A DNA stretch of 64,000 bases from Azolla caroliniana. Its lineage: Eukaryota > Plantae > Polypodiophyta. The stretch is taken from assembly GCA_043228905.1 (NCBI GenBank), contig JBHGNT010000011.1:10292001-10356000 (forward strand), given 5' to 3'. The position numbers were made by a program, and so were the translations under genes. How positions within the stretch are numbered: position 1 is the first letter of the stretch; each line of letters starts with the position of its first letter. The notes under the pieces are model-generated. The model made no database searches. It was not told the origin of the DNA and saw only the letters and a list, made by a program, of their open reading frames with translations. Of the stretch, positions 1 through 64,000 are shown in pieces.

Positions 1-240
1 TTTCTATTAGAGTAACCATTGACATGGTTCTCGCGGAAGAGGAAATGGGAGCGATCGCTAACTTGGTCCTCACCGAAGCAGAAATGGGAGTTGCCTCCAA
101 AGCATGAGTGGGAGCAACCATTGACGCGGTCCTCACGGAGCAAAAACGGGAATCGGAGCGACCGCTAACATGGTTCTCACCAGAGCAGAAACGGGAATTG
201 GAGCAACCATTGATGTGGTCCTCATCGAAGCAGGCGGCCA
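1..240 (-). repeat. Imperfect 39-45 bp tandem repeat inside element A pol, downstream of the protease
   Basis: Recurrent GGAGCRACC(A/G)(T/C)T(G/A)AC...GGT(C/T)CTCAC units; reads as VAPIPVSA-like peptide repeats on the - strand. Confidence 0.6.
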
Positions 241-1090
241 AACAAATGGCAGAGCATTGGCTCGAAGAAGAGTGGAAGAAATTGCTTGTGGGCGAGAATT
301 CGAGGTGAAGTTGATGGAGCGAGATTGCCAAACCCCGATTGGATTGTGAGTCTCGAGCCATGATAACCCCAAGATGATTGGATGTCAAGGTGATGTGATG
401 AGGTTAAAAATGATTTCTTCCTGGTGGCCTCCTATGTGGAGACTCAAGGGAATTGTTGTATCTGTGATTGCACTAGAAGAGAGCGTTCGACTGTCGATCA
501 CTTCAACTGGAATCGGGACAGTTATTTTATTGCTTGGAATGTCGTGTGTCCGTCCAAACATGATATCAATAAAGCACGATGTAGCCCTAGAATCCAAGAA
601 AGCTTTTGTCTTCAAAGTGGTAGAGACAAACTGAAGAGTGATCGGAAGTGTGAAGCTTGTTGTCGAAGTGGTCGGTTGATTGGGCCCTGGACACAATTGT
701 CGACTCTTGTGGACTAGATGCACAGCCCCTACTGCATCTGGACATTGGATTTTTCCTGTTGACAGAAAATGTCAACCCCATCCACACGATGTGGTGTTTG
801 AAGGGGTCCCTTTTTTGGGCAAGAGCGGATCAAATGGTCAGGGCCGCCACAATAGAGACATAAATTGTTGGCCCGTCGATGTTGTCGTTGCGCGTTCGTC
901 AATGGTTGGTAGCAAACTCGATTGATCTCCATTGGAGAGCTAGAATCTATGGCGGGAGTTGAAGATGAAGTAGAGTATGACATGAGATTCGGGGCCGTCA
1001 ACCATGGTAGGTGACTTCGTGTAGCGGCTGGCCAAGGTGGATGGATCCAGTGAGGATGTTCCTCTTGCCGGAACTCAAAGAGACGGTTAT

Positions 1091-1710
1091 TGACGGGAAC
1101 TCAACGCTCCTTATGCACAAAGCTCGGCCACAACCGAGATTCTTTTCATACACAAAAAATAGGAAACGAAAACACGACACAAAGGAGAGGAAGATACACA
1201 GGAGGTTTACGTGGAAAACCCAAAGAGGGAAAAACCACGGCAGCCCACAGGCTGCAAACTGTCACTATGTGAGAATGTACAACAGTGAGTTCACTGAGGC
1301 AACGACCTCGTGCTCACAGATCTTCGCCACACGCGGCGGTTACAACAGAGGCAACGACCTCTTTCTCTCTCTCTCTCTCTCTGTACACTATTACGTGCTC
1401 TCTCTTCTTCTTGCACCAACAAGGAAGAATGATAACAACAACAGTTACTAAAAGTTTGCCCTAAGTCATATTTATACTAATATGACTTTTCGGCTATTTA
1501 CAAATGTAGCCTTGATGGGCTCTCAGAAACATATTTACGAATATGTCTCTTCATCCGGTTCTCACCGGGTCTGTACCATCCGGCTCTCCGTAGCCGGGTA
1601 CTCCTCATCCGGTTCATACCGGGCCTGCACCATCCGGCTCTCCGTAGCCGGTTACTCCTCATCCGGTTCATACCGGCCCTGCACCATCCGGAGGGACCTG
1701 TTTCCCAACA
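1091..1710 (-). mobile_element. Solo LTR of the Tnt1/Tork-like copia family (related to D, F, G)
   Basis: TG...CA ends and perfect 5-bp TSD GTTAT (1086-1090, 1711-1715). Minus strand begins TGTTGGGAAACAGGTCCCTCCGGATGG, like the D LTR; internal tandem repeats at about 1550-1690. Confidence 0.9.
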
Positions 1711-2145
1711 GTTATTGCAGCGCATAGCTTCGGAAATAGCCTCATTCAAAGATGTGGGCTTAGGAAAATCAAGCAAAAGATTTTTTATCTCACCTTGTAA
1801 TCCTCGACGGAATTGATCGAGGAGGGCTTGTCCATCCCATTCGACGTCGCAAGCGAGCTGACAAAATTCAGATGCATAGATTGATGTTGTCATGATATGG
1901 TAAGACTCGAACCCATGACTTTATGTTACATGGGTGGAGCTCTTCACAATTAGACTATATGTTGTAATACGAAGAATATTATTTTCATTTGGAACATTCT
2001 AGAAACTTCAGGAGTACTCCTGAGAACACTATAAAAAGAGGCACAAGGCATTATATCGAACCAAATCGGTTCAACGCCAGTCTTAAGACTCCTAGATACT
2101 ATTGTATATTCTCTTAACATAATATATTTTTTTTTTTATCATCAT

Positions 2146-2191
<46 letters not shown>

Positions 2192-2395
2192 GCTCTCTCC
2201 TTCTCTCGAGAGTTCTACACCTCCCATAGTACTAATCCTCTTTTAGTACTAATTCCTTCTCTCTCTTAGTATTGTTCCTGATAGTACTTCTCTGTCTTAG
2301 TACTATTCCTAACAGTTTGAACCGATTTTGGGGTCTCCTTCCTTTATCTTCTTCCTTCTCCCTCCCTTCATACTATTGCTCTTTTCTCTCATACT

Positions 2396-5300
2396 ATGGC
2401 CACTGTCAACGCTCAAGAATATCAATCCGTTTTTTCAGAGTTGCAATGCTTGAAAGAGAAGTTTCTCGCATTGGAACAAGACAATCAACGACTCTTGGGG
2501 GAACTTCAACAAATCTCCTTAGAGAAGCAGCAGACGCAACAACAACATGGGGAACTAGCGTTATGCATGCACCAGCTCGAAGCAACCATAGTAGCGATGC
2601 AACAACAAAGACACAATACGCAAGGGGTTCATAAAGAACCCAAGATCGGCCTTCCCATGAAATTCGATTCAACGCGATCACAATTTAGAGGATTCATTAA
2701 TCGGGTACGATTAGTCATTCAAATGCATCATTCCCGATATCACACCGATGCATCACGAGTGGGTTTAGTAGGCACGTTGTTAAATGGCTCAGCTTTGGCA
2801 TGGTTCACTTGGTTGTTAGAAAAGGAATCTCCTTTACTAAACAATTTTGAAGAGTTTTTAAGTGAGTTTAAAGCTTGTTTTGGAGATACTAACACCATAA
2901 GGACAACAATCAACAAAATCCAACGATTACGTCAACCTCCGCATACGCTGCAGATTTCCACCTACTCACTTCCAATATCCCCTGGGATAACCAAGCACTT
3001 ATGGAGCAATTTCGTTATGGTCTACGTAACGATGTCAAGGATTTACTCTTGACCTTCCCCGAAGAACCAAAGTCATTGATAGAAGCAATCAATCGCGCGG
3101 TGAGATGCGACAACCATCTTTTCGAACGACGTTTGGAACGTCAGTTCCAAATGCCAAGGGCAAGATAAGAGCCCACCTACGCCTCACTGGTAGCAAAACC
3201 TTTTCCAAGGGAGTCATATAATGCGTCTACAGTGAATACTCCAACTCCGATGGAAATTGACACTACACGTCATCGCAGACCATTATCGGAAGAAAGAAAA
3301 GCATCAACGTTGAGCAAATCGACTATGTCTTTATTGCGATGGACCAGGGCATATTGCAGTGAACTATCCCCATAGGCCAAGAAGACAGGTGAACCAAATA
3401 GTTGCTACTTCTAATTGTACTAAACCCGAATCTATTTTAGTAGGAATATATGATAGTCCTAATAGTATTAATATCCCAAATCTATCGAACAAATTTGATG
3501 TCCTTAGTCAGTTAGACGAACAGTTAAATGACTAAATCCAACCAAAATAGGAGCCGTTTGGTTGGACAACCCTAGATCTGTGCAGCCCATTAGTGGTTCC
3601 ATTCCCTCTAAGAAAATTAGCAATGTGTTCTTAGCCCAAGTAACCGTTAGTACTAAAAGTAACCCTCTAATACATGTCTCGGCACTCCTAGATTCTAGAG
3701 CTAATTCTTGCTTTATGGATAGGAGTTTTTCCCAAGCTCATCAAATATCCCTAAGAAAACTCCCATGTCTAGCCTCTGTAGTAGTCATTGATGGTCATCC
3801 CATTGCTTCCGGAAATATCATAGAAGAGTCAAAGCCCATTAATATTGTCCTAGATAATTTAGCTTGTGTAGTATGCTTCAATATAATTAGTATCCCAGAA
3901 CATCCCATTGTTTTGGGATTACCATGGTTCGAATTACATAGCCCAGACATAGATTGGAGAACAAGAGAAATCTGGTATCGACAAACCCGAGGATCTACTC
4001 ATAAGATTGCAACCATTTCGCTACATCAGTTGCGTTAGGAAGGACGCAAGGAATAAATGTTTCTCTTCACAACTTATCAGTCAAATCCTCCAACACTACT
4101 AAAGAGGAGTCTACCATTCACCTTCCAAAAAAGTATCGTCATTATGCCAATACGCTTCCTCACCATCGACCGTATGATTGCCCCATCGATTTACAATCGG
4201 GAAAAGAGACACCATGGGGACCGATCTATAATTTGTCACCAACCGAGCTAGAAGTCCTTCAAGCCTATATAGAGGATAATTTGGCAAATGGTTTCATTTG
4301 ACATACGAAATCTCCAGCCGGCGCACCCATTTTCTTCGTCAAGAAAAAGGCTGGATCACTTCGTCTCGTCGTAGATTACCGTTGTCGTGTGAATCTTCAC
4401 ACACTATGTAAAAAAAATAATGAAATAATAGATTAGATTAGTAGAGTATTATAGAAAGATGGATATACTCAAGAGCTTCAAAACGTTTTTTACTATATAC
4501 AAAATGGAGAAATACATATCAAGTTATGAGAAAATAAAGTTTGAGAAGATAGGGAAATTAGAACTATCCCACATAGATAGGAAAGTTAAGGCCCTGGCTA
4601 TATAAACACCTTGAGCTCCCTCATTTGTCATTTGTGCTAAGAGCACTTTGGCCACTTTGTCTTGATGGATGATGGTGGCCAAATTCCCTAAAACCGGAAC
4701 CGGCCGGTAAGCAAATCCAAAAAACGGGGCCGGTAAGCAAATCCGGAAACCGGCCGGTATGCAATCCGGAAACCGGCTGGTATGCAATCCGGAAACCGTC
4801 CGGTATGCAAAACCGGAACCGGTTGGCAAGCAAACCGGAACCGGAACCGACCGGCAAGCAAAATGGAACCGGCTACCGGACGAGGTTGGACGCGCATGGA
4901 CGAAAGATTGGATCATGCAACAAACTAAAGTAAAGGTCAAGTGAACGATCGCATGTAACTAAAGAAAAAGCCATGCAACTAAAAATAGATTCAACGAAAA
5001 GAAAAACTATGCAACTAAAACTGGAGGCATATGATCAACGAGGAACTCCATATATAATTCCATTTTTTTTCCTATACTGTCATACTCTCCATATTATCTT
5101 AATTATCTTGTCCTAAGCCATAACTCTCATAAACCTTAAAATTCCCTAAAGAAGCGATAACACTCAAAAACCCTAATCTTCCCTAAGGAAGCCATAATAC
5201 TCATATAACCTAATCCTAATCTTCCCTACGGAAGCCATAATACTCATATAACCTAATCCTAATCTTCCCTACGGAAGCCATAATACTCATAACCCCTAAT

Positions 5301-8181
5301 TTTTCTTTTCTATTAATCTTAGTAAACCTAAAACTTCTAAATCCCAATCTTGGGACATATTATAATTTCTTTTTCCTTTGTTAATGAAAATTATTAAATT
5401 TCTTCTTTCTGTTAATTGTTAAAAATAGAAACGCACAAATGTGATTATCCTCTAGTCGGAGGCCCCGGGGTCTTGCCTCAAGTTCGTGTATCCTCGTCGT
5501 ATTTTCGCGACACCGTGGTTTGAATAAGGACACCATGAAGAATAGGTGCGCACTTCCCCTTATCTCAAGTCTTTTAGAACGGATCAATGGTGCAAGGTTC
5601 TTCACAAAGATTGACTTACGAGGCGCATATAACCTCGTACGGATCCGACCAGGAGTTGAATGGAAGACCGCGTTTCGCACCAGGTATGGGCATTTCGAGT
5701 ATACGGTCATGCCTTTCGGCCTCACTAATGCGCCAACAGTCTTCCAGCAAATGGCAAATGATATATTCTGAGATCTCTTGGATGTTTGTTTGATCATCTA
5801 TTTGGATGATCTACTGGTCTATTTGAAGACCCAAGAAGATCATGATTCTCATGTATCGTTAGTACTAAAACGACTTCGAGAACATGGTCTTTATGCAAAG
5901 CTCGAAAAATGTAGTTCGAGTGCAACCAGGTAGAATTTCTAGGCTATGTCATTTTCTTGGAAGGCATCTCCATGGATCCAACTAAGGTCAAAACGGTGGT
6001 AGAGTGGCAGACTCCGCGTTCGTTGCAAGATGTGCATTGATTTCTAGGCTTTACCAATTTCTACCACAAGTTTATACAAGATTACTCAATGCTTGTTCTG
6101 CCTCTCACACGGCTCACCAGGAAGAGACAATTGTTCGTTTGGTCTGAAGAAGTAGACATGGCTTTTGAGAATCTTAAGAAGGCATTTACATCAGCTCCTA
6201 TTCTGGCTCATGTTGATCCGGAAAAAACATTCATCACCAAAGCAGACGCGTCGGATTTCGTGTTGGGTAGAATTCTGTTACAACAAGGCGATGATGAAAA
6301 GCTCCATCCTGTGGCTTCCCACTCATGCAAGTTTGACGCTGCCAAAATCAACTATGAAATTCATGATAAGGAGCTATTGACAATCATGGACTCTTTTACG
6401 CAATGGAGGCATTTTCTAGAGGGATCTTGTCATCAAGTCACCGTATTCAATGATCACAAAAACCTTTTCTACTTTCAGAATGCTCGTGTGTTAAATCGAC
6501 GTCAAGCTCGGTGAGCCCAATTCCTCACTCAATTCGACTTAAAAATTACATATCGTTCGAGGAAGCAACAAGGGAAGGTAGATGTATTATCACGACGCTC
6601 GTATCTAGCACTGCGTCCTGGCGAGCCAGCTTTCGATAACCAAAAGCAAGTAATCCTGGGACCAGCATGCCTGCAAACAACGCAGGTTTTCCACATTATC
6701 GATACCATAAGTGAGGACTTGAAGACATATGCTTTCACCCAAGCCATTCTAGCACAAATTGATCCCTCTCGAGCATCTTGTTCACAGTCGCAACAACCAG
6801 GTACAGACTATCGATAATTCAAATGTCATGATGGATTACTATTCTTTAAGAAACTCTTGTTTGTTCCTAATGGTTCTTGTCGCCTTCGAGTAATCCAAAA
6901 TTGTCATGACACATATACAATTGGGCATTTTGGTAGTACTAAAACATTAGATTTAGTACAACGATATTTCTGGTGGCCCCATATGTGACAATTTGCCAAA
7001 GATTTTGTTCGGACTTGTGATACATGTTGCAGAGCAAAAATGCCAAGGCACTATATAGTTTATTAGAACCATTACCAATTCCAAGCAAGCCGTGGCAATC
7101 CATCGCTCTAGATTTCATCACAGATCTTCCAATCTCTAAGGGATTCGATGCGTTCTTAACAATAGTTGATCGATATACGAAGATGGCCCATTTCCTACCA
7201 TGTACTAAGGAAATCTCTTGTGAGGAAACCGCTGAAACTATCATGCGTGACGTATGTCAACATCATGGCCTTCCCAATAGTATCCTCAGCGACCGTGGAC
7301 CCCAGTTCATCTCGAAATTTTGGAATCACCTCTTTAAAATGCTCAAGGTCACTTGTAACCTCTCCTCTGGCTACCACCCGCAAACACATGGCCAAGCAAA
7401 ACGAACAAATCAAACGCTAGACCAATATCTTCGGTGCTTTCTAAGCTATCATTAGGATAACTGGGCTGATATTCTCCACTTCGCCAAATTTGTGTATAAT
7501 AACTCTGTCCACTGATCGACAAAGGTTACACCATTTTATGCTTATATGGGCTGCCACCCCCGGTGGTGTGTATTTGAAACCCCAGAGTTACCAACAAATC
7601 CTTGCGCAGAGGATCATTTGGAGCGGTTACGCAAGATACAAGCGGATTTATCTACTCATCTACAACATGCTCAACAAACACACAAGGTTTACGTGAATCG
7701 TCATCGGCCTCTATCTAGTTTTAACATTGGAGATCGGGTATGGCTACTACGATGACACATCAAGACTACTCACCCATGCGAGAAGTTGGATTATCGGCGA
7801 TTAGGTCCTTTCCGTATTATCAGAAAAATTAATGATGTCGCTTTTCGTCTCGATCTACCTCCACAACTTCAGATACATCCGTTGTTTCATAGTTCTCTCC
7901 TCGAACCCTATCAAGACACCACCATCGCAGGTCGTATTAAACAACCTCCACCCCCGATCGAACTTGAAGATGAACCTCAGTACAAGGTTGTCACCATCCT
8001 CAATTCCAAGATTGTTTGCAACAAGCTCTACTATTTAGTCGATTGGCTAGGATATATTCCCAGCGAGCGTACCTGGGAACCAATAGAGAATGTGACCAAT
8101 GCTCGTGCTCTTCTTGAAGACTTCCATCGTCAATATCCAGACAAAACGACTCGTGACACTCGTCGTTTTAATTGGGGATAA
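2396..8181 (+). pseudogene. gag-pol (gag, PR, RT, RH, IN, chromodomain) of element B, disrupted
   Basis: ORF fragments 2396-3052, 3562-4038, 5520-5771, 6089-6514, 7024-7455 and 7786-8181 in gypsy domain order. Confidence 0.9.
4383..5512 (+). mobile_element. Solo LTR (1130 bp) inserted in the RT of element B, probably from an E-related non-chromoviral gypsy
   Basis: TGTCGTG...CGCGACA ends and 4-bp TSD CCGT; removal restores DYRGLNK. TATA-like CTATATAAA near 4598; internal AACCGG-rich repeats (4690-4880) and about 43-bp repeats (5170-5300); 3' end resembles the E LTR end. Confidence 0.85.
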
Positions 8182-8477
8182 TGTCCTGATATGGCAAGAC
8201 TCGAACCAATAACCTTATGTTACATGGGTCGAGCTCGTGACCATTAGACTATATGTTGTAATACGAAGGATATTATTTTCATTTAAGTTTTACTGTAGAA
8301 AATTGATGTATATTCCACATTTCTTTGGAACATTCTAGAAACTTCAGGAATACTCCTAAGAACACTATAAAAAGAGGCACAAGGCATTATTTCGAACCAA
8401 ATCAGTTCAATGCCAGTCTTAAGCCTCCTAGCTACTATTGTATATTCTCTTAACATAATATATATCTTTTGTTATCA

Positions 8478-8522
<45 letters not shown>

Positions 8523-9644
8523 TTCCTTCTCTCGAAAGTTCTACACCTCCCTTAGTACTAATCGTCATCGTTTAGTACTAATTCCTTCTCTGTCTTAGTA
8601 TTGTTCCTTACAGATGCCGCACGCTTTCGTTGTTGTAATGCATATAATTTGTTGAGTGTGGCTCGTCGTTTGTTGGTCTCCCCGAAAGTTGCTTCAAATT
8701 CAGTAAGAAATACTTGGAAGTCGGTCAAGAGGGGTGAAGAGGTCTCCACCAAAGGGCAAGCCAAGCTTGGGCTTGTCCTAACATCAATGTGCGGATGAGT
8801 CCGGCTCATCGAAAGTCATCAGAATAGTGTCGGGGCTGAAGGCGAATAATAAGGCGGATCTGGTTGATGAAGCCTCTTAACTATGACCTTGTTCCATCGA
8901 ATTTATCTGGGAATCTAACATTAGGTTCTATTGTAGAAGGGTCAATAATTGGGTGAGGTATGACCGTTGTTGCTGCTTGAAGTTCTTGGAGGGAGTTTCA
9001 CAAGTTGGCATTCTCATGTTGGAGTTGTTGCAAGACCACCAAAATTTGCTCAAGGTTACTAGATGATTTTGACATGATAGTGTATTGAGAAAGAAGAAAA
9101 AGAAGGAAGGAAATCAATCTGTCACGGATGAACAATTGGAAGATAAAGAGATGGGGAAGTTGATGACAATGAGTAAGAATATCTATTCCATGACTGGTGT
9201 TGATTTCCTTGATGTTAACAAGGGAGATCAACCCTTTTTATACATGTAGTGAGGCATGATAAGCATATTCATGCCAAGTCTTACATACTTAGTCTTATAT
9301 ACCACTCTTTATACAAAGGTTTAAAATCTAAAGTTTTTCTAGGAGAAATATATATATGCAAGAACCTAAGGCTAAAATTAGAGTCGATGTTCATGACAAA
9401 ACTATCGTTTAAGTTATTCTATTGATGAAATGAATGAAGGAAAATGAACAAAGAAAGAGTTCATGCTTACGAATCATATATTCTTTTTCCAAAACCGTTA
9501 ATGCTTACAATAAATCGCGGATTCATATATTCCTTTTCCAAAACCATGATTTTTTAAACAAGACAATCATCATTCAAGTTATTCCATTAATAAAATGGAT
9601 GAAGGAAAATGAACAAAGAAAGAGGAGTTCATGCTTACGAATAA

Positions 9645-9905
9645 AATCGGTGTTGGAAGAAGCCTCAAATCGGTTGAAGAAGCCTTAAATCAGTCTTTGA
9701 AAAAGCCTCAAATCGATGTTGGAAGAAGCCTCAAATTGGTGGAAAAAATCTCAAATCGGTGGAAGAAGCCTCAAATCGGTAAAAGAAGCCTCAAATCAGT
9801 ACTGGAAGAAGACTCAAATTAGTGAAAAAAGCCTTAAATCAGTGTTGGAAGAAGACTCAAATCAGTGAAAGATGCCTTAAATCTATGTTGGAAGAAGCCT
9901 CAAAT
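9645..9905. repeat. Minisatellite of 21-24 bp units, GAAGAAGCCTCAAATCGGT(GTT)G
   Basis: About 11-12 degenerate tandem copies, preceded by a direct repeat ATGAAGGAAAATGAACAAAGAAAG at about 9434 and 9599. Confidence 0.75.
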
Positions 9906-12900
9906 ATGATGCAAGAGGTTTAGTGTTTGAATAAACATCAAATCTGAGATAAGATAATGGGTGCTAACAGATATTCATGCATAACATAAAATCTTAGATA
10001 GGAGGATGGAGGATACCTAAGATGCATAGTTATCAAATCTAAGTCAATCTCGATTAGATAGAGGAAGAGGAGGCATCTCACCAGGTCCAACCGATCCGGT
10101 TTCCGGATCTCTTCTAGTTCTCACCGAGTCCTCTTCATTCATAACCGAATCCCATCCGGAGGGACCGGATTCCCAACAATCTCCCCCTTCACTCTGGCAT
10201 GGGATGTCTCGTCAACCCGATCCGCTTTCAGCAAGCGTCCAGCTTGTCAGTTGTCAACACCTTGGTAAGCATATCCAACCCGTTCTCCTCCGCGTGGATC
10301 TTCATCAGCACGACCTCTTGATCTTCTACCTTCTCCCGAAGCCAGTGATATCTCCTTTGGGTGTGCTTCGTCCGAGAATGGGAGGCCGCATTCTTCGCAA
10401 GGTGGATGACACTTTGGCTGTCGCAGTAGAGCCGAATTCCTCCTGCCAGATCCCTAGCTCTCCGATGAAGTCCTTCATCCAGATTATCTCCTTGTTGGCT
10501 TCCACATCTGGCATGTACTCCACCTCCATGGTTGACAACGCAACCGTCTTCTGCAACCTCGACTGCCACGAAACAGCTCGCCCTGCAAAGGTCATGAAAT
10601 ATCTGGATGTAGACTGGATGGTATCCGCATCAGCAGACATATCCGAATCAGTGAAGCCTTCCAAGAGGGGTTTACCGAAGCCGAATCGGAGGCACATACT
10701 CAAGGTGCCTTTCAAATACCGGAGTACCCACTTTACCGCGTTCCAGTGCTCTGTTCTGGGATTTCTCATAAACCGGCTCAACACTCCAACTGCATATCTA
10801 ATATCCGGTCGAGTACCAACGCATACATCAAGCTCCCGACGGTAGAAGCATATGGTATCTTCATCATATCCGTCTTCTCCGCCTTTGTCCTCGGCCTTTG
10901 TTTTTCGGATAGCTTGCAGTTTGCCGAAAGTGTCGATCCAACCGGTTTTGCCTCTGAAATGTTGAATCGTTGAAGCACCTTCGTCACGTACTTCTCCTGT
11001 GTCAGCCACAACACCTTCTTCGGCCAGTCCCGGATGATGTGCATTCCCAATATTTGTCTAGACGGACCCAAGTCTTTCATTGAGAAGGTCCAGTTCAGAT
11101 CCTTCTTCAGCATCTGAATCTTGCCTTGGTCTCGTTCGACGATCAGCATATCATCCACATATAGGTGGAGTATGAGGAAATCTCCTCTGCCAAATTTCTT
11201 CACAAGCACGCAGTGATCGGCCTGCGTCTTGTGGTACCCTTGGTCGGTCATGAAGGAGTCGAACTTCCGATACCATTCCCGGGGAGCTTGCTTCAGTTTG
11301 TATAGGCTCTTCTTCAACCGACACACCAAATGCTCCTTCCCTTTCTTCAAAAATCCTTCTGGCTGCTGCATGTAGATCTCCTCTTCGACGTCACCATGGA
11401 GGAACGTCGTCTCTACGTCTAGTGGCTCTACCTCGAGGTCCATGCTTGCCACTATGCGCAGCACCGTCTAAATGGAAATCATCTTAACTACTGGGGCAAA
11501 GATCTCGTCGAAATCCACTCCTTTCTTCTGCTAGAAACCCTTCATCACGATCCGGGCTTTGTATCTCGGTGAGTTTCCGGCATCTCCTGGATTTAGCTTA
11601 TAAACCCACTTGTTCCGAAGTGCCCTCTTTCCTTTCGGCAACTCCGTCAGTTCATACATGTAGTTCTCATGCAGGGAATCCATCTCGTCCTGCATGGCAC
11701 TCGACCACTTGCGGCTATGGGTGTCTTTCTTTGCTTCTTCGAAGCTTTCCAGCTCCCCCTCATCCGTCAACAATACGTGCTTTGCATCCAGAAATCTCTG
11801 GGGGCTCTTCTCTCTCGAAAAGGATATCTCCATCCTTGGTTTCTGACTACCGGTTCCTCCGTTTGTTCTTCATCTGAGTCCGATTCGGGATCTGGTCCGG
11901 TTCTGGTGTCTTCTTCTTCTTCGGTCGGTTTGGTTTCTTGTCCGTATCTGGCCAATTCATCAAGTGTCCTCCAATTGCCGGCCAACATCCGATTTTCAAC
12001 CGGGTAGGACCTTGTGTCCTCAAACTGGTTTTCATTGGATCATCCGGAGTTCATCATCTTCTTCTCCGACTCTCAGTCGGCAATGGTCCTGTCTTCCATG
12101 AACACTATGTCCCAAGACACCCGAACACCTTCAAATGTTGGTAAGATACATCTTTACCGGTCCATACTTTCTACAGTGAGTCTCCTTCCAAGGGTGTTGA
12201 GGGTGATTTGTTTATCACATAGGTCACCGTCATCAGCGCCTCAGCCCAAAACTTCTTGGGTAGCTTTGCATGTGCAAGCATGCTCAAGACTCTCTCCATT
12301 ATGGTCCCGTTCATCCGTTCGGCCAGCCCGTTTAGTTTCGGCGTCTTCGGCATTCCCTTCGACTAGCAATACTCATCGAACTGGCCCCGGTATTCTCCTC
12401 CGGTGTCCACTCGAATCGCCTTCAACTTCTGGTTGGTTTCTCTTTCCACTCTCATGTGGAGCTCCTTGAAGACAGATAACACTTGATCCTTCATCTTCAT
12501 TTGTGAAACCCACAGCTTCCGGCAGTGGTCATCTATGAACGTCACGAAGTACTGCGATCCAGCATGTGACTTCGTGTCCACTTGACACACATCGGTATGC
12601 ACCAGCTCCAGTGGTGCATTCTATCTCATCGGTGGCCTTGACCGGAAGGAGGTTCGGTTTTGCTTACCGGCCAAGGAATCGGTGCACTTCTCAAGATACA
12701 CATCTTTCACCTCCGGAATGAGGTTATCTTCGGCAAGTCTTCTCATCCCCTTCTGGCTCATATGACACAGTCTCTTGTGCCACAACTCACCGGCAGTGTC
12801 GGATGCTATGTTCACTTCTTCCCAGCATATCCGGGCATGCATCATATATAGCATGTTGATCTTCCGGGATCAAGCCACAATCAGGCTTCCTTTGCTGAAT

Positions 12901-14394
12901 TTCATGACTCCGTTCTGGATGCTACCCGTGTAGCCTTCATCATCTAGTTGACCGGTTGATATCAGGTTCAATCGAACCTCCGGAACGTGTCGAACATCCT
13001 TTAGCAGCAACTTGCATCTGGTTGATGTCGTCAACAACATATCTCCTATGCCAACAATTCATTATGTACCTTCATTCCCCATCCGGACACAACCATGATC
13101 TCCGGTTCTGTAGGATGAGAAACATCTCCGGTCCGGTGTAAGATGGAACAATGCTCAGAAATCGACAACCCATGTTGTCTCATCGCCGACAAGGTTTAAC
13201 TCATTCTCCTCGTTAATGAGCATCAATTCTTCTTCACTTGTCGTGATATCCGACGTTCCCTTTCGATCCGATCCTTTTCGGTCTGAACCGTTCCGGTATG
13301 AACCCTTCTTCGAATCGGAACTGTCGGTTCCTTTCTCTTTCCGGAAATGCTGACAGTTCTTCTGGAAGTGCCTCGGCTTGCCGCAATAGAAGCAAGTAGC
13401 CCTCCCCTTGACTTAGACCTCGTCCCTGATTTGTCCCGGTTTTGGGGACTCCGATACCAGCCTCTTCCACGGTTATGGTCATCTTTCGTAACAAAGGCCT
13501 TTGGATCGGTTGTGGACTCCCGGTCCTTTCGGTCAGCTTCTTCATCTAACAAGCTTGATTTTACCCTTGCTAAGGACAACTATTTTCCTTCCGGCCTGGC
13601 GTTGCCCAATGTGACAACTAACGTCTCCCAACTATCCAGGAGGGAATAGAGCAGGAGCAATGCAAGTACCTCATCCGCAAGAGGTACTTCCAACGAGGTA
13701 GCTTGGTGTGTTAGCCCTTGGAAGCCATTCATGTGCTCTGCGATACTAGAGTTGTCTTGGTACCGGAGCCTCACTAACTTCCAGAATACCAAAACCCGAT
13801 TAACATCATTCTTGTTCTGGAACATGATGTCGATCTTCTCTCAGAGTTCATGAGCCTTACTTTCTTCATTGAAGTTGTTGTACAAGCTCATGTAGATGAA
13901 GCACTGGATATACGTCGTCATCTTCATGTGCATCACCTCCCAAAGTGGCGTCGATCTTATCTGGTTTCTTGTCCCTGAACTGAACTAGCAACCAAAGATC
14001 TTTAATCACCAGCATATCCCTCATCTTCGACTTCCACACTGAGTAGTTGGAGCCAATGAGCTTGAAAATGCCGCCGAACGATTCTTCCATTTCCTGTGTT
14101 GTTCGCTCTGATACCAGATTGAACGAAATAATGTGGAATATTGCTCGGCCACAACCGAGTCTTGAATCACTTCGATGAGAATCAAACACAGAGGAATGGG
14201 AAGTAGGGAGTGAACGCACATACACACACAAACAACGAGAGTACACAGGATGTTTACGTGGAAAACCCTAATAGGGAAAAACCATGGGAGCCCATGACTC
14301 CAAACTCTCACTATATAAGAAATGTACAATCAGAGACTCGGAGGCACCGACCTTGAGCTCTGTATCTTCTCCAAGCAGCGGTTACAACAGAGTA

Positions 14395-14460
<66 letters not shown>

Positions 14461-14745
14461 CAACAGTTATGCACATACAACAATATGACAACAACTTACT
14501 TTTGTGTTTGCCCTAGGTCATATTTATACTCATATGCACTTCGGGCTATTTACAAATATAGCCTCAATAGGCTTATTCAAAACATATTTACAAATATGTC
14601 TTCTCTTCCAATTCTCACTGGGTCCATCCGATCCGGTTTCCGAATCTCTTTCGATTCTCACCGGTGTCATGGAGAAAACCAGCCATAGGAGGAATTGGGA
14701 GTCCTAGCGCGTGAACAGGTTTTTCACAGATACGCACCAATTTAA

Positions 14746-15251
14746 TGTGGAGAATGGTGCAGAATTCTGCTCAGCCACAACCAAGTCTTGAGCACTTCTC
14801 TTGAGAATGAAACACAAAAATGGGAAGTGGAGAATACACAAAGGAAATACACATAGGATGTTTACGTGGAAAACCCTAATAGGGAAAAACCACGGGAGCC
14901 CACAAACTCCAAACTATCACTATGAAGAGAAAGGGTACAATCAGAGACTCATAGGCAGCGACCTCAAGCTCGGTTTCTTCGCTAGGCGGCGGTTACAACA
15001 GTTACAACAACAACCACATAAAGTGATTGCCCTAAGTCATATTTATACTTATATGAACTTAGGTCTATTTACAAATATAGCCTCAATAAGCTTACTCAAA
15101 ACATATTTACAGATATGTCTTCTCTTCCGGTTCTCACCGGCTTTCTTCCAGTTCTCACAAGGTCTCCTCCGGTTTCCGGATCTCTTCCAGTTCTCACCGG
15201 GTCCTCTTTATTCATCACCGGATCCCATCCGGAGAGACTGATTTCCCAACA
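14746..15251 (-). mobile_element. Solo LTR of the Tnt1/Tork-like copia family inside the 5' LTR of E
   Basis: TG...CA ends and perfect TSD TTTAA (14741-14745, 15252-15256). The empty site is visible in the E 3' LTR; similar to the G LTR. Confidence 0.92.
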
Positions 15252-18200
15252 TTTAAGTTAATGTACCTTATTTAAGAATAGGTCGGCGTGCTGTAAGTAT
15301 AAACATATTAATAGGTTAATAGGTTAGCAAGTCAAGGCGTATCTTTGTCCGAAGGTACAGAGAATAAAGGTGATGTAACTAGGATGTAACAGCCCACCTC
15401 GACAGCCTATAAAAAAGGTGGAAGAAAGACTAAGGGGGATATCGCGTTTTGGGAGGGGGAAGTGTTGGCGAACTGGGAACCGAGCACTGATCTCTGTTTT
15501 TCTTATGATCAATCTTTGCTGTAATCTCTGTTTGGTTGTAATCGATTCTTCCTAAGGTGTAATCTCTGTCTATCTTTGGCGTGTTGTCGTTTCCCTGTCT
15601 GAACCGGCAAGTGTTGTGCTTGCCGATACTCGGTGTCTCCGTTCTTTCTCTTTCCTTTCTCTTTCCCTTCTATCTTCGCACACTCCTCGGTCCAGGGCCC
15701 CCCCGGTCCTGCCTTAGTTTCCTACGCGCATGCGTGACAACACGACATAATTTGGTGAACCCAATGTGAAACAAGCGGCAGAGGAGCTTGAAGATGAGAG
15801 GATCCGAACTCGCCGAAGTTATGGCAATAGCCGTCGATCGGCTGGTGAGCACTCGTGAGGGCACGGGTACCCTCGACATAGCCATCGAGTCCATAGTTGG
15901 CAAGATAGGCCGGTTCAGCGGGAAGAACGCAACAAGCTATTTGGAGGCCTATTGGGCCGAGATGATAATGAGGGACATCGCAGAGGACAGACAATTGTCC
16001 GGATTCCCTCGGGTGGTGACACCGGGCATCCACGCGGAGGTGCTCAAGGTGCAGGTTGGCTGCCAGACCTTGGAGTTTGAAGGGCGGCTCCTCGAGAGGT
16101 ACGTGTACGATGACTCCCTTCGGTTGTCAAAGCGGGACTTCATGGAATGGGTTGAGACCCCCGGAAAGGGGAGGAATACGTCAGTGCTCCTTCAGGAATT
16201 CGAGAAACGGTTTGCCCGGCTCTCGGTGTTAGACAGGGCCATGCTTGACACGAGTCATGTCCTATTATTCGTCAAATCTGTGAATGTGCAAGATCAGGAG
16301 CAAGTGGGTCTCCTACTGGAGACGGATGAAGGGCTCACGGCTGACTGGAATGTGGTAAAGAGAGTCTGTAGCCGTTTTGACAAGCAGCGCAAGTGGAGAG
16401 ATGAGGGTTCGGCGACAATGGGACCAACGGCGGCAGGGAAGTCTGAGGAACCATTCCTGGCGTGAAAGGAAGAAACCTAAAGTTGGCTCAAGTCAAGCTC
16501 GGCCCCGACCGGCGTGGTCAAGGGCCCATCCGGAGGAGTGGCTTTAGAAGAGCTAACACAGATGTTGTGCGACCTCCAGATTGCACAGGCCCGGAGAGAC
16601 AATGGAGAATAGTCGCACGACTAGAGGCCTCTGACTGGACAACGATGCGTGTTGTGCGACGAGGTCGGCCACAGCAGGAGAGATTGCGCGGAATTTACGG
16701 AAGCACTCAGAAGTAACTTAGTATACCTGTGGAACGGGTAGGTGCACGCTAGCGACACCTGGAGAGCCCTGGAGATGAATACCGGATGTGGCAGAATGAA
16801 GTGGCTAATGGAGGAAGCTACAGCGCGCCATGCAGAGGCCGTCCACTATTCAGCGTCAGCTAGGATCCGGGTTGGAAGTGACGAAGAACTCTGGATTCTG
16901 GCCATTGGTGCTAAAAGGCCTCTCTGGAGTACGATTGGAGAGGGAGGAAGCGGACCGTGCAAAGCATCGGGTCCGGGGAGTCACGGGGTGGTCCGATCCG
17001 GTCGAGGAGAAGGCCGGATTAGTGGAAGCGACGTGCCAGAACTACGAAGTTCTAGTAGAGTACAAGCGAGCGGGGAGAGCCGAAGGAACCGGACCCGCAA
17101 ACCAGTACAAGACCCAGTTCGGACCGAAGAAGAATGATGTCGGTAATTCTGGCATACTGGACAAAACAAAGCAGGCCGGTTACCGGCTGGGCATGGAGAT
17201 TGAGAGATCGACGGACTTGCTGAAGGTCCTCGAAGAGCGGATCCTCGATAGCAAGGTAGAGTTGTCGTTGAGAGAGGTGCTCGGAATCGCGAAGAGGGAG
17301 TTCCACAATTCCATCATGGACTTGGTAAAGCGTAAACGGCTCTCGACAGAGCCGGAACCAGAGAGGCCCGTGGAAGTGCGGACGACGCACCTAGAGGACG
17401 AGGCCTTGGAGGATGAGTTGGCGGAGAGCCACTACTCGAAGTTGCACTGGGCAAGAGCCGGTGGTAGCATTGATAGACCACAGCTCCGAAATAAACCTGA
17501 TGTCCATGGAGTTCTACTAAAAGGGAAAATGGCCGATCAACACCAAGCACAGGTGGAAAATACGCGCGGCTGCACGCACTACGGAGGCGTTGCACGGAGC
17601 GTGCCCGAGTGCGCGCGTAAAGATCGGCGACGTCGAAATAGACCAGCACTTCTTCGTGCAGGAAAAATCCTCACACCCGGTTATCCTCAGTGAACCATAC
17701 ATTACATCAGCCCGTATGGAGACCAAGGTGTTGGACAACGGTTCGGCGTACGCAAGGGTCAAAAGCCAAGATGGACGTCACTCCGTCTAGTTCTTGACAG
17801 TACAACCGAACCACGAGCGCACCCGAGAGACTTTCCGTAGTGGCAACTGAGGGGATTTTTAGAGAGGGCTATCAAGGCATGGGGCCGCGATAGTCCGGAC
17901 ACCCCGGAGGAACCCCACACGTGTACCATAGGTAGGAAATTTTGGTTCTTCAAAAACGGAGGTTGTACGATAGCCGGCATCGGCGGCTGGGAAAGAAGAT
18001 AGGTCGAGGAGCGTCTTAGAGCATGCGGAGCCCTCAGCCTCGACAAAGAGATTAGCGGCGTCGTGGAGGTGGTCTCTTTCGACGACACCCTAGGAAAGAT
18101 GGGGAAGGCGTCCGATGAAGGACTCGGTGAAGACCGGGTCATTCCAGTTAGTTCCATGGAAATGTATGAAGTCATTGCCGACTTCGGGGGCAAGGTTGGG

Positions 18201-20186
18201 TCGGGTTGGATGGCCTGCGTAGACACGAGGTACAAGACTGTGGACTGGAAGGTGAGGCCAGTGGCGGCTCCCTTGCCGGAGGGCAGCAAGGAATGGATGA
18301 AGGGGGTCACATTGGACCCAACTTTGCGGAATCTGGCCGACATAGAGCACCGGTTCACCGATATAATGCTACGGGAGCTCAAGATCAGTGGGGGTGGGTT
18401 TCTACTACTAGCGGAGGAGGACTGGTTTCGGAGGATGCTCGGGAGGCACGGGAAGGCCTTCGCATTTTCTCCGGAGGAGATTGGGTGCGTGGACCCGATG
18501 ATCATGAACCTATGGTTATCTTCACAGTATCGCATGTGTCGTGGAACCTCAAGCCGATTCTGGTACCCAGAGCTCACATCCCGAAGTTGATGGAGCTACT
18601 GAAGCAGAAGGTGGAGATGGGCATCCTCGAACCGTCGAGTGCCCCGTATTCGAATCAAGGGTTTACAGTGCCGAAGAAGAACGGCATGTTGCATTTCATT
18701 CAAGACCTGCAGTCGGTCAATAAGGTGACCAGTCGAAACACAGGAATTGGGCCGACCATTGACAAGTTTGCGGAGGCCTTCGCTAGAAGGTCGATCAATT
18801 CGGTTGGTGATCTATGCTTAGGATACGATCAATTCCAACTAGCCATAGAGAGCAGGGATATTACAACAATGCGAACTCCTCTCAGTTTATTGCGGATGTG
18901 TACCCTGCCGCAAGGAGGGACCAACTTGGTGGTGCATATGGTGAACGCAATGAACAAGGTGCTAAGGGACTGTATCCCGGACATCATCATGCCATTCTTG
19001 GACGACATCCCAATAAAAGGGTATCCGGTGGAAGATAAGGATGATTTGGTCGGGCCAGATGGATGCCGGAGGTTCGTGGCGGATCACATCGACGATTGCG
19101 AGAAGGTGCTACAAAGGCTCGACGATGCGCGGCTCACCTTCTCCGGGGAGAAGTCGGCTTTCGGGCAATCCGAAATCTTGGTGGTTGGGCACTTGTCCGG
19201 GCCTTATAGCCGAAAACCGTCTCCGACGAAGGTGGAAGCCATCTCCGTAGTAAAAGAAGAATGCAAGTCGGTTACAGAGGTCTGGAGGTTCTTGGGCGTG
19301 TGTGCGTTCTACCACATCTGGATTCCGCACTACGCACACGTCGCGGAACCACTCTACGGGTTGTTGAAGAAGGGGTGTAAGTTCGAATGGAGCGAAGAGC
19401 ACGCGGAGTCGATCCAAAGGTTGAAGGAAGCGCTAACCACGGCACCAGCACTCCGGAAAGCGGTTTACGAAAAGGGGGTCCCGATATATGTGACCGTGGA
19501 TACGAATCCGACCGGGATCGGATGGGTGGTCAATCAAGAGGACAGAAACTACATGAGGTTCCCCATCCGGTTCGGAGCAAAGGTACTAAGCGGGCGGCAG
19601 CGGGGGTACGCCCAGGTTAAGCGCGAACTTTGGGGTATCATTTCAACAGTTAAGGCCGACAAAGACTATCTTATCGGGACGGAAGTAATAATCGAGACAA
19701 ACTGCCTACCGAGTGTCATGAACACATGACCATTATGGCGTCACCCGGACTTGAACCTCGAACCTTGTAATTCATACTTGAAAACCTCAACCATTAAGAT
19801 AGCTTATTGTTATATGAAACAATAAAAGCTACTTCTTGTATTACATTGATTATTGTAAAAACTCTAGATTATTCTAAAATGTTCTAGAATGTCCTAGAGC
19901 ATTCTAGGTCTAGAACATTCTAGAACATTCTAGAAATCTCTAAGCTATTCTATAGGAACCTATAAATAAGCGCATACATGTATTCTCAAATCAATTCGAA
20001 TCAACACCAGTCTTTAGCTCTCATTACATATCTTGTATCCATTCTCTTTCTTTCTCTATCTTATACATCCATTCTTCTCTATCCTTCTTCCATCACTCTA
20101 TCTTTTATCCTTGGTTCTGACAGTTTGATTCGAATTCTCTCACTCTCTCTCTCTCTCTTATCCTCCTTTGTAACCATCCTGAAACC

Positions 20187-21878
20187 ATGGTTGCCATTAA
20201 CTCAGAAGAATATCTCACCCTTGTTGCAGAAATGGAGAACCTTAAATCCAAGTTCGCATCTCTTGAAGTAGAGAATCAACGTCTACTTGGGGATCTACAA
20301 AAGGTTACTATAGAGAAGCAACAACAACAAGAGGAGTTCACGCAACGAGTGCAACAGTTAGAGTCGACAATCGTCGTGTTACAACAACAAAGGGTTGAAG
20401 GTCAAGGACTCATCAAGGAGCCCAAAATTAGCCTCCCAGCTAAATTTGATGGGTCGAGGGCGCATTTCCGAGGTTTTTTGAATCAAGTACGGTTGGTGAT
20501 TCAAATGCATCCCGCACGTTATCCAACAGATGCATCACGAGTCGGGGTAGTGGGCACTTTATTGACTGGCATAGCGTTGTCGTGGTTTGCTCCATTGCTA
20601 GAGACCAATTCTCCTCTATTGAATAATTTCGAGGAATTTATCAAGGAATTTAAGGCTTGTTTCGGAGATACTGATGGGGCGAGAACAGCTATCAACAAGA
20701 TTCGTACACTTCGTCAAGGTGATCAACCAGCTTCTACATATGCTGCCAATTTCCGTCTCATCGCAAGCGATATTCCTTGGGATGAACAAGCCCTAATGGA
20801 GCAATTCCGTTCAGGCCTTCGTAGTGATGTCAAAGACTTACTTCTTGCCTTCCCCGAGGATCCAAGGTCACTTACAGAAGCTATTAGTCGAGCAATACGG
20901 TGTGATAATCGCCTTTTTGAGCGTCGATGTGAGCGACAACAACAAATAACAAGATCTAGATTCACACCAACTTATGCATCAGTAACGGCGCAATCATCCC
21001 CAAGGCAAATGTATAGCCCTGCTCCAACTCCAATGCAAACACGTAGTCCAGTCCCAATGGATAGTCCTACACCCATGGAGATCGATATGACTCAATGACG
21101 AGGACCGTTGTCAGACGAAGAGAAGCAACGTCGTCGAGAAAACCATCTGTGCTTATATTGTGGAGGTCCAGGACATATAGCCATTCATTGCTCCCGTAGG
21201 CCGAGACGTCAGGTAAATCAAATTCACTATGACAATAAAAATGAGTCCAACATTTTAGAAGTAGTTAGTGAATCTAATATTATGAATAATCCACCCTTGT
21301 CCAATAAATTTGAAGTCCTAAGCCAATTAGAAGAGGAATCAAATGAATAAGTCCGGCCAAAATAGGAGCCATTTGGTTAGACAACCCTAGATATGTACAA
21401 CCTAGTGTGGGTTCCATTTCTTCCAAGCATGGTAGTAGAGTCTTCTCAGCCCTAGTACAAGTTAGGACACCCAGTTGTCAACATCAAGTCCAAGCCCTCT
21501 TAGATACTGGAGCCAATTCTTGTTTCATGGATAGAGATTTTGCCCAAAAACACCAAATATCCTTGCATACACTTCCTTGTCCAGTTTCCGTAGTAGTGAT
21601 TGATGGACGCCCCATAGCTTCCGGGAAGATATTTGAAGAGTCTGAGCCAATACACATACTCTTGGGTGATTTAGGATGTGTAGTTTCCTTTAACATAATC
21701 CGTAGTCCTGAGCATCCAATTGTCCTCGGTTTGCCATGGTTCGAGCTACATAACCCTAGAATCGATTGGAGGAAGCGAGAAATTAGGTGCCCTTTAGCAG
21801 AAAATATCATTGTCAAGGATCGAACTCGGGATTATCCTCCCAAAGTATATAGTTCTACCGATGCACCATATCCTTCTC
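20187..21878 (+). pseudogene. gag (internal TGA at 21096) and protease (-1 frame) of element C
   Basis: 303-aa gag ORF (EPKISLPAKFDGSR) continues in frame to zinc knuckle [14 protein letters not shown] and stop at 21350; protease ALLDTGANSCF in ORF 21407. Confidence 0.9.
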
Positions 21879-21940
21879 TGTTGGGATTTCGGTCCCTCCG
21901 GATGGGATGTCCGGAGATGAATGACGGCAAGCCCGGTTGC

Positions 21941-22102
21941 GGTTACGGAGCCGGATGATGAAGACCCCGGTTACGGAACCGGATGATGAAGACCCCGGTT
22001 ACGGAGCCGGATGATGAAGACCCCGGTTACGGAACCGGATGATGAAGATCCCGGTTACGGAACCGGATGATGAAGACCCCGGTTACGGAACCGGATGATG
22101 AA
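21941..22102 (+). repeat. Six tandem 28-bp units (last partial) in U3 of the D LTR; also at 26735-26896
   Basis: GGTTACGGA(A/G)CCGGATGATGAAGACCCC starting at 21941, 21969, 21997, 22025, 22053 and 22081. Confidence 0.95.
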
Positions 22103-22585
22103 TGTACCCGGAGAGAGATCCGGATGCGGAGACATATTTGTGAATATGTTTGCCAAGAGCCCTTGAGGCTATATTTGTAAATAGCCCGAAAGTCATATGT
22201 GTATAAATATGACTTAGGGCAAACAGTTTTATGTTGTTGCTCATTTTTCATGAGAAGTGAGAGCAGCCGAGAGAGAGAGTGAGAGACGAAGAGGTCGTTG
22301 CCTCTGTGTAATACCGCCGCCTGTGGCGAGGACAGCGAGCTCAAGGTTGTTGCCTTGTAGCCTCACCATTGTACATCTCTGTGTATAGTGATAGTTGGAG
22401 TTAGAGGACTCCCGTGGTTTTTTTCCCATTTAGGGTTTTCCACGTAAACATCCTGTGTGCTCTTCTCTCTGTTGTTCTTCGTGCATTCTTGTATTTCCCG
22501 TTTTCTGCGAATCGATCCTGTTCCTCGGTTGTGGCCGAGCACGGAATTGCAACAAACTGGTATCAGAGCGACGGTAACACAGAAA

Positions 22586-25500
22586 ATGGAAGGCGGCGGT
22601 AGTGGGCCTCCGGGCATGATGGTGCTGAACGCGCAGAACTACGCCGACTGGAAGATAAAGATGGAGGATCTGCTCATTGTTCGGGACCTGTATGAACCGA
22701 TCGACAGGTCGGAAATACCCAAGGGGGTACTTGAGACGGAGTGGAGGCTTCTGAACCGGAAAGCCGTTGCAACCATTCGGCAATACGTCGACGTGAGCGT
22801 TCTACAGCATGTGGCGAACGACACCAACGCATATGAGATGTGGCGGAAGCTGTCGGGCCTCTATGAGAGGAAGAATGCGTTGAACCGGACCTCCCTGATG
22901 AGGAAGATAGTGAACCTCAAGTACCGGGACGGCGAGAGTATGGTGGAACACGTAAGCACGTTCATGGGATTCGTGAACCAGCTTGCGGCGATCAAGTTCC
23001 CGTTGGAGGATGCAATGCAAGCCATCATCCTGATGTGTACATTGCCGGACAGCTGGGAGAACTTGGTGGTGACTCTCAGCACCTCCTGCACCGAAGATAA
23101 CTTGTCTCTACAAACGGTAAAGACAAGTATTTTGAACGAAGAAGCGCGTCGGAGAGATAAAGAACCGGTCTCCGACTCGAAGGCGCTGCTTACCGAATCG
23201 GAACGGGGAAGACAGTGGAACCGGAGTCCGCAAAGACGGGAGAAGTCGGGGACCCGGTCGCAGTCAAGAGGAAGGCCAACATGCTTCCACTGTGGGAAGC
23301 CGGGGCACTTCCGGAAGAATTGTCGGCATTACCGAAAGGACAACGGAGCCGACGACACCGATTCGAAGAAGTCACCGGAGAGAAACGGTGCATACCGGGG
23401 AGCCACGGACCGGAGAGGTCCGGATCGGCGAGGGCAGGACCGGAAAGGAACAACGGCACTCGCGGCAAGTGAGGAAGAAATCATGCTCATCACCGAAGAA
23501 GGTGAACTAAACGTAGCCGGCGATGAGACGACCTGGGTGGTCGATTCCGGAGCATCGTTCCACCTGACCCCGGAGAGAAGATACTTCTCATCCTACACAG
23601 CCGGTGAGCATGGCTGTGTTCGGATGGGGAATGAAGGTACGTGCCGGATTGCCGGCATAGGAGACGTGTGGTTGACAACCCCGACCGGATGCAAAATGCT
23701 GCTGAAGGATGTTCGACACGTTCCGGAGGTTCGATTGAACCTGATTTCGGCCGGGAGGCTAGACGATGAAGGCTACACGGGTAGCATCCGGAACGGTGTC
23801 ATGAAGTTCAGCAAAGGGAGCCTGATAGTGGCTCGGGCCCGGAAGGTCAACACCCTGTACCTGATGAATTCCCGGCTCTGTCCGGAGGAGCTGAACGTGG
23901 CAGCCGACACTGCCGGTGAGCTGTGGCACAAGAGACTGTGCCACATGAGTGAGAAGGGGATGAAGAGGCTTGCAGAAGACAACCTTATTCCAGTGAAGCA
24001 TGTGCACCTGGAGAAGTGCACCGACTGCCTGGCCGGTAAGCAAAACCGGACCTCCTTCCACTCAAGGCCACCGACGAGACGTAGCGCACCATTGGAGCTG
24101 GTGCACACTGATGTGTGTCAGGTAGAAACGAAGTCACATGGCGGAGCCCAGTACTTCGTGACATTCATTGATGACCACAGCCGGAAGCTGTGGACGGCAC
24201 CGTTGAAGACAAAGGACCAAGTGTTGTCCGTCTTCAAAGATCTCCACGCGAGAGTGGAAAGGGAATCCGGCAAGAAGCTGAAAGCAATACGAGCGGATAA
24301 CGGAGGGGAATACCGGGGGCAGTTCCAGGAGTACTGTCGCTCGAAGGGGATCCGGCTCGAGTTTACTGTGCCGAAGACGCCGGAACTGAACGGGCTGGCC
24401 GAGAGGATGAACCGGACCATAATGGAGAGGGTCCGGAGTATGCTGGCGCATGCGAAATTACCCAAGGGGTTTTGGGCTGAGGCAATGTCGACGGCGACGT
24501 ATGTGATAAATAGATCACCCTCAGTACCTCTGGACGGAGACACGCCGCAGAAAGTGTGGACCGGTAAGGAAGTGTCCTACCGGCATCTGAAGGTGTTCGG
24601 GTGTCTCGCATACGTGCATGTGGCAAAGGACCGGAGAGGAAAGCTAGATCCAAAGACCCGGCCATGCATATTCCTCGGTTACGGGGACGACGAGTTCGGC
24701 TACCGAGTATGGGACCCGGTCGACAAGAAGATATTCAGGAGTCGAGACATCATCTTCATGGAGGACAAGACACTCGCCGACTGGGAGTCGGAGAAGAAGA
24801 TGAAGAGCTCAAAGTCGACCGGTGAGGATCAACTCTACGAGGAGCAGTCCCGACCGGCAAGGGACCGGTTAGCACTCGAGGATCCGGCCGAAGACGGTGA
24901 AGAAACAGAACCGGCCGAAGAAGATGAAAATGATACCGGAACCGGCCCCGATCCCGAAATGGATTCCGATGAAGAAGAAGAATCGGAAGAACCGGTTACC
25001 GAAGCTCCCGAACGGAGATATCCTCTAAGAGAGAGAAGGGCCCCCCGGAGATTTCCGGAACCAGAGCACGTGCTGCTAACAGACGAGGGGGAGCCGGAAA
25101 GTTTTGAAGAAGCAAAACATGACACCCAGAGCCGCAGGTGGTTGAGTGCCATGCAGGACGAGATGGATTCCCTGCATGAGAATCACACATATGAACTTGT
25201 GGAGTTGCCGAAAGGAAAGCGGGCACTTCGAAACAAGTGGGTGTTCAAGCTGAAACCGGGAGATGCCGGAAACCCCCCGAGATACAAAGCCAGGATCGTG
25301 GTGAAGGGGTTTCATCAAAAGAAGGGCGTCGACTTCGACGAGATATTTGCCCCGGTAGTGAAGATGACCTCCATCCGGACGGTGCTGAGCATAGCAGCAA
25401 GCATGGACCTCGAGGTAGAACAGATGGACGTGAAGACGGCATTCCTTCACGGTGACCTCGAAGAAGAGATCTACATGCAGCAACCGGAAGGATTCGAGAA

Positions 25501-26662
25501 GAAAGGGAAGGAGCACCTGGTATGCCGGTTGAAGAAGAGCCTTTACGGACTGAAGCAGGCTCCCCGGCAATGGTACCGGAAGTTCGACTCCTTCATGACC
25601 GACGAAGGGTACCACAAAACGCAGTCTGACCACTGCGTGTTTGTGAAGAAGTTCGAAGGAGGAGACTCTCTAATACTCCTCTTGTACGTGGACGACATGT
25701 TGATCGTCGGACGGGACCAGGTCAAGATACGGATGCTGAAGAAGGCTCTTCACCGAACCTTCTCAATGAAGGACTTGGGTCCGGCGAGACAAATACTAGG
25801 GATGCACATCATCCGGGACCGGAGCAAGAAGCAGTTGTGGCTGTCACAGGAGAAGTACGTGACAAAGGTGCTTCAACGGTTCAACATGTTGGAAGCAAGA
25901 CCGGTCGGATCAACCCTCCCGGCAAACTGCAAGCTGTCCAGCAAGCAAAGCCCCAGGACAAAGGCTGAGAAAGAGGACATGATGAAAGTACCATATGCCT
26001 CTGCTGTCGGAAGCTTGATGTACGCAATGGTGTGTACAAGACGAGACATTGGATACGCAGTCGGAGTGGTGAGCCGGTACATGAGCAATCCCGGCAAAGA
26101 GCATTGGAACGCGGTCAAGTGGATACTCCGATACCTGAAGGGCACGGCAAACGTGTGCCTCCGATTCGGCTCCGGTAAGCCTGAACTCGACGGCTTCACC
26201 GATTCGGATATGTCGGCTGATGCAGATACCAGCCGGTCCACATCAGGGTATGTGATGACCTATGCAGGGGGAGCCGTTTCGTGGCAGTCGAGGCTGCAGA
26301 AGACGGTTGCGTTGTCAACCACGGAGGCGGAGTACATGGCAGTTGTTGAAGCCGGCAAGGAAATAATATGGATGAAGGACTTCATTAGAGAGCTCGGTAT
26401 CCAGCAGGAGGAGTACCGACTCTACTGCGACAGTCAGAGTGCCATCCACCTTGCGAAGAACGCGGCTTATCACTCCCGGACGAAGCACATCCAGCGAAGA
26501 TATCACTGGATCCGGGAAAGGATAGAAGACAAGGAGTTCGAGCTGACGAAGGTCCACACGGACGAGAACGGGTCAGATATGCTGACCAAGGTGCTCACAC
26601 CCGACAAGCTGGAAGCATGCCGGAAGAGGATCGGACTGGAGAGACATCCCATGCCGAAGTGA
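22586..26662 (+). CDS. Copia Gag-Pol polyprotein (1358 aa: gag, CCHC knuckle, protease, integrase, RT, RNase H)
   Basis: Uninterrupted ORF from the first ATG after the PBS. Motifs CFHCGKPGHFRKNC, WVVDSGAS, LWHKRLCH, LVHTDVC/RADNGGE/GLAERMN, LYVDDMLI, GFTDSD, TEAEY and YCDSQSA. Confidence 0.97.
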   Translation: MEGGGSGPPGMMVLNAQNYADWKIKMEDLLIVRDLYEPIDRSEIPKGVLETEWRLLNRKAVATIRQYVDVSVLQHVANDTNAYEMWRKLSGLYERKNALNRTSLMRKIVNLKYRDGESMVEHVSTFMGFVNQLAAIKFPLEDAMQAIILMCTLPDSWENLVVTLSTSCTEDNLSLQTVKTSILNEEARRRDKEPVSDSKALLTESERGRQWNRSPQRREKSGTRSQSRGRPTCFHCGKPGHFRKNCRHYRKDNGADDTDSKKSPERNGAYRGATDRRGPDRRGQDRKGTTALAASEEEIMLITEEGELNVAGDETTWVVDSGASFHLTPERRYFSSYTAGEHGCVRMGNEGTCRIAGIGDVWLTTPTGCKMLLKDVRHVPEVRLNLISAGRLDDEGYTGSIRNGVMKFSKGSLIVARARKVNTLYLMNSRLCPEELNVAADTAGELWHKRLCHMSEKGMKRLAEDNLIPVKHVHLEKCTDCLAGKQNRTSFHSRPPTRRSAPLELVHTDVCQVETKSHGGAQYFVTFIDDHSRKLWTAPLKTKDQVLSVFKDLHARVERESGKKLKAIRADNGGEYRGQFQEYCRSKGIRLEFTVPKTPELNGLAERMNRTIMERVRSMLAHAKLPKGFWAEAMSTATYVINRSPSVPLDGDTPQKVWTGKEVSYRHLKVFGCLAYVHVAKDRRGKLDPKTRPCIFLGYGDDEFGYRVWDPVDKKIFRSRDIIFMEDKTLADWESEKKMKSSKSTGEDQLYEEQSRPARDRLALEDPAEDGEETEPAEEDENDTGTGPDPEMDSDEEEESEEPVTEAPERRYPLRERRAPRRFPEPEHVLLTDEGEPESFEEAKHDTQSRRWLSAMQDEMDSLHENHTYELVELPKGKRALRNKWVFKLKPGDAGNPPRYKARIVVKGFHQKKGVDFDEIFAPVVKMTSIRTVLSIAASMDLEVEQMDVKTAFLHGDLEEEIYMQQPEGFEKKGKEHLVCRLKKSLYGLKQAPRQWYRKFDSFMTDEGYHKTQSDHCVFVKKFEGGDSLILLLYVDDMLIVGRDQVKIRMLKKALHRTFSMKDLGPARQILGMHIIRDRSKKQLWLSQEKYVTKVLQRFNMLEARPVGSTLPANCKLSSKQSPRTKAEKEDMMKVPYASAVGSLMYAMVCTRRDIGYAVGVVSRYMSNPGKEHWNAVKWILRYLKGTANVCLRFGSGKPELDGFTDSDMSADADTSRSTSGYVMTYAGGAVSWQSRLQKTVALSTTEAEYMAVVEAGKEIIWMKDFIRELGIQQEEYRLYCDSQSAIHLAKNAAYHSRTKHIQRRYHWIRERIEDKEFELTKVHTDENGSDMLTKVLTPDKLEACRKRIGLERHPMPK

Positions 26663-27353
26663 AGGGGGAGTTTGTTGGGATTTCGGTCCCTCCGGATGGG
26701 ATGTCCGGAGATGAATGACGGCAAGCCCGGTTGCGGTTACGGAGCCGGATGATGAAGACCCCGGTTACGGAACCGGATGATGAAGACCCCGGTTACGGAG
26801 CCGGATGATGAAGACCCCGGTTACGGAACCGGATGATGAAGATCCCGGTTACGGAACCGGATGATGAAGACCCCGGTTACGGAACCGGATGATGAATGTA
26901 CCCGGAGAGAGATCCGGATGCGGAGACATATTTGTGAATATGTTTGCCAAGAGCCCTTGAGGCTATATTTGTAAATAGCCCGAAAGTCATATGTGTATAA
27001 ATATGACTTAGGGCAAACAGTTTTATGTTGTTGCTCATTTTTCATGAGAAGTGAGAGCAGCCGAGAGAGAGAGTGAGAGACGAAGAGGTCGTTGCCTCTG
27101 TGTAATACCGCCGCCTGTGGCGAGGACAGCGAGCTCAAGGTTGTTGCCTTGTAGCCTCACCATTGTACATCTCTGTGTATAGTGATAGTTGGAGTTAGAG
27201 GACTCCCGTGGTTTTTTTCCCATTTAGGGTTTTCCACGTAAACATCCTGTGTGCTCTTCTCTCTGTTGTTCTTCGTGCATTCTTGTATTTCCCGTTTTCT
27301 GCGAATCGATCCTGTTCCTCGGTTGTGGCCGAGCACGGAATTGCAACATTCTC

Positions 27354-30315
27354 ATCAAATTTCAGCCATCACATTGCAACAATTGCACCAAGTGGGAGGC
27401 AAGGAGCCAGGAAAAGAGCCTCCGTGGGGTCCGATTTACAATTTATCACCCACTGAGCTTGAGGTTCTTCGAGAATACATCGAGGAAAATCTTGCAGTTG
27501 GGTTTATTCGACATTCAAAGTCTCCAGCTGGTGCTCCTATCTTTTTTGTGAAGAAAAAGGACGGCTCCCTTCGTTTGGTCGTGGACTATCGAGGCTTAAA
27601 TAAAGTCACCATAAGGAATAGGTATGCTTTACCTTTAATCTCCAATCTCTTAGAACGCATTGGTGGGGCAAAGCATTTTACCAAAATTGATCTAAGGGGT
27701 GCATATAATCTTGTTCGAATTCGGCCGGGAGATGAGTGGAAAACAGCATTTCGTACTCGGTATGGTCATTTCGAGTATACAGTCATGCCTTTCGGGCTCA
27801 CAAATGCACCTACCGTATTCCAACATATGGCAAATGACATCTTCCGGGATTTCTTGGATATTTTTCTAATCATCTACCTAGATGATCTATTGATTTACTC
27901 TAAAACACAGGGGGAGCATGATATACATGTGCGGCAAGTACTTGAATGCCTAAGGAAGTATGGTCTTTACGCCAAACTTGAGAAATGCAGTTTTGATTGC
28001 AAACAAGTCGAATTTTTGGGATACACTATTTCATCCCAGGGTGTTTTCATGGACCCGGCAAAAGTCCAAACAATATTGGAATGGAAACCCCCATGCTCAG
28101 TTCGGGATGTCCAGTGTTTCCTCGGATTTGCGAACTTCTATCGCAAATTCATACATAATTATTCAAGCATTGTGTTGCCCCTTACTCAACTCACCAAGAA
28201 AAATCAAGCATTTTTTTGGAGTATCGAAGCGGACAAGGCTTTTACGCAGCTAAAAGAGGCATTCACATCAGCACCCATCCTAGCACATATTGATCCTGAA
28301 AAGCCATTTACTATTGAGGCGGATGCATCAAACTTTGCATTGGGGAGTATCCTATCGCAACCAGGCGAGGACGGGCAGATACATCCAGTCGCGTTTCACT
28401 TGAGAAAGTTTACTGTTTCGGAGATAAACTATGAGGTGCATGACAAGGAGTTACTAGTTGTGGTCGACTCATTCGAGCAATGGCGTCATTTTCTAGAAGG
28501 ATCACCTCATCAGATTATCATTTATAGTGATCACAAAAATCTCACATATTTTCAAACAGCTCGAGTATTAAATAGACGACAAGCTCGGTGGGCCCAATTT
28601 CTAACGCGTTTCGATTTCAAGATCATTTTTCGCCCCGGAAAACAACAAGGGAAAGCAGATGCTCTGTCTCGGCGTTCGTATCTAGCACTTCGACCTGGAG
28701 ATCCGGCCTTTGACAATCAAAAGCAAACTCTCCTCGGGCCATCAAAGCTACAGGTAACAATAATTTATGCCACACCACTTGATTCTACCCTTCTTGACAC
28801 TATTCGGCAACAACTTCATTCGGATGATTTTGCTAAGGATGTCTTAGCCCACTGTGGTTCAAGTCATCCATCTTGCTCCACATTGCCAAGGTCATCTCAA
28901 CATTATCAGGACTTCAAGTGGCAAGATGGTTTACTCTTCTACAAGAATCTCCTTTACGTCCCCGACGGATCACCCCGACTTCAAGTGTTGGAACATTGTC
29001 ATGATGCCCCCATGGCTGGACATTTTGGTATTTCCAAGACCATTGAGCTAGTGAAACGTTCGTTTTGGTGGCCTCACTTGCAAAAATTTGTCGAAGATTA
29101 TGTTCGCACTTGTGACACCTGCTGTCGCGCCAAAATACCCCGGCATCACCCTTATGGCTTACTACAACCATTACCCCCTCCCAACAAGCCATGGCAGTCT
29201 ATTTCTATGGATTTCATTACGGATCTGCCACCTTCCAAAGGCTTTGATACTATTTTAACAGTAGTGGATCGGTTCACCAAGATGGCACATTTTGTACCAT
29301 GTGTAAAGACCATCAATAGTGAAGAAACTGCAGATCTCATTATGCGTGAAGTGTTTCGCCATCATGGTCTCCCGAATGATATTATTAGGGATCGAGGTCC
29401 TCAATTTATCTCACACTTTTGGAAGCACCTATGGGCAGGCCTCAAAATCTCTTGCAAACTCTCTTCGGCTTATCATCCACAAACTGACGGACAAACAGAG
29501 CGCACAAATCAAACGCTCGAGCAATATCTTCGACGTTTCATTAGTTATCAACAAGATGATTGGAGTAAAATTTTACATCTTGCTGATTTTGCATACAACA
29601 ACACGGTCCACTCTTCTACCAAAGTTACACCTTTCTTGCCTACACCGGCAACCACCCTCGATGGTGTATACTGGATCTTCCCGAGGTGTCACGAAACCCT
29701 AGTGCGGCGCATCACCTCCACCGACTACAACAAATCCAGTTCGAGTTATCGTCACATCTTCAGAAAGCGCAAGCACACCATAAGACCAATGCCGATCGAC
29801 ATCGTCTTAAGTCTCTGTTTAAGGTTGGTGACCGTGTATGGTTGCTCCGTCGTCACATCAAGACTACCCGACCGTGTGCTAAGCTTGACTATCAACGCTT
29901 AGGTCCTTTTGTCATCACGGCGCAGATTAATGATGCAACATTTCGTCTTAACCTTCCTGCACATATGCGGCTTCACCCTGTCTTTCATAGCTCTCTTTTG
30001 GAACCTTGCCACACCTCTTTAATTCCTGATCGTGTCGTGCCACCACCGCCTTCTGTACAACTTGTGGACGGCCCCGAATACGAGGTAGCTGCTATTCTGG
30101 ATTCTAAGATTGTGCGCAATAAGCTTTATTATCTAGTTGATTGGCTTGGTTATCCTCCGAGTGATCGCACTTGGGAACCCATCGATAACGTTTGTAATGT
30201 TGAAGCTCTTGTCAACGACTTCCATCGTCACTATCCAAACAAGCCCGGCCCAACAATGTTAACGCCGACTTCCATTCGGCGTTCTCGAAGGAGGGATAGT
30301 GTCATGAACATGTGA
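27354..30315 (+). pseudogene. pol (RT, RNase H, integrase, chromodomain) of element C; one frameshift near 29635 and a deletion just before RT
   Basis: IYLDDLLI, IEADAS, HDAPMAGHFG...CDTC, SMDFITD and GQTERTN; ORF 29686-30315 carries chromodomain EYEVAAILDSK..YYLVDWLGYPPSDRTWEP. Confidence 0.93.
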
Positions 30316-33300
30316 CCATTATGGCGTCACCCGGACTTGAACCTCAACCATTAAGAACCATTATGGCGTCACCCGGACTTGAACCTTGTAATTCATACTT
30401 GAAAACCTCAACCATTAAGATAGCTTATTGTTATATGAAACAATAAAAGCTACTTCTTGTATTACATTGATTATTGTAAAAACTCTAGATTATTCTAAAA
30501 TGTTCTAGAATGTCCTAGAGCATTCTAGGTCTAGAACATTCTAGAACATTCTAGAAATCTCTAAGCTATTCTATAGGAACCTATAAATAAGCGCATACAT
30601 GTATTCTCAAATCAATTCGAATCAACACCAATCTTTAGCTCTCATTACATATCTTGTATCCATTCTCTTTCTTTCTCTATCTCATACATCCATTCTTCTT
30701 TATCCTTCTTCCATCACTCTATCTTTTATCCTTGGTTCTGACACCGATCACCGGTATGGTTTCCGGATGCATGACGCAGGACCTGGCAATGCTCAAGTGG
30801 ATCGCGTACATTAAGTCCCTGAATCCGGAGATACAACACATCTCTAGGAAGGACAATGCCATGGTCGACATGCTTTCCAGAGCACGGGTCGATTACGAAG
30901 ACGGCATGGTTTCTGAAGACGAAGAAGTTGGCGTAGACTTCTTCAAGTCAGCACGTATGGCAGCAAGAGAGGGGACCACACCGGCACTTAACAAATTTAA
31001 CAAAGGCGAGTATGACGGGGAGTGGCTCCAGATCGGCAAGTACTTGAGGACGTTGACACCAGACGCGGCATGGACGAAGGACGAGGCAAACCAGATCCGG
31101 AAGAAGGTGTACCGGTTCTTCCTGCGGGACAGGAGCTTATGGAGGCATCCGAAGAAGCAAAATGGTGTCCTGCTCCGCATAGCACCAAGAGTAGAGGAAC
31201 AGAAGGCATTGATATCGGCGTATCATGAGAGCCCTTGGGCCAAACACCGCAGAACGTGGGCTACATTCGAGAAGCTAAAGGAGAAGTATTGGTGTACGGG
31301 AATGTACTAGGACGTGCACCAATTCGTGATGACCTGTGAAAGCTGCCAAGTGCATTCCGCGATCCGGCACCGAGACAAGTTGCACCCGACCTACCCGCTG
31401 ACTATCCATTTCAAGTGGATGGTGGATTTAGTGATGATGCCGATGGGGGTAGGGCAGATGCGGTACCTAGAGCTTGCACGAGAGGACCTGACGAACCAAG
31501 TGGAGGGTCGTGCACTGCAGAACAAGACAACTACAGCCGTCTATTAGTTCCTAATTGAGGAGGTGATATGCCGGTATGGGTGCCTAGGGAAGATCGTGGC
31601 TGACCCGAGAGAGTTGGACGCGCAAGAAGCCAAGGAGTTGTTTGGCCGGTTAGGGGTTAAGCTCTCTCTCACTACATCGTACAATCTAGAGGCGAACGGG
31701 AAGGTGGAGCGTGGACACGGGCCAATCGTGAAGGCGTTAGTACGAGCATGCGAAGGACAAGTCGGTAACTGGTCGCGACTCCTACCTTACCCGTTATGGG
31801 CGGACCGAACTACATACAGTTTGGTAACCGGGCTCATCCGACAGAGCTGATGTACAAGCAAAAGTCGATCATGCCGATGGAGCGGATAATTTCCTCAAGG
31901 GCAGCAGTGAACTGGAGAGATGAGATGAGCCCGGAAGAGTTGTTGGCGGCATAGATTCGCCAGCTTGAGCGAAGATCGAAGGACATGGATCGAGCGAAGG
32001 CGAAGCTGCACGCGGCGAGGGTGAAGAATAAAGGCCGGTTCAATCGGACGCATCAGCTATGAGCGAAGAAGATCGAGGAAGGCGACTAGGTGTTGGTTTA
32101 TGACAATAGCCTCGAAAATAAGCACAAGGCAACGTGTAAGTTTGCGAGGAGGTGGTTCGGGCCCTACGCCGTAGCGGGCGCGAACAGCAATGGCATGTAC
32201 CATCTCGCGGAGCTCGACGGAACGCAGATAGCAGTACCGATGGCGGGGAAGAGAATCAAGGCGTTCAAGAAGCCGCACGAAGACAAGTCGGTCCCGGAGA
32301 GAGCGGACGATGATTCGGAAAGCGACGGTTAACCCATGGGCCAGTTTTCTCCCGGTATCTGTCTCTTTTCGGCGCATGCCGGTGGATGCACGGTTTGGTG
32401 GGGGTGGATGTCGTGGAGAAAACCAGCCATAGGAGGAATTGGGAATCCTAGCGCGTGAACAGGTTTTTCACGGATACGCACCAATTTAAGTTAATATACC
32501 TTATTTAAGAATAGGTCGGCGTGATGTAAGTATAAACATATTAATAGGTTAGCAAATCAAGGCGTATCTCTATCTGAAAGGACAGAAAATAAAGATGATG
32601 TAACTAGGATGTAACGACCCACCCCGAGCGGCCTATAAAAAAGGAGGAAGAAAGACTGAGGGGGGTATCGTGTTTTGGGAGGGGGAAGTGTTGTCGGACT
32701 GGGAACCGAGCACCGATCTCTGTCTTTCTTGGTATCAATCTTTGTATTAATCTCTGTTTGGTTGTAATCGATTCTTCCTAAGGTGTAATCTTTGTCTATC
32801 TTTGGTGTGTTGTCATGTCCCTGTCTGAACCAACAAGTGTTGTGCTTGCCGATACTCGGTGTCTCCGTTCTTTCTCTTTCCTTTCTCTTTCCCTTCTATC
32901 TTCGCACACTCCTCAGTTCAGGGCCCCCGTGGTCCTGCCTTAGTTTCCTACGCGCACACGCGACAACACGACATCGGGTCCTCTTCATTCATATCCGGGT
33001 CCCATCCGGAGGGACCGAATTCCCAACAAATACAAATGCCTCAAATGGTACTCAAGGGAAACACACACAATTGCAAATGCCAGCACAACTATATGGACTG
33101 ATCTAGTGGTATCCTTGCGTGCACAATTCGAAAACCTATAGGGTGATTCAGAGCCTCAAGAGTTGGCACGAGCACAATTTATCTCACTTTGGGAAACCAC
33201 ACCATTCGTGGATTTCACGTCAAGGCATCCAATGAACTTAACACCGGAGGCCAAGTCACCTCACTATCTCTACCCCCTTGGCTTTCGATGATATCAATGT

Positions 33301-35137
33301 CTAGCCGCGTCTTGATGCTTGTTGAAAAATAACAGGATTTGTCATGCAACGATTTGTTGTTATATGGACAGAGATTGCCCTACCTTTTTTTAATCTAAGA
33401 TGTCACACAACGATAGCCAAATATATATGAAAGCAACCTATAAATAGTAGAGAACCTATAGATACATAGCTTGATTTGTATATGTGATTCACCTAACTAA
33501 TGGGAAGCAATTTTTATTCAAAAAGAAAAACAAGAAAAAACAACTTTTTTTCTAATATACATTATTAAACAATAAGAGTCTTCTTATGCATATTGGATTA
33601 TCCTTATCTTTGGTCGAAGACTCGAATGGATATTTGTCTAAAATTTTTAAACTCGCCGATGTTCTACAAAAGAAGATTTACTTCTAATGCGATAAAGTAA
33701 TATGCCTTTGTGCGTGATTGACATAGTTTGTTATACAAATTTGGATCATGAAAAAGAAATTTCCCAAAATAACTTCGAAAAAGAGTAACACAAGTAACCA
33801 ACTACAATAAATATTTTTTGGAAAGAAAACTTTCATATGTGATCTCGGTAACCAAGTCTTTTAGGATTATCACTTTTGTTCACAACTTGTTTGACTACCC
33901 CAACTAAATATATATATTTGGGTACAACCAACTCACGATTGAGTCATACGGTTTGCAAGACTTTAGCTTGGTGGAAGCGTGAGTCATTTTTTGTGGAGGA
34001 TTTTGTTCTCATTGTCATGTTGCCAATGGCATATGATGTGAGCTTACATCAAAGCCATTTAGATTCTCCCCTTAAAAAAAATTAAATTTTTATATACACA
34101 AAGTAAAAAGTTAAGTGCAGGTTTCAAACCCCAAAGTCTTATATTATGAAGATATGTCACCACCAATAACGTAATTATACTTATGTTAAAGCATTATTCA
34201 TAGACTATAATGGCATGTAAAACCCTAGATATAAAGAAGGTCATCTCATATGTAAGAGATAAGTTCATAATAAGATTTGAAAGAAATAATGTTAAAAGGC
34301 AACCAAGTGGGTTAAAGCGCATTGTTAGAGTCTTGAGGTCGTAGATTTGAGTCTTGCATAGGGTAGAAATTATATATTATAAATTATAATATTTTGTATG
34401 TCGACCTAAAATAGTAATAGTTGAGACCTACAAAAGATAAAGGTTAACTCATTTGGAGGGATCTTCTGCGGAAGCTAAGGCTAGGGATAGAGGAACAAGA
34501 TAAAGGGAGTCAAAAAGAAAGGAACTTACACTCAAATGTAATCACTTCTTGACTAATAAAAAAATATTGGGCTTTGGTGATTCATTTGTGCACATGTCAA
34601 TCTTCAATCATCTTTTTTGTATTATTTTGTTTTCGCTCCTCAAGGCCCTCATCATCACTACCTACGAATAGAGACCAGACCCCTCCTAGGCATGCATGTA
34701 CAACGTAGACTTCAACCTCGTTTGAGGAACAACATTTTCTAATGGTGTCAATTACTTTGAGTATTGCATATGTTTGTGATCCTACAACAATTCCTACTTT
34801 CTAGATTCAAGATTATTATTGGTTTTTGGTATTCAACTACTTCGTGAGACCTTCGTTTGTTAGTATAGTCAAGGAAGTTTGTTTCTTTGCTTGTGCCACT
34901 TATAAGAGATCAAGATCACTCGGACTTCTAGTTCCTTATCAATCCAAATGTGGTGTTTTTTCTCTTTTGCATTTTTCTATAGGACACTCTCGAGCGTTTG
35001 GATCAGCGAAAAATTGAGTAGCTAGACGAATACATATTTGTTCTCTAGGGATTACGACTATGTATCTATGACTGAGTTTTTTACTATAATTTGACATGTT
35101 TTTGATATACTTTGTGGGTTCTCTTTCTAATGTTTCT

Positions 35138-36089
35138 TGTAAAGAATAAGATGTGGAAGCTCAAAGATAGACACAACCAGCTTGAGTCGGACAACACAGT
35201 ATGACAGTCAATTACGTTGCCACAAAGATGGAGATGCAAAGAGAGAGAGAGAGAGAGAGAGTTGGGTAGACAACAAAAAAATTATATTACATAATACTTT
35301 GTCCATACAAATGTGCTCATAGAGCACTTTGCACTTTTTATACAAGCCTTGATAGTGGGTGGATACAAGTATTGTCAAGTACTTAAATGCTCATAAAGGA
35401 GCATCTAACACTAATTGAACATAATATTCCTAATACTATGTTCGGCCCAAACGGATATGTCGGCCTCTCTCAGCCGAGTCTATCGGCTTCTTTAGCCGAT
35501 CCGGCCCATGTTCAACTTGCCTCTCAACACTCCCCCTCAAGCTCAACTTGAGGTTCCTTGTCAACTCCAACTTCTCCTGGCTTTACGCCTCCTTGGCCGC
35601 GCTCCATGTTCCTATCTTCTTCTTGTTTGCTTGGTTTAGTTAGAAGCTTTGCCGGCCGCAGAGGATTCTTCTAACCCTCGTGCTCTGATACCATGCAAAG
35701 AATAAGATGTGGAAGCTCAAAGATAGACACCATCGGCTGAGCCAGACAACATAGTATGACAAATTGTTAGGTTTCTGCAAAGATAGAGAGAGGGACAAAG
35801 TTGGGCAGACAACAAAAAACTTCTATTACCAAATACTCTATCCATTCAAATGTGCTCATAGAGCACTTTTTATACAAGCCCTCACAATGGACTGACACAA
35901 GTATTGTCAAGTACTTAAATGCTCATAAAGGAGCATCTGGCACTAAATTAATATAATATTCCTAATACTACGTTCAGCCCTAACGGATATGTCGATCTCT
36001 CTCGGCCGACCCGTCTCTCGGCTTCTTCAGCTGACTCAATTGTCAGCTTCTTCAGCTGATCCGGCCCATGTTCAGCTTGCCTCTCAACA
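35138..36089 (-). mobile_element. TRIM / non-autonomous miniature LTR retrotransposon
   Basis: LTRs 35694-36089 and 35138-35529 (about 390 bp); PBS TGGTATCAGAGC (35682-35693, -); PPT (35530-35539); non-coding internal region of about 165 bp; TSD TTTCT/TTTCC. Confidence 0.92.
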
Positions 36090-36130
36090 TTTCCCACCAT
36101 TAATATAGCACATTGCTAAAAAGAGAGTTT

Positions 36131-36133
<3 letters not shown>

Positions 36134-36197
<64 letters not shown>
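36134..36197. repeat. (TG)n microsatellite
   Basis: About 32 perfect TG units. (CT)n/(AG)n tracts also occur at about 2148, 8483, 14398, 50385 and 58076. Confidence 0.98.
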
Positions 36198-36198
<1 letters not shown>

Positions 36199-36559
36199 TG
36201 TTCATGTGTATATGAAAAGAAAGCAAGAGAGGTCATGTTCATGTGTATATGAAAACATTTTTTTGGTAATTGCTTGTATGGAGGGAGTCAAAACAAGGTG
36301 AACCAAGCCAAAAACCAAGGTCGTTCTATCAACATTTCACACATGATGCGATGCATGGTTAGTTTTGCTAAGATTTGGTGCAAGCGTTTCTACTTGAATA
36401 GATGAATGTTATTATCGAGCACGATAACATTGTTAGGTATTGTTTTTCGATATCAGTTACGATATATGCTACACAAACAAATATCACTCCAAAATTTACC
36501 TCATTTTGTTACAAATTATCCTCCTAGAAACTTATGCTATGATTGAAATGCTATTATAG

Positions 36560-36968
36560 AGATTTCGTTTTCCACCATCGACAATATCCACTCAACTCCT
36601 ATTAACGCCAAAGCTCAAGTTGTGTTGGAATTGGTCAACCCCATAACTCTTTGGATTCTATGGAAACACCGATGTAGACGGCTCTTCTCCAACCAAACCG
36701 TGCATCACGTAATGTTAATGTAGGTCCAAATATGGAATGAAGTTGTAGTCACTCTAAAGAGCCAATACGATGGCCTCACGGGCGAATCCGATGGAGTTGA
36801 AAGACAACGATTAGCCTTCATCCACCACTGGTCATCCTCTCCTTTTCTTGAGTCAGTGGGCATCCACATAAGATGGAACTATTGCATCCCTATAGGGATT
36901 TGTATATAACACTCACCTGTAAAATTTTATAACTAATGGATGAAGTTTTTTTGGAAACAAAAAGAAAA
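36560..36968 (+). mobile_element. 5'-truncated L1-type LINE (3' end only)
   Basis: 15-bp TSD GAAATGCTATTATAG (36545-36559, 36969-36983), A-rich tail, and LWILWKHRCRRLF, typical of the L1 ORF2 C-terminus. Confidence 0.8.
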
Positions 36969-38534
36969 GAAATGCTATTATAGGAGAGTATTTATTTTAT
37001 AACACACATAATGTGATACATTTTTTAGCAAAAACAATGAGATATCTAGATATTTTCAAGTCAACAATATTGGTATGACAACTTTATCCAAAACTCTTTA
37101 TTATGGGCTTCTCATTCTCGGCTAAAGTTTACCATTTCAAACAATCATTAATCACCATAGACGTGAACATTCTATTGGTTTATGCATGCTTTTGCACACA
37201 ATCTACACCATTCAATTTTTATGTTTTTAAATTTCTTCGTAGTGGACTTTACCATCTTCCCCCATGTACACACACCCATTCATATTTTATATGTTGTCAA
37301 TCTCTATGACCTAAAGAATACCACTAAATTGTGCATGATTCTAGTCATCATCAATCGCATTGACCCATCAAATAATATGGAGAAAAAACTAGTTGTTTTT
37401 CTTCCACGCTTATTGTATTGTTAAAATTGCTATTCTTAATGAGTGCCTTGTACTAATCCTCTTTTGTTCTCTTTGTGGAAGAGCTTTGTTGTTTTCTCTT
37501 GCAATCTCTTTCTTCAATTAGCTTGTTGAAGTGGCCTCCAACCAATTGTGTTATGTCTTCTTATCCATCTTTAAGGAAAACTTGAACAAAATAGCCTTCA
37601 TTCCCATATTCAAGAGCTTTTATGTTGAAGATGGTACATTGATCACGACGATCATTTCAAAGAGTGGCTAGATTCTAATGTGTGTTTTTGTATTGAAATT
37701 CAACAAGATTTCAAGAGTCTATAATGGATTAATGGTTTGGACCAAAAGTTTCCATTTTTTGGTTATCACAAAACCAATCTTTCCATGGTTCATTTAAGAC
37801 CAACCCCAAAATGGCGCCACAAGAATACGAAACTTGGTATTAGTCGCCACATATAACCATGTCCATGAGGTATATGAACTTTGGTTATTCTATACCAATC
37901 TAGGTTTTTATCATAAAAAATATGAGAGAAAATATGAGTTTACTATAGGCTCCAATAAAAATTGATTTAACTATCAGATTAAAAACTAATCTTTTAACGA
38001 TAAAGGGGACAATCCCCATGATAGCCCTAAAAATTTCCCTAGCTTCTCAATTTGAAAAAACTATGCAAACCTTTATCAGGCTATAGTACCTTCAATTATT
38101 TTATTTTAAATATAGTGGCATGTTTCTGAGAAGGTAGATATGACATTTTCATAAAATTGGACCTGCATTGGATAGACATGCACAACACCTTACAATTTCC
38201 CTAGCAAATGAAGACATTGAAAATTGGCATTCAATCTGATTCATTCATTGCAATCTCTCTTGATACTAGAAGTGTTGCCATCATTCAAGCATCTTCTTTT
38301 GTATTATACAATAAAATTATACACCAGCCGTAATATTGTAATCGGATTGTAGGCTTCCCTTTGGTGAAGAAAAGGTAGAAGATAAGTTCCTTTGCTATTT
38401 ATATTGACTATCTTACACTTGATTTGCCCAAAACAAAATGGGACATCAAATAATCAGTACTTGGTGTACAAATCATAAATAAATAATCAGATATTTGATG
38501 TAGTTATTAGGAATAAATTATTCATATTGGATGT

Positions 38535-41500
38535 TTAGCGAAGGTCAGCAACTTGATACTGTAAACCTTCACTAAGTAGGACATGAGCACAACTTTCATA
38601 AATAGGCTTCCCATCAGTTGGTGTGTCATGTGGGTGAAATCCACGTAATGAGCATTTCTGGATTGTTTTGATACCTCCAGGATCAGATAGTCGAAATATA
38701 CCATATTTCCTGCAAGGCATTAACTTAATGAATAGTTCAAGAATTTTAACTTGATAGACTATCCAATCCAAAAACTATCATGAAAATGAAATGGGTTTTC
38801 TAAATTATCAATCAAAAGCATGATGTTAAAATTTGAGAAACTTAATCAATCATCCAATAACCATGATAAAAATGAGACAGGGATTTGCTATTAAACTTAA
38901 TCAGACATCTCATAACCATAATGAAAATAGATTAGTACTTACTATGAACTTAATCAACAACCCAAATAGTCATGATGAAAATAAGATGAGTATTTACTAT
39001 GAACTTAATCAACCACCCAAATAGTCATGATGAAAATAAGATGAGTATTTACTATGAACTTAATCAACCACCCAAATAGCCATGAACTTAATCAACCATC
39101 CACCAAACCATATAATTTTCCCTGGGCATTGAATTTACCTTCGGTCAGTTGGAGCCATGACAATGGCAATAGCTTCTGGCAACATAACCTGCCATACCAT
39201 AAATATTAATGTGTTGAGAAGTGCTTTTTCTTACAATGTAGACATTGAACTGTATGAATAATTGCTTCAAAAGCTAGCAACCTGGTATGAATAATGAGTA
39301 TGAAGGTCAACCGATGACATAAAACAAGATTGTGTTGGATGTGTCTGCACAAAAGAGTCATATCAAGTATTGACACCTAAACCTAATGGCATGGATCAAA
39401 CAATGGATTTTTTTGTCTTACATGAATCCACCCTAGTTGAAATAGGCCACGCTTGTCTTGCCAATCAAAAATCTCCTCTTCATTTGTTGTATGACACTAA
39501 AAAATTTGAACCACAAAAAACATATCATTGACAAACTTTTTACATAGGATCTAAGGTTTTTAATATCAACCAACTAGAGCATAAGTGATTATTACACGAT
39601 GCTCAAAATATTATTGAGTTATAGAGATATATGGACTTGCATCATTTCTTAAGTGCAAATCTATAAGCTTTTCCCTTACCGTGTTCGTAGTTCCCTGCTG
39701 TTTTGGGATGATGAGAGCAGTAATATAGAACGTAGAATTTTTCTGAAAGGATCAGAGCAAACTCAAATCATGTATGTTTTATTGGGCAGTTTTCTAAATT
39801 AAATTTTATCATAATCTCAAATACTCGATCTTTTATTGGATAACTTTCCAGATTGACTTTTTTCATTTATGTAGCTTACAAGAGAACCGGCAAGGACTCC
39901 ACATGTCTCAATACTCTTATCAGTATTTCTCTTAGCAAACTTCATAAACTCCTCCATCAACTTTGCAGGCTACAGATTCAGCATAAAAATAGAATTAGAC
40001 TTTACACATATACAATTATTGTTGTCAACTAAAGAACAAAAGAGTTGCACAAAATTTACAATGTGTAGCTCTTTCGGAGCTTCTGTCTGCTTTAAATTGT
40101 CTGTAAGCAAGGGTAGAGCTGTGACTGGCTCAGCTTCAGTAGAAGGCTGTGATGAATTAATGGGGTCACAAAGCTGCATTAGATCAGCAATAACTGACAG
40201 TTCTTGTACAGGTGCAGCCACTGGTGGAGGTGATGGTTGCTTTATTAACTTTGGTTCTGAGCAATTATCACCAGAGCTATCTTCAGGCTCCCTCTTAGGA
40301 TTAGGCTGAGGTTCTAATTCAGATAATTTTGAAACTTCTGTATTGCATAGTACACTGTCCCAGGATTGCTCCAAGCTGTTCCAGAGAAAATCATCAGGAA
40401 TATTGGAGTTTCACTCAAACATCTTTCAAGAAGTATGGCAATACCTTGATATGTCCATTGTAACATTGTGGCTAGGATACTCGATCTAGAACATGAACTA
40501 GTTCGTTATTACTTATTCTTAGTTAAACAAGGCTCAAAACAAGATACATTATACTCAAAGAAAGTACCCTTGCTTGTGTGGTTGGAGGATTCCAGCGTGC
40601 CCGTAGACCATCAGGACCCAAAATGGAATGCTTTGAGAGTGTCTCTTTATTTGGAAGAGTGAACTTCTGTGCACTATGCATTAAGAAACAAAAAATATTG
40701 CAACATGTGAGAGCAAACAGAATAAGAATAGATCATGAAAACTAACTCTCAAGCTTCAAAATGTAACTATGGCCATATAATTATAATTGTACATATATAT
40801 AACTGGTTTAAAAGAGGAGTGTGAAACTGAAGGAAACTGACCACAAATCTTTATTTCTAAATGAATCAACCGAGCAGTAAAAGACTACGGAGGTTCACTA
40901 TACTTGATATGGCTAAAACTTATGATACCTCTAGTATCTATGCATATAACATGCTCTTGATGATTCAGATTAGGAATGCAAGCTTATATTCATTCGCATT
41001 ATTTGTTACTCATATAATCTTTATTTTAATTTTTAGCAAAAATAAAAGTCTGAGTATCTCATTTCAGTTCCTTGTTTAGCAACTCGGACACTTGTTTCTA
41101 TTTCTCACCATTCCATTAGCTGATGTTCAAAATTCTAGCATTGTTACTGAGTATGGGAAAATGATCTAGAATTCAGACACAATTAAAGGCATACTAGAAA
41201 TTAGAACAAGCAAAATTCAAAAAACTGGCAAAATTGCAAGAGGAACTTATATATCCATGTATTTCCAGGACAATGCAGTGTAAAGTGGCTGTTGCATTAT
41301 CGCAAACAAAAATGACAGTTGACTGATAGTTGACAGGCAGAGCTTCACCAGTGACAGCATACCAAAATGAGTTTTAGATCAATATCTCCATACCAACTCA
41401 TGGTAGAGGCTATAGATCTAGTCGTAAGTAATCTTGTTTCTCAACAGAATGTTCACTTGAAGCCTTAGTCAAAGAAAAAGATAGTAGTAGAGCCTTTAAA

Positions 41501-44500
41501 CTGTACAGTGGGACTATTAAATCCCCACTGCGGCATATAATTTAAGAAAAACTTTATAATACCATAGAATTCGGTATATAGAAAATAGTCAAGAAACTAT
41601 AGACAAACAAATGTGTACTATCAGAGAGCACAAATGTTCACAACATGCTACATAAAAGAAAACAGGAAGATGTGCTTCTAAGTCATGATTCCAATCATAG
41701 CAATGGGACTCTTCCAAAACTTGATATTCGATAAGAACTAATACTGATAAGACGTAATTTTTTGTAAACACGTTTTAGATTTACTAAAACAAATACACAA
41801 TGATGACAGTTTGCCGCATCATTTTATAATTTTCGAAAAATCTGAAGTTAAGATCCTCTTTTACAATTCCAGATAAAAAGATTGTGGTGATTTCTAATAA
41901 TATATATACATATATACTGTACAGATGCTTCTTGTAATATATAGAGAATTTATAAATGTTCTGGTTGGTGTTTCAGTTCAACGTCTACCACAGGTGAAAT
42001 GTTTTGGGCTGCACCAGGAAGTTTCAAGGGAATCAAACATTTCACGGTGATGTTGACCGCCAAAGATATGAGAGTGAACCTTACATGTTGAGTTGCATAA
42101 TGCTGAGTTCAGACATCATGTGGACTTATATGAACACCTTGGAATATTCTCCAAATCATTATCTTAAATCCTAGTTGTCTCCTCCAAATGAATGTGAGGA
42201 CCAGGCTGCCTCGGCAACCAAGTTACCCACAGAACTTCCCACTAAGTGGACATATCCAATGTATAATCCATCACTATACATCAATTCAATGTTGTATAAA
42301 ACAGGTAATAAAAGTGAAACAGAGTAGAGATGGACTGTTTTCTCAAATTTGAAAGGCAGTGACAGTCTTGTCACACAAAAGTCGTCTATTTCAGAAAGAG
42401 CAAACACATGATTGCAAGAAAAGACGTAGATTTCTCTTACCTGACTAAGCCCAGTGGAATATTTTACCTAAACCTAGGAATAAATTAATTGGGTCATTTG
42501 AAATTATGCAAAATATGATTTCCATCACTTTAAACTCTGAAATTAGAGTTAGAATAACAAGCATAAATCTCTCTTAGAGCAAGGGTTTACAATGATCATA
42601 ACACCAACTTGCATCTCAATCAGAGTAGATTATTATGGAACCATAATGAGTATCACATCCTAGCCATTATACATGGCTCTACACTATATGGAAAAACAAC
42701 TGAACTTTTTGCTTCAGAGTCTTGACCTACTAGTAGTTTTGGCACTTACTAGTAGTTAGTTGTAAGTGCATAGAATGGACTAACTTATACCTACATGGGG
42801 AAATTAGAATATAGGCAATCCATTAAGACTCCTGCCTGAGATTGCAATATGTCTAACGGAAAAGTCACATATAGGAGCTCAAGTCTCACAAACATAATGT
42901 TCACTAAATTTGGCAATGACAAACACTTGCATCAATGGAGAAGTTAGACATCATAGAACTCTTCCAATAGCATGGAAATGCAGCAAAATTTAAAAGTCAT
43001 AGTTGAGCAACTTACAAGCTATTTGCTTGTTGTCCATTGTGATACAGATTACCTTGAGAAACAGATCCATTCTGCAAAACAGAAAGATTTATATGTCATT
43101 TCTCTCTAAAAACTGGGTATGCACATTTCAACCATCCAAAGATACCTTTCCAGAGCCAAAAACCTTTGTTTGACTCATTGATATTGGAGGCCATTCATAG
43201 TGCCTGTCCACAGAGCTTTCTAAAGCAGCAGTACTGGATATTTCATTATTTATCCTGTCAACTTGTATCCGCACCTCAGGTTTGAGTTTTTCAAGTTCTG
43301 CCAAAATAATTCCAAACTTTTGATTGTAGACAGATCTCTCCCTCGAAGAAAAGGTTCTGTACTCTAGGTGTTCAGGAATAGTCTCCCCAACAAGACTGCA
43401 TTAAGACAAACCAAATCATATTTACTTCTGCATTCCAAAGACTCATACCACTCATTCATAGTACATGTGATTACTGTTTATTTCCATCCAGTGAAAACAT
43501 CATTACACAGCTGGTGATAGCTGCAGAGATCTTGGGATTCACAAATCTCCTGAAAATTGGTAGGAACCTTATAAATTACAGAACTAAATGAAACGGAACC
43601 TCAAACATCGTGATGAACGGACAGCAGCAAGCAGCACATCTAAGATTGGCTTTACCATTGTCATCTTAGATCACATCAGGCATGCAAACATGCTAGAGAA
43701 TAATTCATCCTGCGGAATTTGAACTTGCATTTACATAAAAGGTAGGGGGGAAACCCAGGAAGGAACCTAAGTATCCCTAGCACATTGAGAAGTTTGAGGA
43801 GACACCATTTAGTTTCTACCTTGTATCCCTGATTTGAAAATAAATATTGATTTCATAATATTGAGCCTTCAAAGTTTTATAAACTATCTTCCATAATATC
43901 CAAATGAAATCCACTAATACTATCAGGCTGCATAAATCTGCTTATTGTCTAGTTTAGCCTCACACATTTAACTTTTCAAGAACAAAATAAGAACGTCCAT
44001 TTTTTAAAGTGACCAAATCAGAATCATCATATCCACAGGCCCCAAAAACAGCAGTATTCCCACAGACTAATGCAATTGTGGTTCGGAATAAGGATCAATA
44101 TATAGCATAAATGCATTTAAATTGCACCTCATAAATGAGATAATATCGAGTGCTACTGAACCAACCAAAAGAAGAACATAACATCTTCAAAACGTTTTTA
44201 ACTAATATCAAACAATCAATTATGATGTCAGCAGTCACTTGTTGCAGTTTGAAATAACTTGAAAGTCAAAAAGCTACCTACCTAGTTCATCACCTCCATG
44301 GCCTAGTTTCCTCAAACAGGAGCCATGACTACAACCAAATCTTTGAGCTCCAATATGGAATAGCCACATCTGGAGATTTAACCTATTGTCTTCTGCCACT
44401 GCTGCAAGTCCCTGCTAAATCTATGCTATAAGTGTCTTTATGATTTTATTTGTAATGTGTGACTCCTGACAGTAACATATATTGTCTGTGTGTGTGCTGC

Positions 44501-46257
44501 ATTCATTTTTGGTGCAACTATAATACTCCAACGGCTGTATCTATTGATCCATCCATATATTTCATAGTTCACTTCAAAGGACAAATATATAATCAATGGC
44601 AACGACATGCAACTAGCAGATGCATTACAAAAAGTTATACAGCAAATTTGAGCTCCTTGGCTGCTCAGATTATGGAAACAGCATCAGATAACATATTATC
44701 CTTTTGCGGCTACTCTAATTTCCCTTTCGGATCGTTCTTCCTTTTGTAGATTAGACTTGGTTGTCTAAGACCTTGTGATATTTTGACTTCAGTATTTTTC
44801 TCCTTTACAGGAGACAACTCAGAGAACCTAGTCGCACTCCACCATTCTCACCTCACTTATGTGATTTAGAAACTTCTAGGATATATCAAAGAATGAGTAT
44901 AGCCTATGAAGTCTGGAGCAAACAGACAACCATGTATGAGTCAGCCACTATAGTGAACAAGGCTCACCTAATGTGGAAACTCTTGGCTTCACAACTTGAG
45001 GCGACTATGTTGGCTACATCTCTAAATTCAGAGATAGGCTAAATCAGCTTGCAGATGTAGAATTGCAGGCCTTGGAAGAAGAAATGAAGACTATATTCTT
45101 ACTCATGACATTGCCAAAGTCATGGAAAGCATTGGTGATCTCACTATCCAGCAATCCAAATCTCATATTTGATGGTGTGGAAGAACCAATCCACAACAAA
45201 GAAATCCACAGAAAAAGCCAAAGAAGCAATCCAACATAGAACACCCACCTATTCTGCAATAAAGGTGGCAACCTAATGCCAACCTATTCTGTAATAAATG
45301 CAGTATCCTACTGCCAACCAATGCCGTTATAAGTGTGGCAGCCTAATCAGCTTCAACTCAGATAGTTTTTAAAATAGAAGGATGACATGCCTTGCATTGA
45401 AGACCCTATGGAGAGTCAGGAACTTTATTCTAGGCTTGTATCCCTTTCTCTATTGTGAAGCCCTTTTTTTGCCCTTTGGTCTCTATCCTGCCCTCAGGTT
45501 TTCCTTTCTCTAAGGTGTGTTTCAGCAACTGCATTTTTACTTACGGCTGCATGCATATCAATTGTTTTGGTCCAATCAATTCCATAAACCCTACAACCCA
45601 AACTACAAAGTTACTACATAATGATAATATAAATGAGCCAAAAAGTTTGAGAATCATGAGGAGCAGAGAAAACAATGTTATTAATTAAAGAAATGATAAA
45701 TTGCAGTGGCATACTGTAAATTCCATATCATGAATAATTATCCCTTATAAAGTTATTACATAGCGATAATATAAATGAGCCATAAAGTTTGAGAACCATG
45801 AGGAGCTGAGAAAACAAAGATATTAATTAAAGAAATTATAAATTGCAGTGGCATATGGTAAATTCCATATCATGAGTAATTATCTCTTGCGCCATTTGTT
45901 TCTTACGGTCTACAATACGACCTCATGGAAATCATGCAACCATCTTTGACATCTCAACGCTAGTACTCATGCATTGAAACTCAAATTCATATTCATTATT
46001 GTTGAGAGAAACTTCCTTTCAAAATACAAGACATAAAACAAACACAAATTAAAAGTTCAGTACAAAGTAGTGCACCTGGAAAACCGAAGGAGTAAAACGT
46101 AAAGCTCAATTATATTTCCCTCCTCCCTGTAAATGTTCGCCTGGTGGATACAATAATAAATTAGTTTAGGTGCCCTCATAAGCTAAAACACCTGCTGAAT
46201 TCAGGAGTTTGCAGTTTGGAAGACTTAAAGGCAACAGAAACCCATAGAAATATGCAT

Positions 46258-46306
<49 letters not shown>

Positions 46307-47756
46307 CTGCTAAATTCCTATAAATATATGATATTTTCTAGAACGTAAGACATATCATGTCAGGCATAAAAATGGAGGACAGCAGATTACTGCGGAATAT
46401 TTTTCCAAACACTAGATGAGATCAATATATATCAATATATATATATATATATTCTGCCAAATTCCTATACATATATATGATGTTTGCCAAAAAGGAAACG
46501 TGGCAGATCACCACAATCAAAGAAAACTTTCCCAAATACTGGTCGAGATTGTACAACGGGCCACAACTCTCTGGTTGATGATATTTATAGAGGGAATAAA
46601 TGCAATAGAAGTATATGAATTTTCGGTTATGCAATATTCTGCCAGTTTCCTATAGACTTATCATCTTTTTTCATGAGTTTCTATAATTTCCTGCATGAAA
46701 TTTCCTGAACATAGGGTGTGATAGTCAAACAGCCCAAATGAAGCAGAAATATATGATAAAGAATGTAATTTTCAGTTGCACACTGAACATCTGATGGAGG
46801 ATGATATCACATGCCATTACTAAAGAACCAATTTCCCCAAGAAAGGATGAAGTCATATATTAGGCCAGAACATGGCATATATGGTAAAGGAATGCAGACA
46901 TATTTTTCCTGTCCTTTCATGCATGAATAAAGAAACTCAAGATGATTTGCAAAGAAACTTTCATGGGTATGGAATTAGATCATATGGTCAGCCTAAACAA
47001 AGCATAAGTTAAAACAATGAAATTTCCACGCTCACATTAGTGGTATTTTCTATTATTTCATGCATGAACAAGAAACTCAAGTAGATTACTAATAAAAAAG
47101 CCCTGAACACTGGATGAGATCGCCAACAATAAGCATCCACATATGGTAAACAATGCAATTTCCGCATGTATATCAAGCATATGAGAATGAGATTATCCAA
47201 ATATAAGATAAAGAGTCCAATTTTCACACAAACACTAAGCATTTGAGGATGAGATCGTACAATCTCACGCTGAAAAAAACATAACGTAGATGCTAAATGA
47301 TGAACTTATTGATCTGTTATATTATCTCATGCTTTCTAATTATTTCATGCATGAAAAGGAAACTCCACAAAATTAACTAAAGAAGATTTCCCGAATACCA
47401 ATGAGATCATACAGCCTTGACCCCCTCAAAGTATGCAAAATCCACATGCACATTCGGCATTTTCATTATGATGGTAAGGGATATACATATTGTGATGGGA
47501 TTTCGGATTTAATTATCGGATTATGACATGAAAGAGGTCTGAAAACAGCACTGTGATTGAGAAACAGCACATGGATTCAGCTAAGAAAACGAATCAATGT
47601 GCCATAAACCTATAAAAAGAGATGAGAACGAAAGAATGCAATCACCTGTTTGAGGAGATTGTCTGCAGTGCGAAAATATTTCTTGAGAGGAAATCGGTTA
47701 TCGACCTCGACTTTGCGGGTGTTCTCAGAGATGCTCAATCGACGGGAGGGCCTCAT
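38535..47756 (-). CDS. AMSH: AMSH-like ubiquitin thioesterase (STAM-binding-protein family, JAMM/MPN+ deubiquitinase, AMSH1/AMSH3 type), spliced
   Basis: Frame-consistent GT-AG exons: 47756-47646, 46140-46076, 43395-43146, 43071-43016, 40673-40568, 40485-40445, 40375-40060, 39969-39880, 39742-39680, 39496-39422, 39344-39282, 39188-39139, 38709-38535. N-terminus EVDNRFPLKKYFRTADNLLKQANIYREE; ETCGVLAG; JAMM motif GWIHTHPTQSCFMSSVD; GIFRLSDPGG..GFHPH. Extra exons between 40673 and 43016 cannot be excluded. Confidence 0.93.
38935..39100. repeat. About 56-bp tandem repeat in the last AMSH intron
   Basis: TACTATGAACTTAATCAACCACCCAAATAGTCATGATGAAAATAAGATGAGTATT repeated 2-3 times. Confidence 0.8.
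44780..45250 (+). pseudogene. Old copia gag remnant in AMSH intron 2
   Basis: Translates to LLMTLPKSWKALVISLSSNPNLIFDGV, matching the copia gag LLxSLPxSW motif; boundaries approximate. Confidence 0.55.
45608..45888. repeat. About 142-bp tandem duplication (intronic)
   Basis: GATAATATAAATGAGCCA...AAATTCCATATCATGA present twice. Confidence 0.85.
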
Positions 47757-49130
47757 GGTGCAGAGATTTTACATTCCTGCGGGCGCGAAATTAGGGCAGA
47801 CAGAGGTTGGAAATGAAGAATGGCAGAAGGCAAAAACAAAAGAACAGGATCGAAGAAGAAAGTGCATTTTTGTTGTGCTTGGAAATAGAAAATCCCCGAA
47901 ATACCCCCGTGTCCCCTCCAACCCAGGTTTTCCTTATTCCCCTCCGATGCCCTTCTATGCCCAAGAGCCATCATATCATGTAAACAAATACATAATGTTG
48001 TACCCCTCCTTAATGTTCTTCATGGGTCAAGATATATATATATCTATCTATCTATCTATCATATGAAGAGTTTGAGCTCATTCTTATAATTATTAATTAT
48101 CAAGAGGCTCCGCCCCAACTTCACCCACACCCACACTTTGGCCGGACTTTCAAACCACCCCCCGTTCAGTTGGCAGCTTCGAAGGAGCATAAAGAACAAG
48201 CATTGCTGAAAGCCCGTAGTAATTCTTAGCATGATAACTATTACCATCATTCGTGATAACTAAGGTAAGGGAAATATTTAACCTAATGTCAATACAAACC
48301 TTCGCTTTGTAGAGTTGATACAAGGAATGCATTGATTATGCTTCCAAATATTTTCTTATCTAATGTTTCTTTTTATGAAGAGAAAATGGTCCATCACTTA
48401 CCAAAGAAACATCTCAGTAATTGATTTATCAAAAATCAAGGAAATGTGTAAATTCCTAAAAATTGTGTGACAAATTTCTATTGTTCCATCACTCCATGCA
48501 CGAGAAAGGAAACTTTATCTCTCATTACAAAAACATTTTACACACTCTTAGTCAATTCATATCATTAGCTTGACTTCTTGAAAGGAACCTACTCTTTTAC
48601 GAAGCCTAGTTTATCTCAAATATAATATCCTTGTTGAAAAGTCACATATGAACATATAATCTTTGGTTCTAAATCCATATACAAAATGATAAATGACCAC
48701 ATCGACTAGATCCCAATATACAAAATGAGGTTGAATATCTAAATATCTATGCATGATAACAACACCATTAAATAAACGCCCATCAAAGTGACGAAACTTA
48801 TATTACAGTCAATAGATGTCACATACATAGTGTCCACACTATGACAACATTATTGAAACAAAGATCATCACGCTTTTTCTAATATTCTCATTTATGATAA
48901 ACACACATATATCATATTGTATCCAACATCAAGATGAACATCTTTATAACCATAAACTACTTGAACAGGCGTGAAAATCCTCCTCTATAAGACCTTTGAT
49001 AAAATTTTCATTTAGTTCTTGTGCAACACAAAGTCACCATTTTTGTTGTGCAACATAATTGAGACATTCAATTAGAGCTTTATAAAAATTGTTATGTGCT
49101 CTCATTGCCTTGATTACATCTAGGTCACTA

Positions 49131-49326
49131 ATAACTACTACATTTGTAAGTGGCAAAAAAATGGATTCTTTTTAAAACTGTTTATGGTCGGTTAGTCATG
49201 TTATTGTCAAACAAGACAATGTTGAGATAACTACTACATTTGTAAGTGGCAAAAAAATGGATTCTTTTTAAAACTGTTTACGGTCGGTTAGTCATGTTAT
49301 TGTCAAACAAGACAATGTTGAGATAA
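49131..49326. repeat. 96-bp tandem duplication just upstream of the tRNA genes
   Basis: ATAACTACTACATTTG...GACAATGTTGAG at 49131 and 49227, one mismatch. Confidence 0.95.
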
Positions 49327-49352
49327 GCAGAGCAGTCCTCATATCATACAAT

Positions 49353-49425
49353 GGGGGTGTAGCTCATTTGGTAGAGCACTTGCATGGCATGCAAGAAGTA
49401 CGGGGTTCGAGACCCCGCATCTCCA
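49353..49425 (+). tRNA. tRNA-Ala, anticodon GGC (copy 1)
   Basis: 73-nt cloverleaf: acceptor GGGGGTG/CATCTCC with G3:U70 and A73; D stem GCTC/GAGC; anticodon stem CTTGC/GCAAG with loop ATGGCAT (GGC at 49386-49388); T stem CGGGG/CCCCG with loop TTCGAGA. CAA just upstream and T-tracts downstream. Confidence 0.9.
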
Positions 49426-49624
49426 ATGCACTTTAGCTAGCTATACAACACTTTTGAAGATTTTACAGTGTAAATGACACTTTTGAAGATTTCACAGTCT
49501 TGCACTTTTTAAGATCAAAATATATCACTATTTACTTAAATGATTGTACTTTTTTTCCATTGCCAAAATTGACATGTACGCATTTGAAGAATTCATTACT
49601 TGATCATTTACATATATTGTTAAT

Positions 49625-49697
49625 GGGGGTGTAGCTCATTTGGTAGAGCACTTGCATGGCATGCAAGAAGTACGGGGTTCGAGACCCCGCATCTCCA
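49625..49697 (+). tRNA. tRNA-Ala, anticodon GGC (copy 2, identical to copy 1)
   Basis: Same 73 nt, part of a 272-bp-period tandem duplication (about 49351-49860). Confidence 0.88.
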
Positions 49698-49998
49698 ATG
49701 CAACTTTAGCTATACAACACTTTTGAAGATTTTACAGTGTATATGACACTTTTGAAGATTTCACAGTCTTGCACTTTTTAAGATCAAAATATATCACTAT
49801 TTACTTAAATGATTGTACTTTTTGTCCATTGCCAAAATTGACATGTACACATTGGAAGAAGCCAACACTCGATGATTTAAGTCAATTTATGGGTACATGT
49901 AGCAATGGGCCCGGTTTGGTTTTGGATTCTTGGCCTTGAAACCAAACCATTTATACGTAACCGAACCGTTTAAAAACAATCAAGCCATTTAAACCGAA

Positions 49999-50383
49999 CA
50001 TAGTTCCTAATATTCGCGTACGTCCAATTTACTGGACGTACGCGAACGTTTGCAAACGTACGCGTATGATACGCGATATTCGTTTGGCTTTTTTTTTTTT
50101 CTTTTGACTTTTTTTTGGTTTTTTTAATTTTTGATATTCATAATATTTTGTGAATAGAAATGACATCTGACACACATACACACACTCTCTCTCTCTCTCA
50201 CACGAGAACTGACAGATTTTCTCTCTCTACAAAATCTAGATATCTAATATACATATTACATACTCCCTCACACAGACAAAACCCATAGCTCCTCTCTCTC
50301 TCTCTCTCTCTAGAGTCTAGATATACACTCAATCACTGTCTCCTCACACATGCAAAACAGGGCTTCTCTCTCTAGACCACACA

Positions 50384-50422
<39 letters not shown>

Positions 50423-50589
50423 CCTCACACACACACACACTATGTACACCATATACACCATACGTATATATAATATATCTATGTACCGCGTATGGATTTC
50501 AATCATACTTGGAGCCTTTTCACGTATGAGTATGATACGAATATTGGCGTTTGAGTATGACACGAATGGGACGTATGGCTAGAACTATG
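49999..50589. mobile_element. Non-autonomous hAT-type MITE
   Basis: TIR CATAGTTC/GAACTATG and perfect 8-bp TSD AAACCGAA (49991-49998, 50590-50597). CGTA-rich subterminal repeats; sits in an AAACC-rich repeat that recurs at about 49907 and 50880. Confidence 0.85.
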
Positions 50590-53549
50590 AAACCGAACCG
50601 TTTAGAACTAAACCATTTACGAAAAATTTAGAACCAAACCAAATTGATTTATCATAAATCAAAACCAAATGGAACAAAACTATTTAATCCTAAACAAGTT
50701 GGGCAATTAAACAAATTTGAAAAAACAAATAGTTAGACATAGAAGATACTTATTCCATTTATATTACCTTGAAATGAGTGAGCTCACACATGATCAAACT
50801 TGTTCTAATTCTTGCCATTTTTCATTACATTTGCAAAACAAATCTCATCACCAAGACATCATGGGGGGAATTAGCCATGGGCCCTGTTTGGTTTCTTTGC
50901 CTTGAAACCAAACCCTTTAAACATAATAAAAACTGAACCAAATTGTTTAAAAATTATCAAGTTATTTAAACTGACCATTCAGAAACAAACCATTAAAAAG
51001 TTAGAGAAGACAAACCATTTACGAGAAATTTAGAACCAAACCAAACCATTTTTACACACAATGTAACTAGAGACTCAAGAAACATCATAATAAATAGAAC
51101 CAGAGATTAGAAATAAAAACAAAATAGAGATTAGACATAATAAACAGAACCAAAGATTAGACGTAATAAACTTCTAGTTACTCATTGCTTCCATCAAGCA
51201 CGTCCATCATTCCTAATTTTAATGTAATTTCCGCTTGCTAGTTATTCGAAAAATTCAATGAGCACAATTGAGGAAAGGTAGTGGAAATAACAAGCAAAAA
51301 CTATCGTGTAACTTGAAGACAAAGAATGATGATACTTCACAATCTCCTCTGAAAAGGTATAGGAGAACAAATATCTAATCTTCTCCTTCAGTTATGATCT
51401 AGAAAATATGCTCACGGAGGTTTTGATACTCCGAGTTCAAAAAGAGTACTTGTTTAATTAATGCATAGAATCAAAGCCTTTAAAAGATCATAATGATGAC
51501 TTCATATCCCATTCTCTGCAAATAACAGAAGTGCTTCCATGTTCAACCAAATAGATGTTGTAATTGTGATTTGCATTGCAATTTCCATGCTCATGATTGA
51601 TCTCCTTGGAAAAAGTACTATTTTTTGAAGAAAGATTAGACATAAATGAGATGAGATACATAGAGAGAAGATGTGTGGGCTATTGAATGCAGATGATGTG
51701 TATGGAAAGTGGGTGGATAACTAGTAAATAGATATAACCAGGTATAGATAAGTTAGAGACATATGCCAAAGTGCAAGATAAATATGAGATGTCGCCTAGA
51801 TGTAAGTAGACATATGGTGGTAAGCTTTTGTACAACCAACACAGGGTAATAGTAACTGAGAATGATAGGATAATTTAGGCAAGGACTATCCGATAAGGGG
51901 ACTATGTACAAAAGGACATATTCAACTAATGGAGTATATTCTTTTTTGGAAATGATAGAGTGCAACTTTTTGTAGAAAGATTCAATATAATATATAGAAC
52001 TATGTATCTAGAACATCATGATTCTGTAAATAAATTCTACCAGAGATAGAATAACAGAAATTTACATCACATTTTCAATGCCGATGGCCTATTAACGTTC
52101 TGAAAAAACTACTAGTTTGTGGAGGAAGAGCAGATAAAGCATATAAACTAAAGGGTTTTGGTAATGATAACAAACAACCCAAAATCCCACAACCTATGAA
52201 TAACAATAGATCTAACATAGTTCAAATGAAGTATTTTCTAAATCTCTTTAACAAGTGTACATTAAGTTCATATCCACAACAAAAGAAAAATGTGAAGTGG
52301 ATACATTAGATACCCTACTCACTCTCCCATTCATTACTAGATTGTTCCCAACTTTTAGGTGTACTTCCATAGAACCTCTATGTAAACTAATACTCCTCTT
52401 TTAGTTTCCAATGTTTAAATTATAGCTAGTTTACTTTAAGTATTATTTGTAGCGTCATTGTAATATGTCCTCATCTAGTCTAAAATAGTTATGCTCTTTG
52501 GTGTATATTTGTTTCTCTTTAATCTTTCTCTCATCCATTGTGTGAGAACTATGCAACTAGTTCTCTAACTATTTCCATGGTATTAGTTGAACATGTGGAT
52601 AGCCAACCAATCTTATGTTTGTAAAGTTGTTGAAAGGAGTTGACCCATAAGCTCACTATCATTCGTATGTTATGGAAGAAGAAAACTAAATTTTTTATTC
52701 TACCACCAACACAACTTCATGGAAGCTTCAACTTTTGCAAGAGTTGAACTCAATCAAACAATGGGACATGTTTATAAGCAATTATACCCTCAAAACCAAT
52801 TGATTGTGTTATTCAATTGAATTTGTGTGAGGATCAATGAGGAGGAGATGGTGGAGACAATGCTATTTAAGGTCTCCAACCTAATGGGCTTATAATCACT
52901 ATGGTGGAAGCAATATCCCATTGATGTTATTCGAGGAGGAAAATCCCTACAATAGAAACAAACATGGGTATATATAACTTGTACTAACATGTGGACATGG
53001 AAGAAGAGCGGTGAGTAGACGATATAGTGGAGAAGGAAGACATTCACACGAAGCGGATATCTTTCAACACCAAACAAAAGCAAAAGAGGAAACTCTAAAA
53101 GATTGGAGAGTTTCAATTGTTCTAGGTTGATGGCCTATCTTAGTGAGGATTGTTTCTATTCTCTTGGATGAGGTTAGCATAGTCTTATGCCTTCTTAATT
53201 TCAGCCCTATGGCTTGGTTAACATGTTAGGTGTGTCACTAATCGAAGACTTTGTTTGCTTTGGACTAGTTTTGTCTCTATTTCCTTTTTTTTCTTTTTTC
53301 TAAGTCTTATTATGTTTGTGGTTTATGCTATTTGCTAAGCTTGGGTGATTACTCATGAATCCATTTTAGATGGCATAAGTGATAGTAGATTCATGCCATT
53401 CTTCTATTTATAGGCAATATATAGTTAGGTGTTCAAGACTTGCCACGTCCTTAGCAAGTGACTTTGCATTGAAACCAAATAATCAAGTCTTGGGTTTATT
53501 GGTCTATATGGAGTTCTAAGCACACTTCTTCCTTGGTGTCTCTCCAAGT

Positions 53550-54450
53550 CGACCCCATTAGATTTTTCATGCCAAAAGAGACTAATGAGGTATATCATCT
53601 AAGTATACAGAACAAAAGAAATTGACAAGATGTAAAAGGGTAAGGATAAATAAGAGAAATTACATTGAGGTGGGAGTGTTGAGAATCAAACTCAACTTAA
53701 CTTAGGGTGTGAACACACCTTAAGAATAGGCACGTGTGTGAACACACCACATTCTGTAACAATAACTAATAGGCATGTTGGGGTTTTGGACTAGGAGTAG
53801 GAAGAATTTGAGACATGTCTAGTTATGAATAGACTGCAAGAAAAAGAGTTCGAAATTTATGAATCCCACAAGTATAATGTATTTTATTAATCAACATTTA
53901 GATAAGAATATGAATTTAGATTGAAAGAGAAGGATATAGACACCTTGTGAATCCCACGAGTATAGTTAATTTTAATAAATATTTAAAACCCTAATAATAA
54001 ATTAGAATACATTGGAAGAGAGAGATATAGAAAACTTGTGAATCCCACAAGCATAATGTATTGTATTAATCATTATTTTTGAACCCTAATGATTTTTGAT
54101 CCATAATGTTCTCTTCTCACTTACATCTTATTCCATCCTTATATTGTGATGGGAGAGGCTTAGCAATTCATGCTTTTTCTCACTATGGACTCCATGCTTT
54201 CTTTATCTATAGACTATATGCTTTCTCTAACATGTTTTTTCTAAAAGTGACCATGTTTTTTCTCACTATGGACTCCATGCTTTCTTTATCTATAGACTAT
54301 ATGCTTTCTCTAACATGTTTTTTCTAAAAGTGATCATGCTTTTTCTAACCTCATGCGTTTTTTTTATGAACTATAGTGTTCATGCATGCTAGATGTGCAT
54401 GTGTAGATTTTTTCTATCACGCGTTTTCTTCTAACTAAAGCTTTTCCTAG
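53550..54450 (+). mobile_element. Possible ancient copia 3' end plus LTR remnant
   Basis: PPT-like TTGAGGTGGGAG followed by TGTTGAG at about 53677; three GAATCCCAC repeats; 83-bp tandem duplication at 54169-54345. No TSD found. Confidence 0.35.
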
Positions 54451-54811
54451 AAAATAAGTGTGAAGTAACCTTTCTATGTGGGATATCTACATTTTTAGCA
54501 CTTATAATGTGTTAGTATAATGGTAAGGCTTCAAATTATTGAATCACCATCAATAACTAAGCAACATTGGCATGTTGGAGGAGCGGACTGAGGAGGCGAT
54601 GGAGAAACGAGTAGAGAAACAAGCATTGTTGGTGAAGAAACGAGCAACGACGAGAGAAGGAAATGAGCAGCAGATTGAGGAGGCGATGGAGGAAAAGAAG
54701 ACGAGGGCTCCGTCGAAAGGAAAAGCTTCCTTCCATCGTCCTTGATGGCTCTCTTTGCCTTTGCGTCAGCAAACCTCTCGTCGAATAGCGCAATCCAAAC
54801 CGGGATTCGCA

Positions 54812-57808
54812 ATGAAGGTAGTTGACAGGGACAAGTCTTTGGCAACTGGAGGCAAAACGATTGGAAGGCAGCTATTGTTGATGCAAGGACAAAGCACAGA
54901 GAGCTGCAACAATCTTTTGGAGATGGCGATGGTCAAACTTCCTCTAGTGGACATAATCGGAATAGGTATGGATCCAAACCCTCCTCGAGCTGAAATATTA
55001 GATACTTGTATGCATTCGGACCAAAGGACCAGAAGTTGATAGGGGGGGAGGTGAATAGGGCACTTGCTGAAATGAATACCAAGGAAATCATGGACATTGG
55101 CATGATGGAAAAGGAGTTTAGTGACTTTGATCTAGTCCAAGAGAAGTCGGTGGAGGAGAACATTGACGAAAGAAAAAAAATCGACCTTTATCTTTCTCTG
55201 GCCGAGAATCAAAGGTTGGTTGAAGAAGTGGGTAGGTTGAAGTGTTCGTCATTCATATGTCAGCTATTACGAGGGCACCCTAGTAAAGGGTTGTTAAGAG
55301 ACATGTTGCAAGCAGCCCTTTTGGGTAAAATGCCGACTATCCAAAACATTTTGCGAATGGGCCTTAACTATCACCATGTGATCTTAGAAGAAGGTCATAA
55401 TGTGCAAGAAATTCTGGCCCACAAATGGATTACGCTCAAGTATGGCAAAGCCATGATTTTGGAATGGAGTCCAGACTTTGATGCAATGGAGGAGCAAAAA
55501 AAGCGGGCACTCTAGTGGTCATTACCGTATGCTTCCCAGACCTACCCTTCCCACTCCATCATTTGATCCTAAAGTTAGCACACAATGCTGGGATGGTATG
55601 TATAGAGAAACCCTCATTTGCAGATAAGGCTGCAGAAATCCCCAAGCTTAAGGTGTTGGTTAGAGACATAAAAGAACTACCAATAGAGATTAGAGCCCAC
55701 ATAGAGGATTTTGGCCTAAGGGTGGTGAAGGTTGGCTATGAAGGCTTGCCGGTCAGTGCTTTGCATGTAAGGAAATGGGCCATATGACCAAACATTGCTC
55801 TCTGTATTGGAAGAAAAGAGAAGACAAGGGAAATCAGGGCATCAAGATGCCCGATAACCCAACGTTAGTGATGGGAGGGCGGAAGATCCTCGCTCATGAT
55901 GGGAAGCAAGTCACTAGGGAAGAAGGATGGGTAACGCCAAGGAAAGTGGCCGGGTCTAACATTCACAATCTTAAGGGTCCTCCTACAAGTGATGGTTCCA
56001 GTTCGAATAGATTTGATATCTTGTCCCAAAGGGAAGAGGAAACCCAAGAGGGCAAGATAATTTTGACGATTCCAATTGATTTGCTTCCAAGAGTCGAGAC
56101 CCTCGAAACACTTGTAGAGCCCTCTGAAAGCCAGAGCAAGAGATTTTCATCAGACCTAAGAACGGTTAAGGCATGGATTAGGAAAGGGAAAGACAAGGAT
56201 AATCATGCGGACATGGGTAATAGTGAAATGTAGAAAATGATTGCCCAAATTGAGGCCGGGAATCCTCGATTGTAGGAGTTGACTTTGTTATGATGAAAGA
56301 CTAGTGGATGAAAGGTATGAAGGTTCCCAAGGTCGCGGTGAACATTGGTAATCCCAAGGAAAGAGTTCACAGTTGGAATAGAGCACATATTGTCCTCATC
56401 AATAATGACTCTGGTAGACCGGAAATCGGTTGCTCCTTTGAATTGGAGCCTGATTTGGAAGATGGAAGGGGAGAAGAATCCTCCTTGAAGACATTGTGTA
56501 ACAGGGCAACAATGTGTATGCGGTACCTTACATCTGAAAATGAGGCTAAAGGGTTGCATGCACAATGGAAGAACTCCCCGATACATGGGGAGATTCTAGA
56601 ACTTGGTCCAAATGTTCCCTTGGTTTGCATATGGAGGGTGCACGGTCTTATGCTAAATCCTGGTCAGTTCTACTTCCATTGTGGTGAATTACCCACGGAT
56701 AAAAAATGGGAAATAAGAATGGAGTGGGAAAGTATATAGAGTATGATGACGACATATTTGTCGAGCAAGGGTGAATCCCCTTTGGCTCTTCTTTTGAACC
56801 CAAGTCAATGAGACTTTTCTCTTGGAATGTGCAGGACTTGGTGGGTCACATCATATGCTTGGGAAGAGAATTTTTAGGAAGGAATTTGAAGTTGTTAGCT
56901 TATGTAGGACGATTGATATTTTTCTCTTACAAGAGCATCACCTTGGACGAGAAAGGACAGAACTTTTCAAAGACCCGTTGCCAGGGGATTGGCACACATG
57001 GTGGGCTCCAGCTCACGGTGTGCTAGAGAGGAGAGGTGGAGTTTGTATTTCGGTGAGAAAATCACCGGATATCGTCATTTTGGATCATGGCATACTGATA
57101 GATGGAAGGGTCATGTTCTACTACCTGGAATGGAGGAATGTGAAATTTGGGGTGCTGAATGTCTATGCACCAAATAGTAGCAGTGAGAGGACCTCATTTT
57201 GGAGTGATCTGGTAAACAAAATTCCCTCCTACGACAACTGGATAGTAGCAGGAGATTTCAACATGACCAAGAGAACCGATGATTGTCTAGGGGCCACTCG
57301 AAGTTGTTACAGGGAGAGGAGCTTAGAGCATGGGGTTTCTTAATTGCTATGCTTGGAATCAGAGATTCTTGGTATTCTAGTATGGTGGTTGAGGAGAATT
57401 CCTTGCGGTTTTCATGATTTGGTTGGAAGGAGAGTGAAGGATGTCACTCTAGATTGGACCGCATCTATGTGAGCCCTAGAATTGAGGATTGGAGCGGTTG
57501 CACATCCATTCTAGCTCGCTTTACCTACTCCGATAACCTTCAAGTTTCCTTGACTCTCGATCCTATTCATAAGAAGAAGAGTGAGCGCAATTTGAGGATT
57601 CCTCCGAAGATTTTTGGTATCTAGAAGGTTAAGGATGAAGTGATTAACATCTGGTCAGCATCTCCATCATCTGAAGACCCGATACAGGTACTGGAGGAAA
57701 AGATTATTAATTCTTCACATGCTCTTCAAAAAGCGGTGAGAGAGGAGCTGGTAAGGTGTCAATTCCAGTTACAACGCTTGAGGTAGGCAGTCATCTCAGC
57801 TCAAAAAC
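54812..57808 (+). mobile_element. L1-clade LINE, degenerate: ORF1 and the endonuclease part of ORF2, interrupted by copia G
   Basis: ORF1 fragments with knuckle CFACKEMGHMTKHC (about 55757-55798). ORF2 from 56808: MRLFSWNV, IDIFLLQEH, NVYAPN, WIVAGDFN and SRLDRIYVS (APE endonuclease). 5' boundary uncertain. Confidence 0.88.
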
Positions 57809-58072
57809 TATTGGGAAATCAGTCTCTTCAGATGGGATCTGGTGATGAATAAAGAGGACCCGATGAGAACCGGAAGAGATCCGGAAACTGGAGGAGACTT
57901 GGTGAGAACCGGAAGAGAGCCGGTGAGAACTGAAAGAGAGAAATATATGTAAATATTTTTTGAGCAAGCCTATTGAGGCTATATTTGTAAAGCCCTAAGT
58001 TCATATAAGTATAAATATGACTTAGGGCATTCACTTTGTAAGTGTGTTTTAGTTGTCATACTGTTGTAACTG

Positions 58073-58118
<46 letters not shown>

Positions 58119-61100
58119 CTACGAGCACCCTCTATTGTAACTGCCGTCTAGCGAAGATCGCAAGCACGAGGTCGTTGCCTCTATGCCTCCACTTTGTATT
58201 TCCTCTCATATAATGATAGTTGGAGTCCGTGGGCTCCCGTGGTTTTTCCCTATTAGGGTTTTCCATGTAAACATCCTGTGTCATTTCTGTGTACTCTCTC
58301 ATTCTTTCCCATTTCTGTGATTCAAGACTCGATTGTGGCCGAGCGATATTCTGCACCATTTCCTTACAAACTGGTGTCAGAGTGAACAACACAAAAAATG
58401 GAAGAATCGTTCGGTGGCATGTTCAAGCTCATTGGCTCCAACTACTCAGTGTGGAAGTCGAAGATGAGGGATATGCTGGTGGTTAAAGATCTTTGGTTGC
58501 TAGTTCAATTCGGGGACAAGAGACCGGATAAGATCGACGCCACAGTGTGGGAGGTGATGCACATGAAGACGACGACATACATCCGATGCTTCATCGACAC
58601 GAGCCTGTACAACAACTTCAATGAAGAGAGCAAGGCTCATGAACTATGGGAGAAGATCGGCATCATGTTCCAGAACAAGAATGCCGTTAATTGGGTTTCG
58701 GTATTCCGGAAGCTAGTGAGGCTCCGGTACCAGGACAACTCCAGTATGGCGGAGCACATGAATGCCTTCCAGGGGCTGATACATCAAGCAACCTCCTTAG
58801 AATTACCTCTCGCCGATGAGGTACTTGCATTACTCCTACTTGGTTCCCTCCCAGATAGCTGGGAGACGTTAGTTGTCACGTTGGGCAACGTCGGGCCGGA
58901 AGGAAAACAATTGTCCCTAGCAAGGGTAAAATCAAGCTTGTTAGATGAAGAAGCTCGCCGGAAGGAATGGGAGTCCGGAACCGATCCGAAGGCCTTGGTC
59001 ATGGAAGATGACCACAACCGGGGAAGAGGCCAGTATCGGAGTCCCCAAAACTGGGACAAATCGAGGACGAGGTCGAAGTCAAGGGGGAGGCCCACGTGCT
59101 TCTATTGCGGGAATCTGGGACACTTCCAAAAGAACTGCCGGCATTTCCGGAAGGAGAAAGAAACCGGCACTACCGATTCGAAGAAGAGTTCGGACTGAAA
59201 CAGTTCGGACTAGAGAGGCCCGGATCAGAAAGGAACGTCGGCGATCGTGACAAGTGAAGAACTGATGCTCATTACCGAAGAGAATGAGTTAAACCTTGTC
59301 GGCGAGGAGACAACATGGCTTGTCGATTCCAGAGCATTGTTCCACCTGACACCGTATCGGAAATGCTTCTCATCCTACACAATCGGTGATCATGGTTGTG
59401 TCCGGATGGGGAATGAAGGCATATGCCAAATTATCGTCATAGGAGATGTGTTGTTGGCTACATCAACCGGATGCAAATTGCTGCTGAAGGATGTGCGACA
59501 CATTCCGGAGGTTCGACTGAACTTGATATCAGCCGATCGGCTAGATGATGAAGGCTACACAGGTAGTATCCGAAACGGTGTTATGAAATTCAGCAAGGGA
59601 AGCTTGATAGTGGCTCGAGCCTGGAAGATCAACACACTGTACTTGATGAATGCCCGAATATGCCGGGAAGAAGTGAACGTAGCATCCGACACTGCCGGTG
59701 AGTTGTGGCACAAAAGACTGTGTCACATGAGTGAGAAGGGGATGAAGAGGCTTGCCGAAGACAACCTCATTCCGATGAAGGACGTGCAACTTGAGAAGTG
59801 CACTGATTGCTTGGCCAAAAAGCAAAACTGAACCTCCTTCCGGTCAAGACCACCAATGAGACGGAATGCACCACTGGAGCTGGTACATACCGATGTGTGT
59901 CAAGTGGACACGAAGTCACATGCCAGATCGCAGTACTTCGTGACGTTCATAGATGACCACAACCGGAAGCTGTGGGTCTCACCATTGAAGACGATGGATC
60001 AGGTGCTATCCTTCTTCAAGGAGCTCCACGCGAGAGTGGAAAGAGAAACCGGCCGGAAGCTGAAGGCGTTTCGAGCAGATAACGGAGGAGAATACCGGGG
60101 GCAGTTCGAGGAGTACTGCCAGTAGAAGGGAATCCGGATCGAGTTTACTGTGCCGAAGATGCCGGAACTAAACGGGCTGGCTGAAATTATGAACCGGACC
60201 ATAATGGAGAGAGTCCGAAGCATACTAGCACATGCAAAGTTACCCAAGACATTTTGGGTTGAGGCGCTGACAACGGCGACCTATGTGATAAATAGATCAC
60301 CCTCAGCACCCTTGGAAGGAGACTCAGCTCAGAAAGTATGGACTGGTAAAGATGTATCTTACCGACATCTGAAGGTGTTCGGGTGTCTCACATATGTGCA
60401 TGTTGCAAAGGACAAGAGAGCAAAGCTGGATCCGAAGTCCAAGCCATGCATATTCCTTGGATATAGCGATGATGAGTTCGGTTACTGGGTGTGGGATCTG
60501 GTCGACAAGAAGGTGTTCCAGAGTCGAGACATAGTCTTCATGGAAGACAGGACCATTGCCGATTGGGAGTTAGAGAAGGTGATGAACTCTGGATCATGCA
60601 TTGAAAACTGTTACCGTACGAGATGTACGGGTGATTGATAAGTGTGATAATTGAGGGTGAAAGATGTAATGTATGTGTAATGTTATACGATTATGAGTGT
60701 GAATGTAAGTGTGAGTGTGGTGGATACAAAGAGGTATGAGTGAGTGACTCGGTGTGAATGCCCAAGGGGACTTGCACCCTTGTGTATCTACCCTTTTGTA
60801 ACTATTTAACCCCCCTTATGGGGAATGAATGAAAAAAAAGGATCATTTCTCTCTCTCTCTCTCTCTCCCTTAACGTTGAACCCCCTTGGGAGGGGGATGG
60901 AGCCATTCTAGGCACCACCCCCCACCCCTCAATGCTTGTCTTGTTCCTCATGTTCTCTCTCACCATCATACCATTCATCATCTCTACCATTACGCCATGT
61001 CTACGATCATCATCAATAATCATCATAATAATATATTAACCCTAACCCTAAAACGTACAACAAAAACCGGCTCGAGGACACAAGGACTTACCTAGTTGAA

Positions 61101-61616
61101 AACCGAACGCTAGCCGGTAACCGGATGACACTCGAGGAACCAACCAGATATGGACAATAAACCGAACTGACCGAAGAAGAAGAAGAAGAAGATACCGGAA
61201 CCGGACAAGATCCCGAATCGGACTCAGACTCGGAACAAACGGAGAAACCGGCAGTCAGAAACTAGGGACGGAGATATCCTCTCCGAGAGAGAAGAGCCCC
61301 CCGAAGATTTCTGGATGCAGAGCATGTGTTGCTAACTGATGAGGGGGAGCCGGAAAGCTTTGAAGAAGGAAAGAGAGACACCCACAACCGCAAGTGGTTG
61401 AGTGCCATGCAGGATGAGATGGATTCCCTGCATGAGAACCACACATATGAACTCGACAGAGTTGCCGAAAGGGAAGAGAGCACTCCGGAGCAAGTGGGTG
61501 TACAAGTTGAAACTGGGAGATGCCGGAAATCCACCTAGGCATAAGGCCCAAATCGTGGTGAAGGGCTTCCAACAGAAGAAAGGAGTGGATTTCGATGCGA
61601 TCATTGCCCTGGTAGT
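57809..61616 (+). mobile_element. Ty1/copia element G (same family as F), degenerate, interrupted by a solo LTR and by H
   Basis: 5' LTR 57809-58368 (TG mutated to TA); PBS TGGTGTCAGAGT (58372-58383); gag 58398-59198; PR/IN fragments to about 60600; RT start to 61616. Confidence 0.92.
60609..61062. mobile_element. Solo LTR (454 bp) inside G
   Basis: TGTTACCGTACG...CGTACAACA ends and perfect TSD AAAAC (60604-60608, 61063-61067). Removal restores collinearity with F. Confidence 0.85.
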
Positions 61617-64000
61617 TGTTGAGAGACAAGCTCAACATCGGCCGGATCGGCTGAAGAAGCCGAGGACCGGATCGGTTGGGACCGATCGGTTAGGCCGAAT
61701 GCGTAAACCGGTACGCAGACTGGTGCGTAGGTAGGGCCGGATCGGTGTGTAAACCGGGAGGCCATTAGGAAAGATATTCCGTGAGGAATATATTTGGGAG
61801 TTAGTGTAGGAGCTCTTGATTAGTATTGAAGTACTGTCAGTACTTCGGTTAGTCCTTCTAGGACTTGTATAAAAGTGTTCATTGAACACACATATGTATA
61901 GAGTGTGTTGAATATAGTTCTTGTGCTTTCTCTCTCTCACTCTCTTTGTCTCTCCCGCATATACTGCGTAAGCTCAAGCTCTCCATTAAACTTGAGTTTT
62001 CTTCCTTCTGTTCGGTCTTCATACTTGCTTTCGCATGCTACTTTTTACATGGTATCAGAGCGCGAGGGTTGAGAACCTCTTTGCAGCCGACACAGCTTGA
62101 CGAAGAAGAACGATGGATAGACGCATGGCGAGCTCGCTTCCAACAGAGAAGCTCGACAGAACCAACTACGCGTCTTGGTCCTATAAGATGCACCAATACC
62201 TGCTCGGGCACGACTACTGGAGTTATGTCGAAGGAGCTAATGACGCGGCACTCGAATTGATGCACAGAGACTTCCCGTCATGGGAGCAATCGGCGAGCAG
62301 GGTATTATACTGCTTTGCGTCGTGTGTGGGCGAACAACTATTGAGCTATGTTCGGGATGCAAAGATGCCGAAGGGTGCGTGGGAAAATCTGAAGAAGATT
62401 TTTGCCGCGAGCACCACAACCAGGAAGCTTCAGCTCCGACAGGAGTTGAGCAACCTACGACAACGCGACTTGTCGGTGGCGGACTATACCTCGAAGATGA
62501 AGGATATCTGCGACTCCCTCGCCTCCATAGAGGTGAACATCGAGGAGAGTGAGATGGTCTAGATCTGTCTCGGAGGTTTGGCGTCGAAGTTCGGAGCGTT
62601 CCGAACGGCTGTGTGTACCCGGGAGAATACGTTGTCCTTTTTCGACTTACAGTCAATGCTCCTGGTAGAGGAGAACCACGTGGGTGCGTCTACAAGCACG
62701 CACACCGACAACAGAATGCTGTACATGGAGGGAGATAGGCCCCGTGGACGTGGAGGACGAGGTGAGTCGGCGCGCAATGGAGGCGGCCGACGAGATCAAG
62801 GAAGAAGGCACCGAAGTGATGCTGACAGCAACTCTGGACCCTCCGGAAATAGGGGTAGTCGAAGCGATGAGAACCGGCAAGGGAAGGCCATCGCGGAGTG
62901 CTGGTACTGTGGCAAGAAAGGCCACAAGGAAAGTGAGTGCTGGAAGAAGCGCGCCGATTCGGAGAGAACCGGTTCCGGAAATGGCTCCGGACATACCGAC
63001 GAGGGAAATCGGCAACGATCGCACTACGCCGAAGACTCCGGGAGAGCCGGAGAAGGGTCTGCCTTCGTGTCAAGACACAAAGCAAACTCAATGAAACAGA
63101 CCACCCCGAGATCGGACGAGGTGTGGTACGTAGACTCCGGCGCGTCAAACCACATGACGAGCCATAAGGAGTGGTTCTCGTATCTTGAGAAACCGATACA
63201 ACCTGGAGTAGTCACAACTGGAGACGACACTCCGCATCCGATCGCGAATGTCGGAGAAGTTCCCCTTAGCCATGTCAGGCAGAAAGGGAATCTCATGAAC
63301 GTGCTGCACGATCCGACAATTACGAAGAACTTGGTCTCGGTCGGACAGATCGTCGACCAAGGGATGGAGGTTCGGTTTACACACCTCGGGTGCTTCATTG
63401 AGGAAGAAGGCCATGTGATTGCGCAAGGGCGCAGAGACGGGAGGATGTTCATCCTCGACTCCACTGACGGCGGCACCACAATGTTCGCGAAGGGACAAAA
63501 ATCCGAGTCAGACACCGACTTTTGGCACAAGCGGATAGGCTACGTCAACTACCAACGGCTTCAAGATCTGCAATCGAAACAGGTAGTGTTCGGATTGCCC
63601 AAATTTAGTGGCCGAAAGGCACAAATTTGTGAAGCTTGCCAGCTCGGGAAGCAACACCGACTTCCTTTTCCCAACGAGCGAAACCGGAGCTGGAACAAGC
63701 TCAACCTTATACACTCCGATGTATGGGGGCCAACACAAAACGTTACTCTTGGCGGGAGCCGATATTTCGTCTCCTTCATCGACGACCACACGCGGCACAC
63801 GTGGATCTACCTCATTGAGAGGAAGAGCGAAGTCTTCGACTGTTTCCGGGACCTCAAAGGGTTCGTGGAAACGGAAACGGGACGTAAGATCCAGTGCCTG
63901 CGGTCGGATGGCGGGAAAGAGTACTTTTCTGGTCAATTCAACGGTTATCTACAACAAATGGAAATTCGGCGCAAATTCAGTTGTAGATACACGCCGGAGC
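61617..64000 (+). mobile_element. Ty1/copia element H (a different lineage from D/F/G), 5' part; runs off the right edge
   Basis: LTR 61617-62049; PBS TGGTATCAGAGC 62050-62061. Gag from about 62125 (KLDRTNYASWSYKM) with one TAG at 62560, then ECWYCGKKGHKESEC, WYVDSGASNHMT, LWHKRIG and LIHSDVWGP. Confidence 0.92.

What the first reader, a model, noticed from the sequence alone, without database searches (positions are those of the whole stretch)
1895..19805. Antisense tRNA-like A-box/B-box module at the start of the LTRs of two diverged chromoviruses
Seen on the - strand. B 3' LTR: TAGTCTAATGG (8251-8241), 33 nt, GGTTCGAGTC (8207-8198); also in the 5' LTR at 1957-1904. C 5' LTR: TATCTTAATGG (19801-19791), 33 nt, GGTTCAAGTCC (19757-19747), ending GGGTGACGCCA like a mature tRNA 3' end. 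The LTRs are otherwise poorly alignable and no cloverleaf folds, yet boxes, spacing, orientation and position match. Established: A and B boxes at this spacing form the type-2 Pol III promoter bound by TFIIIC, and Cassandra TRIMs carry a 5S Pol III promoter in their LTRs. Inference: a captured tRNA/SINE head kept as an outward-facing Pol III promoter (antisense into integrase from the 3' LTR), or as a TFIIIC barrier that shields the Pol II promoter from heterochromatin. I could not find the module in the A LTR.
Basis: partly seen in the sequence, partly recalled or inferred. Interest (0 to 1): 0.7.

Follow-up and report, generated by a model that had tools for sequence, protein, structure and literature searches.

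The report
Outward-facing tRNA promoter in retrotransposon LTRs
A whole branch of plant jumping genes keeps the two promoter boxes of a tRNA gene, back to front and at a fixed spacing, at the outer tip of its end repeats while the tRNA shape itself has decayed, which likely means the element recruits the host's tRNA-gene factor TFIIIC to keep its own promoter open; binding and transcription are untested.

Summary
Confirmed and extended. The boxes are at the stated places in B (both LTRs) and in C's 5' LTR; C's 3' LTR carries a rearranged copy (spacer 26). B and C are self-priming, Tcn1-type chromoviruses, likely of a non-seed plant. I fetched relatives by their chromodomain, blind to the LTR. 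An antisense A/B pair lies in the first 130 nt of 16 of 18 LTRs of the B/C clade, 1 of 54 other LTRs, and never on the sense strand. Across 11 families the A box, variable loop and B box are 64-84% identical and the spacer is 32-33 nt. The anticodon arm is 37% identical and synonymous integrase sites 35%. No cloverleaf, shared fold or shared terminator survives. So selection keeps a tRNA-type promoter, not a tRNA. Best reading: a TFIIIC site set back to back with the Pol II promoter, likely a barrier or open-chromatin aid (0.5); a working antisense RNA is less likely. No binding or RNA data. Closest known: Helenus and Cassandra (non-autonomous TRIMs) and foamy-virus U3 Pol III cassettes. The scan noted tRNA boxes in fungal LTRs before (unchecked notes).

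The parts
1888..2314 (+). Element B 5' LTR (TG...CA), left target site GATGT
1904..1957 (-). B 5' LTR module: A box 1957-1947 (one mismatch), 33-nt spacer, B box 1913-1904
2029..2035 (+). TATA-like box of B's predicted Pol II promoter (5' LTR)
2315..2328 (+). B predicted self-priming site, complementary (12 of 14) to 2063-2076 in the LTR; no tRNA-type TGG site
2321..8145 (+). B internal region: gag, protease, RT, RNase H, integrase, chromodomain; broken by frameshifts and by an insertion at about 4385-5510
8182..8612 (+). Element B 3' LTR, 93% identical to the 5' LTR over aligned columns; right target site GATGC
8198..8251 (-). B 3' LTR module: A box 8251-8241, 33-nt spacer, B box 8207-8198; 0 mismatches to the box patterns
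19714..20122 (+). Element C 5' LTR, inserted in the RNase H of another gypsy element; target sites CCGAG/CCGAT
19736..19801 (-). C 5' LTR module: A box 19801-19791, 33-nt spacer, B box 19757-19747, acceptor-strand remnant to 19736
19802..19841 (-). AT-rich stretch upstream of the A box (predicted TFIIIB site); 82% AT on average in 11 families against 66% further inside U3
19960..19966 (+). TATA-like box of C's predicted Pol II promoter, 158 nt inward of the A box
20123..20136 (+). C predicted self-priming site, complementary to 19992-20005 in the LTR
20121..30290 (+). C internal region: gag, protease, RT, RNase H, integrase, SH3, chromodomain; interrupted by a young copia at 21879-27348 and short of about 50 residues before RT
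30300..30743 (+). Element C 3' LTR, 99% identical to the 5' LTR over aligned columns
30316..30422 (-). C 3' LTR rearranged module: A box 30422-30412, 26-nt spacer, B box 30385-30375, duplicated B half (B box 30343-30333)

Best explanation
The B/C clade of self-priming chromoviruses carries, antisense at the start of U3, a tRNA-derived A box and B box whose sequence and 32-33-nt spacing are conserved while the tRNA fold is lost, and this module likely works as a DNA site for TFIIIC, predicted to act as a barrier and open-chromatin aid for the element's own Pol II promoter. Shown: the boxes, their orientation, clade-wide presence, fixed spacing, loss of stems, an AT-rich stretch upstream of the A box, and a TATA-like box 113-206 nt further inward. 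Inferred: one ancestral capture of a tRNA gene or tRNA-derived SINE head; purifying selection on the boxes; TFIIIC binds the boxes and places TFIIIB between them and the Pol II promoter, so the two promoters stand back to back with Pol III facing out of the element. In a 5' LTR or solo LTR the complex would sit at the border with host DNA, 16-49 nt from the element's end. That is where silencing from flanking heterochromatin, the likely landing ground of a chromodomain integrase, would enter. Any Pol III transcript would be a by-product of variable length.
For:: pair with at most 3 mismatches and spacer 31-35 on the minus strand in 16 of 18 clade LTRs (one, L031, is rearranged; all 18 at 4 mismatches) against 1 of 54 others; plus strand 0 of 18 and 0 of 54; the positive loci placed in the integrase tree form one clade (FastTree support 0.917; 0.976 without its two deepest members); mean identity between 11 families is 0.64 (A), 0.84 (variable loop) and 0.77 (B), against 0.37 (anticodon arm), 0.36 (after B) and 0.42 (upstream); four-fold sites of integrase 0.35 (35 pairs of 9 elements); spacer 32-33 in all 12 LTRs listed, while LTR start to B box varies 16-49 nt and A box to R motif 155-247 nt. 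LTR positions 9-16 are only 0.33 identical, so this is not mere end conservation; cloverleaf pairing 56% against 54.5% shuffled; no consensus fold; in C-family contigs no site in either box varies at 10% or more. Precedent: tDNA barriers need TFIIIC and Pol III and are orientation-independent in fission yeast (PMC2040200, abstract); the chromodomain of moss RLG1 is proposed to aim at heterochromatin (PMC7466625, passages).
Against: No binding, chromatin or RNA data were obtained. Plant TFIIIC barriers are not described in the review passages I searched (PMC9540200). The CAA start motif of plant tRNA genes is not clearly enriched (4 of 11 against 10 of 78 windows). The variable loop, not known to me as a promoter element, is conserved more than the A box and is unexplained. 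Sister Tcn1-type elements, SM-Tcn1 and the first 400 nt of the moss RLG1 transcript lack the module (the last two by eye), so chromoviruses can thrive without it. The within-family signal is weak (2 of 97 against 14 of 151 variable sites, p 0.03; against 21 of 313, p 0.13). All 18 clade loci come from one series of similarly named assemblies, so host breadth is unknown. C's 3' LTR module is broken.
Confidence: 0.5

Rival explanations
1. The module is a working Pol III gene and its antisense RNA is the selected product. It would cover the polypurine tract and the 3' end of integrase (3' LTR) or flanking DNA (5' LTR) and tune silencing or reverse transcription.
For: Both boxes and an AT-rich upstream stretch are kept. 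Foamy viruses make Pol III RNAs from A/B boxes in U3 (PMC3993851, passages). The B-family representative L006 folds a long hairpin in the module (z about -4).
Against: No shared fold; the hairpin is strong in 1 of 11 families. T4 within 45 nt of the B box in 6 of 11 families against 10 of 29 background windows. The first T4 lies 38, 52, 274 and 805 nt from the four window modules.
Confidence: 0.2
2. The genomic (+) RNA uses this anti-tRNA stretch to pair with host tRNA for packaging, dimerisation or strand transfer, as proposed for HIV-1 U3/R.
For: The orientation makes the genomic RNA complementary to tRNA. The conserved bases are the near-universal D-loop, variable-loop and T-loop residues. 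The HIV-1 case is known to me from the title in a reference list and from recall; the paper was not held.
Against: B and C are predicted to self-prime and have no tRNA primer site. The conserved blocks are short and separated by saturated sequence. A fixed spacer of free sequence suits a two-site DNA-binding factor better than base pairing.
Confidence: 0.1
3. TFIIIC binds the U3 tip of the cDNA or of integrated copies and guides or attracts integration (tether or landing pad).
For: The B box lies 16-49 nt from the att end. Unchecked scan notes report pile-ups upstream of LTR-borne boxes in fungi. One copia in the window sits 6-10 nt upstream of an A/B-like pair.
Against: None of the four window LTRs holds an insertion. 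B and C themselves sit in coding regions of other elements. The copia case lies in native linker coding sequence that a relative shares (P0221) and is probably chance. The loose ends shown do not pile up upstream of the A box (most rows were not shown).
Confidence: 0.1
4. A neutral relic of an old tRNA or SINE insertion, or a set of Pol II factor sites that only resembles tRNA boxes.
For: Rfam and ARAGORN do not recognise it. Some copies are decayed (L028, L075, C 3' LTR). The conserved variable-loop bases read TGACC on the plus strand, a core that Pol II factors could use (recalled).
Against: Box identity of 0.64-0.84 against 0.35 at synonymous sites, and a constant spacer, rule out neutrality. 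Two boxes at tRNA geometry with tRNA-like variable-loop bases are unlikely to arise by convergence.
Confidence: 0.1

Closest known systems
Helenus (TRIMp3; Kojima 2024, PMC10886601; parts 1-4 of 6 and searched passages read)
   Same: tRNA-derived sequence in both LTRs, with boxes A and B conserved and tRNA function mostly lost; one family is from a lycophyte.
   Different: Helenus are 311-1263-bp non-autonomous TRIMs with tRNA primer sites, and the promoter is proposed to transcribe the element. Here the carriers are of the autonomous, roughly 6-kb chromovirus kind, self-priming, with a Pol II TATA box, and the module faces out of the element. The paper holds it unlikely that autonomous partners share such LTR sequence; it also says that 'not a few' Repbase LTRs contain tRNA-like parts, without describing them.
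Cassandra and Ajax (5S-derived promoter in TRIM LTRs; as described in PMC10886601)
   Same: Pol III internal promoter kept in LTRs over long times.
   Different: 5S (type 1) promoter, non-autonomous, drives the element's own RNA.
Simian foamy virus U3 Pol III miRNA cassettes (PMC3993851, passages)
   Same: An autonomous LTR retroelement with A/B boxes in U3, beside its Pol II promoter.
   Different: There the products are defined hairpins with terminators. Here no fold or terminator is shared, and tRNA variable-loop bases and geometry are kept.
Tcn1 chromoviruses of mosses and lycophytes, e.g. SM-Tcn1 (PMC2864245 passages and supplement 1; PMC6317226 passages and supplement rows)
   Same: Chromodomain, 5-bp target duplication, predicted self-priming; by eye the R motif and the bases after the 5' LTR of SM-Tcn1 closely match C.
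   Different: SM-Tcn1's U3 start shows no box pair by eye; the passages read mention no tRNA-like module in these LTRs.
tDNA/TFIIIC chromatin barriers of yeasts (PMC2040200, abstract)
   Same: A/B-box unit next to heterochromatin; orientation not required.
   Different: Those are host tRNA genes shown by experiment; this is a mobile, non-folding copy, and the barrier role is inferred.
tRNA3Lys-like sequence in HIV-1 U3/R (Piekna-Przybylska et al.; title seen in a reference list only)
   Same: tRNA-like sequence embedded in U3 of an LTR.
   Different: It acts, by its title, on minus-strand transfer with the primer tRNA; B and C are predicted to use no tRNA primer.

Membership tests
Type-2 (tRNA-type) Pol III promoter | A box and B box on one strand | tested here: met
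   0-1 mismatches in the window modules; 16 of 18 clade LTRs at 3 or fewer. Patterns are textbook forms (recalled) and agree with those in PMC10886601.
Type-2 (tRNA-type) Pol III promoter | tRNA-like spacing of the boxes | tested here: met
   32-33 nt in 11 of 11 family representatives; the window's tRNA-Ala has 32. C's 3' LTR has 26.
Type-2 (tRNA-type) Pol III promoter | AT-rich upstream region and CAA start motif (plants) | tested here: inconclusive
   82% AT against 66% further inside U3; CAA in 4 of 11 against 10 of 78. Both are reported weaker in non-flowering plants (PMC13578239, passages).
Type-2 (tRNA-type) Pol III promoter | T-run terminator at a shared place | tested here: not met
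   6 of 11 against 10 of 29 background windows
Type-2 (tRNA-type) Pol III promoter | TFIIIC binding and Pol III transcription | not testable with these tools
   needs ChIP or raw stranded RNA reads
tRNA gene | Cloverleaf with covarying stems, recognised by tRNA models | tested here: not met
Helenus / TRIMp3 | tRNA-derived sequence with boxes in both LTRs | tested here: met
Helenus / TRIMp3 | Short, non-coding TRIM | tested here: not met
   B and C carry gag, protease, RT, RNase H, integrase and chromodomain
Helenus / TRIMp3 | tRNA primer-binding site | tested here: not met
   the sequence after the 5' LTR is complementary to the LTR's own R region
Helenus / TRIMp3 | Pol III promoter placed to transcribe the element | tested here: not met
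   module on the minus strand, facing outward, in all positive loci
Tcn1 chromovirus | Integrase chromodomain with aromatic-cage residues | tested here: met
   Pfam Chromo 8e-14 in C; Y, W and Y conserved in alignment A2 (cage positions recalled)
Tcn1 chromovirus | Self-priming instead of a tRNA primer; 5-bp target duplication | tested here: met
   12 of 14 complementary in B and C; target sites match at 4 of 5 bases in each; features listed in PMC6317226
Tcn1 chromovirus | Placement with named Tcn1 elements in an RT/integrase tree | not tested
   the tree holds unnamed loci only; SM-Tcn1 was compared by eye
Foamy-virus-type U3 Pol III miRNA cassette | Conserved hairpin ending at a terminator | tested here: not met

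The most novel reading that the evidence does not exclude
A lineage of autonomous plant chromoviruses domesticated a tRNA promoter as a built-in insulator: each copy carries its own TFIIIC barrier at the outer edge of the LTR, so it can land in heterochromatin by its chromodomain and stay transcribable. Many thousands of LTRs would then make retrotransposons the main source of TFIIIC sites and chromatin boundaries in this genome. The same position and orientation in an unrelated self-priming element (L071) would show repeated invention.
Probability: 0.3. Interest if true: 0.85.

Novelty: new variant of a known kind. Interest (0 to 1): 0.62.

Why it matters
It bears on an open question: how do elements that aim at heterochromatin stay expressed there? 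It also offers a candidate for TFIIIC-based barriers in plants. Captured Pol III promoters were described in short non-autonomous LTR elements as their own promoter; here one is kept back to front by a clade of coding elements, so it must do something else. The module is 54 nt, has two mutable boxes and occurs in very abundant families, so it is directly testable. Rfam and ARAGORN miss it, so such modules may be overlooked elsewhere.

Tried and rejected
No whole genome was held, so no genome-wide collection of LTRs was possible. Rfam at E up to 10 on the window and on 19 loci gave no tRNA hit on any module; a search with the tRNA family alone was not possible for these records. No RNA holder was listed; the one guessed RNA run laid gave two contigs and shows neither strand nor level. 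A conserved hairpin between spacer and B box was considered and rejected: it is strong in the B family only. A second captured module in C's protease-RT linker (21868-21817) was rejected as probable chance: relative P0221 has a homologous linker of like length. My first reading of the 7-nt difference as a duplication in C's 5' LTR was dropped. A box pattern found 0 matches in viral contigs. The donor isotype is not identified: no plant tRNA set was on hand, and a resemblance to tRNA-Arg or tRNA-Val is recalled only. The clade-versus-outgroup table typed into one search was provisional; one search replaces it. Host genes in 33-57 kb gave no lineage. The HIV-1 paper was not held. Seven searches aimed at a prior description listed none; most subscription journals, including the first moss chromovirus papers, and Repbase are outside the library. 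The RLG1 sequence in the supplement was cut at 400 characters, and Kojima's supplements were not read.


Full report
Observation. A scan of both strands of the window for pairs with at most 2 mismatches finds 6 places: the three modules, two tRNA-Ala copies and one hit in coding sequence. C's 3' LTR has a rearranged module with a 26-nt spacer and a duplicated B half. Contigs of three DNA runs show no such indel at 10%, so 33 nt is the norm for the family. C's terminal CCA maps to tRNA positions 71-73, so it is not the added tail. ARAGORN and Rfam do not see the modules.

What the elements are. Both carry gag, protease, RT, RNase H, integrase and chromodomain sequence. Neither has a tRNA primer site; the bases after the 5' LTR are complementary (12 of 14) to the LTR's own R region. 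Neumann et al. (PMC6317226, passages and supplement rows) give self-priming, a chromodomain with an aromatic cage and 5-bp target duplications as marks of Tcn1, found in mosses and club-mosses. SM-Tcn1 of Selaginella (PMC2864245, supplement 1) matches C by eye at the R motif and after the LTR. The host is therefore likely a non-seed land plant; this is inferred, and no tree with named elements was made.

Test across relatives. I aligned 28 SH3-chromodomain sequences and fetched 99 loci: the best 80 of 546 metagenome matches, 1 viral and 18 from genome contigs. The search used protein only, so it was blind to the LTR. In 21 loci no LTR start was called and 6 had under 100 nt of LTR; 72 were scored. 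In an integrase tree of 95 rows, the loci with the module fall into one clade with B and C (support 0.917). Three short loci (L031, L065, L080) were not in the tree and were assigned by identity and LTR likeness. Four clade loci were among those dropped (L003, L005, L012, L014); L012 shows a worn module by eye. With at most 3 mismatches and a spacer of 31-35 nt, the minus strand of the first 130 nt is positive in 16 of 18 clade LTRs and 1 of 54 others; the plus strand is positive in none. L031 is a rearranged LTR, so 15 are clear. L028 and L075 need 4 mismatches. All 18 come from one series of similarly named assemblies, so they are independent element families but not independent hosts. The neighbouring branch in the tree (weakly supported as sister) lacks the module, as do SM-Tcn1 and the first 400 nt of moss RLG1, by eye.

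Selection. Between 11 family representatives mean identity is 0.64 for the A box, 0.84 for the variable loop and 0.77 for the B box, but 0.37 for the anticodon arm, 0.36 after the B box and 0.42 upstream. Four-fold degenerate integrase sites are at 0.35 and LTR positions 9-16 at 0.33, so neutral sequence is near saturation. The spacer is 32-33 nt in all 12 LTRs listed, while the distances on either side vary by 33 and 92 nt. In an alignment of 8 whole U3 regions the two box bins score highest (0.64, 0.66; others 0.03-0.54). Within family C no box position varies at 10%; the contrast with the rest of the LTR is weak (p 0.03 against U3, 0.13 against the whole). In family B the only box variant among the 40 rows shown keeps the purine of the A-box pattern, but 48 rows were hidden. 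Summed contig depths suggest very abundant families, but the tool warns that they are not copy numbers.

What is not kept. Cloverleaf pairs form in 56% of cells against 54.5% shuffled; the anticodon stem is at 45%. RNAalifold finds no consensus on either strand. A strong hairpin exists in the B family only. A T4 terminator and a CAA start motif are not clearly enriched. The first T4 lies 38, 52, 274 and 805 nt beyond the four window B boxes. The 40 nt upstream of the A box are 82% AT, against 66% further in.

Mechanism. Two short DNA motifs at fixed distance, with free sequence between them and no fixed RNA product, are what a TFIIIC site would leave. TFIIIC places TFIIIB upstream of the A box (PMC3082873 and PMC13578239, passages). 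Here that is the AT-rich stretch between the module and the Pol II TATA box, 113-206 nt inward. The two promoters would stand back to back, and the Pol III unit would guard the outer edge of the LTR. tDNAs act as orientation-independent barriers in fission yeast (PMC2040200, abstract), and chromodomain integrases are proposed to aim at heterochromatin (PMC7466625, passages). I give this 0.5. An antisense RNA as the selected product gets 0.2, pairing of genomic RNA with tRNA 0.1, a role in integration 0.1, and relic or Pol II sites 0.1. Every step after sequence conservation is inferred. The strong conservation of the variable-loop bases is unexplained.

Comparison and novelty. It works like the captured Pol III promoters of Helenus and Cassandra but fails membership: the carriers are coding elements, self-priming, and the module faces outward (PMC10886601, parts 1-4 of 6 and passages). 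Foamy viruses carry A/B boxes in U3 for miRNA hairpins (PMC3993851, passages); no such hairpin is shared here. Searches listed no description of this module; subscription papers and Repbase were out of reach, and Kojima notes undescribed tRNA-like parts in Repbase LTRs. Unchecked notes of this scan report tRNA boxes in fungal LTRs. L071, outside the clade, has a tRNA-like antisense module at the same place and a self-priming site, a possible second origin. Verdict: real, conserved, a new variant of a known kind; interest 0.62.

Noticed in passing
L071:700-790 (minus strand): A GC-rich, self-priming chromovirus outside the clade (45% identity to C's chromodomain region) has an antisense tRNA-like module at the same U3 position: 12-nt A box, spacer 32, variable loop, B box. 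Possible independent capture.
   Followed up: partly
window 21817-21878: An A/B-like pair (2 mismatches, spacer 31, T4 shortly after) lies antisense in C's protease-RT linker, and the young copia's target site TTCTC sits 6-10 nt upstream of its A box. A relative has a homologous linker peptide, so this is probably chance.
   Followed up: partly
window 49353-49425 and 49625-49697: Two identical tRNA-Ala copies with a GGC anticodon (unusual for eukaryotes, recalled) in a tandem unit of about 270 bp, each with a T4 about 30 nt downstream.
   Followed up: no
window 32370-32410: The gypsy element that hosts C shows no clear purine tract before its 3' LTR. Other notes on this genome describe such families with a tRNA-like site instead.
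   Followed up: no
window 21879-27348: Copia with identical LTRs over 676 nt and an open 1404-residue frame: a very recent insertion into C.
   Followed up: no
window 27390-27425: C lacks about 50 residues before RT compared with B and relatives, between two similar short repeats.
   Followed up: partly
window 19865-19945 and 8325-8345: U3 of B, C and several relatives holds repeats of a palindromic TTCTAGAA-type motif between the module and the TATA box; it resembles a heat-shock element (recalled).
   Followed up: no
SM-Tcn1 in PMC2864245 supplement 1: The paper found no evidence of self-priming, yet by eye the bases after the 5' LTR are complementary to the R motif, as in B and C.
   Followed up: no
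L082-L099: 18 contigs in prokaryote genome records encode chromodomain-integrase relatives and are probably eukaryotic contamination.
   Followed up: no

Follow-up and report, generated by a model that had tools for sequence, protein, structure and literature searches.

The window, the 64-kb stretch of DNA analysed here, holds two copies of an intact plant-type nuclear tRNA-Ala gene that combines a GGC anticodon with an A32-U38 pair and that is kept in relatives. The gene has the anatomy of a tRNA, a plant-type body, and a low copy number; it coexists with A34 genes, and it is conserved. Most likely it is a real and conserved tRNA-Ala(GGC), which we predict from its sequence to be functional, and we consider it probable that it yields a working but minor tRNA, which would decode GCC and GCU codons without inosine.

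The gene pair and its genomic setting

ARAGORN called two tRNAs across the 64-kb window, both tRNA-Ala(ggc), and no third. Each copy scored 59.6 bits against Rfam RF00005 (gathering threshold, 29), which places both among tRNA genes, and the two 73-nt sequences were identical. In the cloverleaf, 21 of 21 pairs were formed, with G.U at 3-70 and 5-68, and the fold had a z score of -3.81 (equally good shuffles, 0 of 200). The key positions were A73, T15, A48, A32, G34, and U38, and no CCA was encoded. The set of alanine identity elements given in PMC9976931 (G1-C72, G2-C71, G3.U70, and A73) was complete. These results bear out the initial annotation, which had described two identical, intact tRNA-Ala(GGC) cloverleafs with G3:U70 and A73.

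The coordinates of the genes and their signals are given in Table 1. The candidate A and B boxes fit the Pol III consensus, and the CAA upstream of copy 1 is presumably the plant Pol III start motif; copy 2 has no CAA at -4 to -2. The A box, the B box, and a downstream T run are all present, the first T run being short (four T) and 24 to 27 nt off.

Table 1. Features of the tRNA-Ala(GGC) pair and the neighboring gene in the window
Feature	Position	Strand	Evidence or remark
tRNA-Ala(GGC) copy 1, 73 nt, without CCA	49353..49425	+	ARAGORN, RF00005, fold
tRNA-Ala(GGC) copy 2, identical to copy 1	49625..49697	+	ARAGORN, RF00005
Anticodon arm of copy 1 (positions 27-43)	49379..49395	+	A32 at 49384, GGC at 49386-49388, U38 at 49390, U29-A41; identical to E. 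coli arm
Anticodon arm of copy 2	49651..49667	+	Sequence
Candidate A box (Pol III) of copy 1, positions 8-19	49360..49371	+	Sequence; fits consensus
Candidate B box (Pol III) of copy 1, positions 52-62	49404..49414	+	Sequence; fits consensus
CAA at -4 to -2 of copy 1	49349..49351	+	Sequence; presumed Pol III start motif
Candidate Pol III terminator of copy 1 (first four-T run, +27)	49452..49455	+	Five T at +81
First four-T run behind copy 2 (+24)	49721..49724	+	Five T at +78
Head-to-tail duplication, unit of 272 bp, 1.9 copies	49350..49860	+	Unit is one gene plus 3' flank; joint of 49600 to 49350 in run X1
AMSH-like deubiquitinase gene, spliced	38535-47757	-	Matches carry PF08969 and PF01398

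The two copies probably arose by a recent duplication in place. Across 162 aligned columns, their 3' flanks show just 4 substitutions and 2 gaps, and because they differ so little, the identity of the copies is weak evidence when taken alone. Indeed, the chance of 0 changes in 73 nt between the copies was 0.06 to 0.16, which is not significant, and we rejected copy-to-copy identity as proof of selection. The region around the pair holds several two-copy duplications; for instance, a 96-bp tandem duplication with copies 99% alike (49131-49326) lies directly upstream.

The window consists of plant nuclear DNA and contains copia, gypsy, and LINE-like remnants. The tRNA body is of cytosolic type, in a comparison made with plant-type and bacterial genes only, and the flanks are AT-rich plant intergenic DNA. 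An intact copia element (21879-27348) with a 1404-amino-acid frame sits amid gypsy sequence; its 676-bp long terminal repeats are identical, and it is a very recent insertion. The possibility that tRNA-Ala(GGC) acts as primer for the retrotransposons of the window was discarded, as a single two-mismatch match was at chance level. No other structured RNA near the tRNA pair scored above the cut-off.

The AMSH-like gene starts ∼1.6 kb from the pair and is divergent from it. A search with two of its exons gave 6 matches, 5 of them named and all 5 from ferns, although few candidates were scored; identities to ferns were 38 to 42% and 72 to 78%. The plant from which the window comes is thus likely a fern. 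This distance, together with the five G at the start of the tRNA gene, raises the possibility of a role other than decoding, either in supplying tRNA fragments or in providing a Pol III/TFIIIC site close to the promoter of the AMSH-like gene, and G5 is kept in organism F (see below) even though it gives a G.U wobble with U68. We regard such a role as extremely improbable, since neither version accounts for a kept A32 with G34 and the gene persists in organism F amid different flanks.

Plant-type body and bacterial-type anticodon loop

To place the gene, we collected plant-type tRNA-Ala genes from metagenome_contigs with a pattern that left positions 32 and 34-36 free; at least 124 stretches yielded 131 genes, of which 129 were complete. 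Among the matches listed, U32 was present in 129/129 and G34 in 0/129, and the anticodons were AGC (80), UGC (34), and CGC (15), with no GGC. Plant cytosolic tRNA-Ala thus joins A34, U34, or C34 to U32, whereas the window gene has G34 and A32. It shares the body and the identity elements of its plant AGC, UGC, and CGC counterparts but carries U29-A41 in place of their C29-G41 stem pair. A pattern for a plant body with GGC had 0 matches in the whole of metagenome_contigs, 0 in viral_contigs, and 2 in genome_contigs, neither of them a tRNA by sequence.

Positions 32 and 38 formed a Watson-Crick pair in all 50 of the bacterial Ala(GGC) loci listed, which represent two phyla (A-U in 41 and C-G in 9), and the window gene likewise has G34 with a Watson-Crick 32-38 pair. 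None of 30 bacterial Ala(UGC) loci had A32; U32-A38, which is also able to pair, was seen in 15 of the 30. In these bacterial samples (50 GGC genes listed and 30 UGC genes), then, only A32 or C32-G38 was specific to GGC genes. Taken together, the control sets indicate that the window gene has departed from the plant pattern at two positions of the loop, both times toward the bacterial G34 rule. By a rough estimate, among drifting copies that have gathered 10 changes, 5 to 10 in 100 could have A32 alongside G34 by chance.

The whole 17-nt anticodon arm has 0 differences from that of the E. coli tRNA-Ala (L001), an identity that the initial annotation had stated and that proved correct. Outside the arm, 16 of 56 positions differ from the E. 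coli gene. With the arm masked, the nearest plant-type gene among the matches listed, a UGC gene, was 6 differences away, and each of 58 distinct bacterial Ala genes was at least 11 away. Over its whole length the gene differs from the nearest listed plant-type gene at 10 positions, 3 of them in stems, with no broken pair: the change at 29/41 is compensatory, and that at position 5 gives G.U. In a tree of 56 columns, 13 plant-type sequences seen at least twice, and 58 bacterial sequences, with 34 singleton plant sequences left out, the window gene joined the plant-type genes with support of 0.999; it is important to note that the plant-type sequences were selected with a pattern derived from the window gene, which favors this grouping. 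Further, bacterial bodies carry C48 (49/50 GGC genes among the matches listed), and the window gene, with A48, falls outside the bacterial genes in the tree. A plant cytosolic-type body with T15:A48 and without CCA, as first described, is therefore upheld by the 6 versus at least 11 differences and by the tree, and these same results led us to reject transfer of a whole bacterial gene. In sum, the gene resembles bacterial tRNA-Ala(GGC) in its 17-nt arm, G34 with a Watson-Crick 32-38 pair, G3.U70, and A73, and differs from it in A48/T15, the lack of CCA, its predicted nuclear Pol III type, and the coexisting A34 genes.

A plant body could also have acquired just the anticodon arm of a bacterial tRNA-Ala(GGC). 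All 17 bases of the arm equal those of E. coli, and U29-A41 is usual in bacterial Ala genes (35/50 GGC genes among the matches listed and 26/30 UGC genes) and rare in plant-type ones (U29 in 1/129 and A41 in 2/129, among the matches listed). However, the arm departs from the plant standard by just four changes, and two of these form a compensatory pair of CpG type, U29-A41 being the product of CpG decay of C29-G41. Within one bacterial phylum, 39 of 151 genomes also carry the exact arm, and an arm so common among bacteria names no donor. Moreover, A26 and A45, which flank the arm, match neither donor, and a bacterial tRNA that joins this arm to the plant T-arm start was not found in genome_contigs (2 matches, neither a tRNA). 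An Ala-like relative with U32 in the same sequencing runs also has A41, so the U29-A41 stem may predate G34. We consider such a patch highly unlikely, and with an arm that is common in bacteria and four changes from the plant standard, it is not needed. Since U29-A41 is equally found in 26 of 30 bacterial Ala(UGC) genes, we also rejected it as a further tuning element specific to G34.

Among the three origins proposed at the outset, namely convergence, a chimera, and transfer, the best fit is thus convergence by point changes in an ordinary plant Ala gene, which would be the simplest account; whole-gene transfer is contradicted by the body and a chimera is superfluous. The accompanying suggestion that the stem changes could be CpG decay agrees with the state of 29/41. 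Changes at positions 26, 29, and 41 all look like CpG decay and suggest a methylated past, and the three T-arm CpGs are intact. Several other positions are odd for a plant-type gene (U16 in 2, A26 in 1, A45 in 1, and G59 in 0 of the 129 among the matches listed), and the cloverleaf is weaker (-28.0 versus -31.1 kcal/mol).

Reads, copy number, and conservation in related organisms

Gene words of the window were listed for 24 sequencing runs, with at least half of 6 sampled words present in 20 of them, from 10 studies. Seven of the 24 (X1, X2, X3, X4, X6, X9, and X16) were aligned to the window, and our counts rest on these seven. None of the 24 listed runs is recorded as RNA and contigs cannot show ends, so these data have no bearing on expression. 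The difference tables appear to list only differences at least 31 letters from the end of some piece, a rule that we derived from the tables themselves.

Run X1 (organism A) may be the sample that gave the window. Its 230-nt contig has 0 differences over 49350-49579 and shows the head-to-tail joint, so neither the GGC bases nor the duplication is an assembly error. The depth of this contig (89.8, versus 48.4 for a flank contig) fits two collapsed copies. Among 11 records aligned from X1, 0 were 90 to 95% alike to tRNA-Ala(GGC), which gives no sign of a dispersed family, and X6 and X9 each held one near-identical record. The low copy number, the lack of 90 to 95% records in X1, and an unrelated 3' flank in X9 led us to reject the head of a tRNA-derived SINE. 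In the same runs, the summed depth of standard Ala genes, A34 ones included, was far greater, although summed depth is not a copy number; among the aligned records of X9 there was no standard Ala piece.

A32 together with G34 was seen in four of the seven runs (X1, X2, X6, and X9, from organisms A, B, E, and F), which come from three studies. In X9, a 2,240-nt contig had 0 differences over 49350-49426 within flanks that are unlike those of the window by eye; organism F may be a close or a distant relative. The longest record of X9 is 10.5 kb, unlike DNA runs; if X9 were RNA, the gene would lie near the end of a 2.2-kb transcribed piece. In X2, a 2,380-nt contig covers the same locus, and its upstream flank differs at 21 of 103 bases; it also has a 72-letter insertion and 7 listed differences downstream. 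It carries one unplaced difference in 49348-49439, outside tRNA positions 26-57. X6 likewise represents the same locus, with four unplaced differences in 49348-49439, again outside 26-57, and a 3' flank like that of the window.

X4 (organism D) had 10 differences, 9 of them listed in the 3' flank; all changes of G are accounted for, so G34 stands, and one unlisted A>C leaves A32 not fully settled. In X3 (organism C), the same locus comprises three or more units in tandem, with head-to-tail joints, spacers that have diverged, and anticodon letters that are unreadable; this is an independent array or a larger one than that of the window, and it indicates that copy number varies among relatives. 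In X16 (organism G, guessed to be RNA; 3 of 6 words), the gene was not seen, only a relative with 8 differences, and organism G is left out of the count.

For X2, a binomial test gave a P value of about 0.002 (at most 1 change in 73, versus ∼8 expected); when the 3' flank alone was used, P was 0.15, which is not significant. The same test for X4 gave a P value of about 0.03. Organisms B, C, D, and E share flanks with the window and are thus close kin, not independent origins. The co-occurrence of A32 and G34 is by itself modest evidence; it is this conservation that carries the weight.

These comparisons bear on whether the gene might be a silent or neutral copy drifting in a large genome rich in tRNA genes, where A32 and G34 came together fortuitously or A32 simply allowed a G34 mutant to persist without harm. 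Large genomes are reported to break the sparing of G34 (PMC5372738), and PMC7678280 counts 25 GGC genes among 6,107 Ala genes in 128 plant genomes; these sporadic calls come in the portion of text at hand as counts, with neither an analysis of 32-38 nor one of conservation, and the word "fern" is absent from it. The CpG-type changes and odd tertiary positions described above would also suit a drifting copy. In contrast, organism F has 0 differences amid unrelated flanks, in B, D, and E the core stays fixed while the flanks change, the three T-arm CpGs are intact, and no stem pair is broken. We therefore hold neutral drift to be unlikely. Of the concerns voiced in the initial annotation, that orthologues might be missing, that the sequence might head a SINE, and that reads might not carry the GGC bases, none materialized, and its proposal of a real isoacceptor gains support from the conservation in other organisms and from the control sets.

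Predicted decoding and relation to known systems

In the reading that we favor, Pol III would transcribe the gene from its internal A and B boxes, and the transcript would be trimmed, receive CCA, be charged by cytosolic AlaRS via G3.U70, and be used on cytosolic ribosomes. GCC would be read by Watson-Crick pairing and GCU by wobble, with no need for A34-to-I editing, and the A32-U38 pair would likely guard against misreading. An ordinary plant Ala gene (nearest body, UGC) would have arrived by point changes at the bacterial solution of G34 with a 32-38 pair, and selection would keep tRNA-Ala(GGC) as a minor, inosine-independent reader of GCC and GCU. On paper the tRNA is redundant, since it is a small minority beside the standard Ala genes. 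More tentatively, a fern lineage may have re-invented the bacterial design, such that an expressed and charged Ala(GGC) with A32-U38 is selected beside the inosine system, independent of ADAT and possibly for stress or organelle import; on balance we would not expect this fuller version to hold.

A nuclear tRNA-Ala(GGC) that is real and charged might instead be imported and work mainly in mitochondria or plastids, on bacterial-type ribosomes; its combination of G34 with 32-38 pairing follows the bacterial design. Selaginella chloroplasts import nuclear tRNA-Ala, import has been proposed for ferns without plastid tRNA genes (PMC11573648), and plant mitochondria take up nuclear tRNAs (PMC8007984). 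However, the Ala tRNA imported in Selaginella is the ordinary AGC one (PMC11573648), so import needs no G34, and the 32-38 rescue works in human cells too (PMC7293025), which means that the pair is no sign of an organellar role. We judge a mainly organellar role to be quite unlikely.

The exclusion of G34 from four-codon boxes in eukaryotes has received two published answers. In one, G34 is toxic unless 32-38 can pair (PMC7293025); in the other, dependence on inosine was forced for the sake of regulation (PMC5372738). Bacterial tRNA-Ala(GGC) carries A32-U38 (Ledoux 2009 and Murakami 2009, as cited in PMC7293025), and this pair is reported to confer accuracy on tRNAs with G34. Human tRNA-Ala with G34 was toxic and ceased to be so once 32-38 could pair (Pernod et al. 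2020, PMC7293025). That engineered tRNA resembles ours in its eukaryotic Ala body, G34, and pairing 32-38, but it was a synthetic transcript in HeLa cells, whereas the window gene is natural and conserved across organisms. A natural, conserved Ala(GGC) with the rescuing pair beside A34 genes supports the toxicity answer, and such a gene makes both answers testable in vivo.

A34 and G34 isoacceptors are described as mutually exclusive, and large tRNA sets break this rule for a reason left unexplained in the part of PMC5372738 concerned. Ala(GGC) beside A34 genes breaks the stated rule of non-coexistence, and the present case does not look like decay. Known eukaryotic exceptions are the Saccharomyces tRNA-Leu(GAG) (PMC8007984) and the nuclear Ile(GAU) and Val(GAC) of Guillardia theta (PMC13578239 Appendix Fig. 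S1). Like the window gene, they have G34 in a box where eukaryotes use A34/I34, but as described there they replace the A34 gene, whereas the window gene coexists with A34 genes. A plastid tRNA-Ala(GGC) in streptophyte algae, the only Ala(GGC) mentioned in the portion available of PMC13578239, is a further Ala(GGC) in the green lineage; compared by description only, it is plastid-encoded, whereas the window gene lies in nuclear DNA and its body is of cytosolic type. Our search of mainly open-access literature found no natural eukaryotic Ala(GGC) gene with A32-U38, and PlantRNA may list the gene. The term "GGC" had no match in the available portions of PMC13437025, PMC11700998, PMC9858662, PMC9126412, PMC8166872, and PMC11573648 or in those of the PMC6786969 supplements.

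A second Ala-like tRNA was present in X1, X2, X3, X6, and X16, with 8 differences in 63 nt over 49358-49420. It has U32, G37, A41, and a base other than A at position 34, its full anticodon being unreadable from the tables. This relative may be an identity-switched tRNA; an altered second tRNA with an Ala body (U32, G37, and a changed acceptor end) would, if true, make for a wider rewiring of the tRNA family. In X16, its acceptor end reads G1-C72, C2-G71, G3-C70, G4.U69, and A73, so that G3.U70 has been lost, and a long T run lies behind it.
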